Shown here: piece by piece, positions 1 through 64,000 of the stretch
Layout of the letters: each line of letters starts with the position of its first letter
How positions within the stretch are numbered: position 1 is the first letter of the stretch
Assembly (NCBI GenBank): GCA_002391235.1
Contig: DGRX01000013.1
Coordinates: 68,742-132,741 of the forward strand
DNA: 64,000 bases
Direction: 5' to 3'
Origin: Treponema sp. UBA4377
GTDB taxonomy: Bacteria > Spirochaetota > Spirochaetia > Treponematales > Treponemataceae
Notes under the pieces: generated by a model
Told to the model about the DNA's origin: nothing
What the model saw: the letters and a program-made list of their open reading frames with translations, nothing else
Databases searched by the model: none
Program-made: the position numbers and the translations under genes

Positions 1-775
1 GTACATGGAAGAGCTTGACGCCGGGCGCGAGCTTCCTGACATAAAGGACGTTGAAAAATACGCCCAAAAAATCGTCGAGCTTTGCGAAAAGCTTGAAGGC
101 GACTTTTTGTACGATTCGATTCCGATTTTGCAAATAAGAAACCTTTCGACTTGGGCCCGCATCGGAGCGGCTTCTGGAACAAAGGTCATAATCATAGAAA
201 AGGCCGAGCGAATGCTTGAAGGCGTGCGGAACGCTTTGCTTAAAATTCTGGAGGAGCCGCCGGCCAACAGCTTGTTCATCCTTACGACTTCAAGAAAGAA
301 CGCTGTCATGCCTACGATTTTGTCCCGCTTGCGCCCCTACAATTTTTCTTCCAGGACGCAGGAGCAGGAAAAGGAAATCATTGACCGCGTTTTCCATGAC
401 GGAGCGGTGGCTCTGGGTTCCGGCGGCTCTTTGATACAGCATTACCTGGAAGGCTTTTTGCCCGTCCGCCCGGAAGCGATAGAAAAACGCGCCTTTGAAT
501 TTTTTGACCAAATCTTTGACGGAAAAATTCCGGACATCGCCGACTTGATAAAAAATTGCGGAAAGTTTGAGCCGCGCGTTTTGTTCAAGCTTTTTTTGTC
601 GGCCTTGGAAACGCGGACCCGGTCATTTTTTTCCAGCGCCGCCGGAAGCCAAAAGGCTTTGGAAATTTCAAAGGCCTTGCGCGAGTCCTGGCTTAACGTT
701 TCTACATACAACCAAGGAATCCAGTCCGCCTTGGAAGACTTGCTTTGCGCCCTGGCCAAGGAGCGAAAGAGGTGA
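1..775 (+). CDS. holB: DNA polymerase III subunit delta-prime, C-terminal part (5' end outside window)
   Basis: ORF 5..775; motifs NALLKILEEPP and TILSRLRPY typical of clamp-loader delta-prime. Confidence 0.75.
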   Translation, partial: YMEELDAGRELPDIKDVEKYAQKIVELCEKLEGDFLYDSIPILQIRNLSTWARIGAASGTKVIIIEKAERMLEGVRNALLKILEEPPANSLFILTTSRKNAVMPTILSRLRPYNFSSRTQEQEKEIIDRVFHDGAVALGSGGSLIQHYLEGFLPVRPEAIEKRAFEFFDQIFDGKIPDIADLIKNCGKFEPRVLFKLFLSALETRTRSFFSSAAGSQKALEISKALRESWLNVSTYNQGIQSALEDLLCALAKERKR

Positions 776-1971
776 AAAGTTTTAACAAGAGCGTCGCGCA
801 AAAGCTTTCTAAACTTTCAGACTCCCAGATCCAAGAGCTTTTTTCCTTGATAAGTTCCGAGCGCGACACGCTTTCTTCGATAATCGAATCCCTTTCCTTG
901 GGCCTTGTGATTTTGGACAAGGACTACAAGCTGCTTTTGATAAACAAGGCGGCTGAACGCTGGCTGCCATTGACTATTAGGCCGCTTCCAAAAAACGCGG
1001 CCGACTTTTGCGAGTTTGTCGCCGACAAAAGCGTCGCGGAATTCTTAAAGACTTGCTTTGAGAAGAACAAGACCAACGCGAGCGAGGAGTTTTCCGTCCA
1101 GGCCAGCGACGGCAGGATCCGCTTTATTCAAATAAGCCTTTCGTCTTTGGTAAAAGAAGAAAAGCTTGACGGCTGCATTATGTCCGTGCGCGACATGACC
1201 GAGCAGAGGAACCAAGAAATCCTTTTGCACAGGATGGAAAGCTTGGCTGGCCTTACAAACTTGGCCGCCAGCGTCGCGCACGAAATAAAGAACCCGCTTG
1301 GCGCGATAAGCATTCACATCCAGCTTTTGCAAAAGGCGGTAAAAAAGGCGCGCGAGTCTGACGGCCTCTTGCCCGACCAAAAATTTCTGGAAAAATACAT
1401 CGACGTTGTCAACGACGAAATAGCCAACCTTAATAAAATCGTGATGGACTTTTTGTTCGCGGTTAGGCCGATAAGCGCGACTTTTGAATTGCTGGAGCCG
1501 AATCCGCTTTTAAGAAAGTTCGCCGAATTTTTCGCGCCGGAATTTTCAAGCAAGAACGTTGAGCTAAAGATTGACCTTTGCTCCGACTCGGCCCGCCTTT
1601 TGCTTGACCAAAAGCTTTTGCGCGAAGTGGTCGCCAATTTGGCGCAAAACGCGCTGGCCGCGATTCATGAAAAGTTTGACGGAAAAAAAGGCGGAGTTTT
1701 TGAAATCCATTCCGCCGTCAAGGACAACAAGTTTGTGATTTTGATAAAGGACAACGGCGCCGGCATGAGCGAGCAAACTTTGGCCCGCGTCTTTGAGCCT
1801 TACTACACGACAAAGGCCAGCGGAACCGGCTTGGGCCTTACGATGGTTTACAAAATCGTGAAGGAATTCTCTGGCGACATACAAGTTGAGTCAAAGGAAG
1901 GCGAGGGAAGCGCCTTTATCATAAGCTTGCCCGTTCCGCAAACCGACAAGCGGCTTTTGGAGTCAAAATGA
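772..1971 (+). CDS. PAS-domain sensor histidine kinase (NtrB/AtoS-like)
   Basis: ORF 745..1971; H-box SVAHEIKNPLG, N box NLAQNAL, G boxes DNGAGM and GTGLGL. A GTG at 772 overlaps the holB stop and has AAGGAG 8 nt upstream, so the start could be 745 or 772. Confidence 0.85.
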   Translation: MKSFNKSVAQKLSKLSDSQIQELFSLISSERDTLSSIIESLSLGLVILDKDYKLLLINKAAERWLPLTIRPLPKNAADFCEFVADKSVAEFLKTCFEKNKTNASEEFSVQASDGRIRFIQISLSSLVKEEKLDGCIMSVRDMTEQRNQEILLHRMESLAGLTNLAASVAHEIKNPLGAISIHIQLLQKAVKKARESDGLLPDQKFLEKYIDVVNDEIANLNKIVMDFLFAVRPISATFELLEPNPLLRKFAEFFAPEFSSKNVELKIDLCSDSARLLLDQKLLREVVANLAQNALAAIHEKFDGKKGGVFEIHSAVKDNKFVILIKDNGAGMSEQTLARVFEPYYTTKASGTGLGLTMVYKIVKEFSGDIQVESKEGEGSAFIISLPVPQTDKRLLESK

Positions 1972-3329
1972 AATTCACGATTCTTGTAATTGACGACGAA
2001 AAAAACATTCGCGAAGGCTTGGGCGCCGCCTTTGAGCTTGAAGGCTACGAAGTCAGCTTGGCCGCCAATGGCCAGGAAGGCTTGGACCAAATCGCCAAGG
2101 GCGGCATAGACTTGGTTGTCACCGACCTTCGCATGGACGGAATAAGCGGCGAGGAAGTTTTGCGCCGGGTCACAACCCAAAATCCAGGAATTCCTGTAAT
2201 CGTTTTGACAGGCCACGGAAGCATCGACGCCGCCGTCGACGCGATGAGAAACGGCGCCTACGACTTTTTGACAAAGCCCTTGAACCTTGACCAACTTTTG
2301 ATGATCGCCAAGCGCGCCTTGCAGGGCCGCGAGCTTTCGCTCCAGCACAAGGAGCTGAAAGACCGCGTGGACCAAACAAAGTCGCTTGAGGGAATGATAG
2401 GAAAAAGCGCCGCCATGCAAAAAATCGCCGAGCTCATAAAAAAAGTCGCGCCCTCAAAGGCCAGCGTCTTGATTACCGGAGAAAGCGGCGTCGGAAAGGA
2501 AGTCGTCGCCGACGCGATACACGCCTTGTCCCCCCGCAAGGGCCACGACTGCGTGAAAGTCCATTGCGCCGCCTTGTCGGAAAGCCTTTTGGAGTCGGAG
2601 CTTTTTGGCCACGAAAAGGGCGCTTACACCGGCGCCGACCAAATGGCAAAGGGCCGCTTTGAGCTTGCCCACAATTCCACGATATTCCTTGACGAAATAG
2701 GCGAGATAGACCAAGCGACGCAGGTAAAGCTTTTGCGCGTTTTGCAGGAAAAAAAGTTTGAGCGCGTCGGCGGAAGCCAAACGATAGAGGTTGACGTCCG
2801 CGTCGTCGCCGCGACCAACAAAAACTTGGAGGAGCTGGTCAAGCAGGGGAAATTCCGCGAAGACCTTTTTTACCGCCTCAACGTCGTGCGCATAGAAGTT
2901 CCTCCGCTAAGGGAGCGAAAGGACGACATTCCGCTTTTGATCGCCCACTTCCTAAAAGAGTTTGAGGGCGAGGCCAAGGACTTGGGAAAAGCCATAACGG
3001 GCGTGGACAGCCGCGCCCGCAGCGCCCTTTACAAGTACGACTGGCCCGGAAACATCCGCGAGCTGCGCAATTGCATCGAAAGCGCGGTCGTCATGTGCTC
3101 CGGCGGCGAGATAACGCTTGACGACCTGCCTCCGTCAATCAGCAAGGCGACGTCCGCCGAGAGCATCACGATTCCCGCGGGCTCCACGTTGGAGGAAGCC
3201 GAAAAAATCGTAATCGAGCAAACGCTCGCCGCCAACAAGGGCAACAAGAGCAAGACCGCGGAGCTTTTGGGCATTGGCCGAAAAACCTTGCAGCGAAAGC
3301 TTGGCGAGGCGGATTTTGTTGACCAATGA
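1968..3329 (+). CDS. sigma-54-dependent response regulator (NtrC family)
   Basis: Receiver domain, AAA+ Walker A GESGVGKE, GAYTGA loop, C-terminal Fis-type HTH; ATGA overlap with the kinase gene. Confidence 0.9.
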   Translation: MKFTILVIDDEKNIREGLGAAFELEGYEVSLAANGQEGLDQIAKGGIDLVVTDLRMDGISGEEVLRRVTTQNPGIPVIVLTGHGSIDAAVDAMRNGAYDFLTKPLNLDQLLMIAKRALQGRELSLQHKELKDRVDQTKSLEGMIGKSAAMQKIAELIKKVAPSKASVLITGESGVGKEVVADAIHALSPRKGHDCVKVHCAALSESLLESELFGHEKGAYTGADQMAKGRFELAHNSTIFLDEIGEIDQATQVKLLRVLQEKKFERVGGSQTIEVDVRVVAATNKNLEELVKQGKFREDLFYRLNVVRIEVPPLRERKDDIPLLIAHFLKEFEGEAKDLGKAITGVDSRARSALYKYDWPGNIRELRNCIESAVVMCSGGEITLDDLPPSISKATSAESITIPAGSTLEEAEKIVIEQTLAANKGNKSKTAELLGIGRKTLQRKLGEADFVDQ

Positions 3330-3354
3330 GCCTTCTTCTATTATAATTAATCAT

Positions 3355-4332
3355 ATGAAAAGTCTTGTAAAAACGTTCGCGCTTTTGGCCCTTGTCGCCC
3401 TTAGCGCTAGCTTCTTTTCCTGCAAGTCGATGATCGCCAACAAGTTGGGCGACGCGGCTTCGGGTTCCGACAAAAAGGGCGCGGCAATTCCCAAAAAAGC
3501 CGACGCCCCTGACATGATGATGGCTTTTATGGGCGAAAAGGACCCAAAAATCATCGCGGAAGTCCTTCCGATGATCGTAAAAATGTACGAAATTTTGGCG
3601 CTGCAAAACCCAAGCCATCAAGGCCTTCAAATAATGGCGGGCCAGCTTAACGTGATGTACGGAAACCTTTGCGTCCAAACGCCGGCCGAAAGCCTTCCGA
3701 TAACGGAGCTTGAAAAGCAAGTGGCCGAGTTCAACCGGGCCAAGTACCACTACCTGCGCGGCCGCCAGTACATCCTTGACGTTTTTGAAAGCCGCTGGCC
3801 CGGCTTTGAAAAGGCCTTTTTGTCAAGCGACGCGGAAGCGGTTAAAGCCGCCGTCTCCAACATTACAAAGGACGACGTAAACGCGGCCTATTGGGCGGGC
3901 GGAGCCAGCCTTATCTCTTGGTCGCTTGACCCCTTGGACGTTGACGCGCTTTCTTCCATACAAGGGCCAGTCGCGCTGCTTGAAAAAGCGGCCAGCCTTG
4001 ACCCGAATTATTCAAAAGGCGCCATTTGGGACGCGCTTTGCCAGTTCTACACGGCCGCTCCGATTGACTTTGGCGGAGACTATGAGAGGGGCCTTGAATG
4101 CTACGAAAAGGCCCTCAAGGCTTCCGGCGGAAAGGCGCCCGGCATTTACATAACCTACGCCCAGAGCGTTTGCAAGCCCTCGGGCGATCGTGACGGTTTT
4201 ATAGAAAACTTGAACAAGGCTTTGGCCATCAATCCAGACGACGACCCTTCAAGCCGCCTTATGTGCGTCTTGAACCAGCAAAAGGCCCAGTACCTTTTGG
4301 ACCATGTTGACGATTACTTTGTCGTTTGGTAA
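3355..4332 (+). CDS. tatT: TPR lipoprotein, TatT-like component of a TRAP transporter
   Basis: In-frame Met at 3355 gives a lipoprotein signal (LSASFFSCKS). TPR-like helical protein immediately upstream of the DctP and DctQM genes, the same order as the T. pallidum TatT/TatP(T) system. Confidence 0.65.
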   Translation: MKSLVKTFALLALVALSASFFSCKSMIANKLGDAASGSDKKGAAIPKKADAPDMMMAFMGEKDPKIIAEVLPMIVKMYEILALQNPSHQGLQIMAGQLNVMYGNLCVQTPAESLPITELEKQVAEFNRAKYHYLRGRQYILDVFESRWPGFEKAFLSSDAEAVKAAVSNITKDDVNAAYWAGGASLISWSLDPLDVDALSSIQGPVALLEKAASLDPNYSKGAIWDALCQFYTAAPIDFGGDYERGLECYEKALKASGGKAPGIYITYAQSVCKPSGDRDGFIENLNKALAINPDDDPSSRLMCVLNQQKAQYLLDHVDDYFVVW

Positions 4333-4386
4333 AATATTGTGTTACAAAAATTAAGGAAATCGCTTTTTATTAGTGGAGAATTTGCT

Positions 4387-5421
4387 ATGAAAACTTTTAA
4401 GAAAATCGCGGCCGTCCTTTTGGCGGCTTCTTTGGCGGGAACCCTTTCCGCAAAAACGATCATCAAAGTGGCCTCTGTCGCTCCGGCCCGCTCCTCTTGG
4501 GACGTTGACCAGAGAACGATTTCGGCCGACTGGGCCAGAATCACAGGCGGCGAGGTGGAGCTCCAATTCATGAACTCCGACTCAATGGGCGGCGAGGCCG
4601 GAGTCACAAAAAAGCTTAATTCAGTCCGCCCCGGACAAAAGCCTCCGATTGGCGGAGCGGTTTTCACTTCGCTTGGAATCGACTCTTTTAGCCCGGAAAG
4701 CCACATTATGACCCTTTGCGTTCCGCTCATGTTCCGCAACCAGGAAGAGGTCAACGCCGTCTTGGAGGAATTCACTCCCGAAATGCAAAAGCCCTTGGAA
4801 GCCAAAGGCTACACGGTTTTGGGCTTCTTTAACATCGGCTGGTGCTGCTTCTTTACAAAGAACCCTGTTCACGTTCCCGCAGACCTTAAAAAGCAGCGCC
4901 TTACAGTAGGCGGAAACACGTCTCCCATGTTGGCCAACGCCTTTAAGGCCGCCGGCTACCTTACGATGGACGTTCCGACCGACAAGCTTTTGCAGAGCAT
5001 GAAAAGCCCCGGAGGAGTCGAAGGCGTCTTTACGATTCCGATGTACGGATACGCCGCGCAGTATTACAAGACGCTCACCAACATTCTTAACGTTCCCTTG
5101 TGCCCTGTAATGGTAACCTTCATCATCTCAAAGGCTGAATGGGACGCGATTCCCGACAAGTTCAAGCCGGAGCTTTTGGCCAGCATCAGAAGGGCCGAAA
5201 AGAAATTCATCGAAGCCCAGCAAAAGAACGACCTTGAGTACCTTAAGCGATGCGAGACTGGCGGAGCGACAGTGTACACCCCCAACGCGGCCGAGCTTAA
5301 GGCTTGGAACGACGAGTTCACCGAAAAGGCCCGCTATATGTACGATCCAAAAACTCCTGTGGCCGACAAGGATTTTTACGAAAGAATCACGGCCTTCCTA
5401 AAAAAGTTTAGAGGCAACTAA
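4387..5421 (+). CDS. TRAP transporter substrate-binding protein (DctP family)
   Basis: Start at 4387 with GGAG upstream and a signal peptide; located between the TatT and DctQM genes. Confidence 0.8.
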   Translation: MKTFKKIAAVLLAASLAGTLSAKTIIKVASVAPARSSWDVDQRTISADWARITGGEVELQFMNSDSMGGEAGVTKKLNSVRPGQKPPIGGAVFTSLGIDSFSPESHIMTLCVPLMFRNQEEVNAVLEEFTPEMQKPLEAKGYTVLGFFNIGWCCFFTKNPVHVPADLKKQRLTVGGNTSPMLANAFKAAGYLTMDVPTDKLLQSMKSPGGVEGVFTIPMYGYAAQYYKTLTNILNVPLCPVMVTFIISKAEWDAIPDKFKPELLASIRRAEKKFIEAQQKNDLEYLKRCETGGATVYTPNAAELKAWNDEFTEKARYMYDPKTPVADKDFYERITAFLKKFRGN

Positions 5422-7283
5422 TGCTTAAGAAAATCGAAGACGCGTTTGCGGTCGCGCTTGTGGCGCTTTTGAGCGTCACGGCGCTTGTAATCAAGATCAT
5501 GCAGGACAACTTGCATTTGCAGGTTATGGACGCTGACTCAATCATAGTCAACATAGCCTTTGTCTTTGCCTGCGTGGCCGGCCTTGTCACTTGGCGCGAA
5601 AAGCGGGCCCTGTGCCTTGCCAACGTCACCGAAAAATTTCCGGAAAAGGCAAAAAAGGCCGTAAATGCAATCGTGTCCTTCGCGACGGCGCTCATCATCA
5701 CCCAACTTTTTTTGGCGTCCTTTTTGCAAATCGCCAATCCCGACCAATTCACAAACAAGATCCTTGGCTTGCTCGAAAAGGTTTACTTTGCCTTTTATCC
5801 ATTATGTTTTTTGATGATTCTTGTCCTTATCTTCCAAAACGCGGAAGACAAGCCCCAAAAAATCGCCGCCGGCCTTGGCCTGGCTTTTGGCGTTTTGACT
5901 TCAATGGGAGCGGTGACTGGAATCATTTGGTACTGGACCGGCAATTCCGACTTTCCAAAATTGTACGCAATGGCAGACGCTTGGAACGCCTTTTGCGACA
6001 AAACCCTTTTGCTGTGGGTTTTAATCCTGCTGGCGCTTGCCTTTGCCGGCGTTCCGCTTTTTGTCGTCATCAGCGGAATAACTTATTTGATTTTCTCAAA
6101 GGCCGGCGGCTACATCGACGTAATCCCGATCGAGGCTTACTCAAAGCTTGCCGACAAGTCAATCGCGGCGATTCCGCTTTTTACAATCGCGGGCTACGTT
6201 TTGGCGCAGGGCAGCGCGGGAAAGCGCTTTGTGGAACTCTTCCGCGCCTTGTTCGGCTGGTTCCGCGGCGGAACTGTTGTCGCCGCGGTTTTGGTTTTGA
6301 CATTCTTCTCCACGTTTACAGGAGTTTCCGGCGTGACGATTTTGGCGCTGGGCTCTTTGCTTGCGGTCATTTTGACCGGAAGCGGCTACGACAAGGACAG
6401 GGCCGAAAGCCTTATCACTTCTTGCGGAGCGGTGGGGCTTTTGTTTCCGCCGAGCGTCGCCATCATTATGTACGCCTCCTCAAACTACACTGTAATCACC
6501 CAGTTCGCGCCCGGTTTTGACATCATAACGCTTTTTAAGGCCGCCTTGATTCCCGGCTTTATCATGGCGCTTTCGATGATTGTATTGGGAATCGTTTTTG
6601 ACAACAATAAAGACAGACCTCCATTCTCAATCAAAGCTATTGGAAAATCTTTGCTTGATTGTTTGCCGGAATTGCTTTTGCCTGTCTTGATTTGCGTCAC
6701 GTATTTCACCGGCTTTTTCAATTTGTTCCAAGTGGCTTCTTTTGCGGTGATTTACGCAATCGCCTTGGTCTTCTTGTTCCGCCGCGACTTTACCGCAAAG
6801 AAAACCGCGCGCGTAATCGCCGACAGCGTTCCTGTTTCGGGCGGAATCTTGTTCATCATCGCGGCCGCCGCTGCCCTAAGCTATTGGATGCAAGACGCCA
6901 ACATTCCGGAAAACGTCACTTTCTTTATTTCGACTTACATAAAGAACAAGTACCTTTTCCTTTTCTTGATGAACTTGGCCCTTTTGGTGGTCGGCTGCTT
7001 GATGGACATTTACTCTGCGATTTTGCTTGTTTCGCCCTTGTTCCTTTACTCGGCGGCTTCTTTTGGAATCCCGGTAGTGCAGGCGGGCGTGATTTTCATT
7101 ATGAACTTGAGCATCGGCTTTTTGACGCCGCCGGTTGGAATGGACTTGTTCATTTCTTCCTACACGTTTAAAAAGCCGGTCGGACAAGTGATCAAGGGAG
7201 TTCTTCCTTTCTTGGTCGTTCAATTGCTTGTCTTGCTGCTTGTAACTTACGTCAGCCCGCTCACAACGTGCATCGCAAAATAA
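5421..7283 (+). CDS. TRAP transporter fused small/large permease (DctQM)
   Basis: 620 aa polytopic membrane protein; ATG overlaps the dctP stop. Confidence 0.8.
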   Translation: MLKKIEDAFAVALVALLSVTALVIKIMQDNLHLQVMDADSIIVNIAFVFACVAGLVTWREKRALCLANVTEKFPEKAKKAVNAIVSFATALIITQLFLASFLQIANPDQFTNKILGLLEKVYFAFYPLCFLMILVLIFQNAEDKPQKIAAGLGLAFGVLTSMGAVTGIIWYWTGNSDFPKLYAMADAWNAFCDKTLLLWVLILLALAFAGVPLFVVISGITYLIFSKAGGYIDVIPIEAYSKLADKSIAAIPLFTIAGYVLAQGSAGKRFVELFRALFGWFRGGTVVAAVLVLTFFSTFTGVSGVTILALGSLLAVILTGSGYDKDRAESLITSCGAVGLLFPPSVAIIMYASSNYTVITQFAPGFDIITLFKAALIPGFIMALSMIVLGIVFDNNKDRPPFSIKAIGKSLLDCLPELLLPVLICVTYFTGFFNLFQVASFAVIYAIALVFLFRRDFTAKKTARVIADSVPVSGGILFIIAAAAALSYWMQDANIPENVTFFISTYIKNKYLFLFLMNLALLVVGCLMDIYSAILLVSPLFLYSAASFGIPVVQAGVIFIMNLSIGFLTPPVGMDLFISSYTFKKPVGQVIKGVLPFLVVQLLVLLLVTYVSPLTTCIAK

Positions 7284-8659
7284 AAAAGGCGCGGCGGGCA
7301 ATCCGCCTTGCCGCGCCGGCAGCCTTTCTTTTTTGCGCTCTTTTTTCCTGTTCCTCAAAATCCAAAATTGATTTTCGCGAAAAAAAAACGCGCGAGGCTG
7401 GATTGGACGCGCAAATCGCCGCCCGCGATTTGGAACAAAAAAAATCCGCCGCGCTTGACTCCTACATAAAAAGCTTGTCTTTGAGCGAGCGCCTTGCCCA
7501 GCTTTTTGTAATCAACCTGGAAGGAAACGAGCGCTTTTGCTTTGTCGAATGGATGGACGACGCCCGCGACAATCGGACTCCAGGCCAAAAAGCGCCGCTT
7601 GTTCCCGGCGGCTACATTTTCTTTTCTTTCAACATCGCGCGCGACCCTGAGCGAATCGCCGCCTTTACAGATTCTGTCCGGGACTTTGCGCGCGGCCATG
7701 GAACGGTTGAGCCCTTTTTGTGCCTTGACGCGGAAGGCGGCTACGTAAACCGTTTGCGCGGCGTGGCCGGCCCGCTTCCCGAAAACGAATGGATTTCAAA
7801 AAATCTTTCGCCAAAAGAGGCCTTTTTGCTTTACTCGTTGAACGCAATCCAGCTTAGGGCGCTCGGCTTTGACCTAAACCTTTCGCCTGTTGTCGAAGTT
7901 CAAAACGAGGGCAACCAAGAATTTTTGGACGGCCGCTCTTTTGGAAGCGCCGGTCAAGTAAAAGATTACGGTTCGGCGGCGGTCTTGGCCTATCAAGCGA
8001 ACAAAGTGGCGGCCGTCTTAAAGCATTTTCCTGGCAACAACAGCGTCGACCCTCACAGGGCGCTTCCGCTTTTGTCATTTGAAAAGGAAGAGTTTGAGCG
8101 CGACGTTTTGGATCCCTTTAAGGCGCTTTGCGCGCTAGGTCCTTGCGGAGTTTTGATGAGCCACGCCCTTGTTGACCTTTCGCAGTCCGCCGCGCCTTAT
8201 GGCCAAGACGCTCCGGCAAGCCTTAGCCCGTATTGGATCAAAGAGCTTTTGCGAGGCCGCCTTGCTTTTGACGGGCTTGTCTTTAGCGACGACATTTTTA
8301 TGGCTGCCTTGGAAAAGAACGGCTGGCCAAGCGAGCGCGCGGTAAAGGCCGCTATTCTGGCCGGCGTCAATTGCATCCTTATGAGCGAAAAGCGTTTCAT
8401 CAATGAATGGAAACTTGTAAAAAAACTCTACGATTCAGACGCGGACTTTAGGGCGGCCGCCGACGACTCAATAAAGCGCGTTTTAAAGTTCAAGCTTGAA
8501 CAGGGAATTTTGGAATGGGATTTTGCCGGTGAAAAAATCGTTTCAAAAAAATCGCCGGGCGCTTTGGAAGAGGAGAAAAATCGCGCGGACCGCTTGGCCC
8601 GCTTTAATTCCGCCAAAAGCCTAAACCAGGAGGCTCTAAAAGAATATGGCCAAAGATAA
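7268..8659 (+). CDS. glycoside hydrolase family 3 protein (NagZ-like beta-N-acetylhexosaminidase), lipoprotein
   Basis: KHFPGNNSVDPH motif typical of the GH3 N-terminal domain; lipobox LFSCSS. Confidence 0.7.
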   Translation: MHRKIKKARRAIRLAAPAAFLFCALFSCSSKSKIDFREKKTREAGLDAQIAARDLEQKKSAALDSYIKSLSLSERLAQLFVINLEGNERFCFVEWMDDARDNRTPGQKAPLVPGGYIFFSFNIARDPERIAAFTDSVRDFARGHGTVEPFLCLDAEGGYVNRLRGVAGPLPENEWISKNLSPKEAFLLYSLNAIQLRALGFDLNLSPVVEVQNEGNQEFLDGRSFGSAGQVKDYGSAAVLAYQANKVAAVLKHFPGNNSVDPHRALPLLSFEKEEFERDVLDPFKALCALGPCGVLMSHALVDLSQSAAPYGQDAPASLSPYWIKELLRGRLAFDGLVFSDDIFMAALEKNGWPSERAVKAAILAGVNCILMSEKRFINEWKLVKKLYDSDADFRAAADDSIKRVLKFKLEQGILEWDFAGEKIVSKKSPGALEEEKNRADRLARFNSAKSLNQEALKEYGQR

Positions 8660-9509
8660 AAAGAAAAGCCTCCACGGGGAAGAGGCCTTTGAAGAATATT
8701 ATTCGGCGATTTACGGCGAGCGTTGGCCAACCCTTAAAGCCGCGCTCTTAAAGGAAAGCCAGCCCAAGGCTTTTAAAGCCTTTGACGGCGGCCCCGAATA
8801 TTTTTTGGACTCGGCCAGCGTTTTGGCGGCCTTAAGCCTTCCGTTAAAAAACGCCCAAAAGATTTTGGACATGTGCGCGGCTCCAGGCGGAAAAAGCTTG
8901 GTTCTTGCAAGGCGCATGAACGGCGGCGCAAGCCTTAGATGCAACGAGCGCTCCTTTGACCGCTTTCAGCGCTTGCGAAAAGTTGTCGCCGAACATTTGC
9001 CGCAAGACACGCAAGAGCGCGTGAAAATTTCTTGCGGCGACGGAGCGCTTTTGTGCAAAAAGGAAAGCGTATTGTACGACGCGATTTTGCTTGACGCGCC
9101 TTGCTCGTCCGAGCGCCACGTGCTGAACGACCCTAAGTATTTGGCCGAATGGTCGCCGGCCCGAGTAAAAAGCCTTGCGATGCAGCAATGGGCGCTTTTG
9201 TCTTGCGCCTTTAGGCTTTTGGCTCCGGGCGGCTTTTTGCTTTATTCCACTTGCGCGATAAACCAAAGCGAAAATTCCTCGCTTGCGGGCCGGCTTTTGG
9301 CTAAGTTTCCCGATGCCCGCGCTTTGCCGATTGAGGAGCTTTTGGACAAGCAAAAAGAGGCGGCGGAGGCCGTGAAAGGCTCTTTTGACATGGAAGCCCT
9401 TCCAAAATTCGAGGCGCAGGAGTTGGGGTTTTCGATTTTGCCCGACGTTCAGGACGGAGCGGGGCCCATATATTTTTGCCTTTTTGAAAAAACTATGGAC
9501 AAAATTTAA
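8646..9509 (+). CDS. RsmB/NOP2-family SAM-dependent RNA methyltransferase
   Basis: Motifs DMCAAPGGKS, LDAPCS and YSTCA. Confidence 0.75.
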   Translation: MAKDKKKSLHGEEAFEEYYSAIYGERWPTLKAALLKESQPKAFKAFDGGPEYFLDSASVLAALSLPLKNAQKILDMCAAPGGKSLVLARRMNGGASLRCNERSFDRFQRLRKVVAEHLPQDTQERVKISCGDGALLCKKESVLYDAILLDAPCSSERHVLNDPKYLAEWSPARVKSLAMQQWALLSCAFRLLAPGGFLLYSTCAINQSENSSLAGRLLAKFPDARALPIEELLDKQKEAAEAVKGSFDMEALPKFEAQELGFSILPDVQDGAGPIYFCLFEKTMDKI

Positions 9510-9534
9510 TGAATGTTCTATAATATTAGCGCTT

Positions 9535-11313
9535 ATGAAAAAAGATGAGTTGAAGAAAGTCAAAAATTCGCTTTCCAGCATCAAAGATTTTGACGACTTA
9601 TTGAATTCTCTGTTGACTCAAACCCGCAAAGCGATTCCTTCGGACGCGGGTTCTATCTATATCGTAGAAGAAAAAAAACTCACTATCAGGTGCGCGCAAA
9701 ACGACACCCAGCAAAAAGACCTGGAAGAGGGCGAGGAGCTTCCTTTTGTTTCCTTTTCTTTTCCAATAACCAAGACTTCAATCGCGGGCTACTGCGTTCT
9801 TTCAAAAGAGCCCTTAAACATTAAAGACGCTTACAACATTCCAAAATCCGAGCCGTATAAATTCAATGTCGGAACGGACGTTGTGACTGGCTACAAGACA
9901 ATTTCTTCAATCGCGCTTCCTTTGTTTGTGGCGGGCGGCCGCGTTCTTGGCGTCTTGCAGCTTATCAATAGGTTGGACAAAGACGGCAAAGTCACGACCT
10001 TTAGCGACGATGATTTGGAAATCGCGCAGGACTTGACCCTAAGCATTTCCACCGCTTTGGAAATGGCCGAGGCCGCCGAGCTTTCAAACGCGGCCTATCG
10101 CGGAAAGCACTTGCAGAGCATTTTTGAAATTGACCAAAAGCTTAACGAAATCCAAGATATCGACGTTTTGCTCGAACGCATTCTTACCGAGGCGCGAAAA
10201 ATCGTCAACGCCGACGCGGGTTCCATTTACGAAGTTCAAGGAAAGAACCTGGCGATCAAGTACGCGCAAAACGACACCCAGAGCGCGAAGCTCCAGCCTG
10301 GAGAAAAGCTTCCTTTCTTGTCTTTTTCGTTCCCGATAACCGAAAAGTCAATTTCTGGCTACGTCGCGTTGAGCGGCGAAACTTTGAACATTCACGACGC
10401 GTATAAAATTCCGGAAGGCGTTCCGTATTCCTTTAACCCCGCGTCCGACACCGCCACCGGCTACCACACAAAGTCGATGCTTACGATTCCGCTAAAAATC
10501 GCGGACTCAAGCTTGCTTGGCGTGCTTCAAATCATTAACGCAAAAAACGAAGAAGGCGAGTACATTGAATTTGACGCGGACGCGGAACTTTACATAAACC
10601 ACTTTGCCGCCAACGCCGCCAACGCTTTGGGCCAAGCCAAGAGCCGCCGTGACTTGATTGACGCCATGACAGAGATGGCCAATATGCGCGACCCCAAAGA
10701 AACCGGAATGCACGTAGCCCGCGTTTCAAAATTCTCCGTTGAAATTTACGACCGCTGGGCCTTTAACCATAACATTGACGAGTCCACTCGCGAAAAATTC
10801 CGCGACTTTTTGGCCACCGCCAGCAAGTGCCACGACTTTGGAAAGATTGGAATCGAAGACAAGATTCTTAAAAAGCCCGGCCGCTTTGACGACGACGAGC
10901 GCGCGATTATGAACAGCCACACTTGCTTGGGCGCGCTTTTGTTCAAGAACTTCAATTCGCCGCTTTTCCAAATGTGCCAAAACATCAACTTACGCCACCA
11001 CGAATGGTGGGACGGCAGCCGCGGCTATCCAGGAAAAATGGATTGGGAGTCTTACGAGCAAGGAAATCCCTTGCCAAAAGCTGAATGCCTTAAGGGCGAA
11101 GAAATCCCCTTGGAAGCCAGAATCGTTTCTGTGGCCGACGTGTTTGACGCCTTGAGCCACGCGCGCGTTTACAAGCCGGCGTGGACAATGGAAGACGCGG
11201 TCAACGAAATTCAAAAATGCTCGGGCACGCAATTTGATCCTGGCGTGGTCGAAGCCTTTATGCAAATAAAAGACCGCTTGATTGCCATCAGCAATTCTTA
11301 TGGAAGCGACTAG
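9535..11313 (+). CDS. GAF-GAF-HD-GYP domain protein (putative c-di-GMP phosphodiesterase)
   Basis: Two internally repeated GAF-like segments; HDFGKIG and GSRGYPGK motifs; start chosen at MKKDELKK. Confidence 0.8.
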   Translation: MKKDELKKVKNSLSSIKDFDDLLNSLLTQTRKAIPSDAGSIYIVEEKKLTIRCAQNDTQQKDLEEGEELPFVSFSFPITKTSIAGYCVLSKEPLNIKDAYNIPKSEPYKFNVGTDVVTGYKTISSIALPLFVAGGRVLGVLQLINRLDKDGKVTTFSDDDLEIAQDLTLSISTALEMAEAAELSNAAYRGKHLQSIFEIDQKLNEIQDIDVLLERILTEARKIVNADAGSIYEVQGKNLAIKYAQNDTQSAKLQPGEKLPFLSFSFPITEKSISGYVALSGETLNIHDAYKIPEGVPYSFNPASDTATGYHTKSMLTIPLKIADSSLLGVLQIINAKNEEGEYIEFDADAELYINHFAANAANALGQAKSRRDLIDAMTEMANMRDPKETGMHVARVSKFSVEIYDRWAFNHNIDESTREKFRDFLATASKCHDFGKIGIEDKILKKPGRFDDDERAIMNSHTCLGALLFKNFNSPLFQMCQNINLRHHEWWDGSRGYPGKMDWESYEQGNPLPKAECLKGEEIPLEARIVSVADVFDALSHARVYKPAWTMEDAVNEIQKCSGTQFDPGVVEAFMQIKDRLIAISNSYGSD

Positions 11314-11344
11314 CGCGCGTGGCGTTCTGGCCTTGAACTGATTT

Positions 11345-11839
11345 TCATTCTTGGATTATTTTGTTAAAGGCCGCGGCAAAGGCTTCAAATTCCTTTTGGC
11401 CGTAGGAATCCCTTTTTTTTGTCCCCAATCCCAGTCGGCTCATTTGCAGGCTAAGCTCGCGTTCCTTTAAGGCGCGCTCAATCTTTTGCTTGTCAAAAAC
11501 TTTTCCAAAGTCATTCATCGCCGCGACGCCTTTTTCCAAAAGCGAGGAGGCTAGCGGAATGTCGCGGGTAATCACAAGGTCGCCGGCGGCGGCGTTTGCA
11601 AGAATCCAATTGTCGGCCGCTTGGCTCTGGGCGGGGCAGACTATCATTTTAAAATTGGGATTTTGGCCGGCGGGCGAATCGGCGGACGACAAGTCGCGGT
11701 TTGCCGCGAAGATTAGTTCATAGGCGCTGCCTTTTGCCCGCGCCATAAGCCATTTTCGGACGCGCTTGGCGCAAGAATCCGCGTCAACCAATACACGCTC
11801 TTTCATCTGTCTAACTAAGCGCCCTGTCGATTTTTTCAA
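11345..11839 (-). CDS. YaiI/YqxD family protein (UPF0178)
   Basis: ADNWI...DLVITRDIPLAS pattern characteristic of UPF0178. Confidence 0.6.
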   Translation of the reverse strand: MKKSTGRLVRQMKERVLVDADSCAKRVRKWLMARAKGSAYELIFAANRDLSSADSPAGQNPNFKMIVCPAQSQAADNWILANAAAGDLVITRDIPLASSLLEKGVAAMNDFGKVFDKQKIERALKERELSLQMSRLGLGTKKRDSYGQKEFEAFAAAFNKIIQE

Positions 11840-12134
11840 TCATGCTTTTTGTAAGCCGGTCCGCTTCAAGTTCGGCCAAAGGGTCGGACTCGGCGGCGTT
11901 TTTTTGCGCCGCGTCTTTGGCTTCCAATGCTTTTTGCTTTTCCTTAAAAAGCTCGTCGGCGATCAAGATTCCGGCCAAGACAGCGGTTTGCTTTTGGTCT
12001 TGGATTCCGTCGCTTTTTTGTATTTCGTCGCAAACGTTTTTATAGTATTCGCGGATTTTTTCAAGGTAGGGGAGCTCTTCGTCTGTTTTAAGGGCGAACG
12101 ACGTTCCTAATATATTTATTTGAATTACAGCCAT
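11811..12134 (-). CDS. zapA: cell division protein ZapA-like
   Basis: 107 aa; N-terminal INILGTSFALKTDEE...YLEKI pattern and C-terminal coiled coil. Confidence 0.55.
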   Translation of the reverse strand: MAVIQINILGTSFALKTDEELPYLEKIREYYKNVCDEIQKSDGIQDQKQTAVLAGILIADELFKEKQKALEAKDAAQKNAAESDPLAELEADRLTKSMIEKIDRALS

Positions 12135-12146
12135 GCGGGGTGTTTG

Positions 12147-12680
12147 CTAGAAGATGTCGGGAACGCTTTCTTCTTGGGTTTCAAAAGAGTCGTCGCCGAA
12201 CAAGTCGCCGCCGGCTTCTGCCGCTTGCGTCGCTTCTGTTTGCTGAACGGGGCTGGCGAAAGACGCCTGCTCTTGTACGGGAGCGGCTGGGGCCGCTTCC
12301 GCCTGCGCCGGCTGGGCGGGGGCTGCCCGCTCAGTTGCCGGCTGAACAGCGGCGGCCGCGCCTTCGCCCGAGTCGGCAAGCGGGGCTTGCCGCTCTCTTG
12401 TGGTATTGCAGTCGGCTTTAGCGTTGCTAAAGCCTCCGCTCGAGTCGAGCAGGGCGTTTTCCACCGCGTCCAAGCGGTTTAGGGCGCCGAGGATTCCGTC
12501 CTCAATCTTTTTTTCGTCAGCGCTAAAGCGGGAAAGCAGCTCCGATTTTTCAGAAAGCGCTTTTGTGAGCTCTGAACGCTCGGCGCGCAGAGCATCGTTT
12601 TCTGATTTAAGCTGTTCGATTTTTTGAACAGCGCTTTCCACTTTTTGCTGCAAAAGAAGGATTGTTTCAACGGAAATCAT
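12147..12680 (-). CDS. coiled-coil protein (ZapB/DivIVA-like) with Ala/Pro/Gln-rich tail
   Basis: N-terminal heptad-rich 80 aa, low-complexity C-terminus, adjacent to zapA. Confidence 0.45.
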   Translation of the reverse strand: MISVETILLLQQKVESAVQKIEQLKSENDALRAERSELTKALSEKSELLSRFSADEKKIEDGILGALNRLDAVENALLDSSGGFSNAKADCNTTRERQAPLADSGEGAAAAVQPATERAAPAQPAQAEAAPAAPVQEQASFASPVQQTEATQAAEAGGDLFGDDSFETQEESVPDIF

Positions 12681-12695
12681 CAGCGTCCTCTTTTA

Positions 12696-13052
12696 TTAGG
12701 CCAAAGCCTTCTTGGCGGCTTCTACAACAGCCTTGAAAGCTTTGGGATCTTCAATGGCCATGTTAGACAAGGCCTTGCGGTTTACCTTGATTCCGGCTTT
12801 TGTAACGCCGTCGATAAAGCGCGAGTAAGACAAGCCTTCGTCGCGAACAGCGGCGTTGATACGGGCGATCCACAATGAGCGGTATTCGCCTTTCTTGTCT
12901 TTGCGTCCGACATAAGCGTGGTCGAGCGCTTTTGTGACCGCGTCTTTCGCGGCCTTGAAGTTTGTTCCTCTGCGGCCCTTAAAGCCTTTTGCAAGCTTAA
13001 GGATTTTCTTGCGCCTGTCGGCTCTTCTTGTTCCATCTACTGCTCTAGACAT
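12696..13052 (-). CDS. rplT: 50S ribosomal protein L20
   Basis: Basic 118 aa protein with a [28 protein letters not shown] signature. Confidence 0.95.
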
Positions 13053-13064
13053 GGTTCGCTCCTA

Positions 13065-13271
13065 TCAACCGTAGGGAAGCATTTGCTTCCTAACTTTCGC
13101 TGCTTCTGATTCCGCAAGAATGCCTGTCTGGCGGAGCTGTCTCTTTCTCTTAGGTGAACGCTTGGTCAAAATATGGCGCAAGTTCATCTTCTTGTACTTT
13201 ACCTTTCCTGTTCCGGTAAGCGAAAAGCGCTTTGAAGCGGATTTCTTTGTCTTCATCTTTGGCATAGCCAA
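13065..13271 (-). CDS. rpmI: 50S ribosomal protein L35
   Basis: MPKMKTKKSASKRF N-terminus; position between infC and rplT. Confidence 0.9.
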   Translation of the reverse strand: MAMPKMKTKKSASKRFSLTGTGKVKYKKMNLRHILTKRSPKRKRQLRQTGILAESEAAKVRKQMLPYG

Positions 13272-13278
13272 TACCTCT

Positions 13279-13803
13279 TTAATTTTTGGCTTTTGATGAT
13301 ATTGTCATCGACATGAACTTGCCTTCCATAGCGGCCGGCTTTTCGATGACATACGCCGAGGTAAGCCTTTTTAGAACCTCTTCAAGAACTCCAAATCCCA
13401 AGTCAGTGTGGGCAAGCTCGCGTCCGCGGAAGCGGATCGTTACCTTTACCTTGTTGCCTTCGTCAAGGAACTCTTGCACATGCTTAGCTTTCGTGTCAAG
13501 ATCGCCCGGTCCGATTTTGGGCTGCATCCTGATCTCTTTTAGTTTCAATACCTTTTGCTTTTTCTTGGAGTCACGGAGCTTTTTCTCCTGTTCAAAGCGG
13601 TATTTTCCGAAATCGAGTATTTTGCATACAGGCGGATTTGCAGTCGGCGCGACTTCAACAAGGTCGAGATCCCGGTCTTTAGCCATTTTGAGGGCTTCCA
13701 TTGTGGGAACGATTCCCATCTGGTTGCCTTCATCATCTATAAGGCGAACTTCCCTGACCCGAATCCGTTCATTGATTCTAGGTCCCTTATTATTGTCTGC
13801 CAA
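13279..13803 (-). CDS. infC: translation initiation factor IF-3
   Basis: [18 protein letters not shown] signature. Probable non-ATG start (TTG at 13803, 4 nt after GAGGAGG); the track ORF extends to a GTG at 13830. Confidence 0.9.
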
Positions 13804-13914
13804 CTGGCCTCCTCGTGTCGCAAAAAACACACATGTATATTAAGCGTAAACTAGATTATATCAGAAAAAGCGCTTGTTAGTCTAGTGGTAGGTGAAAAAT
13901 AATGGTCGTAAAAT

Positions 13915-14026
13915 AAAACGCGTAGCGGAAAGGCAAGTGACGCGAACATAGGACACGTTAAGCTAATCACTAAGCCCCAAAAGCACCTCGCGAGCGGTCG
14001 CTTGAATTTCCGCGAGAGCGTTTTTT
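13915..14026. repeat. structured intergenic repeat, copy R1 (related to 22784..22890)
   Basis: Shares the core TAGGACACGTTAAGCTAATCACT..GCCC.AAAAG.ACCTCG and an AAAACGC/GCGTTTT closing stem with R2. Followed by TTGCAT-N17-TATGAT just before the ATG at 14063. Confidence 0.6.
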
Positions 14027-14062
14027 ATTGCATTTTTTTTAATTTTACGATATGATTTTTTT

Positions 14063-14707
14063 ATGATTTTATTCGCATTGTTCTTGATTCCCCTGTATTT
14101 TTGCTATTGGCTTTTTGAGCAAAAGAAGCCCTTCGCTCCTTTTCTTTTCAACGCTTTTTTGGGGCTTTTTTTGGCGGCCGTTTTTTGCGCCTACAAGTAC
14201 TTTTTCTCTCCCTATTATTTTTTAACGCCCGACTCCTTTTGGCGCAATTTTCTCCATATTTTTTTGGAACAGATTGTTTTGCCTTTGGGCGTGTTGACGG
14301 CCGCTTTTTTGTTCGTTTTCAAAAAGGACAAGATGGCCGACCGTGTTCAAAAGATTTTGCCCTTTTACCTGGGCTTTTACGCCGTGTACCTGCCTTTTAG
14401 GGTTTTGGGCGGCCAGCTTCCTTATCCGGCTTTCGCGCTTTTTGTAAAGCCGGCCATGTTCTTGCTGATGATTGTCGTGTTGAATTCCAGGCAAAAGGTT
14501 TTGTTCGTTCCGGCGCAAAGGGCCTTGCTTAGCGTAAAAGAGGCGGCTGTTTATTGGTCTTCTTTTGCCGTAGACCTTCTTATGCCGGCCGCGGTTGAAG
14601 CCTTGTGGATTTTGGGAATGAAGCCGCCCCTTACGATTTTGTTTCTTTTGCTTTACGCGGCGGGCGCTTTCGTTTGCTTAAAAAATGAGTCTTTGGTTAA
14701 GGACTAG
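14063..14707 (+). CDS. polytopic membrane protein, function unknown
   Basis: 214 aa, several hydrophobic segments. Confidence 0.6.
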   Translation: MILFALFLIPLYFCYWLFEQKKPFAPFLFNAFLGLFLAAVFCAYKYFFSPYYFLTPDSFWRNFLHIFLEQIVLPLGVLTAAFLFVFKKDKMADRVQKILPFYLGFYAVYLPFRVLGGQLPYPAFALFVKPAMFLLMIVVLNSRQKVLFVPAQRALLSVKEAAVYWSSFAVDLLMPAAVEALWILGMKPPLTILFLLLYAAGAFVCLKNESLVKD

Positions 14708-14720
14708 GATTTTTTTCCGC

Positions 14721-15380
14721 ATGAAAAAAGTTTTTTTAGCTTGCGCCTTGGCTTTGGCCGGCGTCTTGGCCTTTGGCCAAAGTTCTTGGAAGCATTCTGC
14801 CGGAGCGGCTGTAAACGCCTCTTTTTATTCCCTGCATGCAAAGGACGACGGGTTCAAGAACGCGTTTGTTCCGCAGTTGTCGGCCCGCTATTACGGCGAG
14901 GCTCAAAACGGCTTTTGCGTTTCTGGAACCTTAAGCTTTGGCTGGGCCCTCAGCAAAAACTTTAAGTTGGACACAGAAGACAAGGTTTGCGCGGGCCTTG
15001 CTTTTGGAACTGCGATCGGAGCGGGGTACGCCTTTCATTTTTCCGACCGCTGGACATTTGCTTTGCTTGGAACCTTGTCTTTTGACTGGATGTTCTATAA
15101 GTTCAAGAAAACGATTTCCGCAAAAGTGTCGGGCGGAACGGTGTCTTCCGAATGGACGCAAGAAGATTTTTTGTTCGCGTTTGGAATCGGCTGCGAGGCG
15201 ATTGGAATCTTTCCCTTGACAAAACATTTTTCGATGTGCGGAACGTTGGGCTTGAAATTCTTTGACGCGGGAAAGCTAAAGCTAAGCGGGAACAAGCTGG
15301 GCCGCGATTACAGCGATTCGTTTGAGATAAGGGGAAATATAGCCCTTATTCCCAGCTTTGGCGTTGTCTGGACTTTTTAA
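14721..15380 (+). CDS. secreted protein, possible outer-membrane beta-barrel
   Basis: Signal peptide MKKVFLACALALAGVLAFGQ, alternating beta-like pattern, C-terminal aromatic residue (WTF). Confidence 0.5.
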   Translation: MKKVFLACALALAGVLAFGQSSWKHSAGAAVNASFYSLHAKDDGFKNAFVPQLSARYYGEAQNGFCVSGTLSFGWALSKNFKLDTEDKVCAGLAFGTAIGAGYAFHFSDRWTFALLGTLSFDWMFYKFKKTISAKVSGGTVSSEWTQEDFLFAFGIGCEAIGIFPLTKHFSMCGTLGLKFFDAGKLKLSGNKLGRDYSDSFEIRGNIALIPSFGVVWTF

Positions 15381-15545
15381 AAGCCCGCAAGCGCGGCGTC
15401 GCGCCTCATTGCCTAGCGCTCGCTAGAGCGCAAGTTAATAGGTTCAACTTAGCAAAACGGCGGGCTTGCCCGACCGTATGCGGCTTCGTTCAATTATGGT
15501 CATTCTAACCCTAAACTTCGCCGCTAAAATTCCGACAATTTAGGT

Positions 15546-15968
15546 ATGAACTCATTCAATCGATCAATTGACTTATTGCACAAGGCCCTGGATGTAAACG
15601 CCTTGCGCTACCAGGTTACGGCCAACAATATCGCCAACGCCGAGGTTCCGAATTTCAAGCGTTCCTCCGTCAATTTTGAAAGCGAGCTAAAGAGAGCCTT
15701 TGAATCCGAGGAAAACGCCCGCAATTCCTTTGACCTTAAGCGAACCGACCCCCGCCATTTTTCGATCCACAACGTCATGGACTGGCAGGAAGTTAAGCCG
15801 CGCCGCGTCGTCGATTGGAATTCAACTGAAAACAGCAACGGCTCAAGCGTTGACGTAGAGACAGAAGCGATGAACATCATCAAAATCCAGATGCAGTATC
15901 GCTTGCTGAGCCAGCTGGAGAACTTTGAGTTTAGCCAAGTCAAGACAGCGATGAGTCCTAATCGCTAG
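15546..15968 (+). CDS. flgB: flagellar basal-body rod protein FlgB
   Basis: N-terminal ...NIANAEVPNFK rod motif; gene order flgB-flgC-fliE. Confidence 0.9.
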   Translation: MNSFNRSIDLLHKALDVNALRYQVTANNIANAEVPNFKRSSVNFESELKRAFESEENARNSFDLKRTDPRHFSIHNVMDWQEVKPRRVVDWNSTENSNGSSVDVETEAMNIIKIQMQYRLLSQLENFEFSQVKTAMSPNR

Positions 15969-16054
15969 GAACGGTCTTAGGCTTGCGCAAGTCTGACCGT
16001 TCTGGCAAAGAAGCCGGTTCGGTCAGTTATAAAGATTTTTGTTAGGAGATTATC

Positions 16055-16513
16055 ATGGGACTCTTTTCTGCGATTAACATAGCTTCGACAGGCCTCAGCG
16101 CCGAACGCCTTAGAACGGACGTCATTTCAAACAATATCGCCAACGCTTCGACAACAAGGACGCAGGACGGCGGCCCGTTCAAGAGAAGCCGCGTCATTTT
16201 CCAGCCTGTCGCCGACGCCAACCCCACGTTCCGCACTCCGTATCTTCCGTCCAACTTGGACAACGGTCCCGGAAAGGGCGTAAAGGTGCGCGAAATCGTT
16301 CTTGACACAAGCGAAGGAAAATTGGTTTACGACCCCGACCATCCGGACGCGATAAAGACAGGCCCTCGCGCGGGCTACGTCGAGTACCCCAACGTAAACA
16401 TCGTCAACGAAATGGTGGACTTGATTTCGGCCAGCCGCGCCTACGAGGCCAACACGACCGTAATCGAAGGCTCAAAGGACATGTTCAATTCCGCTCTTGA
16501 AATTGGACGCTAA
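16055..16513 (+). CDS. flgC: flagellar basal-body rod protein FlgC
   Basis: MGLFSAINIASTGLSAERLR...SNNIANA and C-terminal SRAYEAN motifs. Confidence 0.9.
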   Translation: MGLFSAINIASTGLSAERLRTDVISNNIANASTTRTQDGGPFKRSRVIFQPVADANPTFRTPYLPSNLDNGPGKGVKVREIVLDTSEGKLVYDPDHPDAIKTGPRAGYVEYPNVNIVNEMVDLISASRAYEANTTVIEGSKDMFNSALEIGR

Positions 16514-16542
16514 TCGCGCTAGAATGAGGGGAGGTGGGAAAA

Positions 16543-16890
16543 ATGAAAATCAACGAAATGCCTGTCTTGCAAATGCAAGGCTTTGAAAAGATTAAGGACA
16601 CAAATCCGCTTAAGGCCGCTCCCCATGTGAACATTCTTTCTTCCGCGGAAGAGAACCAGCGCATAAAGGAAAAGTCTTTTGGCGAGTACTTGTCGGAAGC
16701 TTTTTCCGCGATGAATAAGCAGCAAACGGATGTCGATTCCCTTACAAAGCAAATGATTGTTGATCCCGACAGCGTTGACATTCACGATGTGACAACAGCG
16801 ATGGCAAAGGCCCAAATGTCAATGACTTTGGCCAAGACTGTCGTTGACCGCGTTGTCACTGGCTGGACAGAAATCACGACGACACGATAA
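16543..16890 (+). CDS. fliE: flagellar hook-basal body complex protein FliE
   Basis: About 115 aa; C-terminal VVDRVVTGWTEI..; follows flgC. Start is ATG 16543 or GTG 16534. Confidence 0.8.
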   Translation: MKINEMPVLQMQGFEKIKDTNPLKAAPHVNILSSAEENQRIKEKSFGEYLSEAFSAMNKQQTDVDSLTKQMIVDPDSVDIHDVTTAMAKAQMSMTLAKTVVDRVVTGWTEITTTR

Positions 16891-17699
16891 TGCAAGGACA
16901 CGTTAATAAGCCGGGAACATACGTTCCCGACTCAAGCCTCGTCTGGCCCGCAAAGCCGGACGAGCCGCTTTTAAAGCCAAAGCATTTGCGGCAAGTGGTC
17001 GTTGACGAAAACTATCCATTCATCGACAGGTCATTTAAGTTTTTTCTTTGGCGGAATTTTATTTTCTTTTGCGTTTGGACGCTCGTCTTCTTTTTGCAGC
17101 ATGTCCGCTACGGAATAAAATTTGCAGGCCTGAAAAACCTTCGCAAAAACAAGGCGCTTTTTAAAAACGGAGCGGTCACCGTTTGCAACCATGTTTACCG
17201 CTGGGATTATCTGGCCATCGTTCAAGCGACAAAAAAGCGCCTGTGGTTTCCGGCCCGCGCCGAAAACTTGATGGGTAAGGACGCAGGCTTGATTCGCGCG
17301 GTGGGCGGCATCCCCGTCGCGCAAAATTTTAGCGGAATGAAAAAATTCTACGAGGCCTTTGACGAGCTTCACAAAAAGAAAAAGTGGATTCATGTTTTTC
17401 CGGAAAGCTGCCGCTGGACTTGGTACCAGCCGATCCGGCCCTTTAAGCGCGGCGCTTTTGAATTCGCCCACCGCTACGGCATTCCTGTGATTCCGATGGC
17501 CATAAGCTACCGAGAGCCCGGCGCTGTCCGCCGCTTTTTTGGCGTCAAGCATCCGCTTGTGACATTGACTGTCGGAGAGCCGATAATGCCTGACGCAAGC
17601 CTTTCGTTAAAGCAAGATTCAAACAGGCTTTTGGAGGAGTGTCACAAGCGCGTCGTAGACATGGCCGGAATCGTCCAAAACCAATGGCCCGCGCTTTAG
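16890..17699 (+). CDS. lysophospholipid acyltransferase (PlsC family)
   Basis: HX4D motif NHVYRWD, FPE motif (HVFPESCR). Confidence 0.7.
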   Translation: MQGHVNKPGTYVPDSSLVWPAKPDEPLLKPKHLRQVVVDENYPFIDRSFKFFLWRNFIFFCVWTLVFFLQHVRYGIKFAGLKNLRKNKALFKNGAVTVCNHVYRWDYLAIVQATKKRLWFPARAENLMGKDAGLIRAVGGIPVAQNFSGMKKFYEAFDELHKKKKWIHVFPESCRWTWYQPIRPFKRGAFEFAHRYGIPVIPMAISYREPGAVRRFFGVKHPLVTLTVGEPIMPDASLSLKQDSNRLLEECHKRVVDMAGIVQNQWPAL

Positions 17700-17710
17700 T
17701 CGGCTTGGGC

Positions 17711-18412
17711 TTAAAAATCGCTTCCGTCTAAAATTTTGGAGGCGAATTCTTCCCAAGAAAGGACAGGATGCTGCAAGTCCCAAATAGGCCTTTGCGCCTT
17801 TGTCTTGATCTGAACGAATTTCATTCCGGCGTTTCTTGCGCCCTGGCCATCGGTGTCGTCCCTGTCGCCGACAACCAAAGTTTCCTTAGGCTTGGCTCCA
17901 AGGTCGGCCGCGATTTGCAAAAAGCCTCTGGGCGCCGGCTTTAGGCAGCCCAATGTTTCGGAAGAATAAAACCTTTCGCACAAGTCCAAGGCCTCTTGCT
18001 TTACTCCGCAAGAGAGAGCGCGCTCCTTGATTAAGTTGTAGTCGGAGTAGAGCGCGATTTTTGTTCCTGAGCCGGAAAGCGCCTTGAACACTTCGAAAAT
18101 TTTTGAATGGGCCGCGAATCTTTTATGGCTAAGAACTTTTTCCATGTAGCGAAGGTATCGCTTTTCGTACCATTCGCCAAAAACTTTCGGCGAGCAAAAG
18201 GCGGCCTTTGAGGCAAGGGTGTAGTATTCCTTCTTGAAGTTTTCGGGAGTCTCAAAGTCGCGGCCTTTAAAGAACGCGCGCGCCTTTCGTTCCGCCTTCA
18301 TAAAGAAAAAACTGTGCAAGCGCGGAAGAAGCAAGCCTTTTGCGATGCCTGTGTTGTCGTATAGCGTTCCGTCAAAGTCGAATATGACGGCCTTGAAATT
18401 TTTTGCGTTCAT
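17711..18412 (-). CDS. HAD-superfamily hydrolase
   Basis: DFDGTLYD motif I and GDRDDTDGQGARNAG motif IV. Confidence 0.75.
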   Translation of the reverse strand: MNAKNFKAVIFDFDGTLYDNTGIAKGLLLPRLHSFFFMKAERKARAFFKGRDFETPENFKKEYYTLASKAAFCSPKVFGEWYEKRYLRYMEKVLSHKRFAAHSKIFEVFKALSGSGTKIALYSDYNLIKERALSCGVKQEALDLCERFYSSETLGCLKPAPRGFLQIAADLGAKPKETLVVGDRDDTDGQGARNAGMKFVQIKTKAQRPIWDLQHPVLSWEEFASKILDGSDF

Positions 18413-20103
18413 TAACGGATGACCAACTCTTTAAAGTATTCGCGCCTTTTTTCGTCCTGCATCAAAAGGTTCATCTTGAACTGGCCGTCGCGCGCGCCTT
18501 TTTCTATCATGGCGGCCTTGTATTTTTCGAATGAGTTTTCAACCAAGCGGTGGCCGACCGGCTCCTTTACGCGGAAAGAGTCCCTTTTGGCGGCGTACTC
18601 AACGTTTTCGCTTTTTAGCTTTTGGTCAACGCAGGCGGCGAACTTGTCGCAAAAGGCCTGGTCAAGGTCTTGCTTTTGGAATTCAATGTATATGTGGTAG
18701 GCGCTTTCTTGCAAGTCCGCGAAGCCGACAAAGAAGGCCGCCTTTTGTCCAAGCTCTTTTTCGGTTTCCGCGACCGCGTCGATGAATTGGCGCTCGCTGA
18801 GCTTTTCGCCGGTCATCGAAACGATTCCGTTGATTTTTTGAATGAACTGGATTGTCGGAATCGTATTGTAACTGCCCGTGCATTCCACCATGTCGTTCAT
18901 GTTGTAGCGGTAAAGGCCGCCAAAAGTCGTTATGTATGGAATGTAGCGCTTGCCTTTTTGCAACTGGTGCAGTTGCAGGAATTTTGGGCTTTCGCTTTCG
19001 TCGCCGATTTCGGTGAACTCAAAGTAATGGTTGTGCGGGAACAATACCGTGTCGTCGGCTCCGTTCATTACCAAGCCGGCTCGGCATTCGCTGGCAAAGT
19101 AGCCGAATTCCTGGTCGAGCGTCTGTTCCGGAAAGTAGTCCTTGTACTTGTCGCGGTAAACGCTTGTGTTTCCGCAGTGCCAAGTGGTTATGGTCTGCAA
19201 GTTGGGCCAATAATGCTTGGGAAGAATGCGGCCGTATTTTGCCTTAAGCTCGCGAAGCTCGGCGGCGCGGGCCGGATTCGGCGAGTAGCGCGCTTCCAGA
19301 ACGGAGCGGATTTCTGGCTCGATGTTGACCTTTTTGCTAAGAGTTCCATGCTCGATGTCGTCAATGTAGTCGTCCAAGTATTGGTCGACGTTCTTTTGCA
19401 ATTCGATAATTGTCGATGGGTTGGCGGTTACCAAAAGCGTTACGTTTTGCTCGATTCCGCTTCGCATCAAGGCGTAGTAGCGGGCGGTGTAGTCTTTTAT
19501 CGCGAAAACGTCGGCGGGAGCGGAGTAAAGGCCCTTGATGAATTCCGGGCAGTCGCGCTGGGTCACGCCCGAAACGGAGCCGCATACCGTTCCGTCGGGA
19601 GCGTAGCCTTCGATTGACTTTCCTACGATTGAAACGCATTTTCCCCAAAAAGTCTTGGGCCTGTGCATGATAAAGGAGTAAAGCCAAAGCTTTGACATTT
19701 TGCTGAAAATGTTTTGGTAGTATTCGTTGGTGATTGGAATCCATTTTGGCTCTTTTGTCGTTCCGCTTGTCGTGGCGTACATCATCGGCTTTCCGGGGAA
19801 CAAGACGTTCTCCTCGCCGTTCTTGTGGCGCTCGATGTAGGGGCGCAAGTCTTCGTAGTCCTGGATCGGAACGTTCTTTTGCCAGCGCTCGTAAAGCCCG
19901 TCGGCGCTCTTGGCTTCTAGAATTTCTGAAAAATGATGGGCTTTTCCCCATTCGGAGTCTTTGGCGTATTCCAAGATTCCGCGCAAGGTCTTTTCTTCCG
20001 ACTTTGCGCAGTTTTTTGCGGCCTTGTCCAAAGCCTTTTTATTCTTTTTTCCTACCCAGCTAAGCGCGAATGTTATCAAGTTTGCGTTTTTTTCTTTTTT
20101 CAT
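18412..20103 (-). CDS. GH3 (auxin-responsive-promoter) family adenylating enzyme
   Basis: TSGTTKEPKWIPIT motif; start chosen at MKKEKN (GGAAGGA 7 nt upstream); the track ORF extends to a GTG at 20133. Confidence 0.75.
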   Translation of the reverse strand: MKKEKNANLITFALSWVGKKNKKALDKAAKNCAKSEEKTLRGILEYAKDSEWGKAHHFSEILEAKSADGLYERWQKNVPIQDYEDLRPYIERHKNGEENVLFPGKPMMYATTSGTTKEPKWIPITNEYYQNIFSKMSKLWLYSFIMHRPKTFWGKCVSIVGKSIEGYAPDGTVCGSVSGVTQRDCPEFIKGLYSAPADVFAIKDYTARYYALMRSGIEQNVTLLVTANPSTIIELQKNVDQYLDDYIDDIEHGTLSKKVNIEPEIRSVLEARYSPNPARAAELRELKAKYGRILPKHYWPNLQTITTWHCGNTSVYRDKYKDYFPEQTLDQEFGYFASECRAGLVMNGADDTVLFPHNHYFEFTEIGDESESPKFLQLHQLQKGKRYIPYITTFGGLYRYNMNDMVECTGSYNTIPTIQFIQKINGIVSMTGEKLSERQFIDAVAETEKELGQKAAFFVGFADLQESAYHIYIEFQKQDLDQAFCDKFAACVDQKLKSENVEYAAKRDSFRVKEPVGHRLVENSFEKYKAAMIEKGARDGQFKMNLLMQDEKRREYFKELVIR

Positions 20104-20209
20104 GTGAGATCCTTCCGCAAGTTGTTTGTTCACTATATTCTATTCCCTTTGGCAAACATTGTCAACTTTGCTTGCAAAAATGAAAGAATAGGTATATAAT
20201 AATAGAATA

Positions 20210-21685
20210 ATGTTTAATGAGATTTTTGGCAATAAGGTTTCGCGTTTCTCCGCTTGGAAGGCCGGCTTGGCCTATAAAATATGCAAAAAAATCTTTGGCG
20301 AGCAAAAAGAGCCTCTCGACCTTGTCGCCGTTCCCAAAGGCGGCGTCTACAAGGACTTTAAGGCCCTTACTTTGGTTCGCCGCGACGACCTTGAAGCCCA
20401 AAAAGACGACGACGGAACGCCGTTAAAGGTTTACGAAGTCAATCCAAAAAACGCCCTGGTCATCGGAACGATTCGAATGGGCTTCGGCCACTGGAGAATA
20501 GCCATTGCGCTTGCCAGCGTCGCGGCCAGCATGAACGTCCGGGCCTATATCTTGGACTACCTTTCTTTTTCAAACACTCCGATCGCAAAATCGATAAAAT
20601 TCTTGGAAGACTTGTACAACACTTTTAGCCGCCTTTCGCAAAGGTCAAAGTGGTTCAACAACCATATTTGGGAAGACATTACAAGCCGCGCCAACGCCAC
20701 GCTTGACTCCGCGATTCAGAACCGCGAAATTTCAAGGCTTTTTACGGCCGCATTGGAAAGGCTTCCAAAAGACATTCCGCTTGTGGCCGCGCATCCTTGG
20801 GTCGGTTGGTCGGCCATGCATTGCGGAATGAAAAAAGTGATTTCGATGGTGCCCGACAATTTGCCCCTGGCCTTCTGGCTTGTGCAAGGAAGCCTTCACA
20901 CAGTTCAGTCGCCGTCGGCCTACATGGGCTACCGCTCGCTTTTAAAGATGGAGCGCGGAAAGCCAATCACCCATTGCTTGCCCGCCAGCCAGATTGTCCA
21001 AACCGGCCATTACGTTGACTACGAGCTTTTGCGTTCCATAAAGTCGGATTGCAAGGCCCGTCTTGACCGCGCGAAGAGGGGAGAGGCCCGCCGCTTCCTT
21101 TTGACTATGGGCGGAGCGGGAGCGCAGGCGCATAAATTCGGCGACATAGCCGGCTATTGCAAGGAATACATCAAGCAAGAAAAGTGCGCCCTTATGATAA
21201 ATATGGGCGACCATGAGGGCCGCTGGCTTGTTCTAAAGGAATTGTTGGAAGCGGCCGGCGTTCCCTATGAAATGCACAGCGATTGGAAAAAGACAAAAGC
21301 CTTCGCGAAAGAGGCCGAAAGTTCGCCTGTGACCGGCGTCCACGTTTTTTTGCACAAGGATTTTTACGCGGCCGTTTATTGCACAAACCTCTTGATGCAT
21401 GTTTGCGATTTTATGGTCACAAAGCCTTCGGAGCTTTCGTTCTACCCAATTCCAAAGCTTTTCATACAGCGCGTAGGCCGCCACGAGGCTTGGGGCGCGA
21501 TTCGCGGAAGCGAGATTGGCGACGGAACAAAAGAAGCCGAGGAGCGCAATATTTTGCATCGCCTCTTGACTATGATTATAGAAGAGGACGACCTTCTTAA
21601 AATGCAGGTTCAAAATATTTTGAACAACGACAAAATGGGAATTTACAACGGCGGCTACAACGTAGTTCAAGCCGCGTTGCAATAA
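20210..21685 (+). CDS. hypothetical protein, possibly a GT28-like glycosyltransferase (MGDG synthase/UgtP-like)
   Basis: N-terminal IGTIRMGFGHWRIA and central LTMGGAGAQ resemble GT-B glycolipid synthases; the functional call is weak. Confidence 0.45.
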   Translation: MFNEIFGNKVSRFSAWKAGLAYKICKKIFGEQKEPLDLVAVPKGGVYKDFKALTLVRRDDLEAQKDDDGTPLKVYEVNPKNALVIGTIRMGFGHWRIAIALASVAASMNVRAYILDYLSFSNTPIAKSIKFLEDLYNTFSRLSQRSKWFNNHIWEDITSRANATLDSAIQNREISRLFTAALERLPKDIPLVAAHPWVGWSAMHCGMKKVISMVPDNLPLAFWLVQGSLHTVQSPSAYMGYRSLLKMERGKPITHCLPASQIVQTGHYVDYELLRSIKSDCKARLDRAKRGEARRFLLTMGGAGAQAHKFGDIAGYCKEYIKQEKCALMINMGDHEGRWLVLKELLEAAGVPYEMHSDWKKTKAFAKEAESSPVTGVHVFLHKDFYAAVYCTNLLMHVCDFMVTKPSELSFYPIPKLFIQRVGRHEAWGAIRGSEIGDGTKEAEERNILHRLLTMIIEEDDLLKMQVQNILNNDKMGIYNGGYNVVQAALQ

Positions 21686-21711
21686 ATATAATTTATTATA
21701 GGAGACATAAA

Positions 21712-22743
21712 ATGTCGTTTGTTGACGAACTCTTAAAAAAGGCCAAGTCGGCCAACAAGACAATCGTTCTTTGCGAAGGCGAGGACAAGCGCGTGGTTGA
21801 GGCCGCCGCTAAAATCGTAAAGGAAGGAATCGCGAAAATCATTCTTTTGGGAACGGAAGAGGAAGCCAAAAAGGCCGCGCCCGGCGTTGACCTTTCTGGC
21901 GTAAAACTGGTTGACCCAGCCACAAGCGCCGACGCCGACCGCTACGCCGAGATTTTGTTCAAGGCGCGCGAAGGAAAAATCAACAAAAAGACCAACCAGC
22001 CCGAGTACGCCGACGTTGCCGCGGCCAAGGCTTACATTCAAAAAGACCGCACGATGTTCGGAGCGCTTATCCTTAAGGCCGGCGACGCGGACGGCTTTGT
22101 TTCTGGCGCCTGCCATTCAACGGCCAACACTTTGCGCCCCGGCTTGCAGGTTATAAAGACCGCGCCTGGAATCTCGACTGTTTCATCAAGCTTTATCATG
22201 GTGGCTCCCGAGGGCGGAAATCCCTACATCAAGGAAGGCGTTTCTCTCTTTGCCGACTGCGCGATTAACATCGAGCCCGACGCGCAGCAGTTGGCCGACA
22301 TCGCCGTCGCAACCGCCGACACTGCAAAAAAAATCGCCGGCATCGAGCCCCGCGTGGCCATGCTTTCGTTCTCCACAAAGGGAAGCGGAAACGACGACAA
22401 ATTCTTTAAGTCGGTTCCAAAAGTCCAGGAGGCCACGGAACTTGCAAAGAAAGCCGCTCCCGGCTTGTCCATCGACGGCGAGTTCCAGTTTGACGCCGCG
22501 GTCGCGCCGGAAGTAGGACAGCTTAAGGCGCCGGGAAGCGCGGTCGCCGGCCACGCCAACGTTTTTGTTTTTCCCAACATCAACGCGGGAAACATCGGCT
22601 ACAAGATTTGCCAGCGCATGGGCGGCTGGATGGCTATCGGCCCTGTATGCCAAGGCTTTGCCAAGCCGCTCAACGACCTTAGCCGCGGCTGCAACGTTGA
22701 CGACATCGTCGCCACAGTAGCGGTCACCGCGCTGCAGGCCTAA
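21712..22743 (+). CDS. pta: phosphate acetyltransferase
   Basis: 343 aa; KTIVLCEGEDKRVVEAAAKIVKEGIAKIILLG and the C-terminal DLSRGC motif of the short Pta form. Confidence 0.9.
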   Translation: MSFVDELLKKAKSANKTIVLCEGEDKRVVEAAAKIVKEGIAKIILLGTEEEAKKAAPGVDLSGVKLVDPATSADADRYAEILFKAREGKINKKTNQPEYADVAAAKAYIQKDRTMFGALILKAGDADGFVSGACHSTANTLRPGLQVIKTAPGISTVSSSFIMVAPEGGNPYIKEGVSLFADCAINIEPDAQQLADIAVATADTAKKIAGIEPRVAMLSFSTKGSGNDDKFFKSVPKVQEATELAKKAAPGLSIDGEFQFDAAVAPEVGQLKAPGSAVAGHANVFVFPNINAGNIGYKICQRMGGWMAIGPVCQGFAKPLNDLSRGCNVDDIVATVAVTALQA

Positions 22744-22783
22744 TTTTTTGTTTGAAAAATAGCAAAGGCTAAGAAGCAAGCGC

Positions 22784-22890
22784 AAAAAAACGCGTAGCGG
22801 GAAGGCCGGGCGGCGAGAACTTAGGACACGTTAAGCTAATCACTTTGCCCTAAAAGTACCTCGTTCGCAGCCGCAGCTAGACGCGTTTTT
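22784..22890. repeat. structured intergenic repeat, copy R2
   Basis: Same conserved core as R1. The closing stem AAAAACGCGTAGC/GCTAGACGCGTTTTT differs from R1 but still pairs. Followed by TTGCAT-N17-TATATT. Confidence 0.6.
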
Positions 22891-22933
22891 GCCTATTGCA
22901 TTTATTTTCTTTGTTTGTTATATTAGAAAAAAT

Positions 22934-23151
22934 AAAAACGCGCGAAGGCGCGGGGCGGCTGGCGGCAACTCTCTGTTTGCGCCTGCCGCGTTAGCGGCAG
23001 CGTTGGATAGTTACAAGCGCAAACAGCGAGTAGCGAGCCGTGCGGAGCGCGTAAGCGCGACTGCAATACCTTGAGAGGCCTCGTTTCTAACGGAAACGAG
23101 ACAGTTATCTAGCGGTGCCGCTCAGACGCAGCCGCAACTGGAAGCGTTTTT
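22934..23151 (+). ncRNA. candidate structured RNA (R3) between pta and tRNA-Val
   Basis: ORF-poor stretch of about 220 nt starting just downstream of TTGCAT-N17-TATATT. Contains a 10-bp stem CTGTTTGCGC/GCGCAAACAG, nested hairpins (CTGCCGC-GTTA-GCGGCAG, CTCGTTTC/GAAACGAG) and ends in GCGTTTTTATTTTTT. Its two ends resemble the ends of R2. Confidence 0.35.
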
Positions 23152-23166
23152 ATTTTTTCAATCTTG

Positions 23167-23237
23167 GATGATTAGCTTAGTGGTAGAGCGCTTCCTTCAC
23201 ACGGAAGAGGTCGTTGGTTCGATCCCAATATCATCCA
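23167..23237 (+). tRNA. tRNA-Val (anticodon CAC)
   Basis: Hand-folded cloverleaf: acceptor GGATGAT/ATCATCC, anticodon loop TTCACAC, T arm GTTGG-TTCGATC-CCAAT; no encoded CCA. Confidence 0.85.
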
Positions 23238-23239
23238 AA
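23212..23239 (+). repeat. attL core (3' end of tRNA-Val)
   Basis: CGTTGGTTCGATCCCAATATCATCCAAA, identical to 50965..50992. Confidence 0.85.
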
Positions 23240-23284
23240 ATTAAATCTTTATAATATAATGATTTAGATGGTTTTGAGATTACC

Positions 23285-23307
23285 GTGACAGCAGATTGAC
23301 AGCAAAT
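23285..23307 (+). promoter_or_regulatory. tandem GTGACAGCA-type repeats (candidate integrase arm-type sites)
   Basis: GTGACAGCAGATTGACAGCAAAT lies just upstream of int. A similar tandem, TTGTCAGCA..ATGATAGCAGATATGATAGCAAAT, lies near attR. Confidence 0.45.
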
Positions 23308-23318
23308 GGAGGAACAAA

Positions 23319-24449
23319 ATGCGTGTGACGGAACCTTACATCATATTTCCCAGAACACTTCCTTCCGGACGTGTGGTTTATTACTACCAATACCGCGACG
23401 CTTCCGGGCGGCGCTCAAGCGCCCTTTCGACCGGAGAGACGGTCCTTTCAAAGGCGAAAAGAAAAATCCAGAAGATGTACAACGATGGCGCCTTTTCGAA
23501 GGAAATCCGTTCGGTTTTGTTTTCGGATTTTGCAAAGGGCTTTTTTGACAAAGACGGAAAGTACTTTGAATTCCAAGCCCTTACAAGCCGTCCGATTAAG
23601 GACAACACCCTTATCTTGTACCGTAAGCTTCTTGCGAACCAGCTGATTCCTTTTTTTGGTGAAAAGCAAATTGGTGACGTCAGCAAGGACGTTGTGAAGG
23701 ATTGGATCGTCTGGGCGAGTGGATTCTGGTCAGCGAAGACCGTAAACAACGCCCGTGGCGTCTTGAACATAATACTTGAAGCGGCTGTTGACAAAGAAAT
23801 CATAGACAGGAATCCTTTGGCAGGAATCAAGTATAGGCCTACTGAAAGAAAGAGCCGCAGGTTGCTTACGCCAGACGAAATTAAAGAAGTGTATTTTTCT
23901 CAGCTCTGGACTAGGGATTGTCAAAGAAAAATGTTTCTTTTGGCTGCCCTTACTGGAATGAGAATAGGCGAGGTCGCCGCTTTGCGAAAAGAGGACTTGC
24001 ACGAAAACTACATCGACGTTTCTCACACGTATTCTGACAGCTTGGGGTTGGGCAGCACAAAGACCGGCGAAAGCCGAAAGGTCCCAATCTTGGAGAATTT
24101 TGATTTCGGAGAGTCGCGGACCGAATGGGTGTTTGAGGGGCTTTCTGCAGATCGTCCTATGTTCTCGCACGCGGTATACAACACGTTCGCTAGAATCTGC
24201 GACAAGCTTGGTATAGACAGGAAAGGAAGAGGAATCACGATTCATTCGCTTCGGAACTTTTTCATTTCGTACTTGCAGGAAGAGAACGTTCCTGAAAGCA
24301 AGATAAAGGCCGTTGTGGGCCACAAGGACAAGTCTGACATGACTGAGCGCTACACCTATTGGCGGCCCGATATGTTTCCCGAAGTCTACGCCGCTCAAAA
24401 AAAGCTTTATACAGCTATAGTTGGCTCAGCTGCCCAAAAGGCAAGATAA
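23319..24449 (+). CDS. tyrosine site-specific integrase (phage-integrase family)
   Basis: 376 aa; arm-binding-type N-terminus. Catalytic pattern: R (GMRIGE), K, HSLRNFF, HKDKSDMTERYTY with the terminal Tyr. Confidence 0.9.
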   Translation: MRVTEPYIIFPRTLPSGRVVYYYQYRDASGRRSSALSTGETVLSKAKRKIQKMYNDGAFSKEIRSVLFSDFAKGFFDKDGKYFEFQALTSRPIKDNTLILYRKLLANQLIPFFGEKQIGDVSKDVVKDWIVWASGFWSAKTVNNARGVLNIILEAAVDKEIIDRNPLAGIKYRPTERKSRRLLTPDEIKEVYFSQLWTRDCQRKMFLLAALTGMRIGEVAALRKEDLHENYIDVSHTYSDSLGLGSTKTGESRKVPILENFDFGESRTEWVFEGLSADRPMFSHAVYNTFARICDKLGIDRKGRGITIHSLRNFFISYLQEENVPESKIKAVVGHKDKSDMTERYTYWRPDMFPEVYAAQKKLYTAIVGSAAQKAR

Positions 24450-24628
24450 AGAAAAGCGCTCCACTTTCGGCTTAATTTATTATTTTATATGTAATTAAAG
24501 TGCTCCACTTTGCTTAAAAAGTGGAGCGCTTTTGGAGCACTGTTTTTTTTATCTCAAAAACAGGCTCGTCGATTTTTCTTCTTGACATATATAAATATGT
24601 ATAATTATATATATATGGAGGTGGCTGC

Positions 24629-24901
24629 ATGATGGTGGAAACTGCCCAAATGATGCCGATTACAAGGCTGCAAAAGGAATTGACCCAAACCGTAAGAAAG
24701 GTTTCCGAGAAAAACGAATCTGTATACATTCTCAAAAACAACAATATGGAGGCGGTTATTGTTCCATTCCACGAATACGAATATCTTTCCGCCTTAGAAG
24801 AGGCCTTCGAGCGGTTGGAAATCGCGGAAAACCTTGCCCCAAGAATGAAGCGCTACAACGCGGCGAAATCTGTCAGCTGGGATTCCATAAGGAAAGATTG
24901 A
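24629..24901 (+). CDS. Phd/YefM-family antitoxin
   Basis: PITRLQKELTQTVRKVSEKNESVYILKNNNMEAVIVPFHEYE is typical of Phd/YefM; its stop overlaps the toxin ATG (ATGA-type junction). Confidence 0.75.
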   Translation: MMVETAQMMPITRLQKELTQTVRKVSEKNESVYILKNNNMEAVIVPFHEYEYLSALEEAFERLEIAENLAPRMKRYNAAKSVSWDSIRKD

Positions 24902-25231
24902 TGGACAAAGAAAAAAAAAGAAGTCCGAATCAATTTCATTCCCGAAGCCGTCGAAGACTACAATAATCTTGACGGAAGCCAAAGAAAATCCGTCAACAAG
25001 GAAATTGACAAACTGAAGGCCAACCCATTCGCGGGCCGGGAGTTTGGAAACAAGGACAACGTGGATTTGACCGGCTTCTACAAAATGTACGCATGCAACA
25101 AAAGCATACGGATTGTTTACAGGCTGCTCTCCGCCGAGAAAATAGAAGTGGTGGAAATTTGGGGAATCGGAAAAAGGGACAAGCTGAAGATTTACAAGAC
25201 TGTGGGAGCGAGGGCGAACAAAGCGAAATAG
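24901..25231 (+). pseudogene. relE: RelE/ParE-family toxin gene interrupted by a frameshift in an A9 tract
   Basis: The ATG at 24901 reads MDKEKK and stops after 21 codons. The next frame from 24920 reads EVRINFIPEAVEDYNNLDGSQRKSVNKEIDKLKANPFAGRE...IRIVYRL..EKIEVVEIWGIGKRDK (RelE/ParE-like) up to the TAG at 25229. Removing one A from A9 (24911..24919) restores a single ORF. Confidence 0.7.
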
Positions 25232-25327
25232 GAAGCGGCGGATGCCATAAAAGCTGTAACGGCAAGTTATGGCTACAAGCCTGAGCGCTCTCGTCTCCGC
25301 GGACAGACGGGTGCCGCCATTGCTTCC
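25231..25327 (-). ncRNA. about 97-nt three-way-junction repeat (3WJ element), copy v1
   Basis: Minus-strand GGAAGC-AAT-GGCGG...CCGCC-GCTTCC with two internal hairpins. Minus-strand TTGACA (25361..25356), a 16-nt spacer and TACAAT (25339..25334) place +1 at about 25327. Confidence 0.5.
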
Positions 25328-25560
25328 AAGAATATTGTAGCGCAATTTGCGCGCGTGTCAATTACTCACGTTGAGTAAAAGGCTTGACGGTTGTTGCGTA
25401 TGCACTATACTTGGATTGTCGGTTACGTCAGAGATAGCCGCTGCGGCTTTTCCATATTAAAGAGAAAATCTTCCGACATTACATTGTTCGACCGTAATGC
25501 CTTTATGAAGGACGGAACCCTTGTACCTTCGGAAGATTAGTAAAAACGTAACACAAAATT

Positions 25561-25641
25561 GCCGTTGAAGTTCGCCACACTTCCTCAACCGCCGGACAAC
25601 AAGTGTCCGACCCCGCAGCAGGCATCTCTACATTAAACGGC
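25561..25641. repeat. about 80-bp structured repeat (second copy at 46450..46529)
   Basis: GCCGTTGAAGTTCGCCAC...CGGACAACAAGTGTCCG...CATTAAACGGC with a closing stem and an internal hairpin. Confidence 0.55.
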
Positions 25642-25643
25642 AA

Positions 25644-25740
25644 GGAAGCGGCAGAAACCATAAATGCGGTGAACGCCAGATATGGCTACAAACCTGAGTT
25701 TCACGAGATATACGCTCGGGTGGGAGCTGCCATTGCTTCC
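25644..25740 (-). ncRNA. 3WJ element, copy v5
   Basis: Same architecture with GGCAG/CTGCC replacing GGCGG/CCGCC. The same TTGACA/TACAAT promoter sits immediately upstream on the minus strand. Confidence 0.5.
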
Positions 25741-25834
25741 AAGAATATTGTAGCGCAAATCGCGCGCGTGTCAATTACTCACGTTGTGTAAAAGGCTTGA
25801 TGGTTGACGCAGCGCTCTTCTTTCTTTAATTCCG

Positions 25835-26218
25835 TCATTCGCTGAGCCCCAAGCCGGTGACGTACAGAAACTTTGTCTGTCCTTCGGCGATGATTATGTC
25901 GGCGAATCCGCTCGCGGCGATTCTCGGAAGAACTCCCATGTATGAAGTCATTGCGTAAACTCTGTAAGCGCCAGCGTCGAGATAAACGTTGCTGTGCGTC
26001 ACGTCGATGTTGTGGGCTGTCCACACCTGCCTGTAGTTTTCTTTTTCCGACGGACGGCGGACGTACACGCCCCTGATGTACAAATCCTCGGCGTTGGACT
26101 CAATCACCAAAAGGCCTTGTCCATCCGGTATGCCCTGCGAGCACGAGCAAAAAACGGCCGCAAACGCCGCCGCCGCGAGCGCCGCCAAGACAAGCTTCCT
26201 GATTCGTTCAAATTTCAT
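25835..26218 (-). CDS. small lipoprotein, function unknown
   Basis: Start at MKFERIRK (GGAG 8 nt upstream), lipobox AVFCSCS. The track ORF to 26389 runs through the upstream gene end. Confidence 0.6.
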   Translation of the reverse strand: MKFERIRKLVLAALAAAAFAAVFCSCSQGIPDGQGLLVIESNAEDLYIRGVYVRRPSEKENYRQVWTAHNIDVTHSNVYLDAGAYRVYAMTSYMGVLPRIAASGFADIIIAEGQTKFLYVTGLGLSE

Positions 26219-26246
26219 AACAAATATCTCCTTAAAAAAACGCAGC

Positions 26247-27032
26247 TTAGCTTTTAAGTTCCGCAAGCTTTTCCGCGACGACGCCTTCGGTGTACAGCGG
26301 AATGTAGCGGCTTTGGTTGCGGTGGTCATAACCCCAGTTTTCGTGCCAGTGGCCGAAGAACCAGCGCTTGTAAGAAACCATTCCGTCAATTCTGTCGTTG
26401 AAGCGAACGTTGCTGTCTTCCCTAAAGGCAGCCGCGTATTCCGGGTAGTCGCAAGACGACTCTATGCAACTTATGCCGCTGAGCGGGCCGGTATGGGAAA
26501 GGACGAAGTCAAAGGCCTTTCCAAACTTTTCTATCCTAGAAATGCAGGCGTTTTCTTCTTCCGAAGTCCATTCTTCTTGAGCCCACAAGTCCTTGTCCAG
26601 CGTCCTTCTGCTTTTGTCCTGGCTTTGCGCTCCGCCCAAGACAAGAAAGTTTTTTCCTTGAATGTTGTAAATGTGGCCGCGAATCAAGTAAAAGACATTT
26701 TCGCTAACCTTGAGGACTTTGTCGCCGTACATTTCCGCTTGCGGAAGCTTTTCCAGCATATTGTAGTTGTCGTGGTTCCCCATCACGGCCAAAACCTTGA
26801 AGGGCTTTTTGTTGTACCAGTCCAAAAGGTATTTGTCGCTTTTATCCGCGGGATGAATTCCGTTTTCGTCAACAGGGCAGTCTTCCCAAGGAAGGCCGAA
26901 GTCCCCAAGGACAATGGCCTCCGTTACCTCAGAATACTTGGCGCCTTGAAGGAAGCAATAACGTCGCATCCACTTTGCCGAGAGATGGCGCATGTCGATT
27001 GTGTTGTGTGTGTCGCCCGTTATGTAAATCAT
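26247..27032 (-). CDS. calcineurin-like metallophosphoesterase
   Basis: Motifs GDTH, LGDFG, GNHD, GHWH. Confidence 0.8.
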   Translation of the reverse strand: MIYITGDTHNTIDMRHLSAKWMRRYCFLQGAKYSEVTEAIVLGDFGLPWEDCPVDENGIHPADKSDKYLLDWYNKKPFKVLAVMGNHDNYNMLEKLPQAEMYGDKVLKVSENVFYLIRGHIYNIQGKNFLVLGGAQSQDKSRRTLDKDLWAQEEWTSEEENACISRIEKFGKAFDFVLSHTGPLSGISCIESSCDYPEYAAAFREDSNVRFNDRIDGMVSYKRWFFGHWHENWGYDHRNQSRYIPLYTEGVVAEKLAELKS

Positions 27033-27676
27033 GTCGTTTTCTCCAACAGTTCCGAAAACTTCAACAACTCAAATCTATTCGTGTCAACGCAAACATTTAT
27101 GTATTGCGCGGGGTTGACCTTTTGCTTTTTCCAGTGCTTGTTGAAGTCGCTCAAAAAATAGTCCTCCGTCACAAGCTTCTCGTGCGTGTGGCCGTGAATG
27201 TTGAATAGGCCGCCGTCACTTTTTGGGTCAAGAAAAACAGGTTCGTGCGACAAGACCATGTTCCCGTATAGCAAAGGTCCCTTAAAAACCTTGTCAAAAC
27301 CTAGATGTTCAAAAAACTCGATGTAAGTTTTGAACGGCGTTTTCTTCGTCTGAAAGTCGTGGTTGCCAAGAATCAAAAGCATCTTGCGGTTTTTCTTCAT
27401 CCGCATTATGTCGTTCATGATTCTTGCCTCTTCAATGCGGAGGTTCATGAACACGTCGCCAAAATTCCAAATCAGGCAATCGTCCGGCAGAGCGTCGAAT
27501 TTCTTCAAAAGGAATTCGTTCATCTTTGCGCAGCCTTCCGGGGAAAAGTCAAACGGACGGCCGCAATACTTTATGATGTTCGTGTGGTAAAGGTGCAGGT
27601 CGCTTGTTACAAAAATCTTTTCGGGCGGATAGCCTTGCGAGAATTCTTGTGGTGTCAGAGATTGGAATTGCTGCAT
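27029..27676 (-). CDS. calcineurin-like metallophosphoesterase (paralog of 46536..47183)
   Basis: Motifs SDLHLYH, FGDVF, GNHD, HGHTH; 4-bp overlap with the downstream phosphoesterase gene. Confidence 0.8.
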   Translation of the reverse strand: MQQFQSLTPQEFSQGYPPEKIFVTSDLHLYHTNIIKYCGRPFDFSPEGCAKMNEFLLKKFDALPDDCLIWNFGDVFMNLRIEEARIMNDIMRMKKNRKMLLILGNHDFQTKKTPFKTYIEFFEHLGFDKVFKGPLLYGNMVLSHEPVFLDPKSDGGLFNIHGHTHEKLVTEDYFLSDFNKHWKKQKVNPAQYINVCVDTNRFELLKFSELLEKTT

Positions 27677-27680
27677 TTTT

Positions 27681-28592
27681 TTATGGCCCCTCGAATGTAA
27701 TATAATCCCAGTTGGGCTGGCGTTCCATCATCAAAAGAAGGCGATCAGCCAAAGTCCTGTAATACTCCGCCGCCTCTTCGTCCAACGATTCGTCCTTTGA
27801 AAATTCTTTCATTTCTGCGGCCATCTTTCTTACAGTGTCGTATGTATAAAGGTTGTAGCCCCACCAGTCAAATTCAGGTTCAGGATAATTTTTGCAGGTA
27901 TATTTAATAGAAGTGTCATAATGCGGTTTTAAAAATTGAAGATACAAATAAAACATTACGACATCTTCTTCAATTGAAATTTCTTCTTCATAACAGCAGA
28001 AACAACCCCATGATCCTTCAGAAGAGTCTTTACCCTGTTTTACAGGCATTACCCAAAAACAGGAACCAGTATTATGTCCTTCTTCCCAATATGGATCCGT
28101 GTAAGCCCTCTGAATTGTTGCATTATTTATAGCCTTTCTTAATGCAGGAAATACTTCTTTTAGATTTTCAGAAAAACGGAAAACTTCCTTATTATGACGA
28201 AGAACATGCTCAAGTGAAGTCGTAAGAACTCTATCATAGTTCTTCAAGCGAACTGCATACGGTTTATTATGCTTTTCCGCCATCAGAATGTCATGCAAAC
28301 TGCCGCCAGATTCTCCGTCCCACAACACAAGCATAAAGTCGCAAGCCTTTGCCATTTCCTCGTTTCGCTTATGACAGGCTTTATTGTGATATTTATCATA
28401 ATCAGGAAGGTATTCAACTACTGGAATATTGTTTTCAATTGCATACTCTTTCGCGATTGAATCCACTCCTCGCGCGCCGCCTTCTAGAATTGTAATATCC
28501 TTAAAACCAGACATATAAATGCATTCATTAATTTCTGAAAAAATCCATTTTTTGTCCGTAATTGTTCGGCTTCCGCAAATAAATATATTCAT
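27681..28592 (-). CDS. SLOG-domain (DUF2493/YpsA-like) protein with an unknown C-terminal domain of about 180 aa
   Basis: N-terminal ICGSR...ILEGGARGVDSIAKEYA...VLWDGES.GS is the Rossmann-like SLOG signature. The C-terminal half has no motif I recognise. Confidence 0.6.
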   Translation of the reverse strand: MNIFICGSRTITDKKWIFSEINECIYMSGFKDITILEGGARGVDSIAKEYAIENNIPVVEYLPDYDKYHNKACHKRNEEMAKACDFMLVLWDGESGGSLHDILMAEKHNKPYAVRLKNYDRVLTTSLEHVLRHNKEVFRFSENLKEVFPALRKAINNATIQRAYTDPYWEEGHNTGSCFWVMPVKQGKDSSEGSWGCFCCYEEEISIEEDVVMFYLYLQFLKPHYDTSIKYTCKNYPEPEFDWWGYNLYTYDTVRKMAAEMKEFSKDESLDEEAAEYYRTLADRLLLMMERQPNWDYITFEGP

Positions 28593-28722
28593 AAGGCCCC
28601 GTCCTTTAACGCAAGAAAGTTAAATAAGTTTTCTTGAACATTTTCCACATGCTGCAAATCCTCGTCAATCAAAAACTCGTCTGGCAGCGAGCCGCTTTTG
28701 TCTTCAAACGGAGCGGCGTATT

Positions 28723-29046
28723 TTAAGACGCAGTTTTTGGAAGAAGTTTTTTCACTTCAACTGCAAGGGCGATTCCTCGTTTGTGAAAATCACGCCAATC
28801 AAAAGTTTTGGCCAAATCTTCCGGCGTTGTTTCTCCAGATTCGCAAGGGGCAAGCGCTTGAAAGACAAATAAAGAGAGCCACTCTTTGAGTTCCGGCATA
28901 TTGAGGTCTATGTCGCGCCCCGGCAAGGTCAGATGTTCGTCGTCGCCTATGCAGAATCCCCGTTCCTCGTCGCCTTCGTTGTCGTTCCAAAACAGGGCGT
29001 TCGCGTCAGGTTCCATTTTTATCAAATATGGCTTGCATTCCTTCAT
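28723..29046 (-). CDS. hypothetical protein (possibly frameshifted at its 3' end)
   Basis: 107 aa ORF. A further 44 codons in another frame run to 28589 and end in an ATGA overlap with the SLOG gene. Confidence 0.5.
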   Translation of the reverse strand: MKECKPYLIKMEPDANALFWNDNEGDEERGFCIGDDEHLTLPGRDIDLNMPELKEWLSLFVFQALAPCESGETTPEDLAKTFDWRDFHKRGIALAVEVKKLLPKTAS

Positions 29047-29339
29047 TCAAACTCTTCCTTTTTCTCATATTCAATCGTAACGAAATCCGTGGCCAAAAGG
29101 TCGTCAACTTTGACTCCAAGAATATAGGCAAGGGCGACAAGGTTGTCAAGCGTGGGCAAGTTCCTGCCGGAGAACCAATTGTACATTGTCTGGACATAGG
29201 GAAAGCCAAGCATTGCGGCAACGCGATGAAGGGTGACGCATTTTTGTTTCATGAGACGCTTGATTTTTTTTCCAGTTCCCTCTATGCTAAGAACCGGTTT
29301 GCAAAAAACAGCTTTCATCGCTTTGTCCAACAAGCGCAT
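29043..29339 (-). CDS. XRE-family HTH transcriptional regulator
   Basis: GKKIKRLMKQKCVTLHRVAAMLGFPYVQTMYNWFSGRNLPTLDNLVALAYILGVKVDDLL; paralog of 40444..40710. Confidence 0.75.
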   Translation of the reverse strand: MRLLDKAMKAVFCKPVLSIEGTGKKIKRLMKQKCVTLHRVAAMLGFPYVQTMYNWFSGRNLPTLDNLVALAYILGVKVDDLLATDFVTIEYEKKEEFE

Positions 29340-29396
29340 TTTACAGCATGTCTGTAACTCTTGTCATTAAACTAAAAATGTAATACCATTTAAGAC

Positions 29397-30215
29397 ATGA
29401 AAGCCAAGTTTCTTGTTCCGGAGATTGACACAAAAAGATGGGCCGAAGACTTTAAGGAACAGATTCGGCTTTATGATTTAAAGTCAAAGAACTTAAAAGA
29501 CATAAGCGCGTGGCCAAATTCCGAACAAAGAATTAACAAGTTCAAAAACGGCGCGATACCTACGATAGATTCTTTTTTGGCGCTTTGCAGGTTTTTCAAC
29601 AGGCCGCCTGATGTTCTTTTACGCCCAATTCACAAATGGGTTGAGTGCGAGATTGACCGCTCGATTGACGACTTTTTGCCATTCCGGATTTTAGGACAAT
29701 ACGAAGGAACTTATTATATCGTTCCCAATTATAAAGTTTATGACAGCTGCGCCGAATTTATTCTCGGGGAAAAAATCAAGAGCCTTAAAAAAGAGCCGGA
29801 TCCCGCTCGGTATTCAGACTATCATCAGCGGGGGACCAAGTATGACTTGGACAACCGCGTCGTAGAGGGAAAAATAATTTATCATTTTCCTTCTCTGAAT
29901 GAGGAAAAAACTTCCGCCAAAATTTTTTCTATTTTGGAGAAGCGCGGCCTGTCCAACAAGCAAGTCCAAACTCTGCTAGGCTTGAGCCCCCAGTCGCTGG
30001 CAAACAGAAAAAAGGTGAGGCAGGCGTGGACAATCAAGGACATTTACAAATTGTCATGGATTTTGAACCTAAGGTTTGAAGACCTGCTGGAAATAGATTA
30101 CCTCGACAAGAAAACCACCCGAAAATCTCTTTTTGACCCGATTGTTTTCATAATGCATTATGAGCCTAGAAAGAAAAAGGCTCCCGCCAAAAAGCCCGCT
30201 CGCCACGATGATTAA
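29397..30215 (+). CDS. double-HTH protein (paralog of 39634..40422)
   Basis: N-terminal XRE-like HTH (NKFKNGAIPTIDSFLALCRFFNRPPDVLL) and a second HTH (LSNKQVQTLLGLSPQSLANRKK..IKDIYKLSWILNLRFEDLL). Confidence 0.6.
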   Translation: MKAKFLVPEIDTKRWAEDFKEQIRLYDLKSKNLKDISAWPNSEQRINKFKNGAIPTIDSFLALCRFFNRPPDVLLRPIHKWVECEIDRSIDDFLPFRILGQYEGTYYIVPNYKVYDSCAEFILGEKIKSLKKEPDPARYSDYHQRGTKYDLDNRVVEGKIIYHFPSLNEEKTSAKIFSILEKRGLSNKQVQTLLGLSPQSLANRKKVRQAWTIKDIYKLSWILNLRFEDLLEIDYLDKKTTRKSLFDPIVFIMHYEPRKKKAPAKKPARHDD

Positions 30216-30331
30216 ATACAAATTGATATTACTCACGCTGTGTAATTTCTTTACACAACATGTTTAATGACAATCCCCCTCTTGAGGCATTATTATAGGG
30301 GCACTGTACTTATAAAAATCAGGAGGTTTTT

Positions 30332-30529
30332 ATGTTTGTTGGAGGAATTGTTCTAATAATTATTGGAATAATTGGAAGGCTTTTTGCGTCAGTGACTCAT
30401 ATCACTGACACCACTGCAAAAGCGATGGGCTGGATAGCCTTGAACAAGATTGTGGGCTTTTTAAGTTGGTTTATGCTGGTAATTGGCGGGATGCTTGTTT
30501 TTCTCGCGATTATGTCAGGGGCGGTTTGA
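30332..30529 (+). CDS. small membrane protein (two predicted TM segments)
   Basis: 65 aa, GGAGG RBS; a half-site TTTAATGACA plus TATTAT promoter lies upstream. Confidence 0.5.
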   Translation: MFVGGIVLIIIGIIGRLFASVTHITDTTAKAMGWIALNKIVGFLSWFMLVIGGMLVFLAIMSGAV

Positions 30530-30531
30530 CT

Positions 30532-30759
30532 TTAGCCGCGGACAAGCTGCATGGCGTAATCCCAGTCTATGACCAACGGCAACTTGTCCGTGTCTTTTAC
30601 AAGGCTGATTGAAAAGTCAGCGCCTTGCCCGGTGATATAATGCATTTTGATTGTGTCGCCTGTTTTAATTTTTATATAAAGCGAGTCTTCCGGAAAACAA
30701 TCGGACTCATGAATTTGATAGTCGCTGAGAAAGAAAAACAATCGTTCCAAAACGCTCAT
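30532..30759 (-). CDS. hypothetical protein, probably the 3' part of a frameshifted gene
   Basis: The in-frame upstream sequence (to about 30860) reads YTDDIEYADWQNIVPQEWIDEAAAEGNANNALQKYFDT but has no start. An ATG (MVHYI) sits in another frame at about 30884. Confidence 0.45.
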   Translation of the reverse strand: MSVLERLFFFLSDYQIHESDCFPEDSLYIKIKTGDTIKMHYITGQGADFSISLVKDTDKLPLVIDWDYAMQLVRG

Positions 30760-30894
30760 CGTGTCAAAATATTTTTGGAGCGCATTGTTCGCGTTTCCTT
30801 CTGCTGCGGCCTCATCAATCCATTCTTGCGGAACGATGTTCTGCCAATCGGCGTATTCAATGTCGTCCGTATATAATGAACCATTTCAAAAAGT

Positions 30895-30930
30895 GTGACA
30901 AGAACAGTGACAGTAAAATCAAGAATAAAA
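30895..30930 (+). repeat. about 36-bp direct repeat flanking vapBC (left copy)
   Basis: GTGACAAGAACAGTGACAGTAAAATCAAGAATAAAA compared with 31713..31748 GTGACAGTAGAAGTGACAGCAAAATCGAGAATAAAA; resembles the int-proximal GTGACAGCA tandem. Confidence 0.6.
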
Positions 30931-30946
30931 ACTCAATAATCTCGCT

Positions 30947-31351
30947 TTATTCCCTTGTCCAATCCTCAACTTTTATCCAAGGAATGCGGGCAAATTCATC
31001 ATAGTTATTTGTAACGACAGTAAGATTTCTTGTCATTGCCTGGGCGGCAATTTGTATGTCGTAAGGGCCGATTGGTTTCCCTTCCTTTTCAAGGTAAGCC
31101 CTTATCAAGCCATAGGCTTCCGTGTCTTCTGTTGTAAAATCTATTATGTTGTTGAAATCGGCGCAAAAATTTAATAACGCCTGGCGGTTCTTTTCTCTGT
31201 TCTGGCTTTTAGAAGCTCCATATCCCATCTCCGCAATTGTGACAGAGGAGAGAAACAGTTCTTCGCTGTTAGATGAGAGAATTTTCTTCGTAAGATTTGG
31301 GAACTTATTCTTTATCAAGAAAATGCAGATGTTCGTGTCCAATAGGTGCAT
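30947..31351 (-). CDS. vapC: PIN-domain toxin VapC
   Basis: MHLLDTNICIFLIK... acidic PIN residues (D6, E, D, TNN); overlaps the vapB stop. Confidence 0.85.
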   Translation of the reverse strand: MHLLDTNICIFLIKNKFPNLTKKILSSNSEELFLSSVTIAEMGYGASKSQNREKNRQALLNFCADFNNIIDFTTEDTEAYGLIRAYLEKEGKPIGPYDIQIAAQAMTRNLTVVTNNYDEFARIPWIKVEDWTRE

Positions 31352-31581
31352 TAGAATTCTTCCCTTGACTCAAGCTTTGGTTGATTCCTTCCTGCTGACA
31401 TAAAATCATCCGTAAACTCCGAAAGGCTTTTCTTAAGATTTTCCCAGGGGCGATTCCGTGGATATAGAATTATTGTTGTTCCAATTTTTTTTATGAACAT
31501 TTCAGAGTGGTCAATATGATATTCCTTGGGAATTCTTACAGCCTGGCTGTTTCCGCTTGTGAATACTTTAGTAGCGTACAT
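31351..31581 (-). CDS. vapB: AbrB/SpoVT-type antitoxin VapB
   Basis: MYATKVFTSGNSQAVRIPKEY swapped-hairpin motif; start at 31581 with GGAGG upstream. Confidence 0.8.
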   Translation of the reverse strand: MYATKVFTSGNSQAVRIPKEYHIDHSEMFIKKIGTTIILYPRNRPWENLKKSLSEFTDDFMSAGRNQPKLESREEF

Positions 31582-31712
31582 AGAGAACCTCCTTTTAATA
31601 GTATATACACAAGTATTTACATTTGTCAAGAAAAATATAATCCGTTTCCATTTTTGTTCGAGTGCGCACGAAAGGAAGGAAACGGAGGAAATGCCCCTTG
31701 CTTTCAAAAAGC

Positions 31713-31748
31713 GTGACAGTAGAAGTGACAGCAAAATCGAGAATAAAA
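31713..31748 (+). repeat. about 36-bp direct repeat flanking vapBC (right copy)
   Basis: See 30895..30930; lies 12 nt from the tRNA-mimic element. Confidence 0.6.
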
Positions 31749-31759
31749 TCAGAAAAAAA

Positions 31760-31849
31760 CGTTGTTACGGCGGGAGTCGAACCCGCAATATCAGCTCTTC
31801 GGTTTACAAAGAACTGCCCGCTACCGTGTTGCGACCATCAATAACAACG
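31760..31849 (-). ncRNA. tRNA-mimic element TL1
   Basis: Minus strand: an 8-9 bp acceptor-like stem CGTTGTTA/TAACAACG, linker TTGATGG, D arm TCGC-AACACGGTA-GCGG, an 8-9 bp anticodon-like stem, canonical T arm GCGGG-TTCGACT-CCCGC, then TTTTTTT. Not a canonical tRNA. Confidence 0.55.
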
Positions 31850-31946
31850 GGAAGCGGCGGATGCCATAAAAGCTGTAACGGCAAGTTATGGCTACAAGCC
31901 TGAGCGCTCTTTTCTCCGCGGACAGGCGGGTGCCGCCATTGCTTCC
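31850..31946 (-). ncRNA. 3WJ element, copy v2 (directly 5' of TL1 on the minus strand)
   Basis: Nearly identical to v1. On the minus strand it is preceded by the hairpin CGGCAAGA-TTTTTG-TCTTGCCG plus a T run. Confidence 0.5.
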
Positions 31947-31949
31947 AAA

Positions 31950-32057
31950 AAAACGGCAAGACAAAAATCTTGCCGACGTTGCCCAAGTTAGCGGATTTCT
32001 CCGTTGTTCCCCCGGCGCCTTCCAATATAGCGCGCGTCCGCGTTTTTGTCATTAAAG
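31950..32057 (+). repeat. about 108-bp direct repeat (second copy at 32282..32389)
   Basis: AAACGGCAAGACAAAAATCTTGCCG...GCGGATTTCTCCG.TG.TCCCCCGGC..CTTCCAATATAGCGCGCGTC....TTTTTGTCATTAAAG. Confidence 0.7.
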
Positions 32058-32069
32058 TAATACTTTATT
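32050..32069. promoter_or_regulatory. palindromic cassette-boundary site s1 (variant CATTAAAG-taata-CTTTATT)
   Basis: The right arm runs into TTGACA (32068..32073), followed by N17 and TACACT (32091..32096), forming a plus-strand promoter. Confidence 0.6.
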
Positions 32070-32100
32070 GACAACTTCTTCTTTTTAGCTTACACTTAAA

Positions 32101-32170
32101 GAGCCTTGAGTGGCCGACCATGGGGGCAATAGTAGCCCTTTTCCGATTGACCACTTGAGGATTTTTTTTG
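32101..32170 (+). ncRNA. hairpin small RNA unit (HP family), copy a
   Basis: Starts about 7 nt after TACACT. Long imperfect hairpin GCCTTGAGTGG...CCACTTGAGG followed by T8. G-U pairs occur only on this strand. Confidence 0.5.
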
Positions 32171-32281
32171 CCCAATCGACTGTATGATATCGTTGGGCAA
32201 TTTTTTTTTGCAAAAAAAGGAGCCAAGAAAACCCAATATGCCGCGCTCTTATTACGCGGTGTTTTGATTTTCTTGGCTCAT

Positions 32282-32389
32282 AAAACGGCAAGACAAAAAT
32301 CTTGCCGCAAACACCCGAGTTGGCGGATTTCTCCGGTGCTCCCCCGGCATCTTCCAATATAGCGCGCGTCTGGGTTTTTGTCATTAAAG
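32282..32389 (+). repeat. about 108-bp direct repeat, second copy
   Basis: See 31950..32057. Confidence 0.7.
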
Positions 32390-32401
32390 TTCTGCTTTAA
32401 T
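32382..32401. promoter_or_regulatory. palindromic site s2 (CATTAAAG-ttctg-CTTTAAT)
   Basis: Contains the TAA stop of the ATPase gene; leftward ATGACA-N17-TATATT promoter. Confidence 0.6.
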
Positions 32402-33767
32402 GCGCGAACCGTGTTATCGTGTCTTCGATGGAATAGCCGCTGTCATTGGAATTGTTGTAAATGTCAATTAAAAAATATGAAATATCCAGCGCTGTCGTTT
32501 TTGAATCCATGTCGCATTTTCCATCGCAAAGAGTGGCAGAAAAAGCAATCTTGCCAAAATTTTCTTCTATGCAATCCGCAAGGGGCTTTGTCTCAAGTTG
32601 CCCCGAATGGTTGATTTCAAAAGCGAAAGTCTTTTTTTCTTTTCTGTCGCAAATGATTAAAATCGCGATGTCCTCATAGCCTTTGGATTTTGCCAACACT
32701 CTTGCGACGCGCCATCTGTACAGTTTTGTATATCCCAAGTCTTCGCAATAGTCGCCCTTTTTCTCCAGCATTTTGAATGCGTCCGCTATTACGAATTGTT
32801 CTAGAATTTTTTCATAAGCGCGCTCGCGGCTGTTGTTCAAACTTGCGAAGTACATTCCTGGATTTGAAAGCACCTCAAGACGATGGCAGCTTTTGTTCTC
32901 TTTTGGGTTGTCGAGGTTCACACGCAAGGTTTCTATGGGAAGTTCAAGTATCACATCCATTTCTTTTAGAAGCTTGTGAACTGTTTCATAAATCCGTTCC
33001 GAATATGAGTTGTAGAAATCGTCCAGCCCAATATTTTGAATGTAAAAATTTATAATCGTGCGAATCGCGTTTTCGGCCTCTTTTCTTTTGCAAGGATTTT
33101 TCAAATCGAGCGGGTAGCAATGCGGGCCTTTGTCGCTTTTTTCAACCGACTTTATGAAATTATCGACGATGCAAGATTCGATGTATTCTTTTGTTGACTG
33201 TTTTGTTTCAAAAGGATTTTGCTTTGACAGCGCGCATCCATGTTTGATGTAATGGTCGATGGAACTGTTGCCTCTAATTCTTGCGAATTCCGCAAACGGC
33301 ATGTATGTTGTATGAACAATTTCGATTCTGTCATACAAGCTTGAATGCGACGCAAGCGACAGCCCCAAAGACTCTGTTCCCGACACGACAATTCTGGCGT
33401 TTTTTAAGTCAACTAAATTGTCTGAAAGAACTTCCGCCAAAATTTGGAATTTGTCGGTAAGAGTTATCTCGTCAATAAAAAAATATTTTTTTCCGCTTGC
33501 GATTGACTCTCTTAAAAATTCCACAATCCGGCGAAAATTGGATTCTTTTTCACAAGTGATGAAAACGGATTTTTTTCTTTCTTCGTCTGGAATGGAAAGA
33601 GCCGCTTGCTTCATAAGCGTTGTTTTTCCTGTTCTTTTAAGCCCAAAAACGCCGCAAATTCGTTTTTGGTTTTCACTGCGCAAGTAATTAACAATCTTGG
33701 AAAGACAATCTCGCTTTTGAGGAAATTCATCTTTTATTTTGGAAATGTCAGTGGACCTAAAATCCAT
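32397..33767 (-). CDS. AAA+ ATPase (COG1373-like, probable DUF4143 C-terminal domain)
   Basis: Walker A GLKRTGKTT, Walker B FFIDEIT; 456 aa. Confidence 0.7.
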   Translation of the reverse strand: MDFRSTDISKIKDEFPQKRDCLSKIVNYLRSENQKRICGVFGLKRTGKTTLMKQAALSIPDEERKKSVFITCEKESNFRRIVEFLRESIASGKKYFFIDEITLTDKFQILAEVLSDNLVDLKNARIVVSGTESLGLSLASHSSLYDRIEIVHTTYMPFAEFARIRGNSSIDHYIKHGCALSKQNPFETKQSTKEYIESCIVDNFIKSVEKSDKGPHCYPLDLKNPCKRKEAENAIRTIINFYIQNIGLDDFYNSYSERIYETVHKLLKEMDVILELPIETLRVNLDNPKENKSCHRLEVLSNPGMYFASLNNSRERAYEKILEQFVIADAFKMLEKKGDYCEDLGYTKLYRWRVARVLAKSKGYEDIAILIICDRKEKKTFAFEINHSGQLETKPLADCIEENFGKIAFSATLCDGKCDMDSKTTALDISYFLIDIYNNSNDSGYSIEDTITRFAH

Positions 33768-33816
33768 AATTTCTTTTTGGCGGACAGGCGGGTGCCGCCA
33801 TTGCTTCCAAAAAAAT

Positions 33817-33928
33817 AAACTTTTGAAGAAGCGGGAGCGCTCTATATGCGAGTCTCAAATCCTCAAAAGTTTATGCCGAGGGCGTTAAGTGTGGTTACGC
33901 TCTATATGCGAGTTAGCACACTTAACGC
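33817..33928 (-). promoter_or_regulatory. 5' leader of the ATPase gene with two hairpins carrying a conserved loop
   Basis: The stems differ (AAACTTTTGA/TCAAAAGTTT and GCGTTAAGTGTG/CACACTTAACGC) but the loops share CGCTCTATATGCGAGT. A third copy lies at 42129..42185. Confidence 0.5.
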
Positions 33929-33968
33929 TCTCGACAGGATTGATTATAGCGCGCGTCTGGGTTTTTGT

Positions 33969-33988
33969 CATTAAAGTTCTGCTTTAAT
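33969..33988. promoter_or_regulatory. palindromic site s3 (CATTAAAG-ttctg-CTTTAAT)
   Basis: Leftward promoter ATGACA-N17-TATAAT feeds the ATPase leader. A rightward GATATAAT box lies at about 34010. Confidence 0.6.
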
Positions 33989-34022
33989 GCGCGAACTGGC
34001 GGCGCGCGATATAATTACAAAT

Positions 34023-34613
34023 ATGGGCGTTGACATTTTATATTATGTGGACCATGACTTGCCGACGGATTGCGCGCAAAGTTTTTTGGCTGAATTTAAC
34101 AAGCGCGCCGGAGCTGACGGCAAATGGCGAATTATTGGCGGTTGGGCTGACGGTTCGTTAGAAAAGCAATTTCCAAATCCGGGCGGAGACATACATATTT
34201 ATAAGACTTGCGGCGATTCAGAGATTGAGTTGGAATTTGAAAAAAACACATTGCTGATTCGAAAATTGCCCGGCTGGACGGATAAAGTGGATTTTTGCAG
34301 ATGGCATACAATGAACGATTTCTTTGCTCAGAATGTCGATTATGCCAAGGAATGGAAAGAAAATCTTGTTTCGTTAATCAAAGAAAATCTTGCGCAAGTG
34401 TTCCATCCAACAAAAGTGATTCTTTTAAAGGACAGTTCCAGCTACGAGCATGAAACGTTGGGCGGCGAAAACCTTGAGGAGGAGGGCGGCACGATAGAAG
34501 AAGCCCTCGCGCTCAATTCAACCTTTGAAGAGCCGTGCGCCGTTTTGAAAAACGACGAGGCCTTTGGCCACTCGAAGGATTTACGCCAGCCGATATACGT
34601 TTTTGATTTGTGA
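34023..34613 (+). CDS. hypothetical protein
   Basis: Start chosen at MGVDILYY (the track ORF starts inside site s3); no recognisable motif. Confidence 0.5.
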   Translation: MGVDILYYVDHDLPTDCAQSFLAEFNKRAGADGKWRIIGGWADGSLEKQFPNPGGDIHIYKTCGDSEIELEFEKNTLLIRKLPGWTDKVDFCRWHTMNDFFAQNVDYAKEWKENLVSLIKENLAQVFHPTKVILLKDSSSYEHETLGGENLEEEGGTIEEALALNSTFEEPCAVLKNDEAFGHSKDLRQPIYVFDL

Positions 34614-34644
34614 AAGATGTCCTTGCCGCCAAGGCCGCAGCTCT

Positions 34645-35595
34645 TCATTCTTCTTTTTCAAAGAACGCCTTGTAAAAGCGCGTGGCGAGCGGTTGGCCAA
34701 AGGCGTCGGCAAGTTTTTGCGTCGCGCTTTCTTGGATCCAATTTAGCTCGCCGCCGACTTGCGACTTTATGTCGTTTATTTTCTTCATCGTCTTTTTGTA
34801 GAAGCTGTTGAATTCCACCAGCGTCATCGGCTGGATGCCAAGGTTATTTGTGTCGATGATTCCAAAAACTTGATGCCGCTTTGAGTCTGTCGCTACCACG
34901 ATATTTTCGCGGCCAGTCTTCATGTCTTTGTCCGTGAGCGCGACAAAATCGCCAAGGCAATATTCTGTGTGGCCAACCACTTGCGTTTGGTAATGCGCGT
35001 CGCGCAACAGCGCCTCTGGCCGGATCCACAGCGGGCCTTGCGTGACTTCGTTTCCGCTTCCGCTAAAATATCCGTGCCAGTCCAAGAGTTCCTCAAACTC
35101 GTAGTTGAACGCAGCGTCTCCCTTTTGGAGCGAAAGCGAGCGCCAGGTCTTGTTCAAAAAGTCAATCGACCATTTGCTTGCGTTCATGTTAAAAAGTTTT
35201 AGAATTGTCGCGACCCAAGTTTTGGAAAAGCCGCCGTGCGAGAACGCCACGCCGTCCGCCTCAAAAGCCAAGTCCAATATGTCGCGCGCGGAAAGCAAAA
35301 GACTTTTTATTATGCCCGCCCTTTCGTTTTGGTGGCCGGAACAGCCAGCGCCGTAAACCGTCGCGCTTAGGTAGCTCCAGTCGTGGTTTCCCAAAAGCGC
35401 CTTTCTGCGCTCGGGGTCCTGGCGGACAAAGGCGCAAATCGCCTCAAAGTTTTCGCCTTGCTCTGGCCACTTGTTTTCCCACGCGTCAAAGTAGTCGCCC
35501 ATAAAGACAATGCGGTCGTAGGAATCTTGCGGAAAACTTTTTGCCGCCTCCCACTCGCGCGAGCCGTGAACGTCTGGAACAACTAAAACTTTCAT
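34645..35595 (-). CDS. PPP-type metallophosphoesterase (Ser/Thr phosphatase or ApaH-like) with a C-terminal extension
   Basis: Motifs PDVHG, GDYFD, GNHD, SHGG, GHTE; start at MKVLVVPDVHG directly after a TATAAT box (near-leaderless). Confidence 0.75.
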   Translation of the reverse strand: MKVLVVPDVHGSREWEAAKSFPQDSYDRIVFMGDYFDAWENKWPEQGENFEAICAFVRQDPERRKALLGNHDWSYLSATVYGAGCSGHQNERAGIIKSLLLSARDILDLAFEADGVAFSHGGFSKTWVATILKLFNMNASKWSIDFLNKTWRSLSLQKGDAAFNYEFEELLDWHGYFSGSGNEVTQGPLWIRPEALLRDAHYQTQVVGHTEYCLGDFVALTDKDMKTGRENIVVATDSKRHQVFGIIDTNNLGIQPMTLVEFNSFYKKTMKKINDIKSQVGGELNWIQESATQKLADAFGQPLATRFYKAFFEKEE

Positions 35596-35627
35596 GCGGC
35601 CATTATAGCACAAAGAGCAAGATCGCG

Positions 35628-35647
35628 CATTAAAGCGCAACTTTAAT
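35628..35647. promoter_or_regulatory. palindromic site s4 (CATTAAAG-cgcaa-CTTTAAT)
   Basis: Immediately upstream (minus strand) of the promoter of 34645..35595. Confidence 0.6.
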
Positions 35648-35678
35648 GACAATTCTGATGAACGAGAATATAATTCAA

Positions 35679-36008
35679 TTATGATTTTAGACGAGCTATG
35701 ACTGCGGACACGGCTTTTATGTCATCGTCGCTAAGCGAGTTCAAATCTTTAATAAGCCTTAAGACCGGCTTTTTAGTCTCTCTAGGAACGGAGGATTCAG
35801 AGTTTGAAACTAAGTATTCAACCGAGACGTTAAGCGCGTTTGCCAACTTTACTGCTTCTGTGGCTCTAGGAACTGTGCCTGCTTTTCTCATGCTAGACAC
35901 GGTGGTTTCAGAAATGCCCATTTTGCTGGCAAGCCATCGGTATGTCGTGTTTTGCTCTCTTCGTAATGCTTCGACATTTTTCCAAAAAACCATACTTTGA
36001 TTATACAA
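35679..36008 (-). CDS. XRE-family HTH transcriptional regulator
   Basis: NTTYRWLASKMGISETTVSSMRKAGTVPRATEAVKLANALNVSVEYLV. Confidence 0.75.
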   Translation of the reverse strand: MYNQSMVFWKNVEALRREQNTTYRWLASKMGISETTVSSMRKAGTVPRATEAVKLANALNVSVEYLVSNSESSVPRETKKPVLRLIKDLNSLSDDDIKAVSAVIARLKS

Positions 36009-36124
36009 AGGTGAAATGCTTATTTCCGTAGTTTTTCTATTGAATAATGCGGTTTTAAGTAGTATATTTGGTAATAACTACGAAAACCCGTAGTTCTTAT
36101 AAATTCAATTTAGGAGAAGAAAAA

Positions 36125-36973
36125 ATGAAAAGAATTTTTTCTGTTAGACTTGCGGTTTTTGCCACAATATCATCGTTGCTTTTAGCGTCTTGCTCTTCAA
36201 CAAAGTCTATTGGGGTTAACACAAAAAAGACAGAGACCAATATAGTTGACTGGTCGAATAGGAATCTTGACGTCGTGGCCAAGCCAGAGTGGCTAAAAAA
36301 ATTGGTGGTAGGAAATTCCGATTTATTTAAAAAAGAATTTGGGGTTGAAAAGGACGCTATAGTAAAATTTGGAATCGCCGGAGCTAAGACACGTGACGCT
36401 TCGATTGCCGCTAGCCGGGTTAATTACAATGCCATGAGGGCGGAAGAGATAAAGAAAAAGGTTGTTTCGGAGGCTGCTGCAACGCTTAACAATGAAGGTT
36501 ATACAGAGGCGATAGCCAATGCGGCGTTTGTTGCTAAACTTGACTTGAGCGGGCACCAACTAGTTACACAGTTTTGGCAGAAGATTGAAAGCTATGATAA
36601 AAAGAGCGACGAAATTACAACAGAATTTATATGCTATTCTGTTTATAAAATTTCAAGAGAAGATTGGACAAAGACATTAAAGGGCTATTTATCTCAAGTA
36701 ATTCCCGCTCTACCTGATTCGCAAGCCCAGGTGAAAATGGCCCAGACAATCAAGTCTTTGTATGAAGACACTGCAAAAGAAAAAGAGATGAGCCAGCAGG
36801 CGGCTTTGGCTCAGTTCAGGGCTCAGGAAGAAGAAGCTCGCGTAAAGCAAGCCGAGGCTGCCGCGCAAGTTGCCAAGAACAATTCTGTGGCGGCTGTGGA
36901 GCAGGCGAAACGAGCGTCAAACAATGTTGATTGGGCGAGCACTCTATCGAAGGCTGCTGAAAACTTGTATTAA
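36125..36973 (+). CDS. lipoprotein (LPP20-like?)
   Basis: MKRIFSVRLAVFATISSLLLASCSS lipobox; Ala/Gln-rich coiled C-terminus. Confidence 0.6.
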   Translation: MKRIFSVRLAVFATISSLLLASCSSTKSIGVNTKKTETNIVDWSNRNLDVVAKPEWLKKLVVGNSDLFKKEFGVEKDAIVKFGIAGAKTRDASIAASRVNYNAMRAEEIKKKVVSEAAATLNNEGYTEAIANAAFVAKLDLSGHQLVTQFWQKIESYDKKSDEITTEFICYSVYKISREDWTKTLKGYLSQVIPALPDSQAQVKMAQTIKSLYEDTAKEKEMSQQAALAQFRAQEEEARVKQAEAAAQVAKNNSVAAVEQAKRASNNVDWASTLSKAAENLY

Positions 36974-36979
36974 AATAAT

Positions 36980-38008
36980 ATGGACATGAAAGATTTTAAT
37001 AAATCGCTTGCGTGCGTTTTAATTTTCATGTGCGCGTCTGGACTTTGTTTTGGAAAAAGCAAAAAAAAGGATTCCAAGGCAAAGTCCGACGCCCCGCTTT
37101 GGCTTACTGACGCGGGCCGATATTCTGTTTTTCCTGACAGCAGTTTTGTTTCTTCGTTTGCAAACGGGAGCTCCGCCGATGAAGCCAAAGAAAAGGCGTT
37201 GGCCGAAATTTCGCATGGAATTAAGACAAGCGTTTTGGCTGAAACAAAGCGACGGTATTCTATGGCGCAAGAAGGTTATTCAGCCTCGGAAAGGCTTTCT
37301 ATAGACGAAAAACAAAAGATTCAGTCTAAGAATGATCTTTACATGGCTGAATGGACAACGCCTTATTATGATTCGGCAATGGGGATGTACGCTTGTGTCG
37401 CTTACATAAACAGAAGAAAGGCTTTTGAGTATGTTCGGCCTACGCTGGACAAAGCAAAAGAGCTGTTTCCTGACGCGTATCAAAAAGCACTTTTACAAGA
37501 TGATGACTTTAAGAAAATAGTCTGCATTAAGCGGAGCCAAGACTTGTTAAAAGATTTCTATTCCGTTTATGATTTCGCGCGCTTTATACAGCCAAGCGCG
37601 GCGGAAGACTATCATGACATTGATTTGCTTTGCGGAAAGAGTTTCGCCAAGTTGAGCGAATTGAAGTCAAAGGTTGTAGTCAGTGTTCTCGTCAAAAAAG
37701 ATGCAAATGTCGAAGCAAAAGAATGCCTTAAAAAAGTTCTGAATGACGCGGGTTTTTCTGTTTCGGATTTTGATTCCAGCTATGTCGCTTTGTTGGAAAC
37801 ATCCTTTGAGATTGCAAAGAAAGAAAAGGTTTATTTATCTTATCCGGCTATTTCTGTTGAAGTGCGAAGGGTTGCTGACGGCCAGATTGTCGGTTCATAT
37901 TCCAATAAGTTGGAAAAATGCGCCGGCTTTGACTTGAATGGGGCAAAGCAAAAGGCCGAATTCGAAATAAAAAGGGATTTGGAAGAAAATTTTATAAGCA
38001 AACTGTAA
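36980..38008 (+). CDS. secreted protein, function unknown
   Basis: Signal peptide LACVLIFMCASGLCFG; same operon as the flanking lipoprotein genes. Confidence 0.6.
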   Translation: MDMKDFNKSLACVLIFMCASGLCFGKSKKKDSKAKSDAPLWLTDAGRYSVFPDSSFVSSFANGSSADEAKEKALAEISHGIKTSVLAETKRRYSMAQEGYSASERLSIDEKQKIQSKNDLYMAEWTTPYYDSAMGMYACVAYINRRKAFEYVRPTLDKAKELFPDAYQKALLQDDDFKKIVCIKRSQDLLKDFYSVYDFARFIQPSAAEDYHDIDLLCGKSFAKLSELKSKVVVSVLVKKDANVEAKECLKKVLNDAGFSVSDFDSSYVALLETSFEIAKKEKVYLSYPAISVEVRRVADGQIVGSYSNKLEKCAGFDLNGAKQKAEFEIKRDLEENFISKL

Positions 38009-38017
38009 GAGGTTTTT

Positions 38018-39529
38018 ATGAAAAAGAAGTTTTTGTTTGTCGCTTTGTTGACAGTTATGAGCGCCGCTTTTTTTTGCCAGGTCACTGACTCAAAGAAGGG
38101 GTATTTTAAGTTGGCGTGGGGATCCACGGTTGAGGATGCAAAGAAAGCTGGGTATAAATTGACAAAGCATGAGTTGAGTTCTAAGGCGCGTGAAGACTTG
38201 CTCGAACCGGTTGATTTTTATTTAGTTACCCCCCGAGAGAGTGTAGTAAAAAACCTTTCCTTTTGGTATTACGACGGAAAGCTTTTTGATGTTTTCGAAA
38301 AGGTTCAACTGCAAAATGTTCAGTCCAAAATCGAAAGCCGCTATGGAAATTTTAAGAAAAATGGAATTTCTAAGCTTAGTAATGGCGTTATGACGGATGT
38401 TGTATTAGATAATAACGGTAAGATTCTTTCTAGCTCGATTTCCATTGCGCCAAATGGATCTCAACTTGATGTTGCAATGTTCGATTGGAGTGTCGCAAAA
38501 AAAGTTTTTAAAAACTTTAGAGATTCTGCGGCGGATGTTGGCGGCAACGACAGCGAAGGTCTTGTATCAGCTCTTGAAACGCTGGCAAAAAAGCTTGTGA
38601 ATACAGGCGACGACAAAGTTTCGACATACGCGATTCTGAAGTTTTCTTCCGATTTTAACAATGTTCAGTATGAGGAATATATTACGGACATTTTAACAGA
38701 AGCTATTTTCAATACCGGTTCTGTAAAAATTATAGAACGCGCTAACCTTGAAAAAATTCTAAAAGAGCAAAAGCTTCAAGCAAGTGGTTTGATAAATGAA
38801 AAGACTGCTAAGGCGGTTGGAATGGTGTCTGGCGCGGATTACGTTTGCTACGGCTCCATAAAAGACATTGGAGCAAAATTCACGATCATTGCCCGCGTTG
38901 TTGATGTTGAGACAGGCGAAATTTGCGCGATGAGCCGTGACACAATCGAAAAGGACGAATATTTGCTTGGTTCATCTGGCGGTTCCTCTCGTTCACCTGA
39001 GACTAAATCAAATCGCGTTTCCGGCAAACCTGACAAAACAGCATGGACGTTAAAAAAATACAGAAGCGAGTTTGATGGATGCACTATTTACACATTTATT
39101 TGTCCATGCGCGGATGGCGCTTTCTTGTTCTTTGGCTATGAAAAGCGAGACAATCCATTGGAGTCTAGAGTTAGGGCTTGCCATGGAAAAATATATTCCG
39201 ATGGTTATGTTGTAGATATAAAGCTTGAAAATGGCGCCTTTGTACATAAAGAGCTTGATTATAACGGTGGAAATTCTTTTCGCTGGTATTTAAAATCAGG
39301 AACGGTAAAGGGGGCTTTCGATGCAGAACGCGTAAATATTTATAAAGAAACAGTAGAAGATGCTAGGGACTTTTACAATTATTACAAAGAAAATGATTCT
39401 ATTATTTTAAGAGAAACCAAAAGGGATTCGATCCATAGTTTCAAAACAGCAGGTTTTATGGCTTTGCTTGAGCAAAACGGGATAACCGACAAAGAGATTA
39501 TGGACGCCTTGGCAAACGAAGAGTTCTAG
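38018..39529 (+). CDS. secreted protein with a CsgG/LpoB-like domain
   Basis: VKIIERANLEKILKEQKLQASGLINEKTAKAVGMVSGADYVCYGSI resembles the CsgG/LpoB/FlgO-type fold signature. Confidence 0.55.
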   Translation: MKKKFLFVALLTVMSAAFFCQVTDSKKGYFKLAWGSTVEDAKKAGYKLTKHELSSKAREDLLEPVDFYLVTPRESVVKNLSFWYYDGKLFDVFEKVQLQNVQSKIESRYGNFKKNGISKLSNGVMTDVVLDNNGKILSSSISIAPNGSQLDVAMFDWSVAKKVFKNFRDSAADVGGNDSEGLVSALETLAKKLVNTGDDKVSTYAILKFSSDFNNVQYEEYITDILTEAIFNTGSVKIIERANLEKILKEQKLQASGLINEKTAKAVGMVSGADYVCYGSIKDIGAKFTIIARVVDVETGEICAMSRDTIEKDEYLLGSSGGSSRSPETKSNRVSGKPDKTAWTLKKYRSEFDGCTIYTFICPCADGAFLFFGYEKRDNPLESRVRACHGKIYSDGYVVDIKLENGAFVHKELDYNGGNSFRWYLKSGTVKGAFDAERVNIYKETVEDARDFYNYYKENDSIILRETKRDSIHSFKTAGFMALLEQNGITDKEIMDALANEEF

Positions 39530-39633
39530 GTTTTTAAAAACTGGCTTTCCACGAAAATTGGAAAGCCAGTTTTTTTTTGCAATTGCCCCGACGGTAACTT
39601 GTCATAGAAGTAATTTTTTAATATCTTTATTAT

Positions 39634-40422
39634 ATGAGCGTAAAATTTCTTGTGCCGGAAATTAACAAAAAAAGGTGGGCCGCTGAGTTCAAGAAAAGAA
39701 TCCGTTCTCGCAAATTAAAGTCAAAGGACTTGTGCGACATTGGCGCGGAAACAAATTACGAGCAGAAAATTAATAAATATAAAAACGGCGCGATACCCTC
39801 AATAGACATCTTTTTGACTTTTTGCAGGTTTTTTAATCTTCCGCCGGATTCATTTTTGTTCGCAAAGCCTAAATGGGTGGAATGTGACATCGCCTTTGGG
39901 AACATAGGCATTTCATTAAATCGATGGCTGGGATGGTTGGGCGATGTTTTCTATATAATTCCATTTAATGAAAATAAAAACGAAGACAAAAAGAGTCGTG
40001 GCGGCGTTTCCACTTATAAAGTCACTCTCTTTGACAAAGAGCCAAGTCCCTCAAAATTTTCGACTTTTCATCTTTCTGGAACGGAATATGACTTAAAAGA
40101 GCGCGTTAAAGATGGAAAAGTTATTTATCGATTTCCTCATGTGAACAACGAAAGAACCTCTAAAAAAATTTTCTCGCTTTTGAAAAAATACAAGCTTTCA
40201 AACAAGCAAATACAAGCCTTGCTGGGCTTAAGCTGCCAGTCTCTGACAAACAGAAAAAGGGAAATCCAGTCTTGGACAACCCAAGACATTTACAAATTGT
40301 CCTGGGTTTTAAATAAGCCTTTTGAAAGTCTTCTTGTAATTGATTACAGGGAAGAAACCCGCGAAGCGCTTTTTGATCCAATTGTTTTCTTAAGGGAGTG
40401 CTTGCGCGATGCCTATCACTAA
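39634..40422 (+). CDS. double-HTH protein (paralog of 29397..30215)
   Basis: MSVKFLVPEINKKRWAAEFKK.. aligns by eye with MKAKFLVPEIDTKRWAEDFKE..; it has the same two HTH segments. Confidence 0.6.
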   Translation: MSVKFLVPEINKKRWAAEFKKRIRSRKLKSKDLCDIGAETNYEQKINKYKNGAIPSIDIFLTFCRFFNLPPDSFLFAKPKWVECDIAFGNIGISLNRWLGWLGDVFYIIPFNENKNEDKKSRGGVSTYKVTLFDKEPSPSKFSTFHLSGTEYDLKERVKDGKVIYRFPHVNNERTSKKIFSLLKKYKLSNKQIQALLGLSCQSLTNRKREIQSWTTQDIYKLSWVLNKPFESLLVIDYREETREALFDPIVFLRECLRDAYH

Positions 40423-40443
40423 AACTCGCCTTTGTTCTTGAGT

Positions 40444-40710
40444 TCATGCTTCTTCGTATTCAAAATCAACGGTTCCTTTGGCGACAAGATCGTCCATTTT
40501 TACGCCAAGGATGGACTCCAGAGCCAAAAGGTTGTCCAAAGAAGGCATGTTTTTTCCGGCGAACCAATTGTAAATAGTTTGAACGTAAGGAAAGCCAAGC
40601 CTGGCTTGAACTTGTCTTGGCGTAATTCCTTTTTGTTCCATAACCGTCTTGATCTTTCGTCCTGTTCCCTTCATGTCTGGAACGGCCTTTATATAAGATG
40701 ATTTAATCAT
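40444..40710 (-). CDS. XRE-family HTH transcriptional regulator (paralog of 29043..29339)
   Basis: GRKIKTVMEQKGITPRQVQARLGFPYVQTIYNWFAGKNMPSLDNLLALESILGVKMDDLV. Confidence 0.75.
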   Translation of the reverse strand: MIKSSYIKAVPDMKGTGRKIKTVMEQKGITPRQVQARLGFPYVQTIYNWFAGKNMPSLDNLLALESILGVKMDDLVAKGTVDFEYEEA

Positions 40711-40766
40711 GGAAAACTCCTGTTTAAGCTTATCGTTGCTTTTGCAATTGCATTCACTGTCTACAG

Positions 40767-40843
40767 ATTATAAAGCATCGCTTTAATTTGTCATTAAACT
40801 TAAAATTTAAAGTGTTTGTGTTAAAGAACGTCTTTAATGACAA
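40767..40843. promoter_or_regulatory. operator cluster between divergent XRE genes (three variants of the cassette palindrome plus two promoters)
   Basis: ATTATAAAG-catcg-CTTTAAT (40767..40787), CATTAAAC..TTTAAAG (40792..40812), GTTAAAG-aacgt-CTTTAAT (40820..40838). Leftward ATGACA-N16-TATAAT and rightward ATGACA-N17-TATCCT. Confidence 0.55.
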
Positions 40844-40896
40844 TTCACCGTTTCTGCGTTATCCTACGTTCAGATAGGAGACATGCGTGGTTTATG

Positions 40897-41127
40897 GAAA
40901 GACCTGTGATTGACATTCCCGCGACGTCAAAGAGACTCAAAGAAATTCGCGAAAAGCGCGGGCTAAAAATATCAGATGTTCAAAAGTTCTTCAAATTTGA
41001 ATATCCGCAGGCCGTTTACGATTGGGAGAACCCCGAGAAAAAGACTCTTCCCAGAATCGAAAACCTTGTCTTCTTGGCAAAGATTTACGGTGTTTCTATG
41101 GACGAGCTGATTGTTTATGAGCGGTGA
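40897..41127 (+). CDS. XRE-family HTH transcriptional regulator
   Basis: KRLKEIREKRGLKISDVQKFFKFEYPQAVYDWENPEKKTLPRIENLVFLAKIYGVSMDELI; start chosen at MERPV. Confidence 0.7.
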   Translation, partial: ERPVIDIPATSKRLKEIREKRGLKISDVQKFFKFEYPQAVYDWENPEKKTLPRIENLVFLAKIYGVSMDELIVYER

Positions 41128-41156
41128 GGAAGTGGAGGGTGGAATTAAATTCTTTT

Positions 41157-41651
41157 TCAAAGTTTCATCGCATATTCCACGCTTGTGTTTAATATGGCCG
41201 CGGCCTTGGAAAGCGACATAAGCTCTTTGTCCAAGGCTTCGCTTACAGCCGACTCTAGAACGCTTTCAAAGTTGTCCGCAGTGTACGATATTTTTCTGCC
41301 CAAGACTTCTTCAAGATGCTTAATTTTTCTTTCCCGTATCGCGGGAATGACGGCGCTTTTTTCCGTCACTCTTTCTCCAAGCTCAAAAAATGAGTCCACG
41401 TTTATTTTAAAGTATCTTGCAACGCTTATCAAAAGGATGTCCGTAAACATTTCTTTTCCGGCAAAACACGCCTTGAGCCGTTTCTTGTCGAAGTCTTTTG
41501 AGAATTCTTTTCCGGGAAAACATGCCTTGAGCCATTCTTTGTTGAAGTCGTTTGAGAATTCTTCGGCAAGGTCGTCCGGGGTTATGTCGCGCAGCAGGCA
41601 TTGTTCGTATAAGCGGTCTGAAAAAAGTTTTTTGATGTCAGGCAGTTCCAT
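41157..41651 (-). CDS. hypothetical protein with an internal 18-aa repeat, possible HTH
   Basis: Start at MELPDIKK. Tandem EEFSNDFNKEWLKACFPGK / EFSKDFDKKRLKACFAGK. The N-terminal extension in the track ORF is encoded by repeat sequence. Confidence 0.5.
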   Translation of the reverse strand: MELPDIKKLFSDRLYEQCLLRDITPDDLAEEFSNDFNKEWLKACFPGKEFSKDFDKKRLKACFAGKEMFTDILLISVARYFKINVDSFFELGERVTEKSAVIPAIRERKIKHLEEVLGRKISYTADNFESVLESAVSEALDKELMSLSKAAAILNTSVEYAMKL

Positions 41652-41687
41652 AGCGCCTTCCAATATAGCGCTAGTCCGCGTTCCGCG

Positions 41688-41707
41688 CATTAAAGCCGCG
41701 CTTTAAT
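41688..41707. promoter_or_regulatory. palindromic site s6 (CATTAAAG-ccgcg-CTTTAAT)
   Basis: Contains the TAA stop of 41703..42110 and feeds the leftward promoter of 41157..41651. Confidence 0.6.
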
Positions 41708-42110
41708 CTTGGCGTTGGCTTTCAAGCCATTTTTTCTTTTCGTCTTGCGCGGCACTAGTTAATTCGGCAAGGACTTTGTCGTATTCGCTTTTGTCAAAAT
41801 AAAATTTCTGCGGATCTCTTTCACACCTGTATTCGTCAACCGTCCATTCAACGACATTGTCAGAAACTGGCCTGCATTTGGCGATCAAAGAACTGCATTC
41901 CCAAACACCGCAACCGCAATGAGCCAACACGACCAAGTTTCTCTCTTGCGCCCTTTCGTCAAGAATATCCCAACAATTAGCGGGATTGTAGTCATCGGAC
42001 TCGATTTTCTTTCCGTCAATGAAAAAATAGAAGGCCAAGTAATTTCCGCATTGGTCGCCTTGTTTTAAGTTGACTCGTTCGGTGGCAAAGGACAGTTTGC
42101 TTATTTTCAT
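41703..42110 (-). CDS. hypothetical protein (Cys-rich)
   Basis: 135 aa with GGAG RBS; no recognisable motif. Confidence 0.55.
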   Translation of the reverse strand: MKISKLSFATERVNLKQGDQCGNYLAFYFFIDGKKIESDDYNPANCWDILDERAQERNLVVLAHCGCGVWECSSLIAKCRPVSDNVVEWTVDEYRCERDPQKFYFDKSEYDKVLAELTSAAQDEKKKWLESQRQD

Positions 42111-42128
42111 TTTTCGCTCCGCTTGTGC

Positions 42129-42185
42129 CGAGAACGATAAGCGCGGGTACGCTATATATGCGAGTTATGCGCGCCTTCCGTTCTC
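42129..42185 (-). promoter_or_regulatory. 5' leader hairpin with conserved loop (third copy)
   Basis: Stem CGAGAACG.TAAGCGCG/CGCGCCTT.CGTTCTCG, loop GGTACGCTATATATGCGAGTTAT. Confidence 0.5.
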
Positions 42186-42220
42186 GACAGGAATAATTAT
42201 AGCGCGCTTGCGTTTCTTGT

Positions 42221-42240
42221 CATTAAAGTATTACTTTATT
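42221..42240. promoter_or_regulatory. palindromic site s7 (CATTAAAG-tatta-CTTTATT)
   Basis: Leftward promoter for 41703..42110. Rightward TTGACA (42239..42244), N17, TACACT (42262..42267). Confidence 0.6.
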
Positions 42241-42271
42241 GACAACTTCTTCTTTATGGCTTACACTTAAA

Positions 42272-42340
42272 GAGCCTTGAATGGTCGACCGCGGGGGTAA
42301 TAAGAACCCTCTTTCGCTTGACCATTCAAGGCTTTTTTGT
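42272..42340 (+). ncRNA. HP small RNA unit, copy g
   Basis: GCCTTGAATGG...CCATTCAAGGC followed by TTTTTTG; the interior differs from other copies but still pairs. Confidence 0.5.
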
Positions 42341-42446
42341 TGTGTCAACTTACCTCGAACAGCATTATAATCGCGCTTTAATCAAATTACATTTTTTGTT
42401 GACAAAATTGTATTTACACTTTATAATTACTTTTAGGCGGTGAGAA

Positions 42447-42764
42447 ATGCCAAAAGGCAAATTGGTGGTAAAAGGCCGGTTTGAGTGGTTCAGCGAAAAA
42501 AGCGAGGCGAACAAAAAGCACGGATTCACTTTTGAAGAAATCCTTGACGCTTTTGACGACCCGTTTTTCTATGAAATCTACGACTCCGGACATTCAAAAG
42601 TGAACCAAGCCAGGTACAACGGCTTTGGGTATGCGAAAGGGCAGCTTCTTGTGGCGCAAATCGTCTACACGGAAGCGGAACGGACGCATATAATTTCGGC
42701 TCGTCCCGCAACGTCACGGGAAAGGAAACTGTATTATGAAAGAATTAAAGAAATTTATCGCTGA
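42447..42764 (+). CDS. brnT: BrnT-family toxin (DUF497)
   Basis: FEWFSEKSEANKKHGFTFEEILDAFDDPF...HIISARPATSRERKLY; TTGACA-N17-TATAAT upstream. Confidence 0.8.
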   Translation: MPKGKLVVKGRFEWFSEKSEANKKHGFTFEEILDAFDDPFFYEIYDSGHSKVNQARYNGFGYAKGQLLVAQIVYTEAERTHIISARPATSRERKLYYERIKEIYR

Positions 42765-43008
42765 GCGGGAGGCTCACGCCGTTCCCGACAAAAAGATTGA
42801 CACCTCGGACATTCCCGAATTGACGGCGGAAGACTTTGCCCGCGGACATTTCAAATACTGGAAGCCCGCGAAAAAGAGCATAACGATTCGGATTGACATC
42901 GACAATTTGGCTTGGCTGCAAAGCGTCGGAAAAAAAGACTACCAAACCCGCCTTAACGGAGCGTTGCGCTGGGCCAGAATGAACGATTGTCCTGTGGCTC
43001 AGCTTTAG
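42736..43008 (+). CDS. brnA: BrnA-family antitoxin
   Basis: Overlaps brnT; C-terminal SITIRIDIDNLAWLQSVGKKDYQTRLNGALRW ribbon-helix-helix-type pattern. Confidence 0.75.
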   Translation: MKELKKFIAEREAHAVPDKKIDTSDIPELTAEDFARGHFKYWKPAKKSITIRIDIDNLAWLQSVGKKDYQTRLNGALRWARMNDCPVAQL

Positions 43009-43020
43009 GCATGATTCGCG

Positions 43021-43040
43021 CATTAAAGTATTACTTTATT
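43021..43040. promoter_or_regulatory. palindromic site s8 (CATTAAAG-tatta-CTTTATT)
   Basis: Rightward TTGACA-N17-TATACT. Confidence 0.6.
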
Positions 43041-43071
43041 GACAACTTCTTCTTTTTGGCTTATACTTAAA

Positions 43072-43140
43072 GAGCCTTGAGTAGACATCTGGGTGGGAAA
43101 ATATATCCCTCTTCCACGTGTCCACTCAAGGCTTTCTTGT
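43072..43140 (+). ncRNA. HP small RNA unit, copy h
   Basis: GCCTTGAGTAG...CCACTCAAGGC followed by TTTCTTG. Confidence 0.45.
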
Positions 43141-43155
43141 TGTGTCAACTTCCCC

Positions 43156-43267
43156 AAAAAAAAACGCTCCCGCCAAAAGGCAGGAGCGAATGCCGTTAGA
43201 GGGCAGCGCTCCTCTGTCGCAGAATCCCGAAGGAAACACCGCAGTGGCTATCTCTGACGTAAACGAC
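43156..43267 (-). ncRNA. empty-cassette transcript T2 (promoter, conserved leader, conserved tail, terminator, no ORF)
   Basis: TATAAT at 43279..43274. Leader GTCGTTTACGTCAGAGATAGCCACTGCGG. Tail identical to the 3' end of 46536..47183. Terminator CGCTCCTGCC-TTTT-GGCGGGAGCG plus T9. Confidence 0.5.
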
Positions 43268-43299
43268 AAGCGTATTATAGCGCAAGAGCGGGAAGCGCG

Positions 43300-43319
43300 C
43301 ATTAAAGTTGCGCTTTAAT
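43300..43319. promoter_or_regulatory. palindromic site s9 (CATTAAAG-ttgcg-CTTTAAT)
   Basis: Contains the TAA stop of 43315..44022; provides the -35 region for T2. Confidence 0.6.
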
Positions 43320-44022
43320 TTGCCGCCTCTTTTGCTTTGCGATAGGAATCCAAAAGCTCGTACATCGCTTCGTTCGCGGCCCATCGAAAGATGGATCCGA
43401 TTTCGTCATAATCAATGGAATTTCTAAAATAGTCAGGCGATTCAATGAGAAATCCCGCTTGGCAGCCCGCTTGGTAACTGCATTCGCCGCCGCACAGGTC
43501 AAACAAGTCCTCGTCGCAATCCGCGCAATGCTTGTAGCAAGGATTGGCGCCGTTTTCCAAAAGTTCCTTTGCCGCCTTAAAATCCATTCTCTTAACGGCG
43601 ACATTCAAGTCCAAGTCGATTTTCCTCGCTCCGTTGGAAATGAAGTCGCTTTTCTTGCCCTCAAGAATTTCTTCGTCGCTTTCATCTTCGCGCGCCCATA
43701 ACGCAGGGGGAATCTTTGAAAATGGAATTTCTATCGCGTTAATTCCTTTTTTTTCTTTGATGAGGGAAAGAATTTTTTTTGCGTTTTCATAGTTTGGGCG
43801 CGTTATTTGAGCGAATGGCTCGCGAAAATCTTGCCAAAAGCAAATCTCCCAGCAACGGCTTATGTACTGAATGGGAATTGGAATCCCAAAATATTTTTCC
43901 ATGCCTATGTCGGAAAAAACGCCGTCGTTGTACGCGCCCGATTCCAATAATTCTTTTGCTTTTTCATATTCGTTGAACACGACAGCCAACACGAGCGGGT
44001 CTTTAAAAAAATATCTTTCCAT
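43315..44022 (-). CDS. hypothetical protein (weak ankyrin-like repeats)
   Basis: 235 aa, GGAGGA RBS; repeated KAKELLESGA / AAKELLENGANP segments. Confidence 0.55.
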   Translation of the reverse strand: MERYFFKDPLVLAVVFNEYEKAKELLESGAYNDGVFSDIGMEKYFGIPIPIQYISRCWEICFWQDFREPFAQITRPNYENAKKILSLIKEKKGINAIEIPFSKIPPALWAREDESDEEILEGKKSDFISNGARKIDLDLNVAVKRMDFKAAKELLENGANPCYKHCADCDEDLFDLCGGECSYQAGCQAGFLIESPDYFRNSIDYDEIGSIFRWAANEAMYELLDSYRKAKEAAN

Positions 44023-44071
44023 AATAGCATCCTCCGCAGGTTATGATTGTAGCGCAAGAGCGGAAAGCGTG

Positions 44072-44091
44072 CATTAAAGCCATACTTTAAT
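44072..44091. promoter_or_regulatory. palindromic site s10 (CATTAAAG-ccata-CTTTAAT)
   Basis: Leftward TACAAT promoter for 43315..44022. Confidence 0.6.
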
Positions 44092-44103
44092 TATTACGGA
44101 GGC

Positions 44104-44176
44104 GGAAAAAAGAAGCCTTGAATGGTCAAATAGAAGACGGCTCTTATTACCGAATCAAATGACTATTCAAGGCTCC
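44104..44176 (-). ncRNA. HP small RNA unit, copy j (the only minus-strand copy)
   Basis: Minus-strand TTGACA (44208..44203), N17, TAGATT (44185..44180). Hairpin GCCTTGAATAG...CCATTCAAGGC followed by TTCTTTTTT. Confidence 0.5.
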
Positions 44177-44241
44177 TAAAATCTAATTCAAAAACAAGGC
44201 ATTGTCAATAAAAGCAAGCGGTCTTTTTCCAACTTGGCGGC

Positions 44242-44640
44242 TTAGTAGCCGTAGCCATAATTGTTGGGGGGATTTTGCTGAGGTCGTTTCTTGCGCTTAA
44301 AAATCATTTCTAAAGAAGCACCGCCAGCGAACGCAGTAATTCCTGCTAACTCCCAGCCCTGTTCTCCAAGTTGGTTCATTCTTTCTTGGGTTACTTTAGT
44401 AACTTCTTCAGACATATACTCCCATTTGGTCAACTCTTCCTCTTCCATTCTTCTTCTCGCGGCCGCGTCCTGCGCGGCCATTCTCTCGTTCTCGGCCTTT
44501 ATCTTTTCCGCCTCGGCGTTGAGCCTCGCGGTCTCGGCGCGGATCTTCTCGATTTCTCCGCCTGGTTCGACGCCCGTCTTTCCGCCTTCGACGGCGCGCG
44601 GCCGCGGCAAGTCGCTAAAAATGTCAAATTCGACGCTCAT
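44242..44640 (-). CDS. DUF4177-like protein with an N-terminal coiled coil
   Basis: C-terminal WEYMSEEV...MNQLGEQGWELAGI matches the DUF4177 pattern. Confidence 0.55.
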   Translation of the reverse strand: MSVEFDIFSDLPRPRAVEGGKTGVEPGGEIEKIRAETARLNAEAEKIKAENERMAAQDAAARRRMEEEELTKWEYMSEEVTKVTQERMNQLGEQGWELAGITAFAGGASLEMIFKRKKRPQQNPPNNYGYGY

Positions 44641-44691
44641 GCGCCCCCTCCTTGTTTCCTTAAAAAATTCTAAGCCATGCCGCCAATTTTG

Positions 44692-45096
44692 TCAAGCGAC
44701 TTGGCAAAGTTTTTTAAGTTCCTTGCTAGTCCAAGCCATAATGGTGTTTAGGCTCTTTAAAGCCTTTTTAGTTTTTGCCAAAGAGCTTTTACCGCCGCCT
44801 GGGTAGATTGAGTCCGGGCCGTATGCATTCAAGTCGGCGCAAGCCGCAAGAACTTTTGCCGGGACAGTGGAACGCTTCGCCCGCAGTTTTATTAAGCGCG
44901 ACAAGTCATGGCTTTCGCCAAATTTTATTCCGAAAGCGGTTAGCAAGGCTTTTAAATGTTTTTCCGCGGCTTGCTGACAATCAAAGCATATTATCTTCAA
45001 TGGAGGCGGAGTCATGCTTTGAAAAAGATGGAGCGCGCTGTCATAGTCGCGTTTTGCGTATTCCAACCATTCCTTTACATGCGTTTCGGCTTTCAT
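44692..45096 (-). CDS. HEPN-domain protein (orphan; no adjacent nucleotidyltransferase gene)
   Basis: WLEYAKRDYDSALHL...QQAAEKHLKALL...ESHDLSRL is typical of the HEPN partner of MNT-HEPN pairs. Confidence 0.65.
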   Translation of the reverse strand: MKAETHVKEWLEYAKRDYDSALHLFQSMTPPPLKIICFDCQQAAEKHLKALLTAFGIKFGESHDLSRLIKLRAKRSTVPAKVLAACADLNAYGPDSIYPGGGKSSLAKTKKALKSLNTIMAWTSKELKKLCQVA

Positions 45097-45146
45097 GCTT
45101 CTTTATGTTCTCCTAAATTGATTGTATGATGAATGCTCCGTTTTGT

Positions 45147-45166
45147 CATTAAAGTATTACTTTATT
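45147..45166. promoter_or_regulatory. palindromic site s11 (CATTAAAG-tatta-CTTTATT)
   Basis: Leftward TACAAT-like promoter for the HEPN gene. Rightward TTGACA (45165..45170), N17, TACACT (45188..45193). Confidence 0.6.
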
Positions 45167-45197
45167 GACAACTTCTTCTTTTTGGCTTACACTTAAA

Positions 45198-45266
45198 GAG
45201 CCTTGAGTGGTCAATCATGGGGGCAATAGTAGCCCTCTTTCGTTTGTCCATTCAAGGCTTTTTTGT
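45198..45266 (+). ncRNA. HP small RNA unit, copy k
   Basis: GCCTTGAGTGG...CCATTCAAGGC followed by TTTTTTG; inner stem GGGGGC-AATAGTA-GCCCTC contains a G-U pair. Confidence 0.5.
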
Positions 45267-45437
45267 TTTAATTGACAAATAATTTTTTCTTGTGATATAT
45301 TTTTTGAAAGAGCTTTAAAAAAAAGACCGCCACGTTCCCTAGCACTGCAAAAAGCAGGAGAAAGGATTGCGTGGCTTACATAAGCATTATATGCGATATT
45401 AGTATAAAAGTCAAGGACAGATTTTTATTGGAATAAT

Positions 45438-45884
45438 GTGATTCCGCTTTCACAGTCAGAAGTCGCGATGCTTAACGACGCCCAGCTTAAAATGAAGCGA
45501 AATGGCAAAAAATATAGCCACGGCCGCCTTGTCGCTGAACTTACTTTGGGATTTTGGGTTGCCCTTATGGGAAGAAAATATAACACTCAAGCCTTTCAGT
45601 TTGCCATAATAAAGCGCTGTCTTCACGGCTGTCCGGCAAATCAAAAGAAATCCAGCGCCGTTCAAAAAAATTTGTCGGAAATTAGATTTTTAAGAAATCG
45701 AATCGCCCATCACGAACGAATTTCACATTGGAAAGATTTAAAACAGAAACATGACTTGCTTTTGGATTTTACATTTTGGCTGAACAAGGACATGCATAAA
45801 ATCGCCGTGGACCATGATTCCTTTAATGATGTTTATAACACTGGCATCGCGCCGTTCCTTGATTTCGTTGAGAATGAATTATAG
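45438..45884 (+). pseudogene. Abi-like protein (Abi_2/AbiD-F family), N-terminally truncated
   Basis: C-terminal LSEIRFLRNRIAHHERI HEPN-type motif. Only 148 codons from a GTG, which looks N-terminally truncated; no RBS seen. Confidence 0.5.
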
Positions 45885-45926
45885 CCCAAACTCTTACCTA
45901 AAAACGGCGCTTTAATAACAAAAAAA

Positions 45927-46010
45927 CGTTGTTGCGGCGGGGGTCGAACCCGCAATACGAACTTTATTGCGTAAAGTTTCCTCTACCGCGTTGAGGGCAT
46001 CGCAACAACG
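45927..46010 (-). ncRNA. tRNA-mimic element TL2
   Basis: 10-bp stem CGTTGTTGCG/CGCAACAACG, linker ATGC, D arm CCTC-AACGCGGTA-GAGG, 6-7 bp anticodon-like stem, T arm GCGGG-TTCGACC-CCCGC, then TTTTTTT. Confidence 0.55.
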
Positions 46011-46106
46011 GGAAGCGGCGGAAACCGTAACGACGGTAAACGCCGTTACAGCTACAAGCCTGAGCGCTCTCGTTTCCGCGGACAGACGGGTGCCGCCATT
46101 GCTTCC
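46011..46106 (-). ncRNA. 3WJ element, copy v3 (directly 5' of TL2 on the minus strand)
   Basis: Hairpin P3 is CTGTAAC/GTTACGG (a U-G pair on the minus strand). Confidence 0.5.
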
Positions 46107-46248
46107 AAAAACTCAAAACAAGCCGGATTAATTCCGACTGCCCCAAGCAAGATTCCATTGGTAAACTTGAATCTCAGAAACAATATCTGAGGCAGAGATT
46201 TACTGACAATGGAATTAATTAATTATATAGCATGGATGCGATTCTTGT

Positions 46249-46268
46249 CATTAAAGTATTACTTTATT
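46249..46268. promoter_or_regulatory. palindromic site s12 (CATTAAAG-tatta-CTTTATT)
   Basis: Leftward TATATAAT promoter reads towards v3/TL2; rightward TTGACA-N17-TATATT. Confidence 0.6.
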
Positions 46269-46301
46269 GACAACATATTCTTTTTGGCTTATATTCTTGA
46301 C

Positions 46302-46387
46302 TGTCCGATCGGGGGCAAGCGTTATTTTGCGGTTGCTCAAGATTGGGCGGTAAAGGCTTGTCCGAAAGGGCAAGCCGGATTTTTTTA
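46302..46387 (+). ncRNA. small transcript unit, variant of the HP family
   Basis: Promoter as in the HP copies but a different body. Terminator GGCTTGTCC-GAAA-GGGCAAGCC plus T7; the same terminator recurs at about 49308..49345. Confidence 0.4.
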
Positions 46388-46449
46388 AACGGAAGCGGTG
46401 GATTTTGTCATTGCTAAAAAAACGCTCCCGCCAAAAGGCAGGAGCGAAT

Positions 46450-46529
46450 GCCGTTGAAGTTCGCCACATTTCCTCAGCCGCCGGACAACGATTGTCCGAC
46501 CCGCAGCAGGCATCTCTACATTAAACGGC
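46450..46529. repeat. about 80-bp structured repeat, second copy
   Basis: See 25561..25641. Confidence 0.55.
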
Positions 46530-46535
46530 GCGTCG

Positions 46536-47183
46536 TTAGAGGGCAGCGCTCCTCTGTCGCAGAATCCCATCAAGTCGCAAAAGCTCAAAGCCGTTGGCGT
46601 CCATGCAAACATTCTTGTAGCGCGACGGATTGACTTTGCGCTTTGGAAAGCTTTTGTTCCAGTCGTTCATAAAATAATTTTCGGTCACAAAAGTTTGGTG
46701 CGTGTGGCCGTGAATATTTGCGCATGCGCTCTTCTTGTCCAAAAAGACAGGCTCGTGCGACAAGACATAATCGCCAAAAAGCAGCGGCCCCTTGTAAACG
46801 TTGTCAAAGCCAAGACTCTTGTAGAATTCGATAAAAGTTGTGAAAGGCCGCTTGTCGTTCATAAAGTCGTGGTTTCCAAGAATCAAATTCATCTTGCGGT
46901 TCATTTTCATCCGCATCACGGCGTTCATGATTTTTGACCGCTCCATTTTTGCGTTCAAATACACGTCGCCAAAATTCCAAATCAAGCAGTCGTCGGGGAG
47001 CGCGTCGAATTTCTTTAGCAAGAACTCCGTCATCTCCGCGCAGCCTTTTGGCGAATAGTCAAACGGGCGGCCGCAATATTTGATTATGTTCGTGTGGAAC
47101 AAGTGCAAGTCGCTTGTGATGAAAATCTTTTCCGGCGGATAGCCCAGCGTAAATTCTTCTTTTGTCAGCCGCTTGTAGTCCAT
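46536..47183 (-). CDS. calcineurin-like metallophosphoesterase (paralog of 27029..27676)
   Basis: Start at MDYKRLTKEEF directly after TATAAT. Motifs SDLHLFH, FGDVY, GNHD, HGHTH. The last 10 codons (GILRQRSAAL) are encoded by the shared cassette-tail repeat. Confidence 0.75.
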   Translation of the reverse strand: MDYKRLTKEEFTLGYPPEKIFITSDLHLFHTNIIKYCGRPFDYSPKGCAEMTEFLLKKFDALPDDCLIWNFGDVYLNAKMERSKIMNAVMRMKMNRKMNLILGNHDFMNDKRPFTTFIEFYKSLGFDNVYKGPLLFGDYVLSHEPVFLDKKSACANIHGHTHQTFVTENYFMNDWNKSFPKRKVNPSRYKNVCMDANGFELLRLDGILRQRSAAL

Positions 47184-47218
47184 AGCGGCGTTATTATAGC
47201 GCAGGAGACGGAAGAGCG

Positions 47219-47238
47219 CATTAAAGCCGCGCTTTAAT
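47219..47238. promoter_or_regulatory. palindromic site s13 (CATTAAAG-ccgcg-CTTTAAT)
   Basis: Leftward ATGCGC-N17-TATAAT, 9 nt before the ATG at 47183. Confidence 0.6.
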
Positions 47239-47248
47239 GAAAAAAAAC

Positions 47249-47345
47249 GGAAGCGGCGGAAACCGTAACGACGGTAAACGCGCGTTACGGCTACAAGCCT
47301 GAGCGCTCTCGTCTCCGCGGACAGGCGGGTGCCGCCATTGCTTCC
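47249..47345 (-). ncRNA. 3WJ element, copy v4
   Basis: P3 is CCGTAAC/GTTACGG; followed on the minus strand by GTTTTTTTT. Confidence 0.5.
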
Positions 47346-47444
47346 AAAAGACGCGGAAAACAAGACCGCGCTTTTATTGGACAGGATACAACAAGCGCTA
47401 TCTCTCGCCCAACAATTTTATTATAATGCAAAAACGGTTTTTGT

Positions 47445-47464
47445 CATTAAAGTTGTACTTTAAT
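47445..47464. promoter_or_regulatory. palindromic site s14 (CATTAAAG-ttgta-CTTTAAT)
   Basis: Leftward ATGACA-N16-TATAAT promoter. Confidence 0.6.
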
Positions 47465-47470
47465 TTGTTG

Positions 47471-48523
47471 TCAGTATGGAACGAAAGTCAACTCGTTCGT
47501 CGCCACGGTGAAAAGGCTTTGTAGCGCCGCTGACATGGAAGTGTCCGTTGTCGTTCCGCTTGAGTTTGTCGTGGTTTCGCTTGACACTAAAGTCCACTTC
47601 ATTTGCTGCGCGGTTCCGGAGACTTCGAAAACGTCGGAAATCGACACGTAGTTGCCGCCGCTGTTGTCTATTTTGAATTTTATTGTTATTCGAGAGCCGC
47701 TCATCGTCGCCTTGCAGTTGGTGTAAAGGCCGGAGGCGCTTCCGCCTTTGAACATGTTGAAAGAACTGTCGCTATTTATCTTCAAGTACGTTCCGCTTTG
47801 CGCTTCCCCTTGTTTTTTCCAAGAGCCCACGACGGAGAAACTGGGGCTTTGTCCGCCGGACGAGCCGCCGGAAGAAGCGTCGAAGGTTATGGAATAAGTT
47901 TCCGAAAAGATGGGAGATGAATCCTTCAAGTCTCCGCGGACGAACATCGCCTCGATTTTTCCCTCCGAAGTTTTTCTTAAAGCAAGAGCTTTGACATAAG
48001 GATTGCTTCTTGACGTGGGGCTGTTTTTGTTCGTTATGACTTCGTAGAGACAGGCGTCGGTCGCGTGGAAATTTCTTCCGGGTCCGGACATGAGCGTCGC
48101 GACGGCCGAATTCAAGTCTTGCGAGAGGTCGGGATGAAGCGCGACCGCCTCGTTCGTCGCCGCGTTTAGAGTTGAAACGCCTTTCCAATTGTTCAAAAGG
48201 TGGCTGTACTGTCCTGTTTGAATGGTCTTAGCGTCGGCGTAGAACACTCCTCCCGAATAGCCTTTGAACTCTCCGTCCGCCGCGAAAGTAAGCGTCGCTT
48301 TCTCCGAGTCGATGACTAGGGTGTTGGTCTTTCCCTGCGAGTCGATTTTGGTCCACGTTCCGGCCATCGCGATGTATTTTGTCTTTGCGGCCGCTGCCGC
48401 CAAGTCGGCTTCGCTTTGTCCGCCGCCACCTCCACCGCCAGAAGCGTTGGAACATCCAGCCAATGTCAATGCCGCTGCAGCCGCAATAGCGGCGATTTTG
48501 CGCCGCGCAAAAATTTTCTTCAT
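47471..48523 (-). CDS. lipoprotein with a Gly-rich linker, function unknown
   Basis: Start at MKKIFARRK (AAGGAG upstream), lipobox LTLAGCS followed by GGGGGG. Confidence 0.6.
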   Translation of the reverse strand: MKKIFARRKIAAIAAAAALTLAGCSNASGGGGGGGQSEADLAAAAAKTKYIAMAGTWTKIDSQGKTNTLVIDSEKATLTFAADGEFKGYSGGVFYADAKTIQTGQYSHLLNNWKGVSTLNAATNEAVALHPDLSQDLNSAVATLMSGPGRNFHATDACLYEVITNKNSPTSRSNPYVKALALRKTSEGKIEAMFVRGDLKDSSPIFSETYSITFDASSGGSSGGQSPSFSVVGSWKKQGEAQSGTYLKINSDSSFNMFKGGSASGLYTNCKATMSGSRITIKFKIDNSGGNYVSISDVFEVSGTAQQMKWTLVSSETTTNSSGTTTDTSMSAALQSLFTVATNELTFVPY

Positions 48524-48596
48524 TTTTTTGCTCCTTATTTTTTTTTCTTGTCTCTCAACCGACGGAGAAAAGTATAGAGCAAACAATGGGTTAGCG

Positions 48597-48616
48597 CATT
48601 AAAGTTGTGCTTTAAT
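48597..48616. promoter_or_regulatory. palindromic site s15 (CATTAAAG-ttgtg-CTTTAAT)
   Basis: Upstream of the lipoprotein gene promoter; left boundary of module A. Confidence 0.6.
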
Positions 48617-49060
48617 ACTGTGCCAGTTGAGATGATGCAACGTTGCGCCATCTTGTATTTCTTTCTTAATTGTCAACGGATTCGTTTTTTCCATAGTGCC
48701 TAAAAGTGCCCCAAAAGTGCACTCAAAGTGCCCCAAAAAAAATGTAATGTGGGGCACTCTAAAGCACTATAATAAAAAGAATTAAACGAATTATGGGGCA
48801 CTTTTCTTTATCTTGCCTTTCGGACAAATCACTTGACTATTTCTTCTTAGGGTGTATTTTCATCCTGCCAACTTTTTTTTGCTTGGTACGGACGGCTTTT
48901 GGCTAGCCGGGAGCAGTCCTTGGGTAAAATGACTGACTGGCTCGCAAGATGGCGCAACGTTGCGCCGTCTTAACTGCGAAAATTTTTCTAGGGAAAGCGC
49001 AAACTTTCAGCTTATAAGAACTTAGTTTGCGCTGGTAACCTGAGCCATAATTTTTTTTTC
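48617..49060 (+). repeat. ORF-free module A (iterons AGTGCCCC, flanking 22-24 bp palindromes)
   Basis: Palindromes GATGATGCAACGTTGCGCCATC (48631..48652) and AGATGGCGCAACGTTGCGCCGTCT (48947..48970). Iterons at 48695..48802. Stem AGCGCAAACT/AGTTTGCGCT. Parallel architecture to 49965..50394. Confidence 0.65.
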
Positions 49061-49202
49061 TTGACAAATGGCATATCCATAATTATATTCTAATTAAGCG
49101 AAGAAGTGGGGCGTACGAGCCAAAAAGGTAAATGGCTTTTGGCTTGAGCTCTTCAACGAATTTTCCGACAATGTCTTTTATTTGTATTTTTGCTTCTCTT
49201 GT

Positions 49203-49222
49203 CATTAAAGTTGTTCTTTAAT
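49203..49222. promoter_or_regulatory. palindromic site s16 (CATTAAAG-ttgtt-CTTTAAT)
   Basis: Same left-flank polarity as the other sites. Confidence 0.55.
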
Positions 49223-49369
49223 TATTCAATAAACCATTGACGGAATTATGTTTGCCTGTTACTATATTATCGCTTGAAGAGGAATCAATTTCTTCGCCGA
49301 GTGTTAAAGGCTTGTCCGAAAGGGCAAGCCTGATTTTTTTAAACTGAAGCGGCGGATTTTGTCATTGCT

Positions 49370-49479
49370 AAAAAAACGCTCCCGCCAAAAGGCAGGAGCG
49401 AATGTCGTTAGAGGGCAGCGCTCCTCTGTCGCATAATTCCAATGGAAAAGCCGCAGTGGCTATCTCTGACGTAAACGAC
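49370..49479 (-). ncRNA. empty-cassette transcript T3
   Basis: TATAAT at 49491..49486; same leader, tail and terminator as T2. Confidence 0.5.
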
Positions 49480-49511
49480 AAGCAAATTATAGCGCAAGAT
49501 CGGGGAGAGCG

Positions 49512-49531
49512 CATTAAAGCCGCGCTTTAAT
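49512..49531. promoter_or_regulatory. palindromic site s17 (CATTAAAG-ccgcg-CTTTAAT)
   Basis: Provides the -35 region for T3. Confidence 0.6.
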
Positions 49532-49545
49532 AACATGCGATGCAA

Positions 49546-49764
49546 TCAATGACGGGCAGCTTTTTTTTCTTCTTCCAAATAAGAGCTGATTTTGCGAATT
49601 ATTTTTGCGACGTCGAACTAATCGGGATTTTTTATGGACGCGGAATATTTTTCAGTTTCCACATCAAATGTCAATCGGTATTTTTGGTGAGGAAGGGTGT
49701 CCATTGATTCGACAATCATGGACACATTTCTTCCAGTCCGTTCAATGTTGGTAAGCTTTATCAT
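49546..49764 (-). pseudogene. small ORF with an in-frame TAG (48 plus 23 codons)
   Basis: MIKLTNIERTGRNVSMIVESMDTLPHQKYRLTFDVETEKYSASIKNPD-stop-FDVAKIIRKISSYLEEEKKAARH; TAG at 49620..49618. Confidence 0.4.
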
Positions 49765-49814
49765 GTACGTTTTTGTAAACTTTTCTTTTCACTTTTCTTA
49801 GTGAACATAAAAAC

Positions 49815-49911
49815 GGAAGCGGCAGAAACTATAAATGCGGTGAACGCCAGATATGGCTACAAACCTGAGTTTCACGAAATATACGCTCAGGTGGGTGCTG
49901 CCATTGCTTCC
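49815..49911 (-). ncRNA. 3WJ element, copy v6
   Basis: TATAAT (49923..49918) lies 7 nt before the first G; followed on the minus strand by GTTTTTAT. Confidence 0.5.
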
Positions 49912-49944
49912 AAAAATATTATAGCGCTCGTCTTTAGCGCTTGT

Positions 49945-49964
49945 CATTAAAGTTGTGCTTTAAT
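49945..49964. promoter_or_regulatory. palindromic site s18 (CATTAAAG-ttgtg-CTTTAAT)
   Basis: Supplies ATGACA-N18-TATAAT for v6; left boundary of module B. Confidence 0.6.
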
Positions 49965-50394
49965 ACTGTGTCAGTAAAGATGGCGCAACGTTGCGCCGTC
50001 TTAGATTTCTATCCTAATTGTCAACAGTTTTGCCGTCCCATAGTGCGTTAAAGTGCGTTAAAAGTGCGTTGAAAAATACGATGTTTAACGCACTCCAATT
50101 ATTGATAATGTAAAGAGTTAGGAGATGTTCAACGCACTTTTCTTTATCTTGCCTTTCGGACAAATCACTTGACTATTGCTTATTAGAGTGCATTATCCTC
50201 CTACCAGCCTGATTTTGCCTGTTTTGGGAAGCTTATGGCTTGCCGGTCGCCTTTGCCGCTTGGATGGCTGGCCGGTTTTCAAGATGATGCAACGTTGCGC
50301 CGTCTTAACTGAAGACAATGCTTCTAGGGAAAGCGCAAACTTTCTGCTTAAAAGAACTTAGTTTGCGCTGGTAAACGGAGCTTTAATTTTTTCC
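49965..50394 (+). repeat. ORF-free module B (iterons AGTGCGTT, flanking palindromes)
   Basis: Palindrome core GGCGCAACGTTGCGCC (49982..49997) and GATGATGCAACGTTGCGCCGTC (50283..50304). Iterons at 50042..50138. A 43-nt block is identical to module A. Confidence 0.65.
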
Positions 50395-50433
50395 TTGACA
50401 AAAGCCATATCCATAATTATATTATAATTATGC

Positions 50434-50505
50434 GAGGAAGTGGTGAGAATCATTTCCGCCAGAAAAGCTGACGGACAGGAAACTGAGCAATACGGAGGGC
50501 TTTGA
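50434..50505 (+). pseudogene. brnT: brnT remnant (last ~22 codons only)
   Basis: EEVVRIISARKADGQETEQYGGL matches the conserved BrnT C-terminus (compare HIISARPATSRERKLY at 42447..42764). It lies directly behind a brnT-type TTGACA-N17-TATATT promoter. Confidence 0.55.
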
Positions 50506-50506
50506 T

Positions 50507-50716
50507 ATGAGAGACCATTACGATTTTTCAAAGGCTGTGAAAAACCCTTATATTGGAAAACTCAAGCAGCAAATAACAATCCGCTTGGATGAGCAGGTGA
50601 TTGACTATTTTAAGGAAATGTCGAACGAAACGGGAATGCCTTACCAGAACATCATCAACTACTATCTTCTTGACTGCGTGAAATCGAATCGCCGTTTGGA
50701 ACTCGCCTTCGCGTAA
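50507..50716 (+). CDS. brnA: BrnA-family antitoxin (orphan)
   Basis: YDFSKAVKNPYIGKLKQQITIRLDEQVIDYFKEMSNETGMPYQNIINYYLLDC. Confidence 0.7.
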   Translation: MRDHYDFSKAVKNPYIGKLKQQITIRLDEQVIDYFKEMSNETGMPYQNIINYYLLDCVKSNRRLELAFA

Positions 50717-50801
50717 CTTTGATGCGGTTTAACGCTAAAGTTCTGCGCGGCAAAATAGGCGAGTGTTCGCATAAATGAAAAACAGTTGACGTTGGGAAAA
50801 A

Positions 50802-50837
50802 TTGTCAGCATTTATGATAGCAGATATGATAGCAAAT
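50802..50837 (+). promoter_or_regulatory. tandem TGTCAGCA/ATGATAGCA repeats near attR (candidate integrase arm-type sites)
   Basis: TTGTCAGCATTTATGATAGCAGATATGATAGCAAAT; related to the tandem at 23285..23307. Confidence 0.45.
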
Positions 50838-50964
50838 CGAGACATTTTTTGCTGTTTTGCAATAATTATGATAATTTTCTTGACAAAAGTGTTTATATAA
50901 ATTATTATATTGCAAGGAATTGCGTGTAGGTCGCGCAATTTAATGAAAAACAGCTGGAATCCGC

Positions 50965-50992
50965 CGTTGGTTCGATCCCAATATCATCCAAA
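50965..50992 (+). repeat. attR core (28-bp copy of the tRNA-Val 3' end)
   Basis: Exact match to 23212..23239; overlaps the last codons of the MATE gene. Confidence 0.85.
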
Positions 50993-52345
50993 CTTCTTTT
51001 TCTTGACGCGCTCAAAGAAAAACAGAGAAAGCGTTATCGAAATCGTTTCGGCAATCAAAAAAGACCACCACACATTGTTTATGTTTCCCGTGAGCGAAAG
51101 AAGGTACGCGCTAGGCAGCAAGAACAAAAGCTGGCGCGCGATGCTGACAAACATGCTGTAGCTTGCGCTTCCAAGGGCTTGGAAAACCGATCCAAGGCAA
51201 ATGCAAACCGCGGCTCCCATAAAGCTGGGCGCGATTATGCGAAGCGCCGGGATTCCAATTTCTAGCATTTTGTCGGAAGCGTTGAAAAGGCCAAAAAACT
51301 TTTGCGGAATGAACTCAAATAGCGAGACGCCGACGGCCATTATGGTGCACGCGGCGATTATGGCAAGCTTTATGACGCGCTTGATTCTGTCTGGCTTTTT
51401 CGCGCCGTAATTGTAGGCTATGATCGGAACCATGCCGCTGTTCAAGCCAAAGACCGGCATAAAGACAAAGCTGTTCAGCTTAAAGTAAACGCCGTAAACA
51501 GCGATTGCCGTGTCGGCGATGCCCTTGAACATGCCCAAAATCAAGTTCATTGTGTAAGAGGTTAAAGAGCCCACCGCCTGCAAAACGATTGACGGAACTC
51601 CGACCTTGTAGATTTGCAAAATCACTGTCGGGTCCGGACGAAAGCCCTTAAGGCTAAACTGGACTTCATGGTTCGCTTTAAGGTTAAAGACAAGCGACAC
51701 GATTGCCGCCAAAATTTGTCCTGCAACCGTAGCCGCCGCCGCTCCTGCGATTCCCATTTTGGGAAAAGGTCCGATTCCAAAAATCAATATTGGGTCAAAG
51801 ATGATGTTAAAGATGGCGCCTGTCAGTTGCGAGGCCATGGTCCAAACTGTTTTTCCTGTCGCTTGCAAAATGCGGTCAAACATCGTTTGGCCAAACTGGC
51901 CAAAGCCCAAAAGCATGCAGATGGAAAGGTAAGTTATTCCGTAATTTATAATCGTTTGGTTTTGCGTTTGGCTTCTAAAGAAGGGCGGAACGAAAATGAC
52001 GCACAAAAGCGCAAAGAAAATATAAGTGACCGCCGCCAAAAAAATTCCGTTCATCGCGCTTTTGTTCACGGCGTCAAAGTTCTTTTGGCCCAAGCGCATC
52101 GAAAGAAGCGCGTTCACTCCGACAGCCGTTCCCATGCCAAAACTGACCATAAGCATTTGAAAGGGAAATGCCATCGAAACCGCGGTCAAAGCCTCTTCGT
52201 TGATTTTCGCGACAAAAATGCTGTCGACGATGTTGTAGAGCGACAGCACGAACATGCTTATCATCATTGGAAGCGACATGTTCACCAAAAGGCGGCCAAC
52301 CGGCATGACGCCCATCTTGTTTTCTTTGACTGGATTTTCTTGCAT
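50984..52345 (-). CDS. MATE-family efflux transporter
   Basis: 453 aa, 12-TM pattern, N-terminal GRLLVNMSLPMMISM typical of NorM/MATE. Confidence 0.85.
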   Translation of the reverse strand: MQENPVKENKMGVMPVGRLLVNMSLPMMISMFVLSLYNIVDSIFVAKINEEALTAVSMAFPFQMLMVSFGMGTAVGVNALLSMRLGQKNFDAVNKSAMNGIFLAAVTYIFFALLCVIFVPPFFRSQTQNQTIINYGITYLSICMLLGFGQFGQTMFDRILQATGKTVWTMASQLTGAIFNIIFDPILIFGIGPFPKMGIAGAAAATVAGQILAAIVSLVFNLKANHEVQFSLKGFRPDPTVILQIYKVGVPSIVLQAVGSLTSYTMNLILGMFKGIADTAIAVYGVYFKLNSFVFMPVFGLNSGMVPIIAYNYGAKKPDRIKRVIKLAIIAACTIMAVGVSLFEFIPQKFFGLFNASDKMLEIGIPALRIIAPSFMGAAVCICLGSVFQALGSASYSMFVSIARQLLFLLPSAYLLSLTGNINNVWWSFLIAETISITLSLFFFERVKKKKFG

Positions 52346-52486
52346 TCCGCCATTCTATAGGAACGCGGAATAAATATCAAGCGGACAAAAAAAAGAACGG
52401 CGTTGGCCCTTGTTGCCGTTTCGCCGTTCTTCATATGTAATGCTTCGCGCTTAATTCCGGCGGCGAACCGCCGGGTAATGCTTAGC

Positions 52487-53605
52487 TTACCATTCCTTCT
52501 TGATGTCCTCGATGATGTTGGGCTCGCCTTCTTCTGTAGAGAAGAACTTGGCCTTCTTCATGTCGGGGAGCAAGGTTACAGTCTCGCCCAAGCGGAACGC
52601 GGCGTTGGCCGTTGTCTTGGCGATGATGTTCTGGCCCTTGTTTGTAGACAAGTAAAGGTGAGTCTCAGCTCCAAGCGGTTCCTTGTTGGTGATCTTCATC
52701 TGCATGGCGTTTTCGCCGGCCTTTTCGCTGTATTCCAAGTCTTCTGGACGAATTCCGAAGTAAACTTCCTTGCCAACATAGGCCTTGAGGCGCTTTTGCT
52801 GGTCGGCTGTGGGAACGACAGAGAACGAGCCTTCGTCAACGACAACCTTTCCGCCCTTTTCGATTACCTTTACGGTAAGGAAGTTCATCGGCGGAGTTCC
52901 GATAAAGCCGGCAACGAATTTGTTGATCGGGTTGTTGTAGAGGTAGAGCGGGGCTCCAATCTGCTGGATAACGCCGTCTTTCATTACTACGATTTTGTCG
53001 CCGAGCGTCATGGCTTCGATCTGGTCGTGGGTAACGTAAATCATTGTGGCCTGCAAGCGGTTGTGAAGGGCCGCGATTTCGGCGCGCATTGTAACGCGAA
53101 GCTTGGCGTCAAGGTTTGAAAGAGGCTCGTCGAACAAGAATACCTTGGGGTTGCGGACGATGGCGCGGCCTACGGCTACGCGCTGGCGCTGTCCGCCCGA
53201 AAGGGCCTTGGGCTTTCTTGTAAGGTACTGCGTAAGGTCAAGCTGTTTGGCGGCTTCCTGAACGCGGCGGTCGATTTCCTTTTTGTCCATCTTGCGGATT
53301 TTAAGTCCGAACGCCATGTTGTCGTATACTGTCATGTGAGGATACAAAGCGTAGTTCTGGAAAACCATCGCGATGTCGCGGTCTTTCGGCGGAACGTCGT
53401 TCATTTCCTTTCCGTCAATAAGAAGCTTTCCTTCTGAAATGTCTTCCAAACCGGCGATCATGCGAAGAGTGGTTGACTTTCCGCATCCTGAAGGTCCTAC
53501 GAAAACGCAGAATTCCTTGTCTTCAACTGTGATGTTTGAATTGGTAACCGCGCGGACGTTTCCGTCGTAGATTTTGCCAATTCCTTTGAGTTCAACTTTA
53601 GCCAT
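52487..53605 (-). CDS. sugar ABC transporter ATP-binding protein (MalK/UgpC/MsmK type)
   Basis: Walker A GPSGCGKST, signature LSGGQRQR, Walker B FLFDEPLS, C-terminal TOBE-like domain. Confidence 0.9.
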   Translation of the reverse strand: MAKVELKGIGKIYDGNVRAVTNSNITVEDKEFCVFVGPSGCGKSTTLRMIAGLEDISEGKLLIDGKEMNDVPPKDRDIAMVFQNYALYPHMTVYDNMAFGLKIRKMDKKEIDRRVQEAAKQLDLTQYLTRKPKALSGGQRQRVAVGRAIVRNPKVFLFDEPLSNLDAKLRVTMRAEIAALHNRLQATMIYVTHDQIEAMTLGDKIVVMKDGVIQQIGAPLYLYNNPINKFVAGFIGTPPMNFLTVKVIEKGGKVVVDEGSFSVVPTADQQKRLKAYVGKEVYFGIRPEDLEYSEKAGENAMQMKITNKEPLGAETHLYLSTNKGQNIIAKTTANAAFRLGETVTLLPDMKKAKFFSTEEGEPNIIEDIKKEW

Positions 53606-53778
53606 GCTGGCCCTCCGTTAAATTATATTATTAGGATTATTTTAAGGCCTTTTTGCCGATTTGTCAAATTTTTTTTCGCTTTTTTTGGGAGAATTTTCAC
53701 ATTTTTTGAGCGGAAAGGGTGAATTTCTTTTTGCGGCTCTTGAACTTTTTTTGAAATTTTGCTATTATGGCGGAACTT

Positions 53779-53851
53779 GCCAACTTAGCTCACCTGGTAG
53801 AGCAGCGCACTCGTAACGCGCAGGTATTCGGTTCAAGTCCGGAAGTTGGCT
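53779..53851 (+). tRNA. tRNA-Thr (anticodon CGT)
   Basis: Hand fold: acceptor GCCAACT/AGTTGGC, D arm GCTC-ACCTGGTA-GAGC, anticodon loop CTCGTAA, T arm TTCGG-TTCAAGT-CCGGA. Confidence 0.8.
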
Positions 53852-54018
53852 TTAACTTAAGCGTTTCCTTTGGGGGGAACGCTTTTTTTTGTTTGTGAGC
53901 GTTTTGGTTACTGCGGACTTAAACCGAGCGGCTCAATAAATTTCGCCGCGCGCCGTTCTATCGATGAGGCTAAAAGCGAGCGGCGCTCGCTTTTTTAACG
54001 CCTCTTCGATTGTCGGCG

Positions 54019-54041
54019 GGTTCAAGTCCGGAAGTTGGCTT
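54019..54041 (+). repeat. 23-bp copy of the tRNA-Thr 3' end (relic att site)
   Basis: GGTTCAAGTCCGGAAGTTGGCTT is identical to 53830..53852. Confidence 0.7.
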
Positions 54042-54048
54042 AAATTTA

Positions 54049-54084
54049 CGCCTAACCATAGCGGTTGGGCGTTTTTTTTTTTTT
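54049..54084 (+). terminator. Rho-independent terminator
   Basis: CGCCTAACC-ATAG-CGGTTGGGCG followed by a T13 run. Confidence 0.6.
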
Positions 54085-54141
54085 ATTTTTTTTTCCATAA
54101 AAACTTGACGATTTCCAGTCGTTTTTATTATCTTTATAGGT

Positions 54142-54780
54142 ATGGAAGAAAAGGAAGAAGAAAAAGAGCGCCAAGAAAGTCAAGAAAGCGCTTCTGACGG
54201 CAAAGAACAGGAAAAAAACGCAGAAAACGCCAGCGCGGAGGAAGGTTCCGCTCAAGAAAGCGATTCCGCTCAGCCTGAGGGCGACAGTTCCGCAGAGAAA
54301 GAAAAAGAGCCGACCCCGGAAGAGAAAATCGCGGCTTTGGAAAAAGAGAACGCCGACCTTAAGGACCAGCTTTTGCGCCGCGCCGCGGACTTTGACAACT
54401 ACCGCAAGCGCACTATTAAAGAAAAGCAGGACGCCTACGACTACGCCAACACCGCGCTTTTGCAGGACTTGCTGGACAGCCTTGACAACCTTGACCGCAC
54501 GGTTGAGGCCGCCGAAAAGGCAGACGACCCCAAGGCAATAGCCGACGGAGTCAAAATCATAAGCTCGTCGCTGATTTCGATGCTGGAGTCAAAGTACAAC
54601 TTGACCGCTTTTGGCCAGGCCGGAGAGGACTTTAACCCCGACATGCACGAGGCCATCGGCAGCTGCCAGGACGAGGTTGAAAAGCCGGTCTTGAAGGAAG
54701 TTTATCTTAAGGGATATAAGTTGAAGGACAGGGTCATCCGTAACGCCAAAGTTATGGTGACAATGCCAAAAGACAAGTAA
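54142..54780 (+). CDS. grpE: nucleotide exchange factor GrpE
   Basis: Acidic N-terminus, LLRRAADFDNYRKR motif, precedes dnaK. Confidence 0.9.
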   Translation: MEEKEEEKERQESQESASDGKEQEKNAENASAEEGSAQESDSAQPEGDSSAEKEKEPTPEEKIAALEKENADLKDQLLRRAADFDNYRKRTIKEKQDAYDYANTALLQDLLDSLDNLDRTVEAAEKADDPKAIADGVKIISSSLISMLESKYNLTAFGQAGEDFNPDMHEAIGSCQDEVEKPVLKEVYLKGYKLKDRVIRNAKVMVTMPKDK

Positions 54781-54805
54781 TATATAGAAGAATAGGAGAA
54801 TAATT

Positions 54806-56758
54806 ATGGGAAAGATTATCGGAATTGACTTGGGAACGACAAACTCTTGCGTGGCCGTGATGGAAAACGGCGAGCCGGTCGTCATCCAGAACGCTGAGGG
54901 CGGACGCACGACTCCCTCAATCGTAGGCTTCACGGCCCAGGGCGACCGCATTGTCGGAGCGCCGGCCAAAAACCAAATGGTCACAAACCCCAAAAACACA
55001 GTTTACTCAATCAAGCGCCTTATCGGCCACCGCTACAGCGAGTTGACCGGCGAGGCCGCCAAGCTTCCTTACAAAATCATTGACAACGGAGCCGACTGCC
55101 GCGTCGAGGTCACCGACAACGGCGCCCAAAAGCAGTTCAGCCCCCAGGAAATTTCGGCCTTCATCTTGCAGAAGATGAAAAAGACCGCCGAGGACTACCT
55201 TGGAAGCGAAGTCACTGAAGCCGTAATCACGGTTCCGGCCTACTTCAACGACAGCCAGCGCCAGGCAACGAAGGACGCCGGAAAAATCGCCGGCCTTGAC
55301 GTAAAGCGCATCATCAACGAGCCTACGGCCGCCGCGCTTGCCTTTGGCTTTAACAAGGACCAGAACAAGGAAAAGACAATCGCCGTTTACGACTTGGGCG
55401 GCGGCACTTTCGATATTTCAATTTTGGAATTGGCCGACGGCGTCTTTGAGGTAAAGTCTACAAACGGAAACACCCACCTCGGCGGCGACGACTGGGACCG
55501 CCGAATAATGGACTGGCTCGTGGACGAGTTCAAGAAGGACACAGGAATCGACCTTTCAAAGGACCCGATGGCCTTGCAGCGCCTGCGCGAAGCCGCCGAG
55601 AACGCCAAAATCCAGCTTTCCGCCCAGACATCGACGGCCATCAACCTTCCGTTCATCACCGCCGACGCGACAGGCCCCAAGCACTTGCAGAAAAACCTTA
55701 CCCGCGCCCAGTTTGAGCAGATGACAGAAGACTTGTTCGAGGCCACAAAAGAGCCCTGCCGCAAGGCTTTGGCCGACGCGGGCATCACGGCCGACAAAAT
55801 CGACGAAGTCCTTTTGGTAGGCGGTTCAAGCCGCATGCCCAAGGTTCAGGACGTCGTCAAAGAGCTTTTTGGAAAAGAGGGAAGCCGTTCCGTCAACCCC
55901 GACGAAGCGGTTGCCATCGGAGCGGCCGTTCAGGGCGGCGTTTTGCAGGGCGACGTAAAGGACGTCGTTTTGCTTGACGTAACTCCGCTTTCTTTGGGAA
56001 TCGAAACCATGGGCGGCGTAATGACAAAGCTCATCAACCGCAACACGACAATTCCTACAAAAAAGAGCCAGGTTTTCTCCACCGCCGCCGACGGACAGAC
56101 TGCCGTCACAATCCATGTATTGCAGGGCGAGCGCGAGATGGCCGACCAAAACCGCACTTTGGGCAACTTCAACCTTGACGGAATTCCCGCGGCTCCCCGC
56201 GGCGTTCCGCAAATCGAAGTCACCTTTGACATCGACGCCAACGGCATTGTGAACGTAAGCGCCAAGGACTTGGGAACAGGAAAGGACCAGCACATCACGA
56301 TCACTTCTTCTTCCGGCTTGAGCGAGGAAGAAATCAACAAGATGGTGAAGGACGCCGAAGCCAACGCCGCCAGCGACAAGGCCAAGCGCGAAGCCGTTGA
56401 CGCCAAGAACGAGGCCGACAGCTTGGTTTACCAGACAGAAAAGTCCCTCAAGGAATTGGGCGACAAGATCAACGGCGCCGAAAAGCAAAAGGTTGAGGAC
56501 GCTGTGGCCGAGCTTAAGAAGGCTTTGGAAGTCGGAGACACTGCCAACATCAAGGCCAAGACCGAAGCCCTAAAGCAGGCTTCTTACAAGATTGCCGAAG
56601 AGCTTTACAAGCAGCAGCAGGCCGCCGGCGGAGCGGCTGGAGCCAATCCTGGCGCCGGTCCCAATCCTGGAGCTGGAGCGAACCCCAACGCGGGAGCTTC
56701 CGGCTTTGACAAAGGCAGCGCCGAAGACGTGAACTACGAAGTCCACGACGACAAATAA
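54806..56758 (+). CDS. dnaK: molecular chaperone DnaK
   Basis: [21 protein letters not shown] and other Hsp70 signatures; 650 aa. Confidence 0.97.
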
Positions 56759-56875
56759 GTTCAAAAGCGCCTCCGCGCGCTTTTGAACTTGTCGAGTTTC
56801 GCTTTTTGCGAAACTCGCGGCATTTGTTCAATACCAAAAACGGCGCGTCCATGCGCCTATAGATGAGAATAAGAG

Positions 56876-58021
56876 ATGTCTGCAAAACGCGATTATTACG
56901 AAGTATTGGGAATAGAGAAGAGCGCCTCGATTGACGAAATCAAAAGGGCTTACCGCAAGCTGGCCGTAAAGTACCATCCTGACCGAAACCCCGGCAACAA
57001 AGAGGCCGAGGAAAAGTTCAAGGAGGCCACCGAAGCCTACGAAGTCCTTTCCGACGACAAAAAGCGCCCGATTTACGACCAATACGGCTTTGCCGGCCTT
57101 GACGGAATGGGCTCAGGCGGCGGAGCCCAGTACTCGCACGCCTTCCATGACTTTTCCGACTTGTTCGGCGGAATGGGCGGCGGCTTTGGAGACATATTCG
57201 ACAACATTTTCGGCGGCGGGTTCAGCGGAGGCTTTGGAGGCGGCCGCGGCCGCCAGGCCGACAACGACGGCGCCTCTTTGCGCTACGATTTGGAAATCAC
57301 CTTTAAGGAGGCGGTTTTTGGCGTAAAGAAAGACTTGCGCTTTGCCCACAACGCCGCCTGCAAGGCTTGCAACGGAACTGGCGCCGAATCCGGTACCGGA
57401 AAAAAGACTTGTCCCGCCTGCAACGGTATGGGCCAAATTAGGCGCTCCAGCGGCTTTTTCGCCGTTTCGCAGACTTGTCCCCAATGCCACGGCAGCGGCC
57501 AAATAATAGAACATCCTTGCAAGGTTTGTCACGGCACCGGCTACCAAAAGGAAAACAAGGTCGTTTCGTTTACGATTCCGGCCGGAATTGAGGACGGAAA
57601 GCGCATTGTAATCCCTAAGCAGGGCGACGCGGGCCGAAACGGAGGCCAGCCGGGCGACTTGGTCGTCGTCGTCCACATTGAAAACGACGAATGCTACGAG
57701 CGAAGCGGAAGCGACTTGTATTGCGCGATTCCGATTTCGATGAGCCAAGCCGCGTTGGGCGGAACGGTTACGATCGCGGCGCTTGACGGCCGCAGGATAG
57801 ACATACCGATTCCGGCCGGCTGCCAAAACGGAAAGCTTTTGCGCGTCCGGGGGGAGGGAATAGCTTCCGCCTCCAGAAAGGGCGACTTGTACATAAAAAT
57901 CGTGGTCCAAATCCCGGCCAAGCTCAATTCCAGGCAAAAGCAGCTTTTGGAAGCCTTTGCCGAAGCCGAGGGAGCCACAAAGAGCCCCGCGCTTCTAAAA
58001 CTTTCAGAACTCAATCGCTAG
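56876..58021 (+). CDS. dnaJ: molecular chaperone DnaJ
   Basis: J domain with HPD, Gly/Phe region, four CxxCxGxG zinc motifs. Confidence 0.95.
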
Positions 58022-58135
58022 CCTATTGTTTATGGTCTTGCAACCGTAAACACGGGCGGCGCATTTTTTGCGCGTTTTTTCCCCTTTTTTGCCGATAATG
58101 TGTTATAATAGTCTGAATTCTTTTCAGGGGATTTT

Positions 58136-59530
58136 ATGCTCAAAACAAAAAAACGATATGTCTTTATAGTCTCAAACATTCTTGCGGTGGCGCTTTTCTT
58201 GATAGTTTCGCGCTTTATTCTTCCTCCCATCACGGCCGGCATAGAAAGCGCGTATTTTATAATACTTGAGTTTGTATTGCTTTTGTTCAGCCTTACTATT
58301 ATGTCGACCGCCTCGATAGCCATAAATAAAAAACTCGAGAACGACGTTTTGCAAAAAGGCGAAACAAGGTTCATGCAGCAATTCATGGACGCCTTGCGCT
58401 TTTGCTACTCCCTTGACGACTTTTACGAAATAGTGAAGAACATTTTGGAGCGAAAGGCGGACTGTTCCGTCTTGTACATCGATTCCGAAAAAGACTATGT
58501 CCTTTATTCTTCCACGGACTTGCTTACAAGCGACAAAAAGACCGTCACGACGCTCAACCAAAACTTTCCGGCGTCTTGGCAGGACGGATACCACTTTATC
58601 GGAGACAAGCTGGGCGTAGTTTCTTCATACAAAACGGCGCGAGGCTTTTTCCTTTGCGCGAACAAACACCACTTTTTCATTTTTTGCCGCTACACGCGCC
58701 TTTTTGACACCGGCATATACAAAGAGCTCTTTGACGAATTCGTCCGCTTTAGAAAAAGGGCGGAGACAATCGCAAACCTTTCGGAAATCGCCTCGCTTTC
58801 AAAGGACTGGGAACAGTTGGCCGAAACTCAAAAGCTCTTTTTGCCGCAAAAACTGCCTGAGCCGCACCGCCTGCGCTTGGCCGCTTACTTCCGCCCGCTT
58901 GTCAACGTTTCGGGCGACTACTACACGGCGCTTCCGATCGACAAGCATAAGACGCTTTTGATGCTTGGCGACGTTTCGGGAAAAGGCTTGCCGGCCGCCC
59001 TTATCATGGGCTTGGTAATGAACACGGTGAAGATTATGGAAAACAAGGAAGACTTGGTTTCCATCGTATACGCGATTGACAAGGCGATTAAGGGAATGAA
59101 GCTTCAGGACAAGTACACCGTTCTCTTTATCAGCGTAGTCGACACGCAAAAGATGACGATCCGCTATGTCAACGCCTCGATGTCCGACCCCTTGATCATC
59201 ACAAGGGCGCCGGACGGATACACAATCAAGCCGCTGTCGTCAAACTGCGGCGTTGTCGGAATCATCGACTTGGACAACGTCCACATGGACGAGCAGCGCC
59301 TCTTCCGCGACGACTTGATTTTGTTCGCCTCGGACGGCGTTTCGGAAGTAATGAACGAAGAGGGCGTGGAGTTGGGCGACACTGAATTGTACAAGCAGAC
59401 AATCACAAAGAGCGCCGCCAAGCAGCCGCAGGAATTTGTCGACGACGTAGTCAAGTTGATTTTTGACTACAAAGGCGAAAACAAACTTCACGACGACATT
59501 ACTATGATGGTTACAAAGGTGGTAGGCTGA
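58136..59530 (+). CDS. membrane-anchored PP2C-type (SpoIIE/RsbU family) phosphatase
   Basis: N-terminal TM segments; GDYYTALPI...LGDVSGKGLPAAL and C-terminal DDITMMV. Confidence 0.8.
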   Translation: MLKTKKRYVFIVSNILAVALFLIVSRFILPPITAGIESAYFIILEFVLLLFSLTIMSTASIAINKKLENDVLQKGETRFMQQFMDALRFCYSLDDFYEIVKNILERKADCSVLYIDSEKDYVLYSSTDLLTSDKKTVTTLNQNFPASWQDGYHFIGDKLGVVSSYKTARGFFLCANKHHFFIFCRYTRLFDTGIYKELFDEFVRFRKRAETIANLSEIASLSKDWEQLAETQKLFLPQKLPEPHRLRLAAYFRPLVNVSGDYYTALPIDKHKTLLMLGDVSGKGLPAALIMGLVMNTVKIMENKEDLVSIVYAIDKAIKGMKLQDKYTVLFISVVDTQKMTIRYVNASMSDPLIITRAPDGYTIKPLSSNCGVVGIIDLDNVHMDEQRLFRDDLILFASDGVSEVMNEEGVELGDTELYKQTITKSAAKQPQEFVDDVVKLIFDYKGENKLHDDITMMVTKVVG

Positions 59531-61731
59531 TGATTTACGTAATTCTAAATATTGGAATAGCCGCGTATTTGGCTTGGGCTTCGTTCAACGTCAACACAAA
59601 GAACATGAGGAACGAAAACTCCCTCATTAACATTGTGCTGCTTTCGGCCGCTACCGCCGTCTTGATGGTGGTCTCCTTGCTTATGGTCATGTGGGGGCCT
59701 GAACGTTTCACCGTTTTCTTGGAACACGCGATGCTGTTCTTGATCGGCTTGATATTCGTTGTAATAGCCTTTTATTTTTTGGGGAACGCGGTCAAGCGCA
59801 ATAAGTTTGCCAGTTTCTTGGAAGTGTTCTTCATCCTCGCCGCGCTTTATATTTCTTCTTCAAAGATTGAAATTGCCGACTACACCCGCTTTGAACTTGG
59901 CTCCGAGCTTTTGTTCAAGGGCGAGCTGGCGAAATTCTTTCCGATAAATTGGATCCACGCGTACTTTGGAATTTTTGTGTTTTTCCTGCCCGGAATGAGC
60001 GCCTTGATAGTGCTTCTTAGCGCCGAAAACTCTAATTCCAGGCAAGCCTTCCAGCGCGCGATTTTGTTTGGCGCGGCCCTTGCTTTCGCATGGATTTCAA
60101 GCTTTGCGCTGGTTTACATTTCGGAAATGCTTCCGATGATGATTACGCTTTACACTGGAGTCCTTGCGATTTTTGTCACCTTCTTGACTAGAATTTCGGT
60201 CCAGGACAAAATTTACGATACGATAACGCTGCTTTCGGGGCTGTTGGTCAACATCATCAAGTACGCTCTTCCGTCTTTTGTTGCGGCCTTGTTTTTTGTG
60301 GGCCTGCGTCCGATTTATTCAACCTCAAAGGGCTTGTACACGACGGTGCTCTTTTTGATCGCGCTTGTGGCCGTTTTTGCCGGCCGCCTTTTTGCCGCCG
60401 CCTTCTCAAAGCTTTCGACCTTCCGCTCTTCAAGCTACGGCGCGGCTTTTGAGGCCGACTTGGCCGCCATCGACTACAACGACGAAACCAGCGACATTTG
60501 CAAAAAGCTTTTTGAAATATTCCAAAACCGCGCCAACGTCGCCGAGATGAAGGTCCTGATAGCGGGCGGAAACAATGAGTTGAACACCGTTTTTGCCAGC
60601 AAGGGAACAAAGCCCACGCTTAGCAGCCTGGATCCCGGCCTTGAGGCGATTCGCCAGCAGAACATCAACATCTTTATGAAAAACCAGGCCGAAGGAATCT
60701 TTGCGCTTGAGCAAAAGCAGGCTGAAATCAACGCTTTCTTTAAGGCTGTCGGAGCGGAAGTCTTGATCATCCTTAACGAAGGCCGCCACTTGGTCGGCGT
60801 CATCGCCCTAGGCGAAAAGCGCGGCGGAGCCAGCTACGACGAATACGACAAGCAAGTCTTTGACAAGCTTTACTCCTACTTCTTTGTTTTTGGCTACTAC
60901 ATGTCAAACATCGCCAACGCTTCCGTCGTCGGAACCGTAAACCGCGAAATCCGCATGTCTGCGCAGATCATCACTTCGATCCAGGAAAACATGGATCCAG
61001 TTGAAAACCCCAAAATGGACGTGGGCTACTTGATGGTTCCCGCCCACAACATTGGCGGCGAATTCGTTGACCTTATCCGCCTTAACGAAAAGCGCCACAT
61101 TTTTGTCACCGGCTCCCTTAGCGGAAAGGGCATCTCGGCCTCAATGAGCATGGTAATCTTAAAGTCTATTATCCGCACTTACCTTAACTCAACCCACGAC
61201 TTTAAGAAGCTTGTGGCAAAGGTCAACCAGTTCATTCGCTTCAGCCTGCCCAAGGGAACTTTCTTTGCCGGCATTTTCTGCTTGATGGACTTTGAGACCG
61301 ACACGCTGTATTACATCAACTGCGGAATCCCGACAATGCTCTTGTACACCCGCGCCTACAACAACGTCATCGAAATCCAAGGAAACGGCTACGTTCTTGG
61401 CTTTGTAAAGGACATCAGCCCGCTCCTTAAGGTAAAGCAAATCAAAATGAACGCCGGAGACGTAATCGCGATTACAACCGCGGGCCTCATCAACAGCCAC
61501 TCTCTGCGCGGCGAACAGTACGGAAAGGACAGAATAAAGAAGTCCATGACCGACAACTATATGTACAGCGGAATGCGCATGTGCTCGTTCTTGTTTGACG
61601 ACCTAAAGCGCTTTATGGCCAAGGAACTTGACGACGACATCACGGTAATGATGATCCGCTACCTTGACAAGGACAGCCAGACTGTAAGCGACGAGGAGGA
61701 CAGCGACAATGGAAGCGTTGACAATAACTGA
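59530..61731 (+). CDS. polytopic membrane PP2C-type (SpoIIE family) phosphatase
   Basis: About 9 TM segments; GGEFVDLIRL...TGSLSGKGISASM, DDITVMMI. Confidence 0.8.
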   Translation: MIYVILNIGIAAYLAWASFNVNTKNMRNENSLINIVLLSAATAVLMVVSLLMVMWGPERFTVFLEHAMLFLIGLIFVVIAFYFLGNAVKRNKFASFLEVFFILAALYISSSKIEIADYTRFELGSELLFKGELAKFFPINWIHAYFGIFVFFLPGMSALIVLLSAENSNSRQAFQRAILFGAALAFAWISSFALVYISEMLPMMITLYTGVLAIFVTFLTRISVQDKIYDTITLLSGLLVNIIKYALPSFVAALFFVGLRPIYSTSKGLYTTVLFLIALVAVFAGRLFAAAFSKLSTFRSSSYGAAFEADLAAIDYNDETSDICKKLFEIFQNRANVAEMKVLIAGGNNELNTVFASKGTKPTLSSLDPGLEAIRQQNINIFMKNQAEGIFALEQKQAEINAFFKAVGAEVLIILNEGRHLVGVIALGEKRGGASYDEYDKQVFDKLYSYFFVFGYYMSNIANASVVGTVNREIRMSAQIITSIQENMDPVENPKMDVGYLMVPAHNIGGEFVDLIRLNEKRHIFVTGSLSGKGISASMSMVILKSIIRTYLNSTHDFKKLVAKVNQFIRFSLPKGTFFAGIFCLMDFETDTLYYINCGIPTMLLYTRAYNNVIEIQGNGYVLGFVKDISPLLKVKQIKMNAGDVIAITTAGLINSHSLRGEQYGKDRIKKSMTDNYMYSGMRMCSFLFDDLKRFMAKELDDDITVMMIRYLDKDSQTVSDEEDSDNGSVDNN

Positions 61732-62035
61732 AAAGAAGGGCGCCAACTACATTCTTCTTGAATTGAACGGCGCGATAAATTCATACACTTTGACGGAATT
61801 TCAAAACCGCGTTTACGCGGCGATTCAAGAAACAAACTTGGTTCTTGACTTGTCCAACGTTTTTGAAATCGACTCCACCGGAATGGGCGTTTTGTTCGCA
61901 GCCTTTAACGACGGCCGCGAAGCCGGAAAGCGCCTTTACCTTATGAACATGTCTCCGCAAGCCCAAAAAACGGTCAGCGACACCGGCTTTTTGGACGCCT
62001 TTAACGTCATCAGCTCGGTCACAGAAGTAGAATAG
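61709..62035 (+). CDS. STAS-domain anti-sigma-factor antagonist (SpoIIAA/RsbV-like)
   Basis: 108 aa; VLDLSNVFEIDSTGMGVL with the conserved phospho-Ser context. Confidence 0.75.
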   Translation: MEALTITEKKGANYILLELNGAINSYTLTEFQNRVYAAIQETNLVLDLSNVFEIDSTGMGVLFAAFNDGREAGKRLYLMNMSPQAQKTVSDTGFLDAFNVISSVTEVE

Positions 62036-62225
62036 CGGCAAAAAAAAGCAAAAGAAAGCCTAAAATTGCTTGTTAGCCGCATGAGCCGCAACATTCGCGC
62101 TACGTTCCGTTTTGCTATTGGAATTTTATCCAACTGCGCTCTTGCGAGCGCTGGCAATCGCAACCAAGCTTGCGCGAACAGCGGTATTATCGCGCTGCAA
62201 TAACGCCGTGAAAATAATCACAGTA

Positions 62226-62251
62226 AACCGCCTGTTTGGGGCGGTTTTTTT
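62226..62251 (+). terminator. Rho-independent terminator
   Basis: CCGCC-TGTTTGG-GGCGG followed by T7. Confidence 0.6.
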
Positions 62252-62309
62252 ATTGGCGGAGCGCTATGGCGGGCTTTTTGGTTAGCATATGCTAATTATT
62301 GTGGTTTTT

Positions 62310-62327
62310 TAGTGAAACTTTTCACAG
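62310..62327. promoter_or_regulatory. candidate Rex operator upstream of ldh
   Basis: TAGTGAA-ACTT-TTCACAG compared with the Rex consensus TTGTGAA-N4-TTCACAA. Confidence 0.45.
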
Positions 62328-62519
62328 AATGGCGAAAAAATCGCGAAATTCGCGCGAATTCTTCATATATATTGACGTTTGCTTATTAACAAAATCTGAA
62401 TATGGGTTTATACTTTAATTTGAATTTATTGTATCCTTGGGCTTATTGTCTTTGGACACATAGATTCAAACTATAACAGGCAAAAATTAAATTCTATATC
62501 GGAATTTACAGGAGTTTTT

Positions 62520-63461
62520 ATGGCAAACAAAATTACCATCATCGGTGCGGGCCAAGTAGGATCAACGGTAGCCTACGCGCTCACTTTAAAGCAGTTGGCT
62601 TCGGAAATCGTGGTCATTGACATCATCAAGGAAAAGGCGATGGGCGAGGCGATGGACATTCGCCAGGCCACTCCCTTTGTAGGCCCCATTTCGGTTCGCG
62701 ACGGCGACTACGAGGACGCCAAGGGCTCCGACATCGTCATCTTCACTTCCGGAGTCGGAAGAAAGCCCGGCCAGTCGCGCCTTGACCTTACCCAGACCAA
62801 CGTCGACATCACAAAGTCTGTTATTCCTTTGATAACAAAGGCTTGCCCCAACGCTCTTTACGTAATCGTAGCCAATCCTGTTGACATTTTGACATACCAG
62901 TTCGTAAAAACTTCCGGCATCCCGGAGAACCGCATTTTCGGAACCGGAACTTTGCTTGACACGGCCCGCTTCCGCGCCCGCATCGCCGAGACCTACAAGG
63001 TAGGCGCGACAAACGTTCACGGCTACGTCTTTGGCGAGCACGGAGACTCTTCTTTTGTTCCGTGGTCTTTGGCCAACATCGGTTCGATCCCAGTGGACAA
63101 CTTCGCCAAGTCTTTCACAGGCCCCAAGCTTCCCGACTTTGACAAGAACGACGTTGAGGACTACATCAGAAAGTCTGGCGGAATCATCATCAGCGCCAAA
63201 AAATTCACAAACTACGGAATCGCGGCCACTACAGCCGACTTGGTCGAGGCGTTGAACTACCACACGGATTCTGTCTTGACAATCTCCTCAATGATGAACG
63301 GCGAGTACGGCATCAAGGACGTTTGCCTTTCAATCCCGACATTGGTCGGCTGCAACGGAATCAAGGGCCACATCGCCGCTCCGCTTACGGACGACGAAGT
63401 CGAAAAGCTGCGCCACTCGGCCGAATGCCTTAAGGACGTCATCAAGCAGGTCAACTTCTAG
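62520..63461 (+). CDS. ldh: L-lactate dehydrogenase
   Basis: [13 protein letters not shown]-binding fold, GEHGDS catalytic loop; 313 aa. Confidence 0.92.
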
Positions 63462-63484
63462 GCCGCTGGACAAAAGGAAAAACT

Positions 63485-64000
63485 ATGGCAGAAAAATTCA
63501 GGATTGAACACGATTCAATGGGCGAGATGAAAGTTCCCGCCGACAAGTACTGGGGCGCCCAGACAGAGCGCAGCCACGAGAACTTTGAGATTGGCGTTGG
63601 CATCGAGACTATGCCGCGCGAAATCACAAAGGCCTTTGGCTACCTCAAAAAGGCCGCCGCCATGGCCAACAACGCTCTTAAGCCGCAAAAGATGACCGCC
63701 GAAAAACTTAAAGTTATCTCCAAGGCTTGCGACGAAGTGATTGAAGGAAAGCTCAACGAGCACTTTCCCTTGGTCGTATGGCAGACCGGAAGCGGCACGC
63801 AGAGCAACATGAACGCCAACGAGGTAATCGCCAACCGCGCCAATCAAATCGCGGGCAAAAAGCTTTGCCACCCCAACGACGACATCAACATGAGCCAGTC
63901 GTCAAACGACACTTTCCCCACGGCGCTCCACATTTCCGCCGTATACGCCATCGAAGACAAGCTCTTCCCGGCGATCGACACTCTTGTTTCAACTTTCAAA
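63485..64000 (+). CDS. fumC: class II fumarate hydratase, N-terminal part (runs off the window)
   Basis: Manual translation: [30 protein letters not shown]...[21 protein letters not shown]...SSNDTFPTA. Not in the ORF track because there is no stop in the window. Confidence 0.9.

Follow-up and report, generated by a model that had tools for sequence, protein, structure and literature searches.

A divergent pair of XRE-family genes as the candidate regulator of palindromic promoter modules on a Treponema island

Lambda cI bound at OR2, at ~-42 of PRM, activates transcription through sigma region 4, and the cI/Cro region consists of two divergent helix-turn-helix (HTH) genes with three related operators between them, at a spacing of ~24-27 bp. 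The controller proteins (C.AhdI, C.BclI, C.Esp1396I and C.PvuII) are small, single-domain XRE HTH proteins that form dimers and act as autogenous regulators on mobile DNA. At their promoters, a distal site beside the -35 activates, via sigma region 4, and a proximal site shuts transcription off (PMC2504287). ImmR of ICEBs1 and the XRE antitoxin or autorepressor modules are XRE HTH regulators as well; they are found on integrated islands whose tyrosine integrase gene neighbors a tRNA gene, and regulate their own expression through palindromes in their own promoters.

The genes considered here, XL and XR, share features with all of these systems. They encode small single-domain XRE HTH proteins, they lie on an integrated island in which a tRNA gene is followed by a tyrosine integrase gene, they are divergent with three related palindromes between them, and we propose that they are likewise autogenous regulators acting through palindromes in their own promoters. 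The DNA analyzed (the window) is a stretch of 64,000 nucleotides, C13:68742-132741, from a 2.67-Mb Treponema genome in 31 contigs. A stretch of lower G+C content follows the integrase and extends to ~51 kb. It is rich in toxin-antitoxin pairs, calcineurin-like phosphoesterases, and HEPN, PIN and STAND-ATPase genes; a screen of genes on the island turned up none of prophage type, and an RNA-family scan of the window matched two tRNAs and nothing else. The XL/XR pair is located 17 kb from the integrase, its neighbors being P262, P177 and lipoprotein genes, and those neighbors that were screened gave no restriction-modification domains (Table 1).

The anatomy of this region, the restriction of the palindrome to the island, its association with the XL family, the covariation of recognition helix with half-site and the low variability of the control region were all computed; binding itself and the sign of regulation are inferences, activation and repression being about equally likely. 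Our studies suggest, with reasonable confidence, that the cognate operator of XL and XR is the island palindrome (C)ATTAAAG-N5-CTTTAAT(G), and that the pair constitutes an autoregulated regulator of the island promoters.

Table 1. Positions of the features in the window
Feature	Position	Strand	Description
tRNA gene	23166-23237		followed by the tyrosine integrase gene
Tyrosine integrase	23319-24449		adjoins the tRNA gene
XL2	29043-29339	-	57% identical to XL
P272	29397-30215	+	54% identical to P262; divergent from XL2
Presumed regulon	32051..49964		17 cassette modules, (C)ATTAAAG-N5-CTTTAAT(G) centered ~-43
P262	39634..40422	+	262 aa, convergent with XL; its XRE HTH matches are weak
XL	40444..40710	-	88-aa XRE-family HTH protein
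TTGCAATTGC palindrome	40742..40751		upstream of XL, in its 5' untranslated region; also present in L063, the 74% orthologue
Site 1	40767..40787		ATTATAAAG-catcg-CTTTAAT, center 40778; 14.2 bits
P_L	40794..40767	-	ATGACA-16-TATAAT, 11/12 matches
Site 2	40793..40811		ATTAAAC-ttaaa-ATTTAAA, center 40802; 11.4 bits, 3 mismatches
Site 3	40820..40838		GTTAAAG-aacgt-CTTTAAT, center 40829; 15.2 bits, 1 mismatch
P_R	40837..40865	+	ATGACA-17-TATCCT, 9/12 matches
XR	40894..41127	+	77-aa XRE-family HTH protein, paralogue of XL

The candidate regulator genes and their control region

The description of XL and XR as a divergent pair of XRE genes in the initial annotation is borne out by their matches to Pfam HTH_3 (PF01381; cut-off 23), which are 41.1 bits (1.8e-10) for XL and 31.9 bits (1.4e-7) for XR. 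The two proteins are ~35% identical and cross-match by tblastn. Among sequence profiles beyond HTH_3, they match generic phage-repressor families alone, and these weakly; a Pfam search of both proteins revealed no second domain, including no C-terminal oligomerisation, Peptidase_S24 or self-cleavage domain. In an AlphaFold2 model of XL (pLDDT 96.2), helices span residues 13-27, 31-38, 44-50 and 58-68, and beta-strands (2-12 and 77-87) lie N- and C-terminal to the HTH. Gln44 opens the predicted recognition helix, Q44-F50 (FPYVQTIYNWF), and the corresponding helix of XR reads FEYPQAVYDWE. Foldseek matched this model to XRE structures at probability 1.00. The best matches were 3bs3 (a Bacteroides XRE protein), C.BclI and C.AhdI, the two controller proteins (ranks 2-4) having an rmsd of 1.4-1.5 over 63-64 columns and TM values of 0.64-0.65 on the query and 0.72-0.85 on the target; BldD, the ImmR DNA-binding domain and lambda repressor N-domains were matched as well. 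A candidate sigma-contact residue, sought by aligning helix 2 to what we take to be Glu34 of lambda cI, was dropped because the alignment could be shifted by one residue.

The coordinates originally assigned to XL hold. The start of XR had been placed at 40897 and is here corrected to the ATG at 40894 (MERPVID...), where the G085 and G026 orthologues also start, hence the intergenic control region measures 183 bp rather than 186 bp. It holds both predicted promoters and three palindrome variants, which lie where the initial annotation had located them, two of them good and one (site 2) degenerate. A promoter scan of the region returned exactly P_L and P_R, which stand back to back, 42 bp apart; for the leftward promoter the scan agrees with the ATGACA-N16-TATAAT first reported, site 1 overlapping its spacer and -10. 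If transcription starts ~7 nt past each predicted -10, as is assumed for sites 1-3, site 1 is centered at ~-18 of P_L. Taken as a 19-mer (TATAAAG..CTTTAAT), it has 2 mismatches to the cassette palindrome. Site 2 is centered at ~-42 of P_L, with its last two bases entering the P_L -35. It is probably a weak site or a half-site, because XL2 and the 74% orthologue keep its promoter-proximal half alone (GTTTAAT adjoining GACAA). Site 3, centered at ~-43 of P_R, occupies the standard cassette register, and a module of this type (ATTAAAGAACGTCTTTAATGACAA) also heads paralogues elsewhere. The rightward ATGACA-17-TATCCT promoter was recovered too, although the earlier statement that its -35 lies inside the third site was too strong, since the two share two bases, the first two of the hexamer; the P_R -10 and spacer are covered by none of sites 1-3.

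A symmetrised weight matrix derived from the 17 cassette sites reaches at least 10 bits at just 13 non-training positions of 2,668,530, three of which fall within this ~185-bp region, and when cassette sites are set aside, sites 1-3 all rank within the top eight matches of the entire 2.67-Mb genome. On the basis of these genome-wide scores, sites 1-3 are real, far beyond chance, and they are weaker variants than the cassette sites, which score 24-36 bits versus 11-15 for the regulators' own sites.

The 5' untranslated region of XL contains another short palindrome, TTGCAATTGC, which is repeated exactly at 39577-39586, upstream of the 262-aa HTH gene P262. The window has no further exact copies, and these two flank the P262-XL pair. 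When one mismatch was allowed, this sequence was not enriched (13 versus 11.8 expected).

Six genomes, each from a different species and with the window counted as one, share the order P262, XL, three sites, XR. When the window is aligned with three of these related genomes, 5 of 183 intergenic columns (2.7%) are variable, versus 64 of 501 (12.8%) in the XL and XR genes. Three of the five intergenic changes are in N5 spacer bases, at 40779 in site 1 and at 40827 and 40830 in site 3, and none of the five hits a half-site or a promoter hexamer. XR orthologues unaccompanied by XL or by the three sites are found in G085 (93%) and on contig 9 of G026 (87%), in each case as the last gene of an operon with two AAA ATPase genes. 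Because XR orthologues occur in this way without XL, the XL/XR pair is not obligate and represents one of several module combinations.

The initial annotation had compared this region to a cI/Cro-type switch. In its strict form, this comparison would make the pair a true toggle, with an opposite affinity order of the two proteins at the three sites, mutual repression, and two heritable states of the island, cassettes on or cassettes off. The divergent promoters, with three sites between them at center-to-center distances of 24 and 27 bp that recall lambda OR, the identical predicted specificity residue of XL and XR, the extreme conservation of the control region and the weak matches of both proteins to phage repressor families speak for such a device. 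Nevertheless, we consider it unlikely that the pair is a toggle. Both proteins lack an oligomerisation or Peptidase_S24 domain at the C terminus, the P_R core is uncovered, with site 3 overlapping its -35 by 2 bp, and site 2 is degenerate. Furthermore, the positions of sites 2 and 3 at ~-42/-43 fit activation as well as repression, XR is found elsewhere without XL, ending an unrelated operon, XL paralogues are single-gene, single-site modules, and the screened island genes are without prophage genes. What is retained from the cI/Cro comparison is the divergence of the regulators and their apparent sharing of intergenic operators, with specificity deduced from the Y-x-Q motif; the uncovered P_R core and the single-domain proteins depart from it.

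Promoter modules of the island cassettes

All copies of GCATTAAAG-N5-CTTTAAT in the genome, with one mismatch or fewer, are located within 32-50 kb of the window, and the loose core of the palindrome is enriched (28 versus 7 expected). A minus-strand -10 with at least 5/6 matches, at a spacing of 16-18, accompanies 16 of the 17 cassette sites; ATGACA stands at the -35 position in 9 modules and ATGCGC or ATGCAC in the other 8, and 7 of the sites also drive a predicted plus-strand promoter. The cassettes behind these palindrome modules include toxin-antitoxin pairs, phosphoesterases, HEPN and small-RNA units. Arrays of this kind in 8 genomes contain 91 distinct sites, and the 91 promoters that were scored have a good -10 at 16-18 nt. 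Their -35 reads ATGACA in 51 cases, ATGCGC in 27 and ATGCAC in 2, the latter two sequences having 2/6 matches each, and just 7 of the 91 promoters possess an extended -10 TG. Cassettes are shuffled between genomes.

Because the palindrome marks cassette boundaries and the cassettes are shuffled between genomes, it might be viewed primarily as a recombination or cassette-junction site, like an integron attC or a recombinase core site. An attC site is a hairpin with AAC/GTT boxes (PMC3607928). The island palindrome, at 19-21 bp with a variable center, is not an attC hairpin; no integron integrase is present, the sole integrase scoring 45.2 bits versus a XerA/IntI-type cut-off of 220; the register of the palindrome to the -10 is fixed in the 91 scored promoters; and it covaries with the HTH recognition helix, as described below. 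A junction function as its main role is therefore highly improbable. The integron reading in particular was ruled out by the absence of IntI and of attC features and by the location of the repeats upstream of genes with their own -10.

If XL and XR act on these promoters, as we propose, the odds of activation and repression at the ~-43 modules are roughly even. The ~-43 register and the poor -35 in a third of the modules would fit activation, as with controller proteins or lambda OR2. Conversely, the near-consensus -35 (ATGACA or TTGACA) in over half of the modules fits repression, and the overlap of the ~-43 site with the first bases of the -35 suits a repressor.

The XL family and its putative operators across the genus

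Among 201 genomes of the Treponema genus, the perfect palindrome was found in 42, and arrays of three or more in 9; a reversed control pattern was found in 13 of the 201, once each. Genes of the XL family, defined by a threshold of E <=1e-5, are present in 82 of the 201 genomes. They occur in 37 of the 42 palindrome genomes versus 45 of the 159 palindrome-free genomes, and all 9 array genomes carry them. In ~22 distinct paralogue modules, one palindrome is located 300-410 nt upstream of an XL-family gene, which is either an XL paralogue of 50-60% identity or a more distant XR-like one; because the modules are homologous, these counts are inflated by common descent and are not fully independent. 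The palindrome of such single-palindrome modules is always fused to the promoter, in the ~-43 register, with conserved half-sites and five variable central bases, and the sequence upstream of it is unrelated between loci. Several paralogue promoters contain an asymmetric site, ATTAAAG-N5-CGCTAAT.

P262 is syntenic with XL at every orthologous locus, and the window contains a second, paralogous divergent pair, XL2/P272 (29043..30215). The promoter of XL2 holds a different palindrome, GTTACAG-acatg-CTGTAAA, and the XL2/P272 intergenic region has one further match of at least 10 bits to the cassette weight matrix. The copy of the XL2-promoter palindrome in G128 is not symmetric.

That P262 always adjoins XL bears on a different explanation, in which XL and XR are ordinary back-to-back cassettes, the sites between them are module remnants, and the palindrome reader, if there is one, is encoded elsewhere, whether P262/P272 or a host factor. 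Sites 2 and 3 do stand in the standard module register, and the shuffling of cassettes between genomes, with XR in another context, also speaks for such an explanation. We consider it decidedly unlikely, however, as site 1 is one operator more than the standard module has and stands outside its register, the control region varies ~5x less than the XL and XR genes, and helix and half-site covary within the XL family. In addition, single palindromes adjoin XL-family genes with no homologue of P262, P272 or P177 near any such locus, and because these three proteins are absent from every single-palindrome locus, it is unlikely that one of them reads the palindrome, although somewhat less so in the array.

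The preferred reading, in which XL and XR themselves recognize the palindrome, gains from the pairing of predicted recognition helices with half-sites. Helices starting Y/N-x-Q, namely those of XL (FPYVQTIY), XR (FEYPQAVY) and the L009 and L012 proteins, pair with ATTAAAG-N5-CTTTAAT. A sister subfamily with the helix FSSPEAIYAWE pairs with ATTCAAG-N5-CTTGAAT in ten distinct modules of the same promoter register, the A to C change being present in both half-sites. It is textbook protein-DNA chemistry that Gln prefers adenine and Glu cytosine. When the C-type palindrome was scanned for blindly, 19 copies were found in 18 of the 201 genomes, 8 of them in promoter context, and 7 of these 8 precede Glu-type proteins. 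At locus L066, three tandem modules are of the types Q/A, E/C and Q/A. An exception is locus L089, where a Gln helix, MEKPQAIYNWE, is paired with a C-type site, which suggests that residue 42 (Tyr/Asn versus Ser/Lys) may share in the read-out. The helix of XL2 (FPYVQTMYNWF) differs from that of XL (FPYVQTIYNWF) by Ile46Met alone, yet the palindromes in their own promoters differ (TTACAG/CTGTAA in XL2).

Judged from sequence comparison, then, four independent lines, namely co-occurrence, own-promoter palindromes, covariation and constraint, give strong backing to the original proposal that one or both of these proteins would recognize the palindrome and co-regulate the cassettes. Literature searches on Treponema integrons and on C proteins listed no account of this palindrome or regulator family. 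Although the rumen and gut Treponema that carry the XL family are hard to work with, one of them, Treponema bryantii NK4A124, is in culture and offers a route to experiments; its family members are at locus L073 and at ~93 kb of G183:C6.

The proposed circuit and its relation to known systems

In the proposed mechanism, dimers of XL and XR would bind the palindrome, and any gene located behind a standard promoter-operator module would thereby join a single island-wide regulon under XL/XR. Because site 1 overlaps the P_L spacer and -10, its occupation would block RNA polymerase at P_L, resulting in negative autoregulation of XL. At 11-15 vs 24-36 bits, the sites of the regulators are much weaker than those of the cassettes, so that the cassette promoters would be occupied first and autoregulation would set in at higher protein levels.

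More tentatively, as a possibility that we rate well below the basic proposal, the island may follow a plug-and-play grammar, in which one promoter-operator module stands before every cargo cassette, antisense and small-RNA units included, and the XL/XR pair, with its common base-reading residue, acts on all of them in the manner of a controller protein. Upon cell entry, the cassettes, many of which are of toxin-antitoxin or defence-like type, would be silent for as long as regulator levels are low, site 1 would later cap regulator synthesis, and one paralogue would activate while the other competes. Sister subfamilies would have re-coded the operator (Gln to Glu, A to C), allowing orthogonal circuits to coexist in one genome.

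The protein class, the palindromic operators and autoregulation are all conventional. If the proposal is true, it describes a rare case of regulation, in which a mobile island puts many separately promoted cargo genes under one regulator by reusing one promoter-operator module, a solution other than the one upstream promoter on which integrons rely. The pairing of Gln with A versus Glu with C is directly testable, and the pairs could be used as orthogonal repressor-operator pairs.

With respect to controller proteins, the distal/proximal geometry of their promoters resembles the P_L sites at ~-42 and ~-18, the distal site of P_L being degenerate. Their operators are adjacent, whereas the P_L sites are 24 bp apart, and an endonuclease/methylase gene is attached to the controller gene but not to XL/XR. 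XL/XR also differ from controller proteins in comprising two paralogous regulators with ~17 further target promoters, where activation is only putative. The island palindrome differs from the sequence that we take to be the C-box consensus.

Lambda OR2, at ~-42 of PRM, corresponds in position to site 2 at P_L. In contrast to cI, XL and XR are without a cI-like C-terminal domain. The lambda operators overlap their promoters, whereas P_L and P_R are 42 bp apart and the P_R core is uncovered. Genes of a prophage are missing among the island genes screened, and the island has putative operators at ~17 distant promoters as well. Relative to ImmR, no ImmA-like protease partner is seen at XL/XR, the pair is 17 kb from the integrase, and the presumed targets are cargo cassettes, whereas those of ImmR are genes for excision and transfer. 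Although it has the defining features of neither, the circuit that we propose would resemble a controller-protein switch spread over many promoters, or an immunity region without its prophage.

Cassette promoters and a predicted variant operator

The cassette promoters of the island fall into two discrete classes according to the sequence at the -35 position, which is ATGACA in 51 of 91 promoters and ATGCGC in 27 of 91 (window 32051-49964, together with the arrays in loci L041-L056 from other genomes). In the window copies of the ATGCGC class, GCGC is found at both ends of the spacer. The longest open reading frame of the 177-aa gene begins with an ATG at 41690 that coincides with the ATG of the gene's own -35 position, ATGCGC (window 41649-41690), and the gene likely starts instead at 41651 (MELPDIKK...), just ~10 nt beyond the -10 position.

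A Glu-type subfamily of the XRE proteins, with the recognition helix FSSPEAIYAWE, has its own predicted operator, ATTCAAG-N5-CTTGAAT (L066 160-3258; L084-L102). This operator formed no arrays among the 201 sampled genomes of the genus and was present there in single modules only; at L066 (160-3258), three modules of differing coding lie in tandem.

Relatives of XL and XR

The window contains a second divergent pair at 29043-30215, composed of XL2 (57% identity to the XRE protein XL) and P272 (54% identity to P262, the HTH protein encoded next to XL), with an intergenic gap of 57 bp. The palindrome occupying the spacer and -10 position of the XL2 promoter, GTTACAG-acatg-CTGTAAA, is distinct from that of the cassettes, and the gap also holds a degenerate site of 11.9 bits.

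In two other genomes, an orthologue of the XRE protein XR (87-93% identity) comes third in an operon, after two AAA ATPase genes, with TTTCAAG-N5-CTTTAAT at the operon head. In G085, one of these genomes, the operon is divergent from an HTH and N6-methylase gene pair, and the likeness to the window starts at the XR start codon. Because segments of the island (L057-L061 versus window 39634-41127) are 88-97% identical at the protein level across genomes representing different species, and one copy (L063) is binned as Clostridiales, recent horizontal spread is suggested, with mis-binning as an alternative for the L063 copy alone.

XL paralogues of other Treponema genomes are preceded by a conserved leader of ~270 nt (L029 1178-1500; aligned upstream regions L025-L039). 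It encodes a small ORF of ~50 aa with a high content of His, Cys and Trp (e.g. MKAMNSYNFNLNCLEHSFCSECRFSEHSWCENHESWHE...), 3′ of which, directly 5′ of the XRE start codon, lies a conserved hairpin. Together, ORF and hairpin may constitute a leader-peptide or attenuation device.

Sequences flanking P262 and the P262 and P272 messages

The sequence TTGCAATTGC, present in two exact copies in the window and retained in a 74% XL orthologue (L063 1008-1019), could represent a second operator, conceivably for P262.

Coordinates of promoters, repeat copies and operons
Feature	Location	Description
P262 promoter	window 39600-39636	TTGTCA-N17-TATCTT, 6 nt, ATG
P272 promoter	window 29361-29399	TTGTCA-N17-TACCAT, 7 nt, ATG
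TTGCAATTGC copy 1	window 39577-39586	upstream of P262 promoter
TTGCAATTGC copy 2	window 40742-40751	within XL 5′ untranslated region
XR-orthologue operon	L052 12757-17333	G085:C38
XR-orthologue operon	L043 12744-16754	G026:C9

Judging from their promoter sequences, the P262 and P272 mRNAs appear to be leaderless or nearly so. The lambda cI mRNA transcribed from PRM is likewise leaderless.

Follow-up and report, generated by a model that had tools for sequence, protein, structure and literature searches.

Candidate orphan transfer origins with variable repeat addresses on a tRNA-Val-integrated island of Treponema

In this study, we analysed three related modules on a 27.8-kb island of Treponema sp. 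UBA4377. Judged from sequence, we consider it fairly probable that they are copies of a transfer origin (oriT) carried without a relaxase on a mobilizable island of the iOriT/MGI kind, each copy addressing a different helper element. The modules are homologous to the region upstream of the relaxase in conjugative elements of Treponemataceae, they keep a rigid repeat geometry in which the repeat word is switched, and they lie on an island with defined boundaries and no transfer genes.

Results

The window, that is the whole 64-kb stretch of DNA that was analysed, carries two modules, A and B, that had been recognized previously as ORF-free variants of one layout. Their likeness is real, with 86% mean column identity between A (48560-49120) and B (49905-50460), a 43-nt block that is identical in both (48799-48841 and 50135-50177) and no ORF common to the two. 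Rfam gave no match at the gathering threshold and, at E<=1, one sub-threshold miRNA match on palindromic repeats, and a known RNA family was rejected as their identity. The count of two modules has to be raised, since a third one, module C, had been overlooked on the minus strand at 24440-24541.

In module A, direct repeats on the plus strand (48695..48734) start at -108, -98, -87 and -76 from a core and read AGTGCCTA, AGTGCCCC, AGTGCACT and AGTGCCCC. They are followed on the minus strand by inverted repeats GGGGCACT at 48751-48758 (-52) and 48795-48802 (-8) and by a degenerate inverted copy, AAAGCACT, at 48761-48768. The core itself, TTTCTTTATCTTG/CC (48803..48817, plus strand; the slash marks the presumed nick), lies within the 43-nt block and is a candidate nick region, with cleavage predicted after G48815. 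On the plus strand it is followed by a weak, rightward promoter-like site (TTGACT-16-TATTTT, 48833..48860), the position of which is kept in B and in the metagenome element L068, and by a variable stretch of about 100 nt (48842..48945) on the leading side of the presumed nick. Module B has three direct repeats AGTGCGTT on the plus strand (50042..50070; -97, -87 and -76), inverted repeats AACGCACT on the minus strand at 50087-50094 (-52) and 50131-50138 (-8), and the same core at 50139..50153 (plus strand), with the nick predicted after G50151. The two words are concentrated in their modules: four of the five copies of AGTGCCCC in the window are inside A (48705-48802), where 1.1 copies per window were expected and five were reached in none of 100 shuffles, and all five copies of AGTGCGTT are inside B (50042-50138).

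Both modules are framed by 26-bp palindromes, in A at 48629..48654 (GAGATGATGCAACGTTGCGCCATCTT) and 48946..48971, and in B at 49977..50002 and 50281..50306. Allowing two mismatches, GCGCAACGTTGCGC is found in the window at 48635, 48952, 49983 and 50287 and at one additional, chance-like site, and the 26-bp form occurs genome-wide at these four places only. The stem of 10 bp described as part of the layout is present in both modules (AGCGCAAACT...AGTTTGCGCT, 48996..49033 in A; 50332..50369 in B), but this unit was found apart from modules in another genome and is missing from the conjugative-element versions. It is a separable element outside the oriT region of the conjugative elements.

Cassette-boundary palindromes (ATTAAAG-N5-CTTTAAT) directly to the left of A (48598..48616) and of B (49946..49964) belong to the island array and lie outside the homology to conjugative elements. 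A strong promoter (50395..50423, plus strand, 11 of 12 consensus positions) belongs to the next cassette, a BrnT remnant with BrnA (50507-50716), and lies outside module B; in genome G282 the promoter of the BrnT/BrnA cassette follows straight after the cassette palindrome, with no module between. Integron attC sites and gene cassettes were also considered. The modules and boundary palindromes differ from the R''/R' form (RYYYAAC...GTTRRRY), and the genome has a classical integron with classical attC sites on contig C1. Since the boundary palindromes are unlike the latter, the integron-cassette reading was rejected.

The homology of the modules places them among the cis-acting sites of mobile elements, as had been suggested. 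A (48668-48971) and B (50016-50306), about 290 bp each, match an intergenic region of Treponemataceae conjugative elements, located between an operon for an RHH/VirD2-type relaxase, a coupling protein and a T4SS, and a topoisomerase III gene. This is the position expected of an oriT. In L068, the leftward genes encode VirB4, TrbC pilin, VirB11, a VirD4-type coupling protein, a C5 methylase, the relaxase (PF03432) and a 77-aa protein. After this operon come a promoter, AATTGTCAACAG, three copies of AGTGACGC with two inverted copies, a 35-nt core block that is the same as in the window modules, about 100 nt, the palindrome and topoisomerase III. The plus strand of B (50016-50306) is 83% identical to this region overall, with flanks that differ by 0-12% and a repeat segment that differs by 29-50%; the identical core is present in three copies on the island. 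The leftward promoter of L068 drives the RHH-relaxase-T4SS operon, and a remnant of it, AATTGTCAAC (48668..48677, -35 TTGACA on the minus strand), forms the left end of the homology in A, where it has nothing to drive; the right end is the right palindrome. In L068 the 26-bp palindrome occurs in eight copies at intergenic positions.

The same arrangement was observed in other elements. In the complete genome G083, the core lies between a PF03432 relaxase/VirD4/VirB11/TrbC/VirB4 operon and topoisomerase III, and in pTRESU01, a plasmid (MPF_T) of cultured T. succinifaciens, three copies of GTGCCACA and then TTTTTTATCTTGTGG lie between a relaxase homologue and a topoisomerase gene. Adjacency to a relaxase, as expected of MOBP/VirD2-type origins, was thus found in the parent elements L068, G083/L057, L075, L081 and pTRESU01, but not in the window copies; in G190, G227 and G129 a module and an RHH gene occur away from any relaxase. 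The parent elements are ICEs and plasmids with a P-type T4SS and are common in this genus, relaxases of the family being present in 69 of 338 genomes (20%); of more than 85 such relaxase loci, 30 were read. It had been stated beforehand that the first interpretation would fall if the modules were fragments of a known IS or phage end. This comes close to what was found, as they appear to be pieces of the oriT region of conjugative elements, but that region had not been described or annotated before.

The core TTTCTTTATCTTG/CC resembles the MOBP nick motif YATCCTG/Y. Compared with the consensus (C/T)ATCCTG(C/T) (PMC3772185), TATCTTGC agrees at seven of eight positions, with one mismatch inside the hexamer ATCCTG. 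At 13 of 26 relaxase loci, TATCTTGC is found in module sense no more than 700 nt upstream of the relaxase, where about 0.3 loci were expected by chance; at these 26 loci it was found neither in antisense nor inside the genes, and element-specific repeats precede it in each of the 13. Elements with just 30% identity between their relaxases share the 21-nt core unchanged, and an 18-nt core was detected in 15 of 338 genomes, compared with none for the reversed control. The relaxases of the family score best to the RlxS and MobP3 models, yet below the cut-offs of both. In full elements the core is always upstream of topoisomerase III, and for that reason it may also have a role in the expression of this gene. 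The core resembles, in addition, the pC194-type nick sequence, but the gene context speaks against a replication nick. A phage origin was rejected, as the core had no match in IMG/VR contigs; a blastn search of PLSDB with the 43-nt block gave nothing meaningful.

The repeats have the form AGTG+N4, in which AGTG is kept and the last four bases vary by element, with more than 12 words in homologous modules. At least eight different words share the same offsets from the core, -98/-87/-76 for the direct copies and -52 and -8 for the inverted ones. An inverted pair (-76/-52) and a core-abutting copy (-8) are present in all AGTG-type modules, in line with the 5' repeats of MOBP origins, and are predicted to be bound. 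The preliminary description had proposed a concerted switch of the 8-mers between A and B, indicating specificity variants of one DNA-binding protein. The words do change together for the most part. However, between A and B the spacers differ by 39-47%, as much as the 8-mers (38%), which indicates that a segment of about 110 bp was replaced between near-identical flanks rather than that matched point mutations arose within the 8-mers. Concerted switching again predominates in wider samples, with some mixed arrays: AGTGCACT, AGTGCACC and AGTGCCCA occur together in L071 and L062, and AGTGCGTT and AGTGCGGT in L062 and L069. The second half of the proposal fits these data, since the 8-mers, with a kept AGTG, a variable N4 and fixed positions, behave like binding-site arrays of one family with a putatively switchable specificity.

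A candidate reader of the repeats is a small protein of 68 to 77 aa that is encoded beside them, ahead of the relaxase, in some elements. It folds as a ribbon-helix-helix (RHH) protein, and Foldseek ranks RHH proteins highest, among them NikA of the relaxosome, although no significant sequence match to the Pfam NikA and MobC models was obtained. The RHH gene is missing at relaxase loci of the same architecture (L075, L081, L084, L093 and G083). Covariation between protein and repeats found no support, because the beta-strand is almost invariant while the repeat words differ and the gene is not universal.

The island (23213..50992) is integrated in tRNA-Val and bounded by exact 27-bp att repeats (attL 23213-23239; attR 50966-50992). 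Just inward of these repeats are tandem 8- to 9-mers of other sequence, two copies of TGACAGCA near 23286-23306 and two of ATGATAGCA near 50803-50825. The island encodes its own tyrosine integrase (376 aa, PF00589, 23319..24449, plus strand), the last codons of which overlap the core of module C. Module C is a mini oriT-like sequence without palindromes, in which the core GGCAAGATAAAGAAA (24440-24454, minus strand; reverse complement of TTTCTTTATCTTGCC) abuts repeats AGCGCTCC/AGTGCTCC starting at 24455, 24499, 24523 and 24534. A fixed partnership of module C with the integrase was rejected, as the module is missing after integrase homologues in other genomes, including the homologous island of G282. 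The cargo is rich in conflict genes (HEPN, PIN/MazE-like, BrnT/BrnA, AAA_14 ATPase, SLOG/phosphoesterases). Pfam scans of the island ORFs detected no relaxase or T4SS genes and no cognate gene beside A or B, the latter as first reported. The sole PF03432 match of the genome is on contig C14; this relaxase of a mobilizable element was rejected as cognate, with 25% identity over a short stretch and an upstream region without the core. By tblastn, no homologues of the RHH proteins, that of L068 included, or of the L068 relaxase, coupling protein and VirB4 were detected in this assembly (90.5% complete), which contains no helper of this conjugative family.

Discussion

Relaxase-less oriT copies on a mobilizable island would account for these observations as follows. 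The region of the parent elements is flanked by two divergent units, the (RHH)-relaxase-coupling protein-T4SS operon and, on the leading side, topoisomerase III, and it has three parts. The invariant core TTTCTTTATCTTG/CC would be the place at which the relaxase nicks, and cleavage in CACTTTTCTTTATCTTGCCTTTCGG is expected after ...ATCTTG. On its 5' side, an address segment of about 110 bp carries the AGTG+N4 8-bp repeats one helical turn apart, followed by the inverted copies at -52 and -8. The third part is one or more of the 26-bp palindromes that also lie between many genes of the parent elements. A specificity factor of the helper, potentially the small RHH protein if present and otherwise a variable N-terminus of the relaxase, might bind the address repeats and place the relaxase on the core. 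With three origins and three addresses (AGTGCCCC, AGTGCGTT and AGTGCTCC) in one island, the island would excise by its own integrase, one module would be nicked by the relaxosome of a helper, and the DNA would exit through the pore of that helper, a mode of movement proposed for oriT-only islands such as iOriTs and Vibrio MGIs. Because the island has an integrase but neither relaxase nor T4SS, it would move only when a helper of matching address is present, and it can probably hitch rides on several different helper elements. Several observations weigh against this reading: the mismatch in the hexamer, the lack of a family helper in the assembly and of full elements with the words of A, B or C in the sample examined, the relaxase loci that have no RHH gene, the almost invariant RHH beta-strand, the modules of G190, G227 and G129 that are distant from a relaxase, the mixed repeat words of some orphans and the number of modules, which varies by strain.

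It is tempting to speculate, although we regard it as rather doubtful, that conjugative elements and their hitch-hikers are engaged in an arms race in which the repeat segment of about 110 bp serves as an exchangeable address label. Helpers might diversify the AGTG+N4 tetranucleotide and the protein that reads it to shake off parasites, and islands might respond by gathering several addresses. Addresses could be exchanged at the invariant core, either when the relaxase recombines one oriT with another or through homologous recombination spanning the conserved flanks. Such an exchange would explain three things: repeat segments that are unrelated although their flanks are nearly identical, the replacement of one allele by another at a single chromosomal site when strains are compared, and the stacking of as many as four addresses within 3.3 kb. 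In a variant of this idea, the stacks could be decoys that interfere with incoming elements.

A rather unlikely alternative to orphan origins is that the modules have no present function and are inert remnants of conjugative elements, brought into the repeat-rich cassette array of the island by recombination. There are no cognate genes near the modules and the leftward promoter drives nothing, as this reading would have it. Furthermore, between strains the number of modules at the right end of the island varies from 0 to 3, as expected for dispensable DNA, and the order of cassettes is shuffled. The mixed words in some orphans could also reflect decay. The state of the repeats argues against decay: all five copies in B are identical, and A has four perfect copies, among them those at -76, -52 and -8, and A and B do not differ in the 43-nt block, whereas neighbouring segments differ by 34-47%. 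The AGTGACGC address is common to the full element L068 and the orphans L065, L066 and L062, and orphans of this type have kept its repeats at -52 and -8 unaltered, with differences from the full element of 6-19% in the spacers and of 26% in the downstream part. Orphans with at least six different words have the same trimmed ends in many contigs, and they are found in stacks (three in L066, four in the 3.3-kb contig L062). In 300 genomes of the family, pieces but no full-length module copies were found.

It is improbable that the modules act as decoys which titrate the relaxosome or regulators of incoming elements and so limit their transfer or establishment as an island defence, or that they are sensors of helpers. 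The island is rich in conflict genes, several addresses are stacked, and A and B each have two copies of the palindrome present at eight intergenic sites of L068, copies that an origin alone would not need. On the other hand, stacking and placement beside the integrase are equally expected of hitch-hiking, and a genome with only a few binding sites would not titrate much protein.

The functions first suggested for the modules are very improbable, even though phased direct repeats followed by inverted copies look like such sites and module C adjoins the integrase gene: this adjacency is not kept in other genomes; arm-type sites of an integrase or excisionase are contradicted by att repeats that lie 0.6-2.3 kb from A and B with other tandem repeats just inside them; an invertible segment by the same orientation in all close flanked copies (L065, L066, L071 and the flanked L062 module) and by palindromes that are scattered between genes of the conjugative element; and replication or partition iterons by homologous modules that precede relaxase/T4SS operons and have no rep, par or recombinase gene beside them, the partners of more than 40 such modules being relaxase/T4SS and topoisomerase III and never a rep gene.

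To our knowledge, hardly any integrative element outside the model Proteobacteria and Firmicutes has a known transfer origin, and we found no paper on an oriT of spirochaetes or Treponema. The modules provide a candidate oriT family for conjugative elements of Treponemataceae, in which the nick-like core is invariant, the repeat geometry rigid and the four-base address variable, and relaxase-less copies of it are present on a tRNA-integrated island with defence and toxin-antitoxin genes. If orphan origins are the correct explanation, the strategy of hitch-hiking with an oriT only would reach another phylum, one island could address several helpers, and more than 12 natural specificity variants would be available for studying how relaxosomes recognize origins. 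In addition, CTTTATCTTGCC together with its flanking repeats offers a handle to search for mobile DNA in genomes of gut and rumen spirochaetes.

Among known systems, oriT-only islands have been described as iOriTs (Ares-Arroyo et al., 2026, bioRxiv 10.64898/2026.01.13.699239) and as Vibrio MGIs, the oriT of which mimics that of SXT/R391 ICEs (PMC5397120). The Treponema island resembles them as an att-delimited island with its own integrase, oriT-homologous sequences, a cargo rich in defence and toxin-antitoxin genes and neither relaxase nor mating-pore genes. It differs in that it comes from Spirochaetota with an unrelated oriT family and carries three origins with three addresses (up to four are stacked in related contigs), and in that its assembly contains no helper, mobilization being a prediction from sequence. 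With MOBP-type origins such as the RP4 oriT, Ti-plasmid borders and H. pylori tfs4 (PMC3772185), the parent elements share a VirD2/RlxS-like relaxase and P-type T4SS, a nick-like core (TATCTTG/C, 7/8) with repeats immediately 5' of it, and a location between divergent promoters upstream of the relaxase operon. In contrast to these, the Treponema core has one mismatch in the essential hexamer, its proximal element consists of phased 8-mers with a variable tetranucleotide instead of one long inverted repeat, and its relaxases fall short of the RlxS and MobP3 thresholds. RHH accessory proteins of relaxosomes with repeated sites include NikA of R64, TraY of F, TrwA of R388 and the MobA/MobC types. 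The RHH protein beside the Treponema repeats is similar in its size, its place before the relaxase in some elements and its NikA-like fold, whereas its gene is missing from many elements with the same repeats and its beta-strand stays constant across repeat words. Finally, more than one origin of one family in one element is also found in ICEclc (two oriTs) and R6K, as cited in the preprint bioRxiv 10.64898/2026.01.13.699239, whereas the Treponema copies lie on an element without a relaxase and differ systematically in their address segment.

Repeat modules and their shared core

Modules A and B are indeed a related pair: 48560-49120 and 49905-50460 share 86% mean column identity, and in their alignment a 43-nt block is 100% common to A (48799-48841) and B (50135-50177). 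The 64-kb window has five copies of the repeat word AGTGCCCC (expected 1.1; 0 of 100 shuffles reached five), four of them inside 98 bp of module A, and all five copies of AGTGCGTT are confined to 97 bp of module B. Each module contains two copies of a GC-rich palindrome, whose 26-bp form was found only at these four sites in the 2.67-Mb assembly. As stated in the preliminary description, no conserved ORF is common to A and B. An Rfam search of the modules returned no family, and at E<=1 only a sub-threshold miRNA match on the palindromic repeats. Full-length module copies were found neither elsewhere in the own genome nor among 300 genomes of the family. The genome search for further modules that had been proposed detected the core TTTCTTTATCTTGCC exactly three times, in A, in B and on the minus strand at 24440-24454, overlapping the last integrase codons. 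In module orientation, AGTGCTCC/AGCGCTCC repeats precede this third core in the layout of A and B, and the core and repeats at the integrase 3' end are a third module, C.

Homologues upstream of relaxase genes

Since the core block recurs elsewhere, homologues were scanned for with TTTCTTTATCTTGCCTNTCGG. The species-representative genomes gave seven matches, every one from Treponemataceae or Spirochaetia. Of 17 metagenomic contigs that matched, 13 had true modules; viral contigs gave zero matches. Related sequences were drawn from Treponemataceae MAGs and Treponema plasmids. In the metagenomic conjugative element L068, the most informative locus, the module homologue is followed leftward by genes for a 77-aa protein, a PF03432 relaxase, a C5 methylase, a VirD4-type coupling protein, VirB11, TrbC pilin and VirB4, and rightward by topoisomerase III. 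This intergenic region has the AATTGTCAACAG promoter box, a 35-nt core block and the palindrome in common with the modules, together with a B-like stretch of ~100 nt and repeats of the word AGTGACGC; window 50016-50306 is 83% identical to it. In the complete genome G083, the core likewise lies between a relaxase/VirD4/VirB11/TrbC/VirB4 operon and topoisomerase III, and its 21 nt are identical to those of L068 although the relaxases are just 30% identical. The plasmid pTRESU01 of cultured T. succinifaciens (MPF_T) carries GTGCCACA three times and then TTTTTTATCTTGTGG between a relaxase homologue and a topoisomerase gene. Relaxases of the L068/G083-type family are present in 69 of the 338 genomes of the genus. 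Of the 26 loci whose upstream sequence was long enough, 13 have the octamer TATCTTGC in module sense no more than 700 nt ahead of the relaxase, always preceded by element-specific repeats, and in none is it antisense or within the relaxase gene. None of the sampled elements was a full element with the repeat words of A, B or C.

The small protein encoded at some of these loci is represented by five homologues (68-77 aa) that align well and had zero Pfam matches; one resembles the NCBIfam MobA model weakly, scoring below threshold. Its AlphaFold model consists of a disordered basic N-terminus followed by strand-helix-helix (pLDDT ~90 at residues 30-50). Nearly all top Foldseek matches were ribbon-helix-helix proteins, including NikA, CopG, Arc and ParG, with E-values that were not significant, as is usual for domains this small. 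The beta-strand hardly varies among homologues, and the gene is missing from several relaxase loci having the same repeat architecture. Either the small protein or the relaxase may read the variable tetranucleotide.

Exchange of the repeat segment

Counted from the first core base, direct repeats begin at -108, -98, -87 and -76 and inverted copies at -52 and -8. These offsets are constant in modules with AGTGCCCC, AGTGCGTT, AGTGCGGT, AGTGCTCC, AGTGCACY, AGTGACGC, AGTGGTAC and AGTGTGTT; additional words are AGTGCCGT, AGTGCTAC, AGTGATGTA, GTGATACC, GGTTGG, CGGTACACC and ATGTCCGAC. The concerted switch of repeat words described earlier persists in this much larger sample, but mixed arrays exist in the loci L071 and L062 (modules at -391 and +1582). 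Distal copies were the least faithful in the arrays compared. Between module B and the L068 element, divergence is 0-12% on the promoter side, in the core and over the 110 nt downstream, against 29-50% all along -109..-1. The switch is therefore not limited to matched 8-mers: spacers vary equally, so that the exchanged unit is a segment of ~110 bp with conserved flanks on both sides. At one chromosomal position with the same left flank, the word in related strains is AGTGCCCC (window, L066), AGTGCACY (L071) or AGTGACGC (L065). L062 (Ga0256407_10070352, 3296 bp) contains four oriT-like modules in both orientations and six palindromes, with four different words (AGTGCGGT, AGTGCACY, AGTGCTCC and AGTGACGC).

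Flanking elements and island setting

The window derives from contig C13 (68742-132741) of an assembly of 31 contigs that is 90.5% complete and in which no conjugative elements carrying a module-type relaxase region were found. The tRNA-Val 3' end (23213-23239) is followed by a tyrosine integrase gene (23319-24449) and exactly repeated at 50966-50992; thus A and B sit 0.6-2.3 kb inward from the right end of an integrated island of 27.8 kb. Its toxin-antitoxin/conflict genes encode BrnT/BrnA, HEPN, PIN, an AAA_14 ATPase, SLOG and phosphoesterases.

The 26-bp palindrome AAGACGGCGCAACGTTGCGCCGTCTT belongs to the parent conjugative element as a dispersed cis-element, possibly a regulator site: in L068 (8033-13875), eight intergenic copies are spread over the transfer operon and the surroundings of the topoisomerase gene, a pattern that recalls the scattered operators of IncP plasmids. 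The RHH ORF reads through one L068 copy at its 3' end. In the orphan modules, each boundary of conjugative-element homology has one copy. Outside this homology, the 10-bp stem unit and strong TTGACA-N17-TATATT promoters (49061-49089, 50395-50423) belong to island cassettes. The BrnT-remnant/BrnA cassette is preceded by no module in the genome G282, where it directly follows the boundary palindrome, by one in L071 and by three in L066; G282 is without module C and has an integrase pseudogene. The promoter of this cassette (50395-50445) has a perfect palindrome, CATAATTATAT/TATAATTATG, over the -10 box, which is probably the BrnA operator, because 22-25 nt of the promoter region are 100% identical in many genomes from several genera (>20 in the family).

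Unit boundaries of the island form an array of ~20 short palindromes. These 19-bp palindromes (ATTAAAG-N5-CTTTAAT, window 32050-49964) have TTGTC/GCGC flanks in hybrid combinations, each with TTATAGCGC-N13 ahead, and delimit small gene units whose order varies among the related strains L065, L066 and L071. Both A and B begin directly after such a palindrome, and B terminates in GAGCTTTAAT, which repeats its right arm in direct orientation; this layout hints at site-specific insertion. An integron was ruled out for the island, as contig C1 carries the true integron of the genome, which has classical attC sites. This chromosomal integron (C1:1-9100) encodes an IntI with 411 bits to TIGR02249 and has canonical attC sites (...CATAAC...GTTATG) between cassettes, some stretches being N-masked.

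Further repeats were observed. A ~100-nt family (25231-25345, 25644-25756, 46005-46110, 47243-47349, 49809-49915), probably a structured element of the island at the RNA or DNA level, forms a long-range stem with compensatory changes (GGAAGCGGCGG...CCGCCATTGCTTCC versus GGCAG...CTGCC). Units of 125 nt (42217-42341, 43017-43141, 45143-45267 and, inverted, 44106-44212), each a consensus promoter with a long imperfect hairpin and a T-run behind it, are small RNA gene candidates. A second copy of the 3' portion of tRNA-Thr (53779-53851), 80% identical, lies 190 bp downstream (53830-53875 and 54019-54064) and looks like a scar of another integration event. Contig C14 (28690-40000) carries a separate integrative mobilizable element encoding an integrase, HTH repressor, NikA-like protein, MobA/VirD2 relaxase, ParA, AIPR abortive-infection protein and AAA_14/DUF4143. 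The oriT presumed for it, GTATCGTCCTGCGC ahead of nikA, differs from the core of A, B and C.

Interpretation and comparison with known systems

We are highly confident that conjugative elements, and specifically their region upstream of the relaxase, are the source of the modules. The best reading of this parent region is a putative origin of transfer, because it lies upstream of relaxase/T4SS operons and combines an invariant core with abutting repeats and divergent promoters, and because the core agrees at 7 of 8 positions with the MOBP nick motif, (C/T)ATCCTG(C/T) (PMC3772185). On these sequence features, the core is likely to be the nick site of an oriT. We tentatively suggest that the copies in the window serve mobilization; they may instead be relics or decoys. 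It is unusual that one island would carry three origins with three different addresses and that related contigs stack up to four. The oriT-only configuration predicted for the island, in which no relaxase, coupling protein or T4SS genes were found, is also that of iOriTs, which are oriT-only islands (bioRxiv 10.64898/2026.01.13.699239), and of Vibrio MGIs, whose oriT mimics the SXT oriT (PMC5397120).
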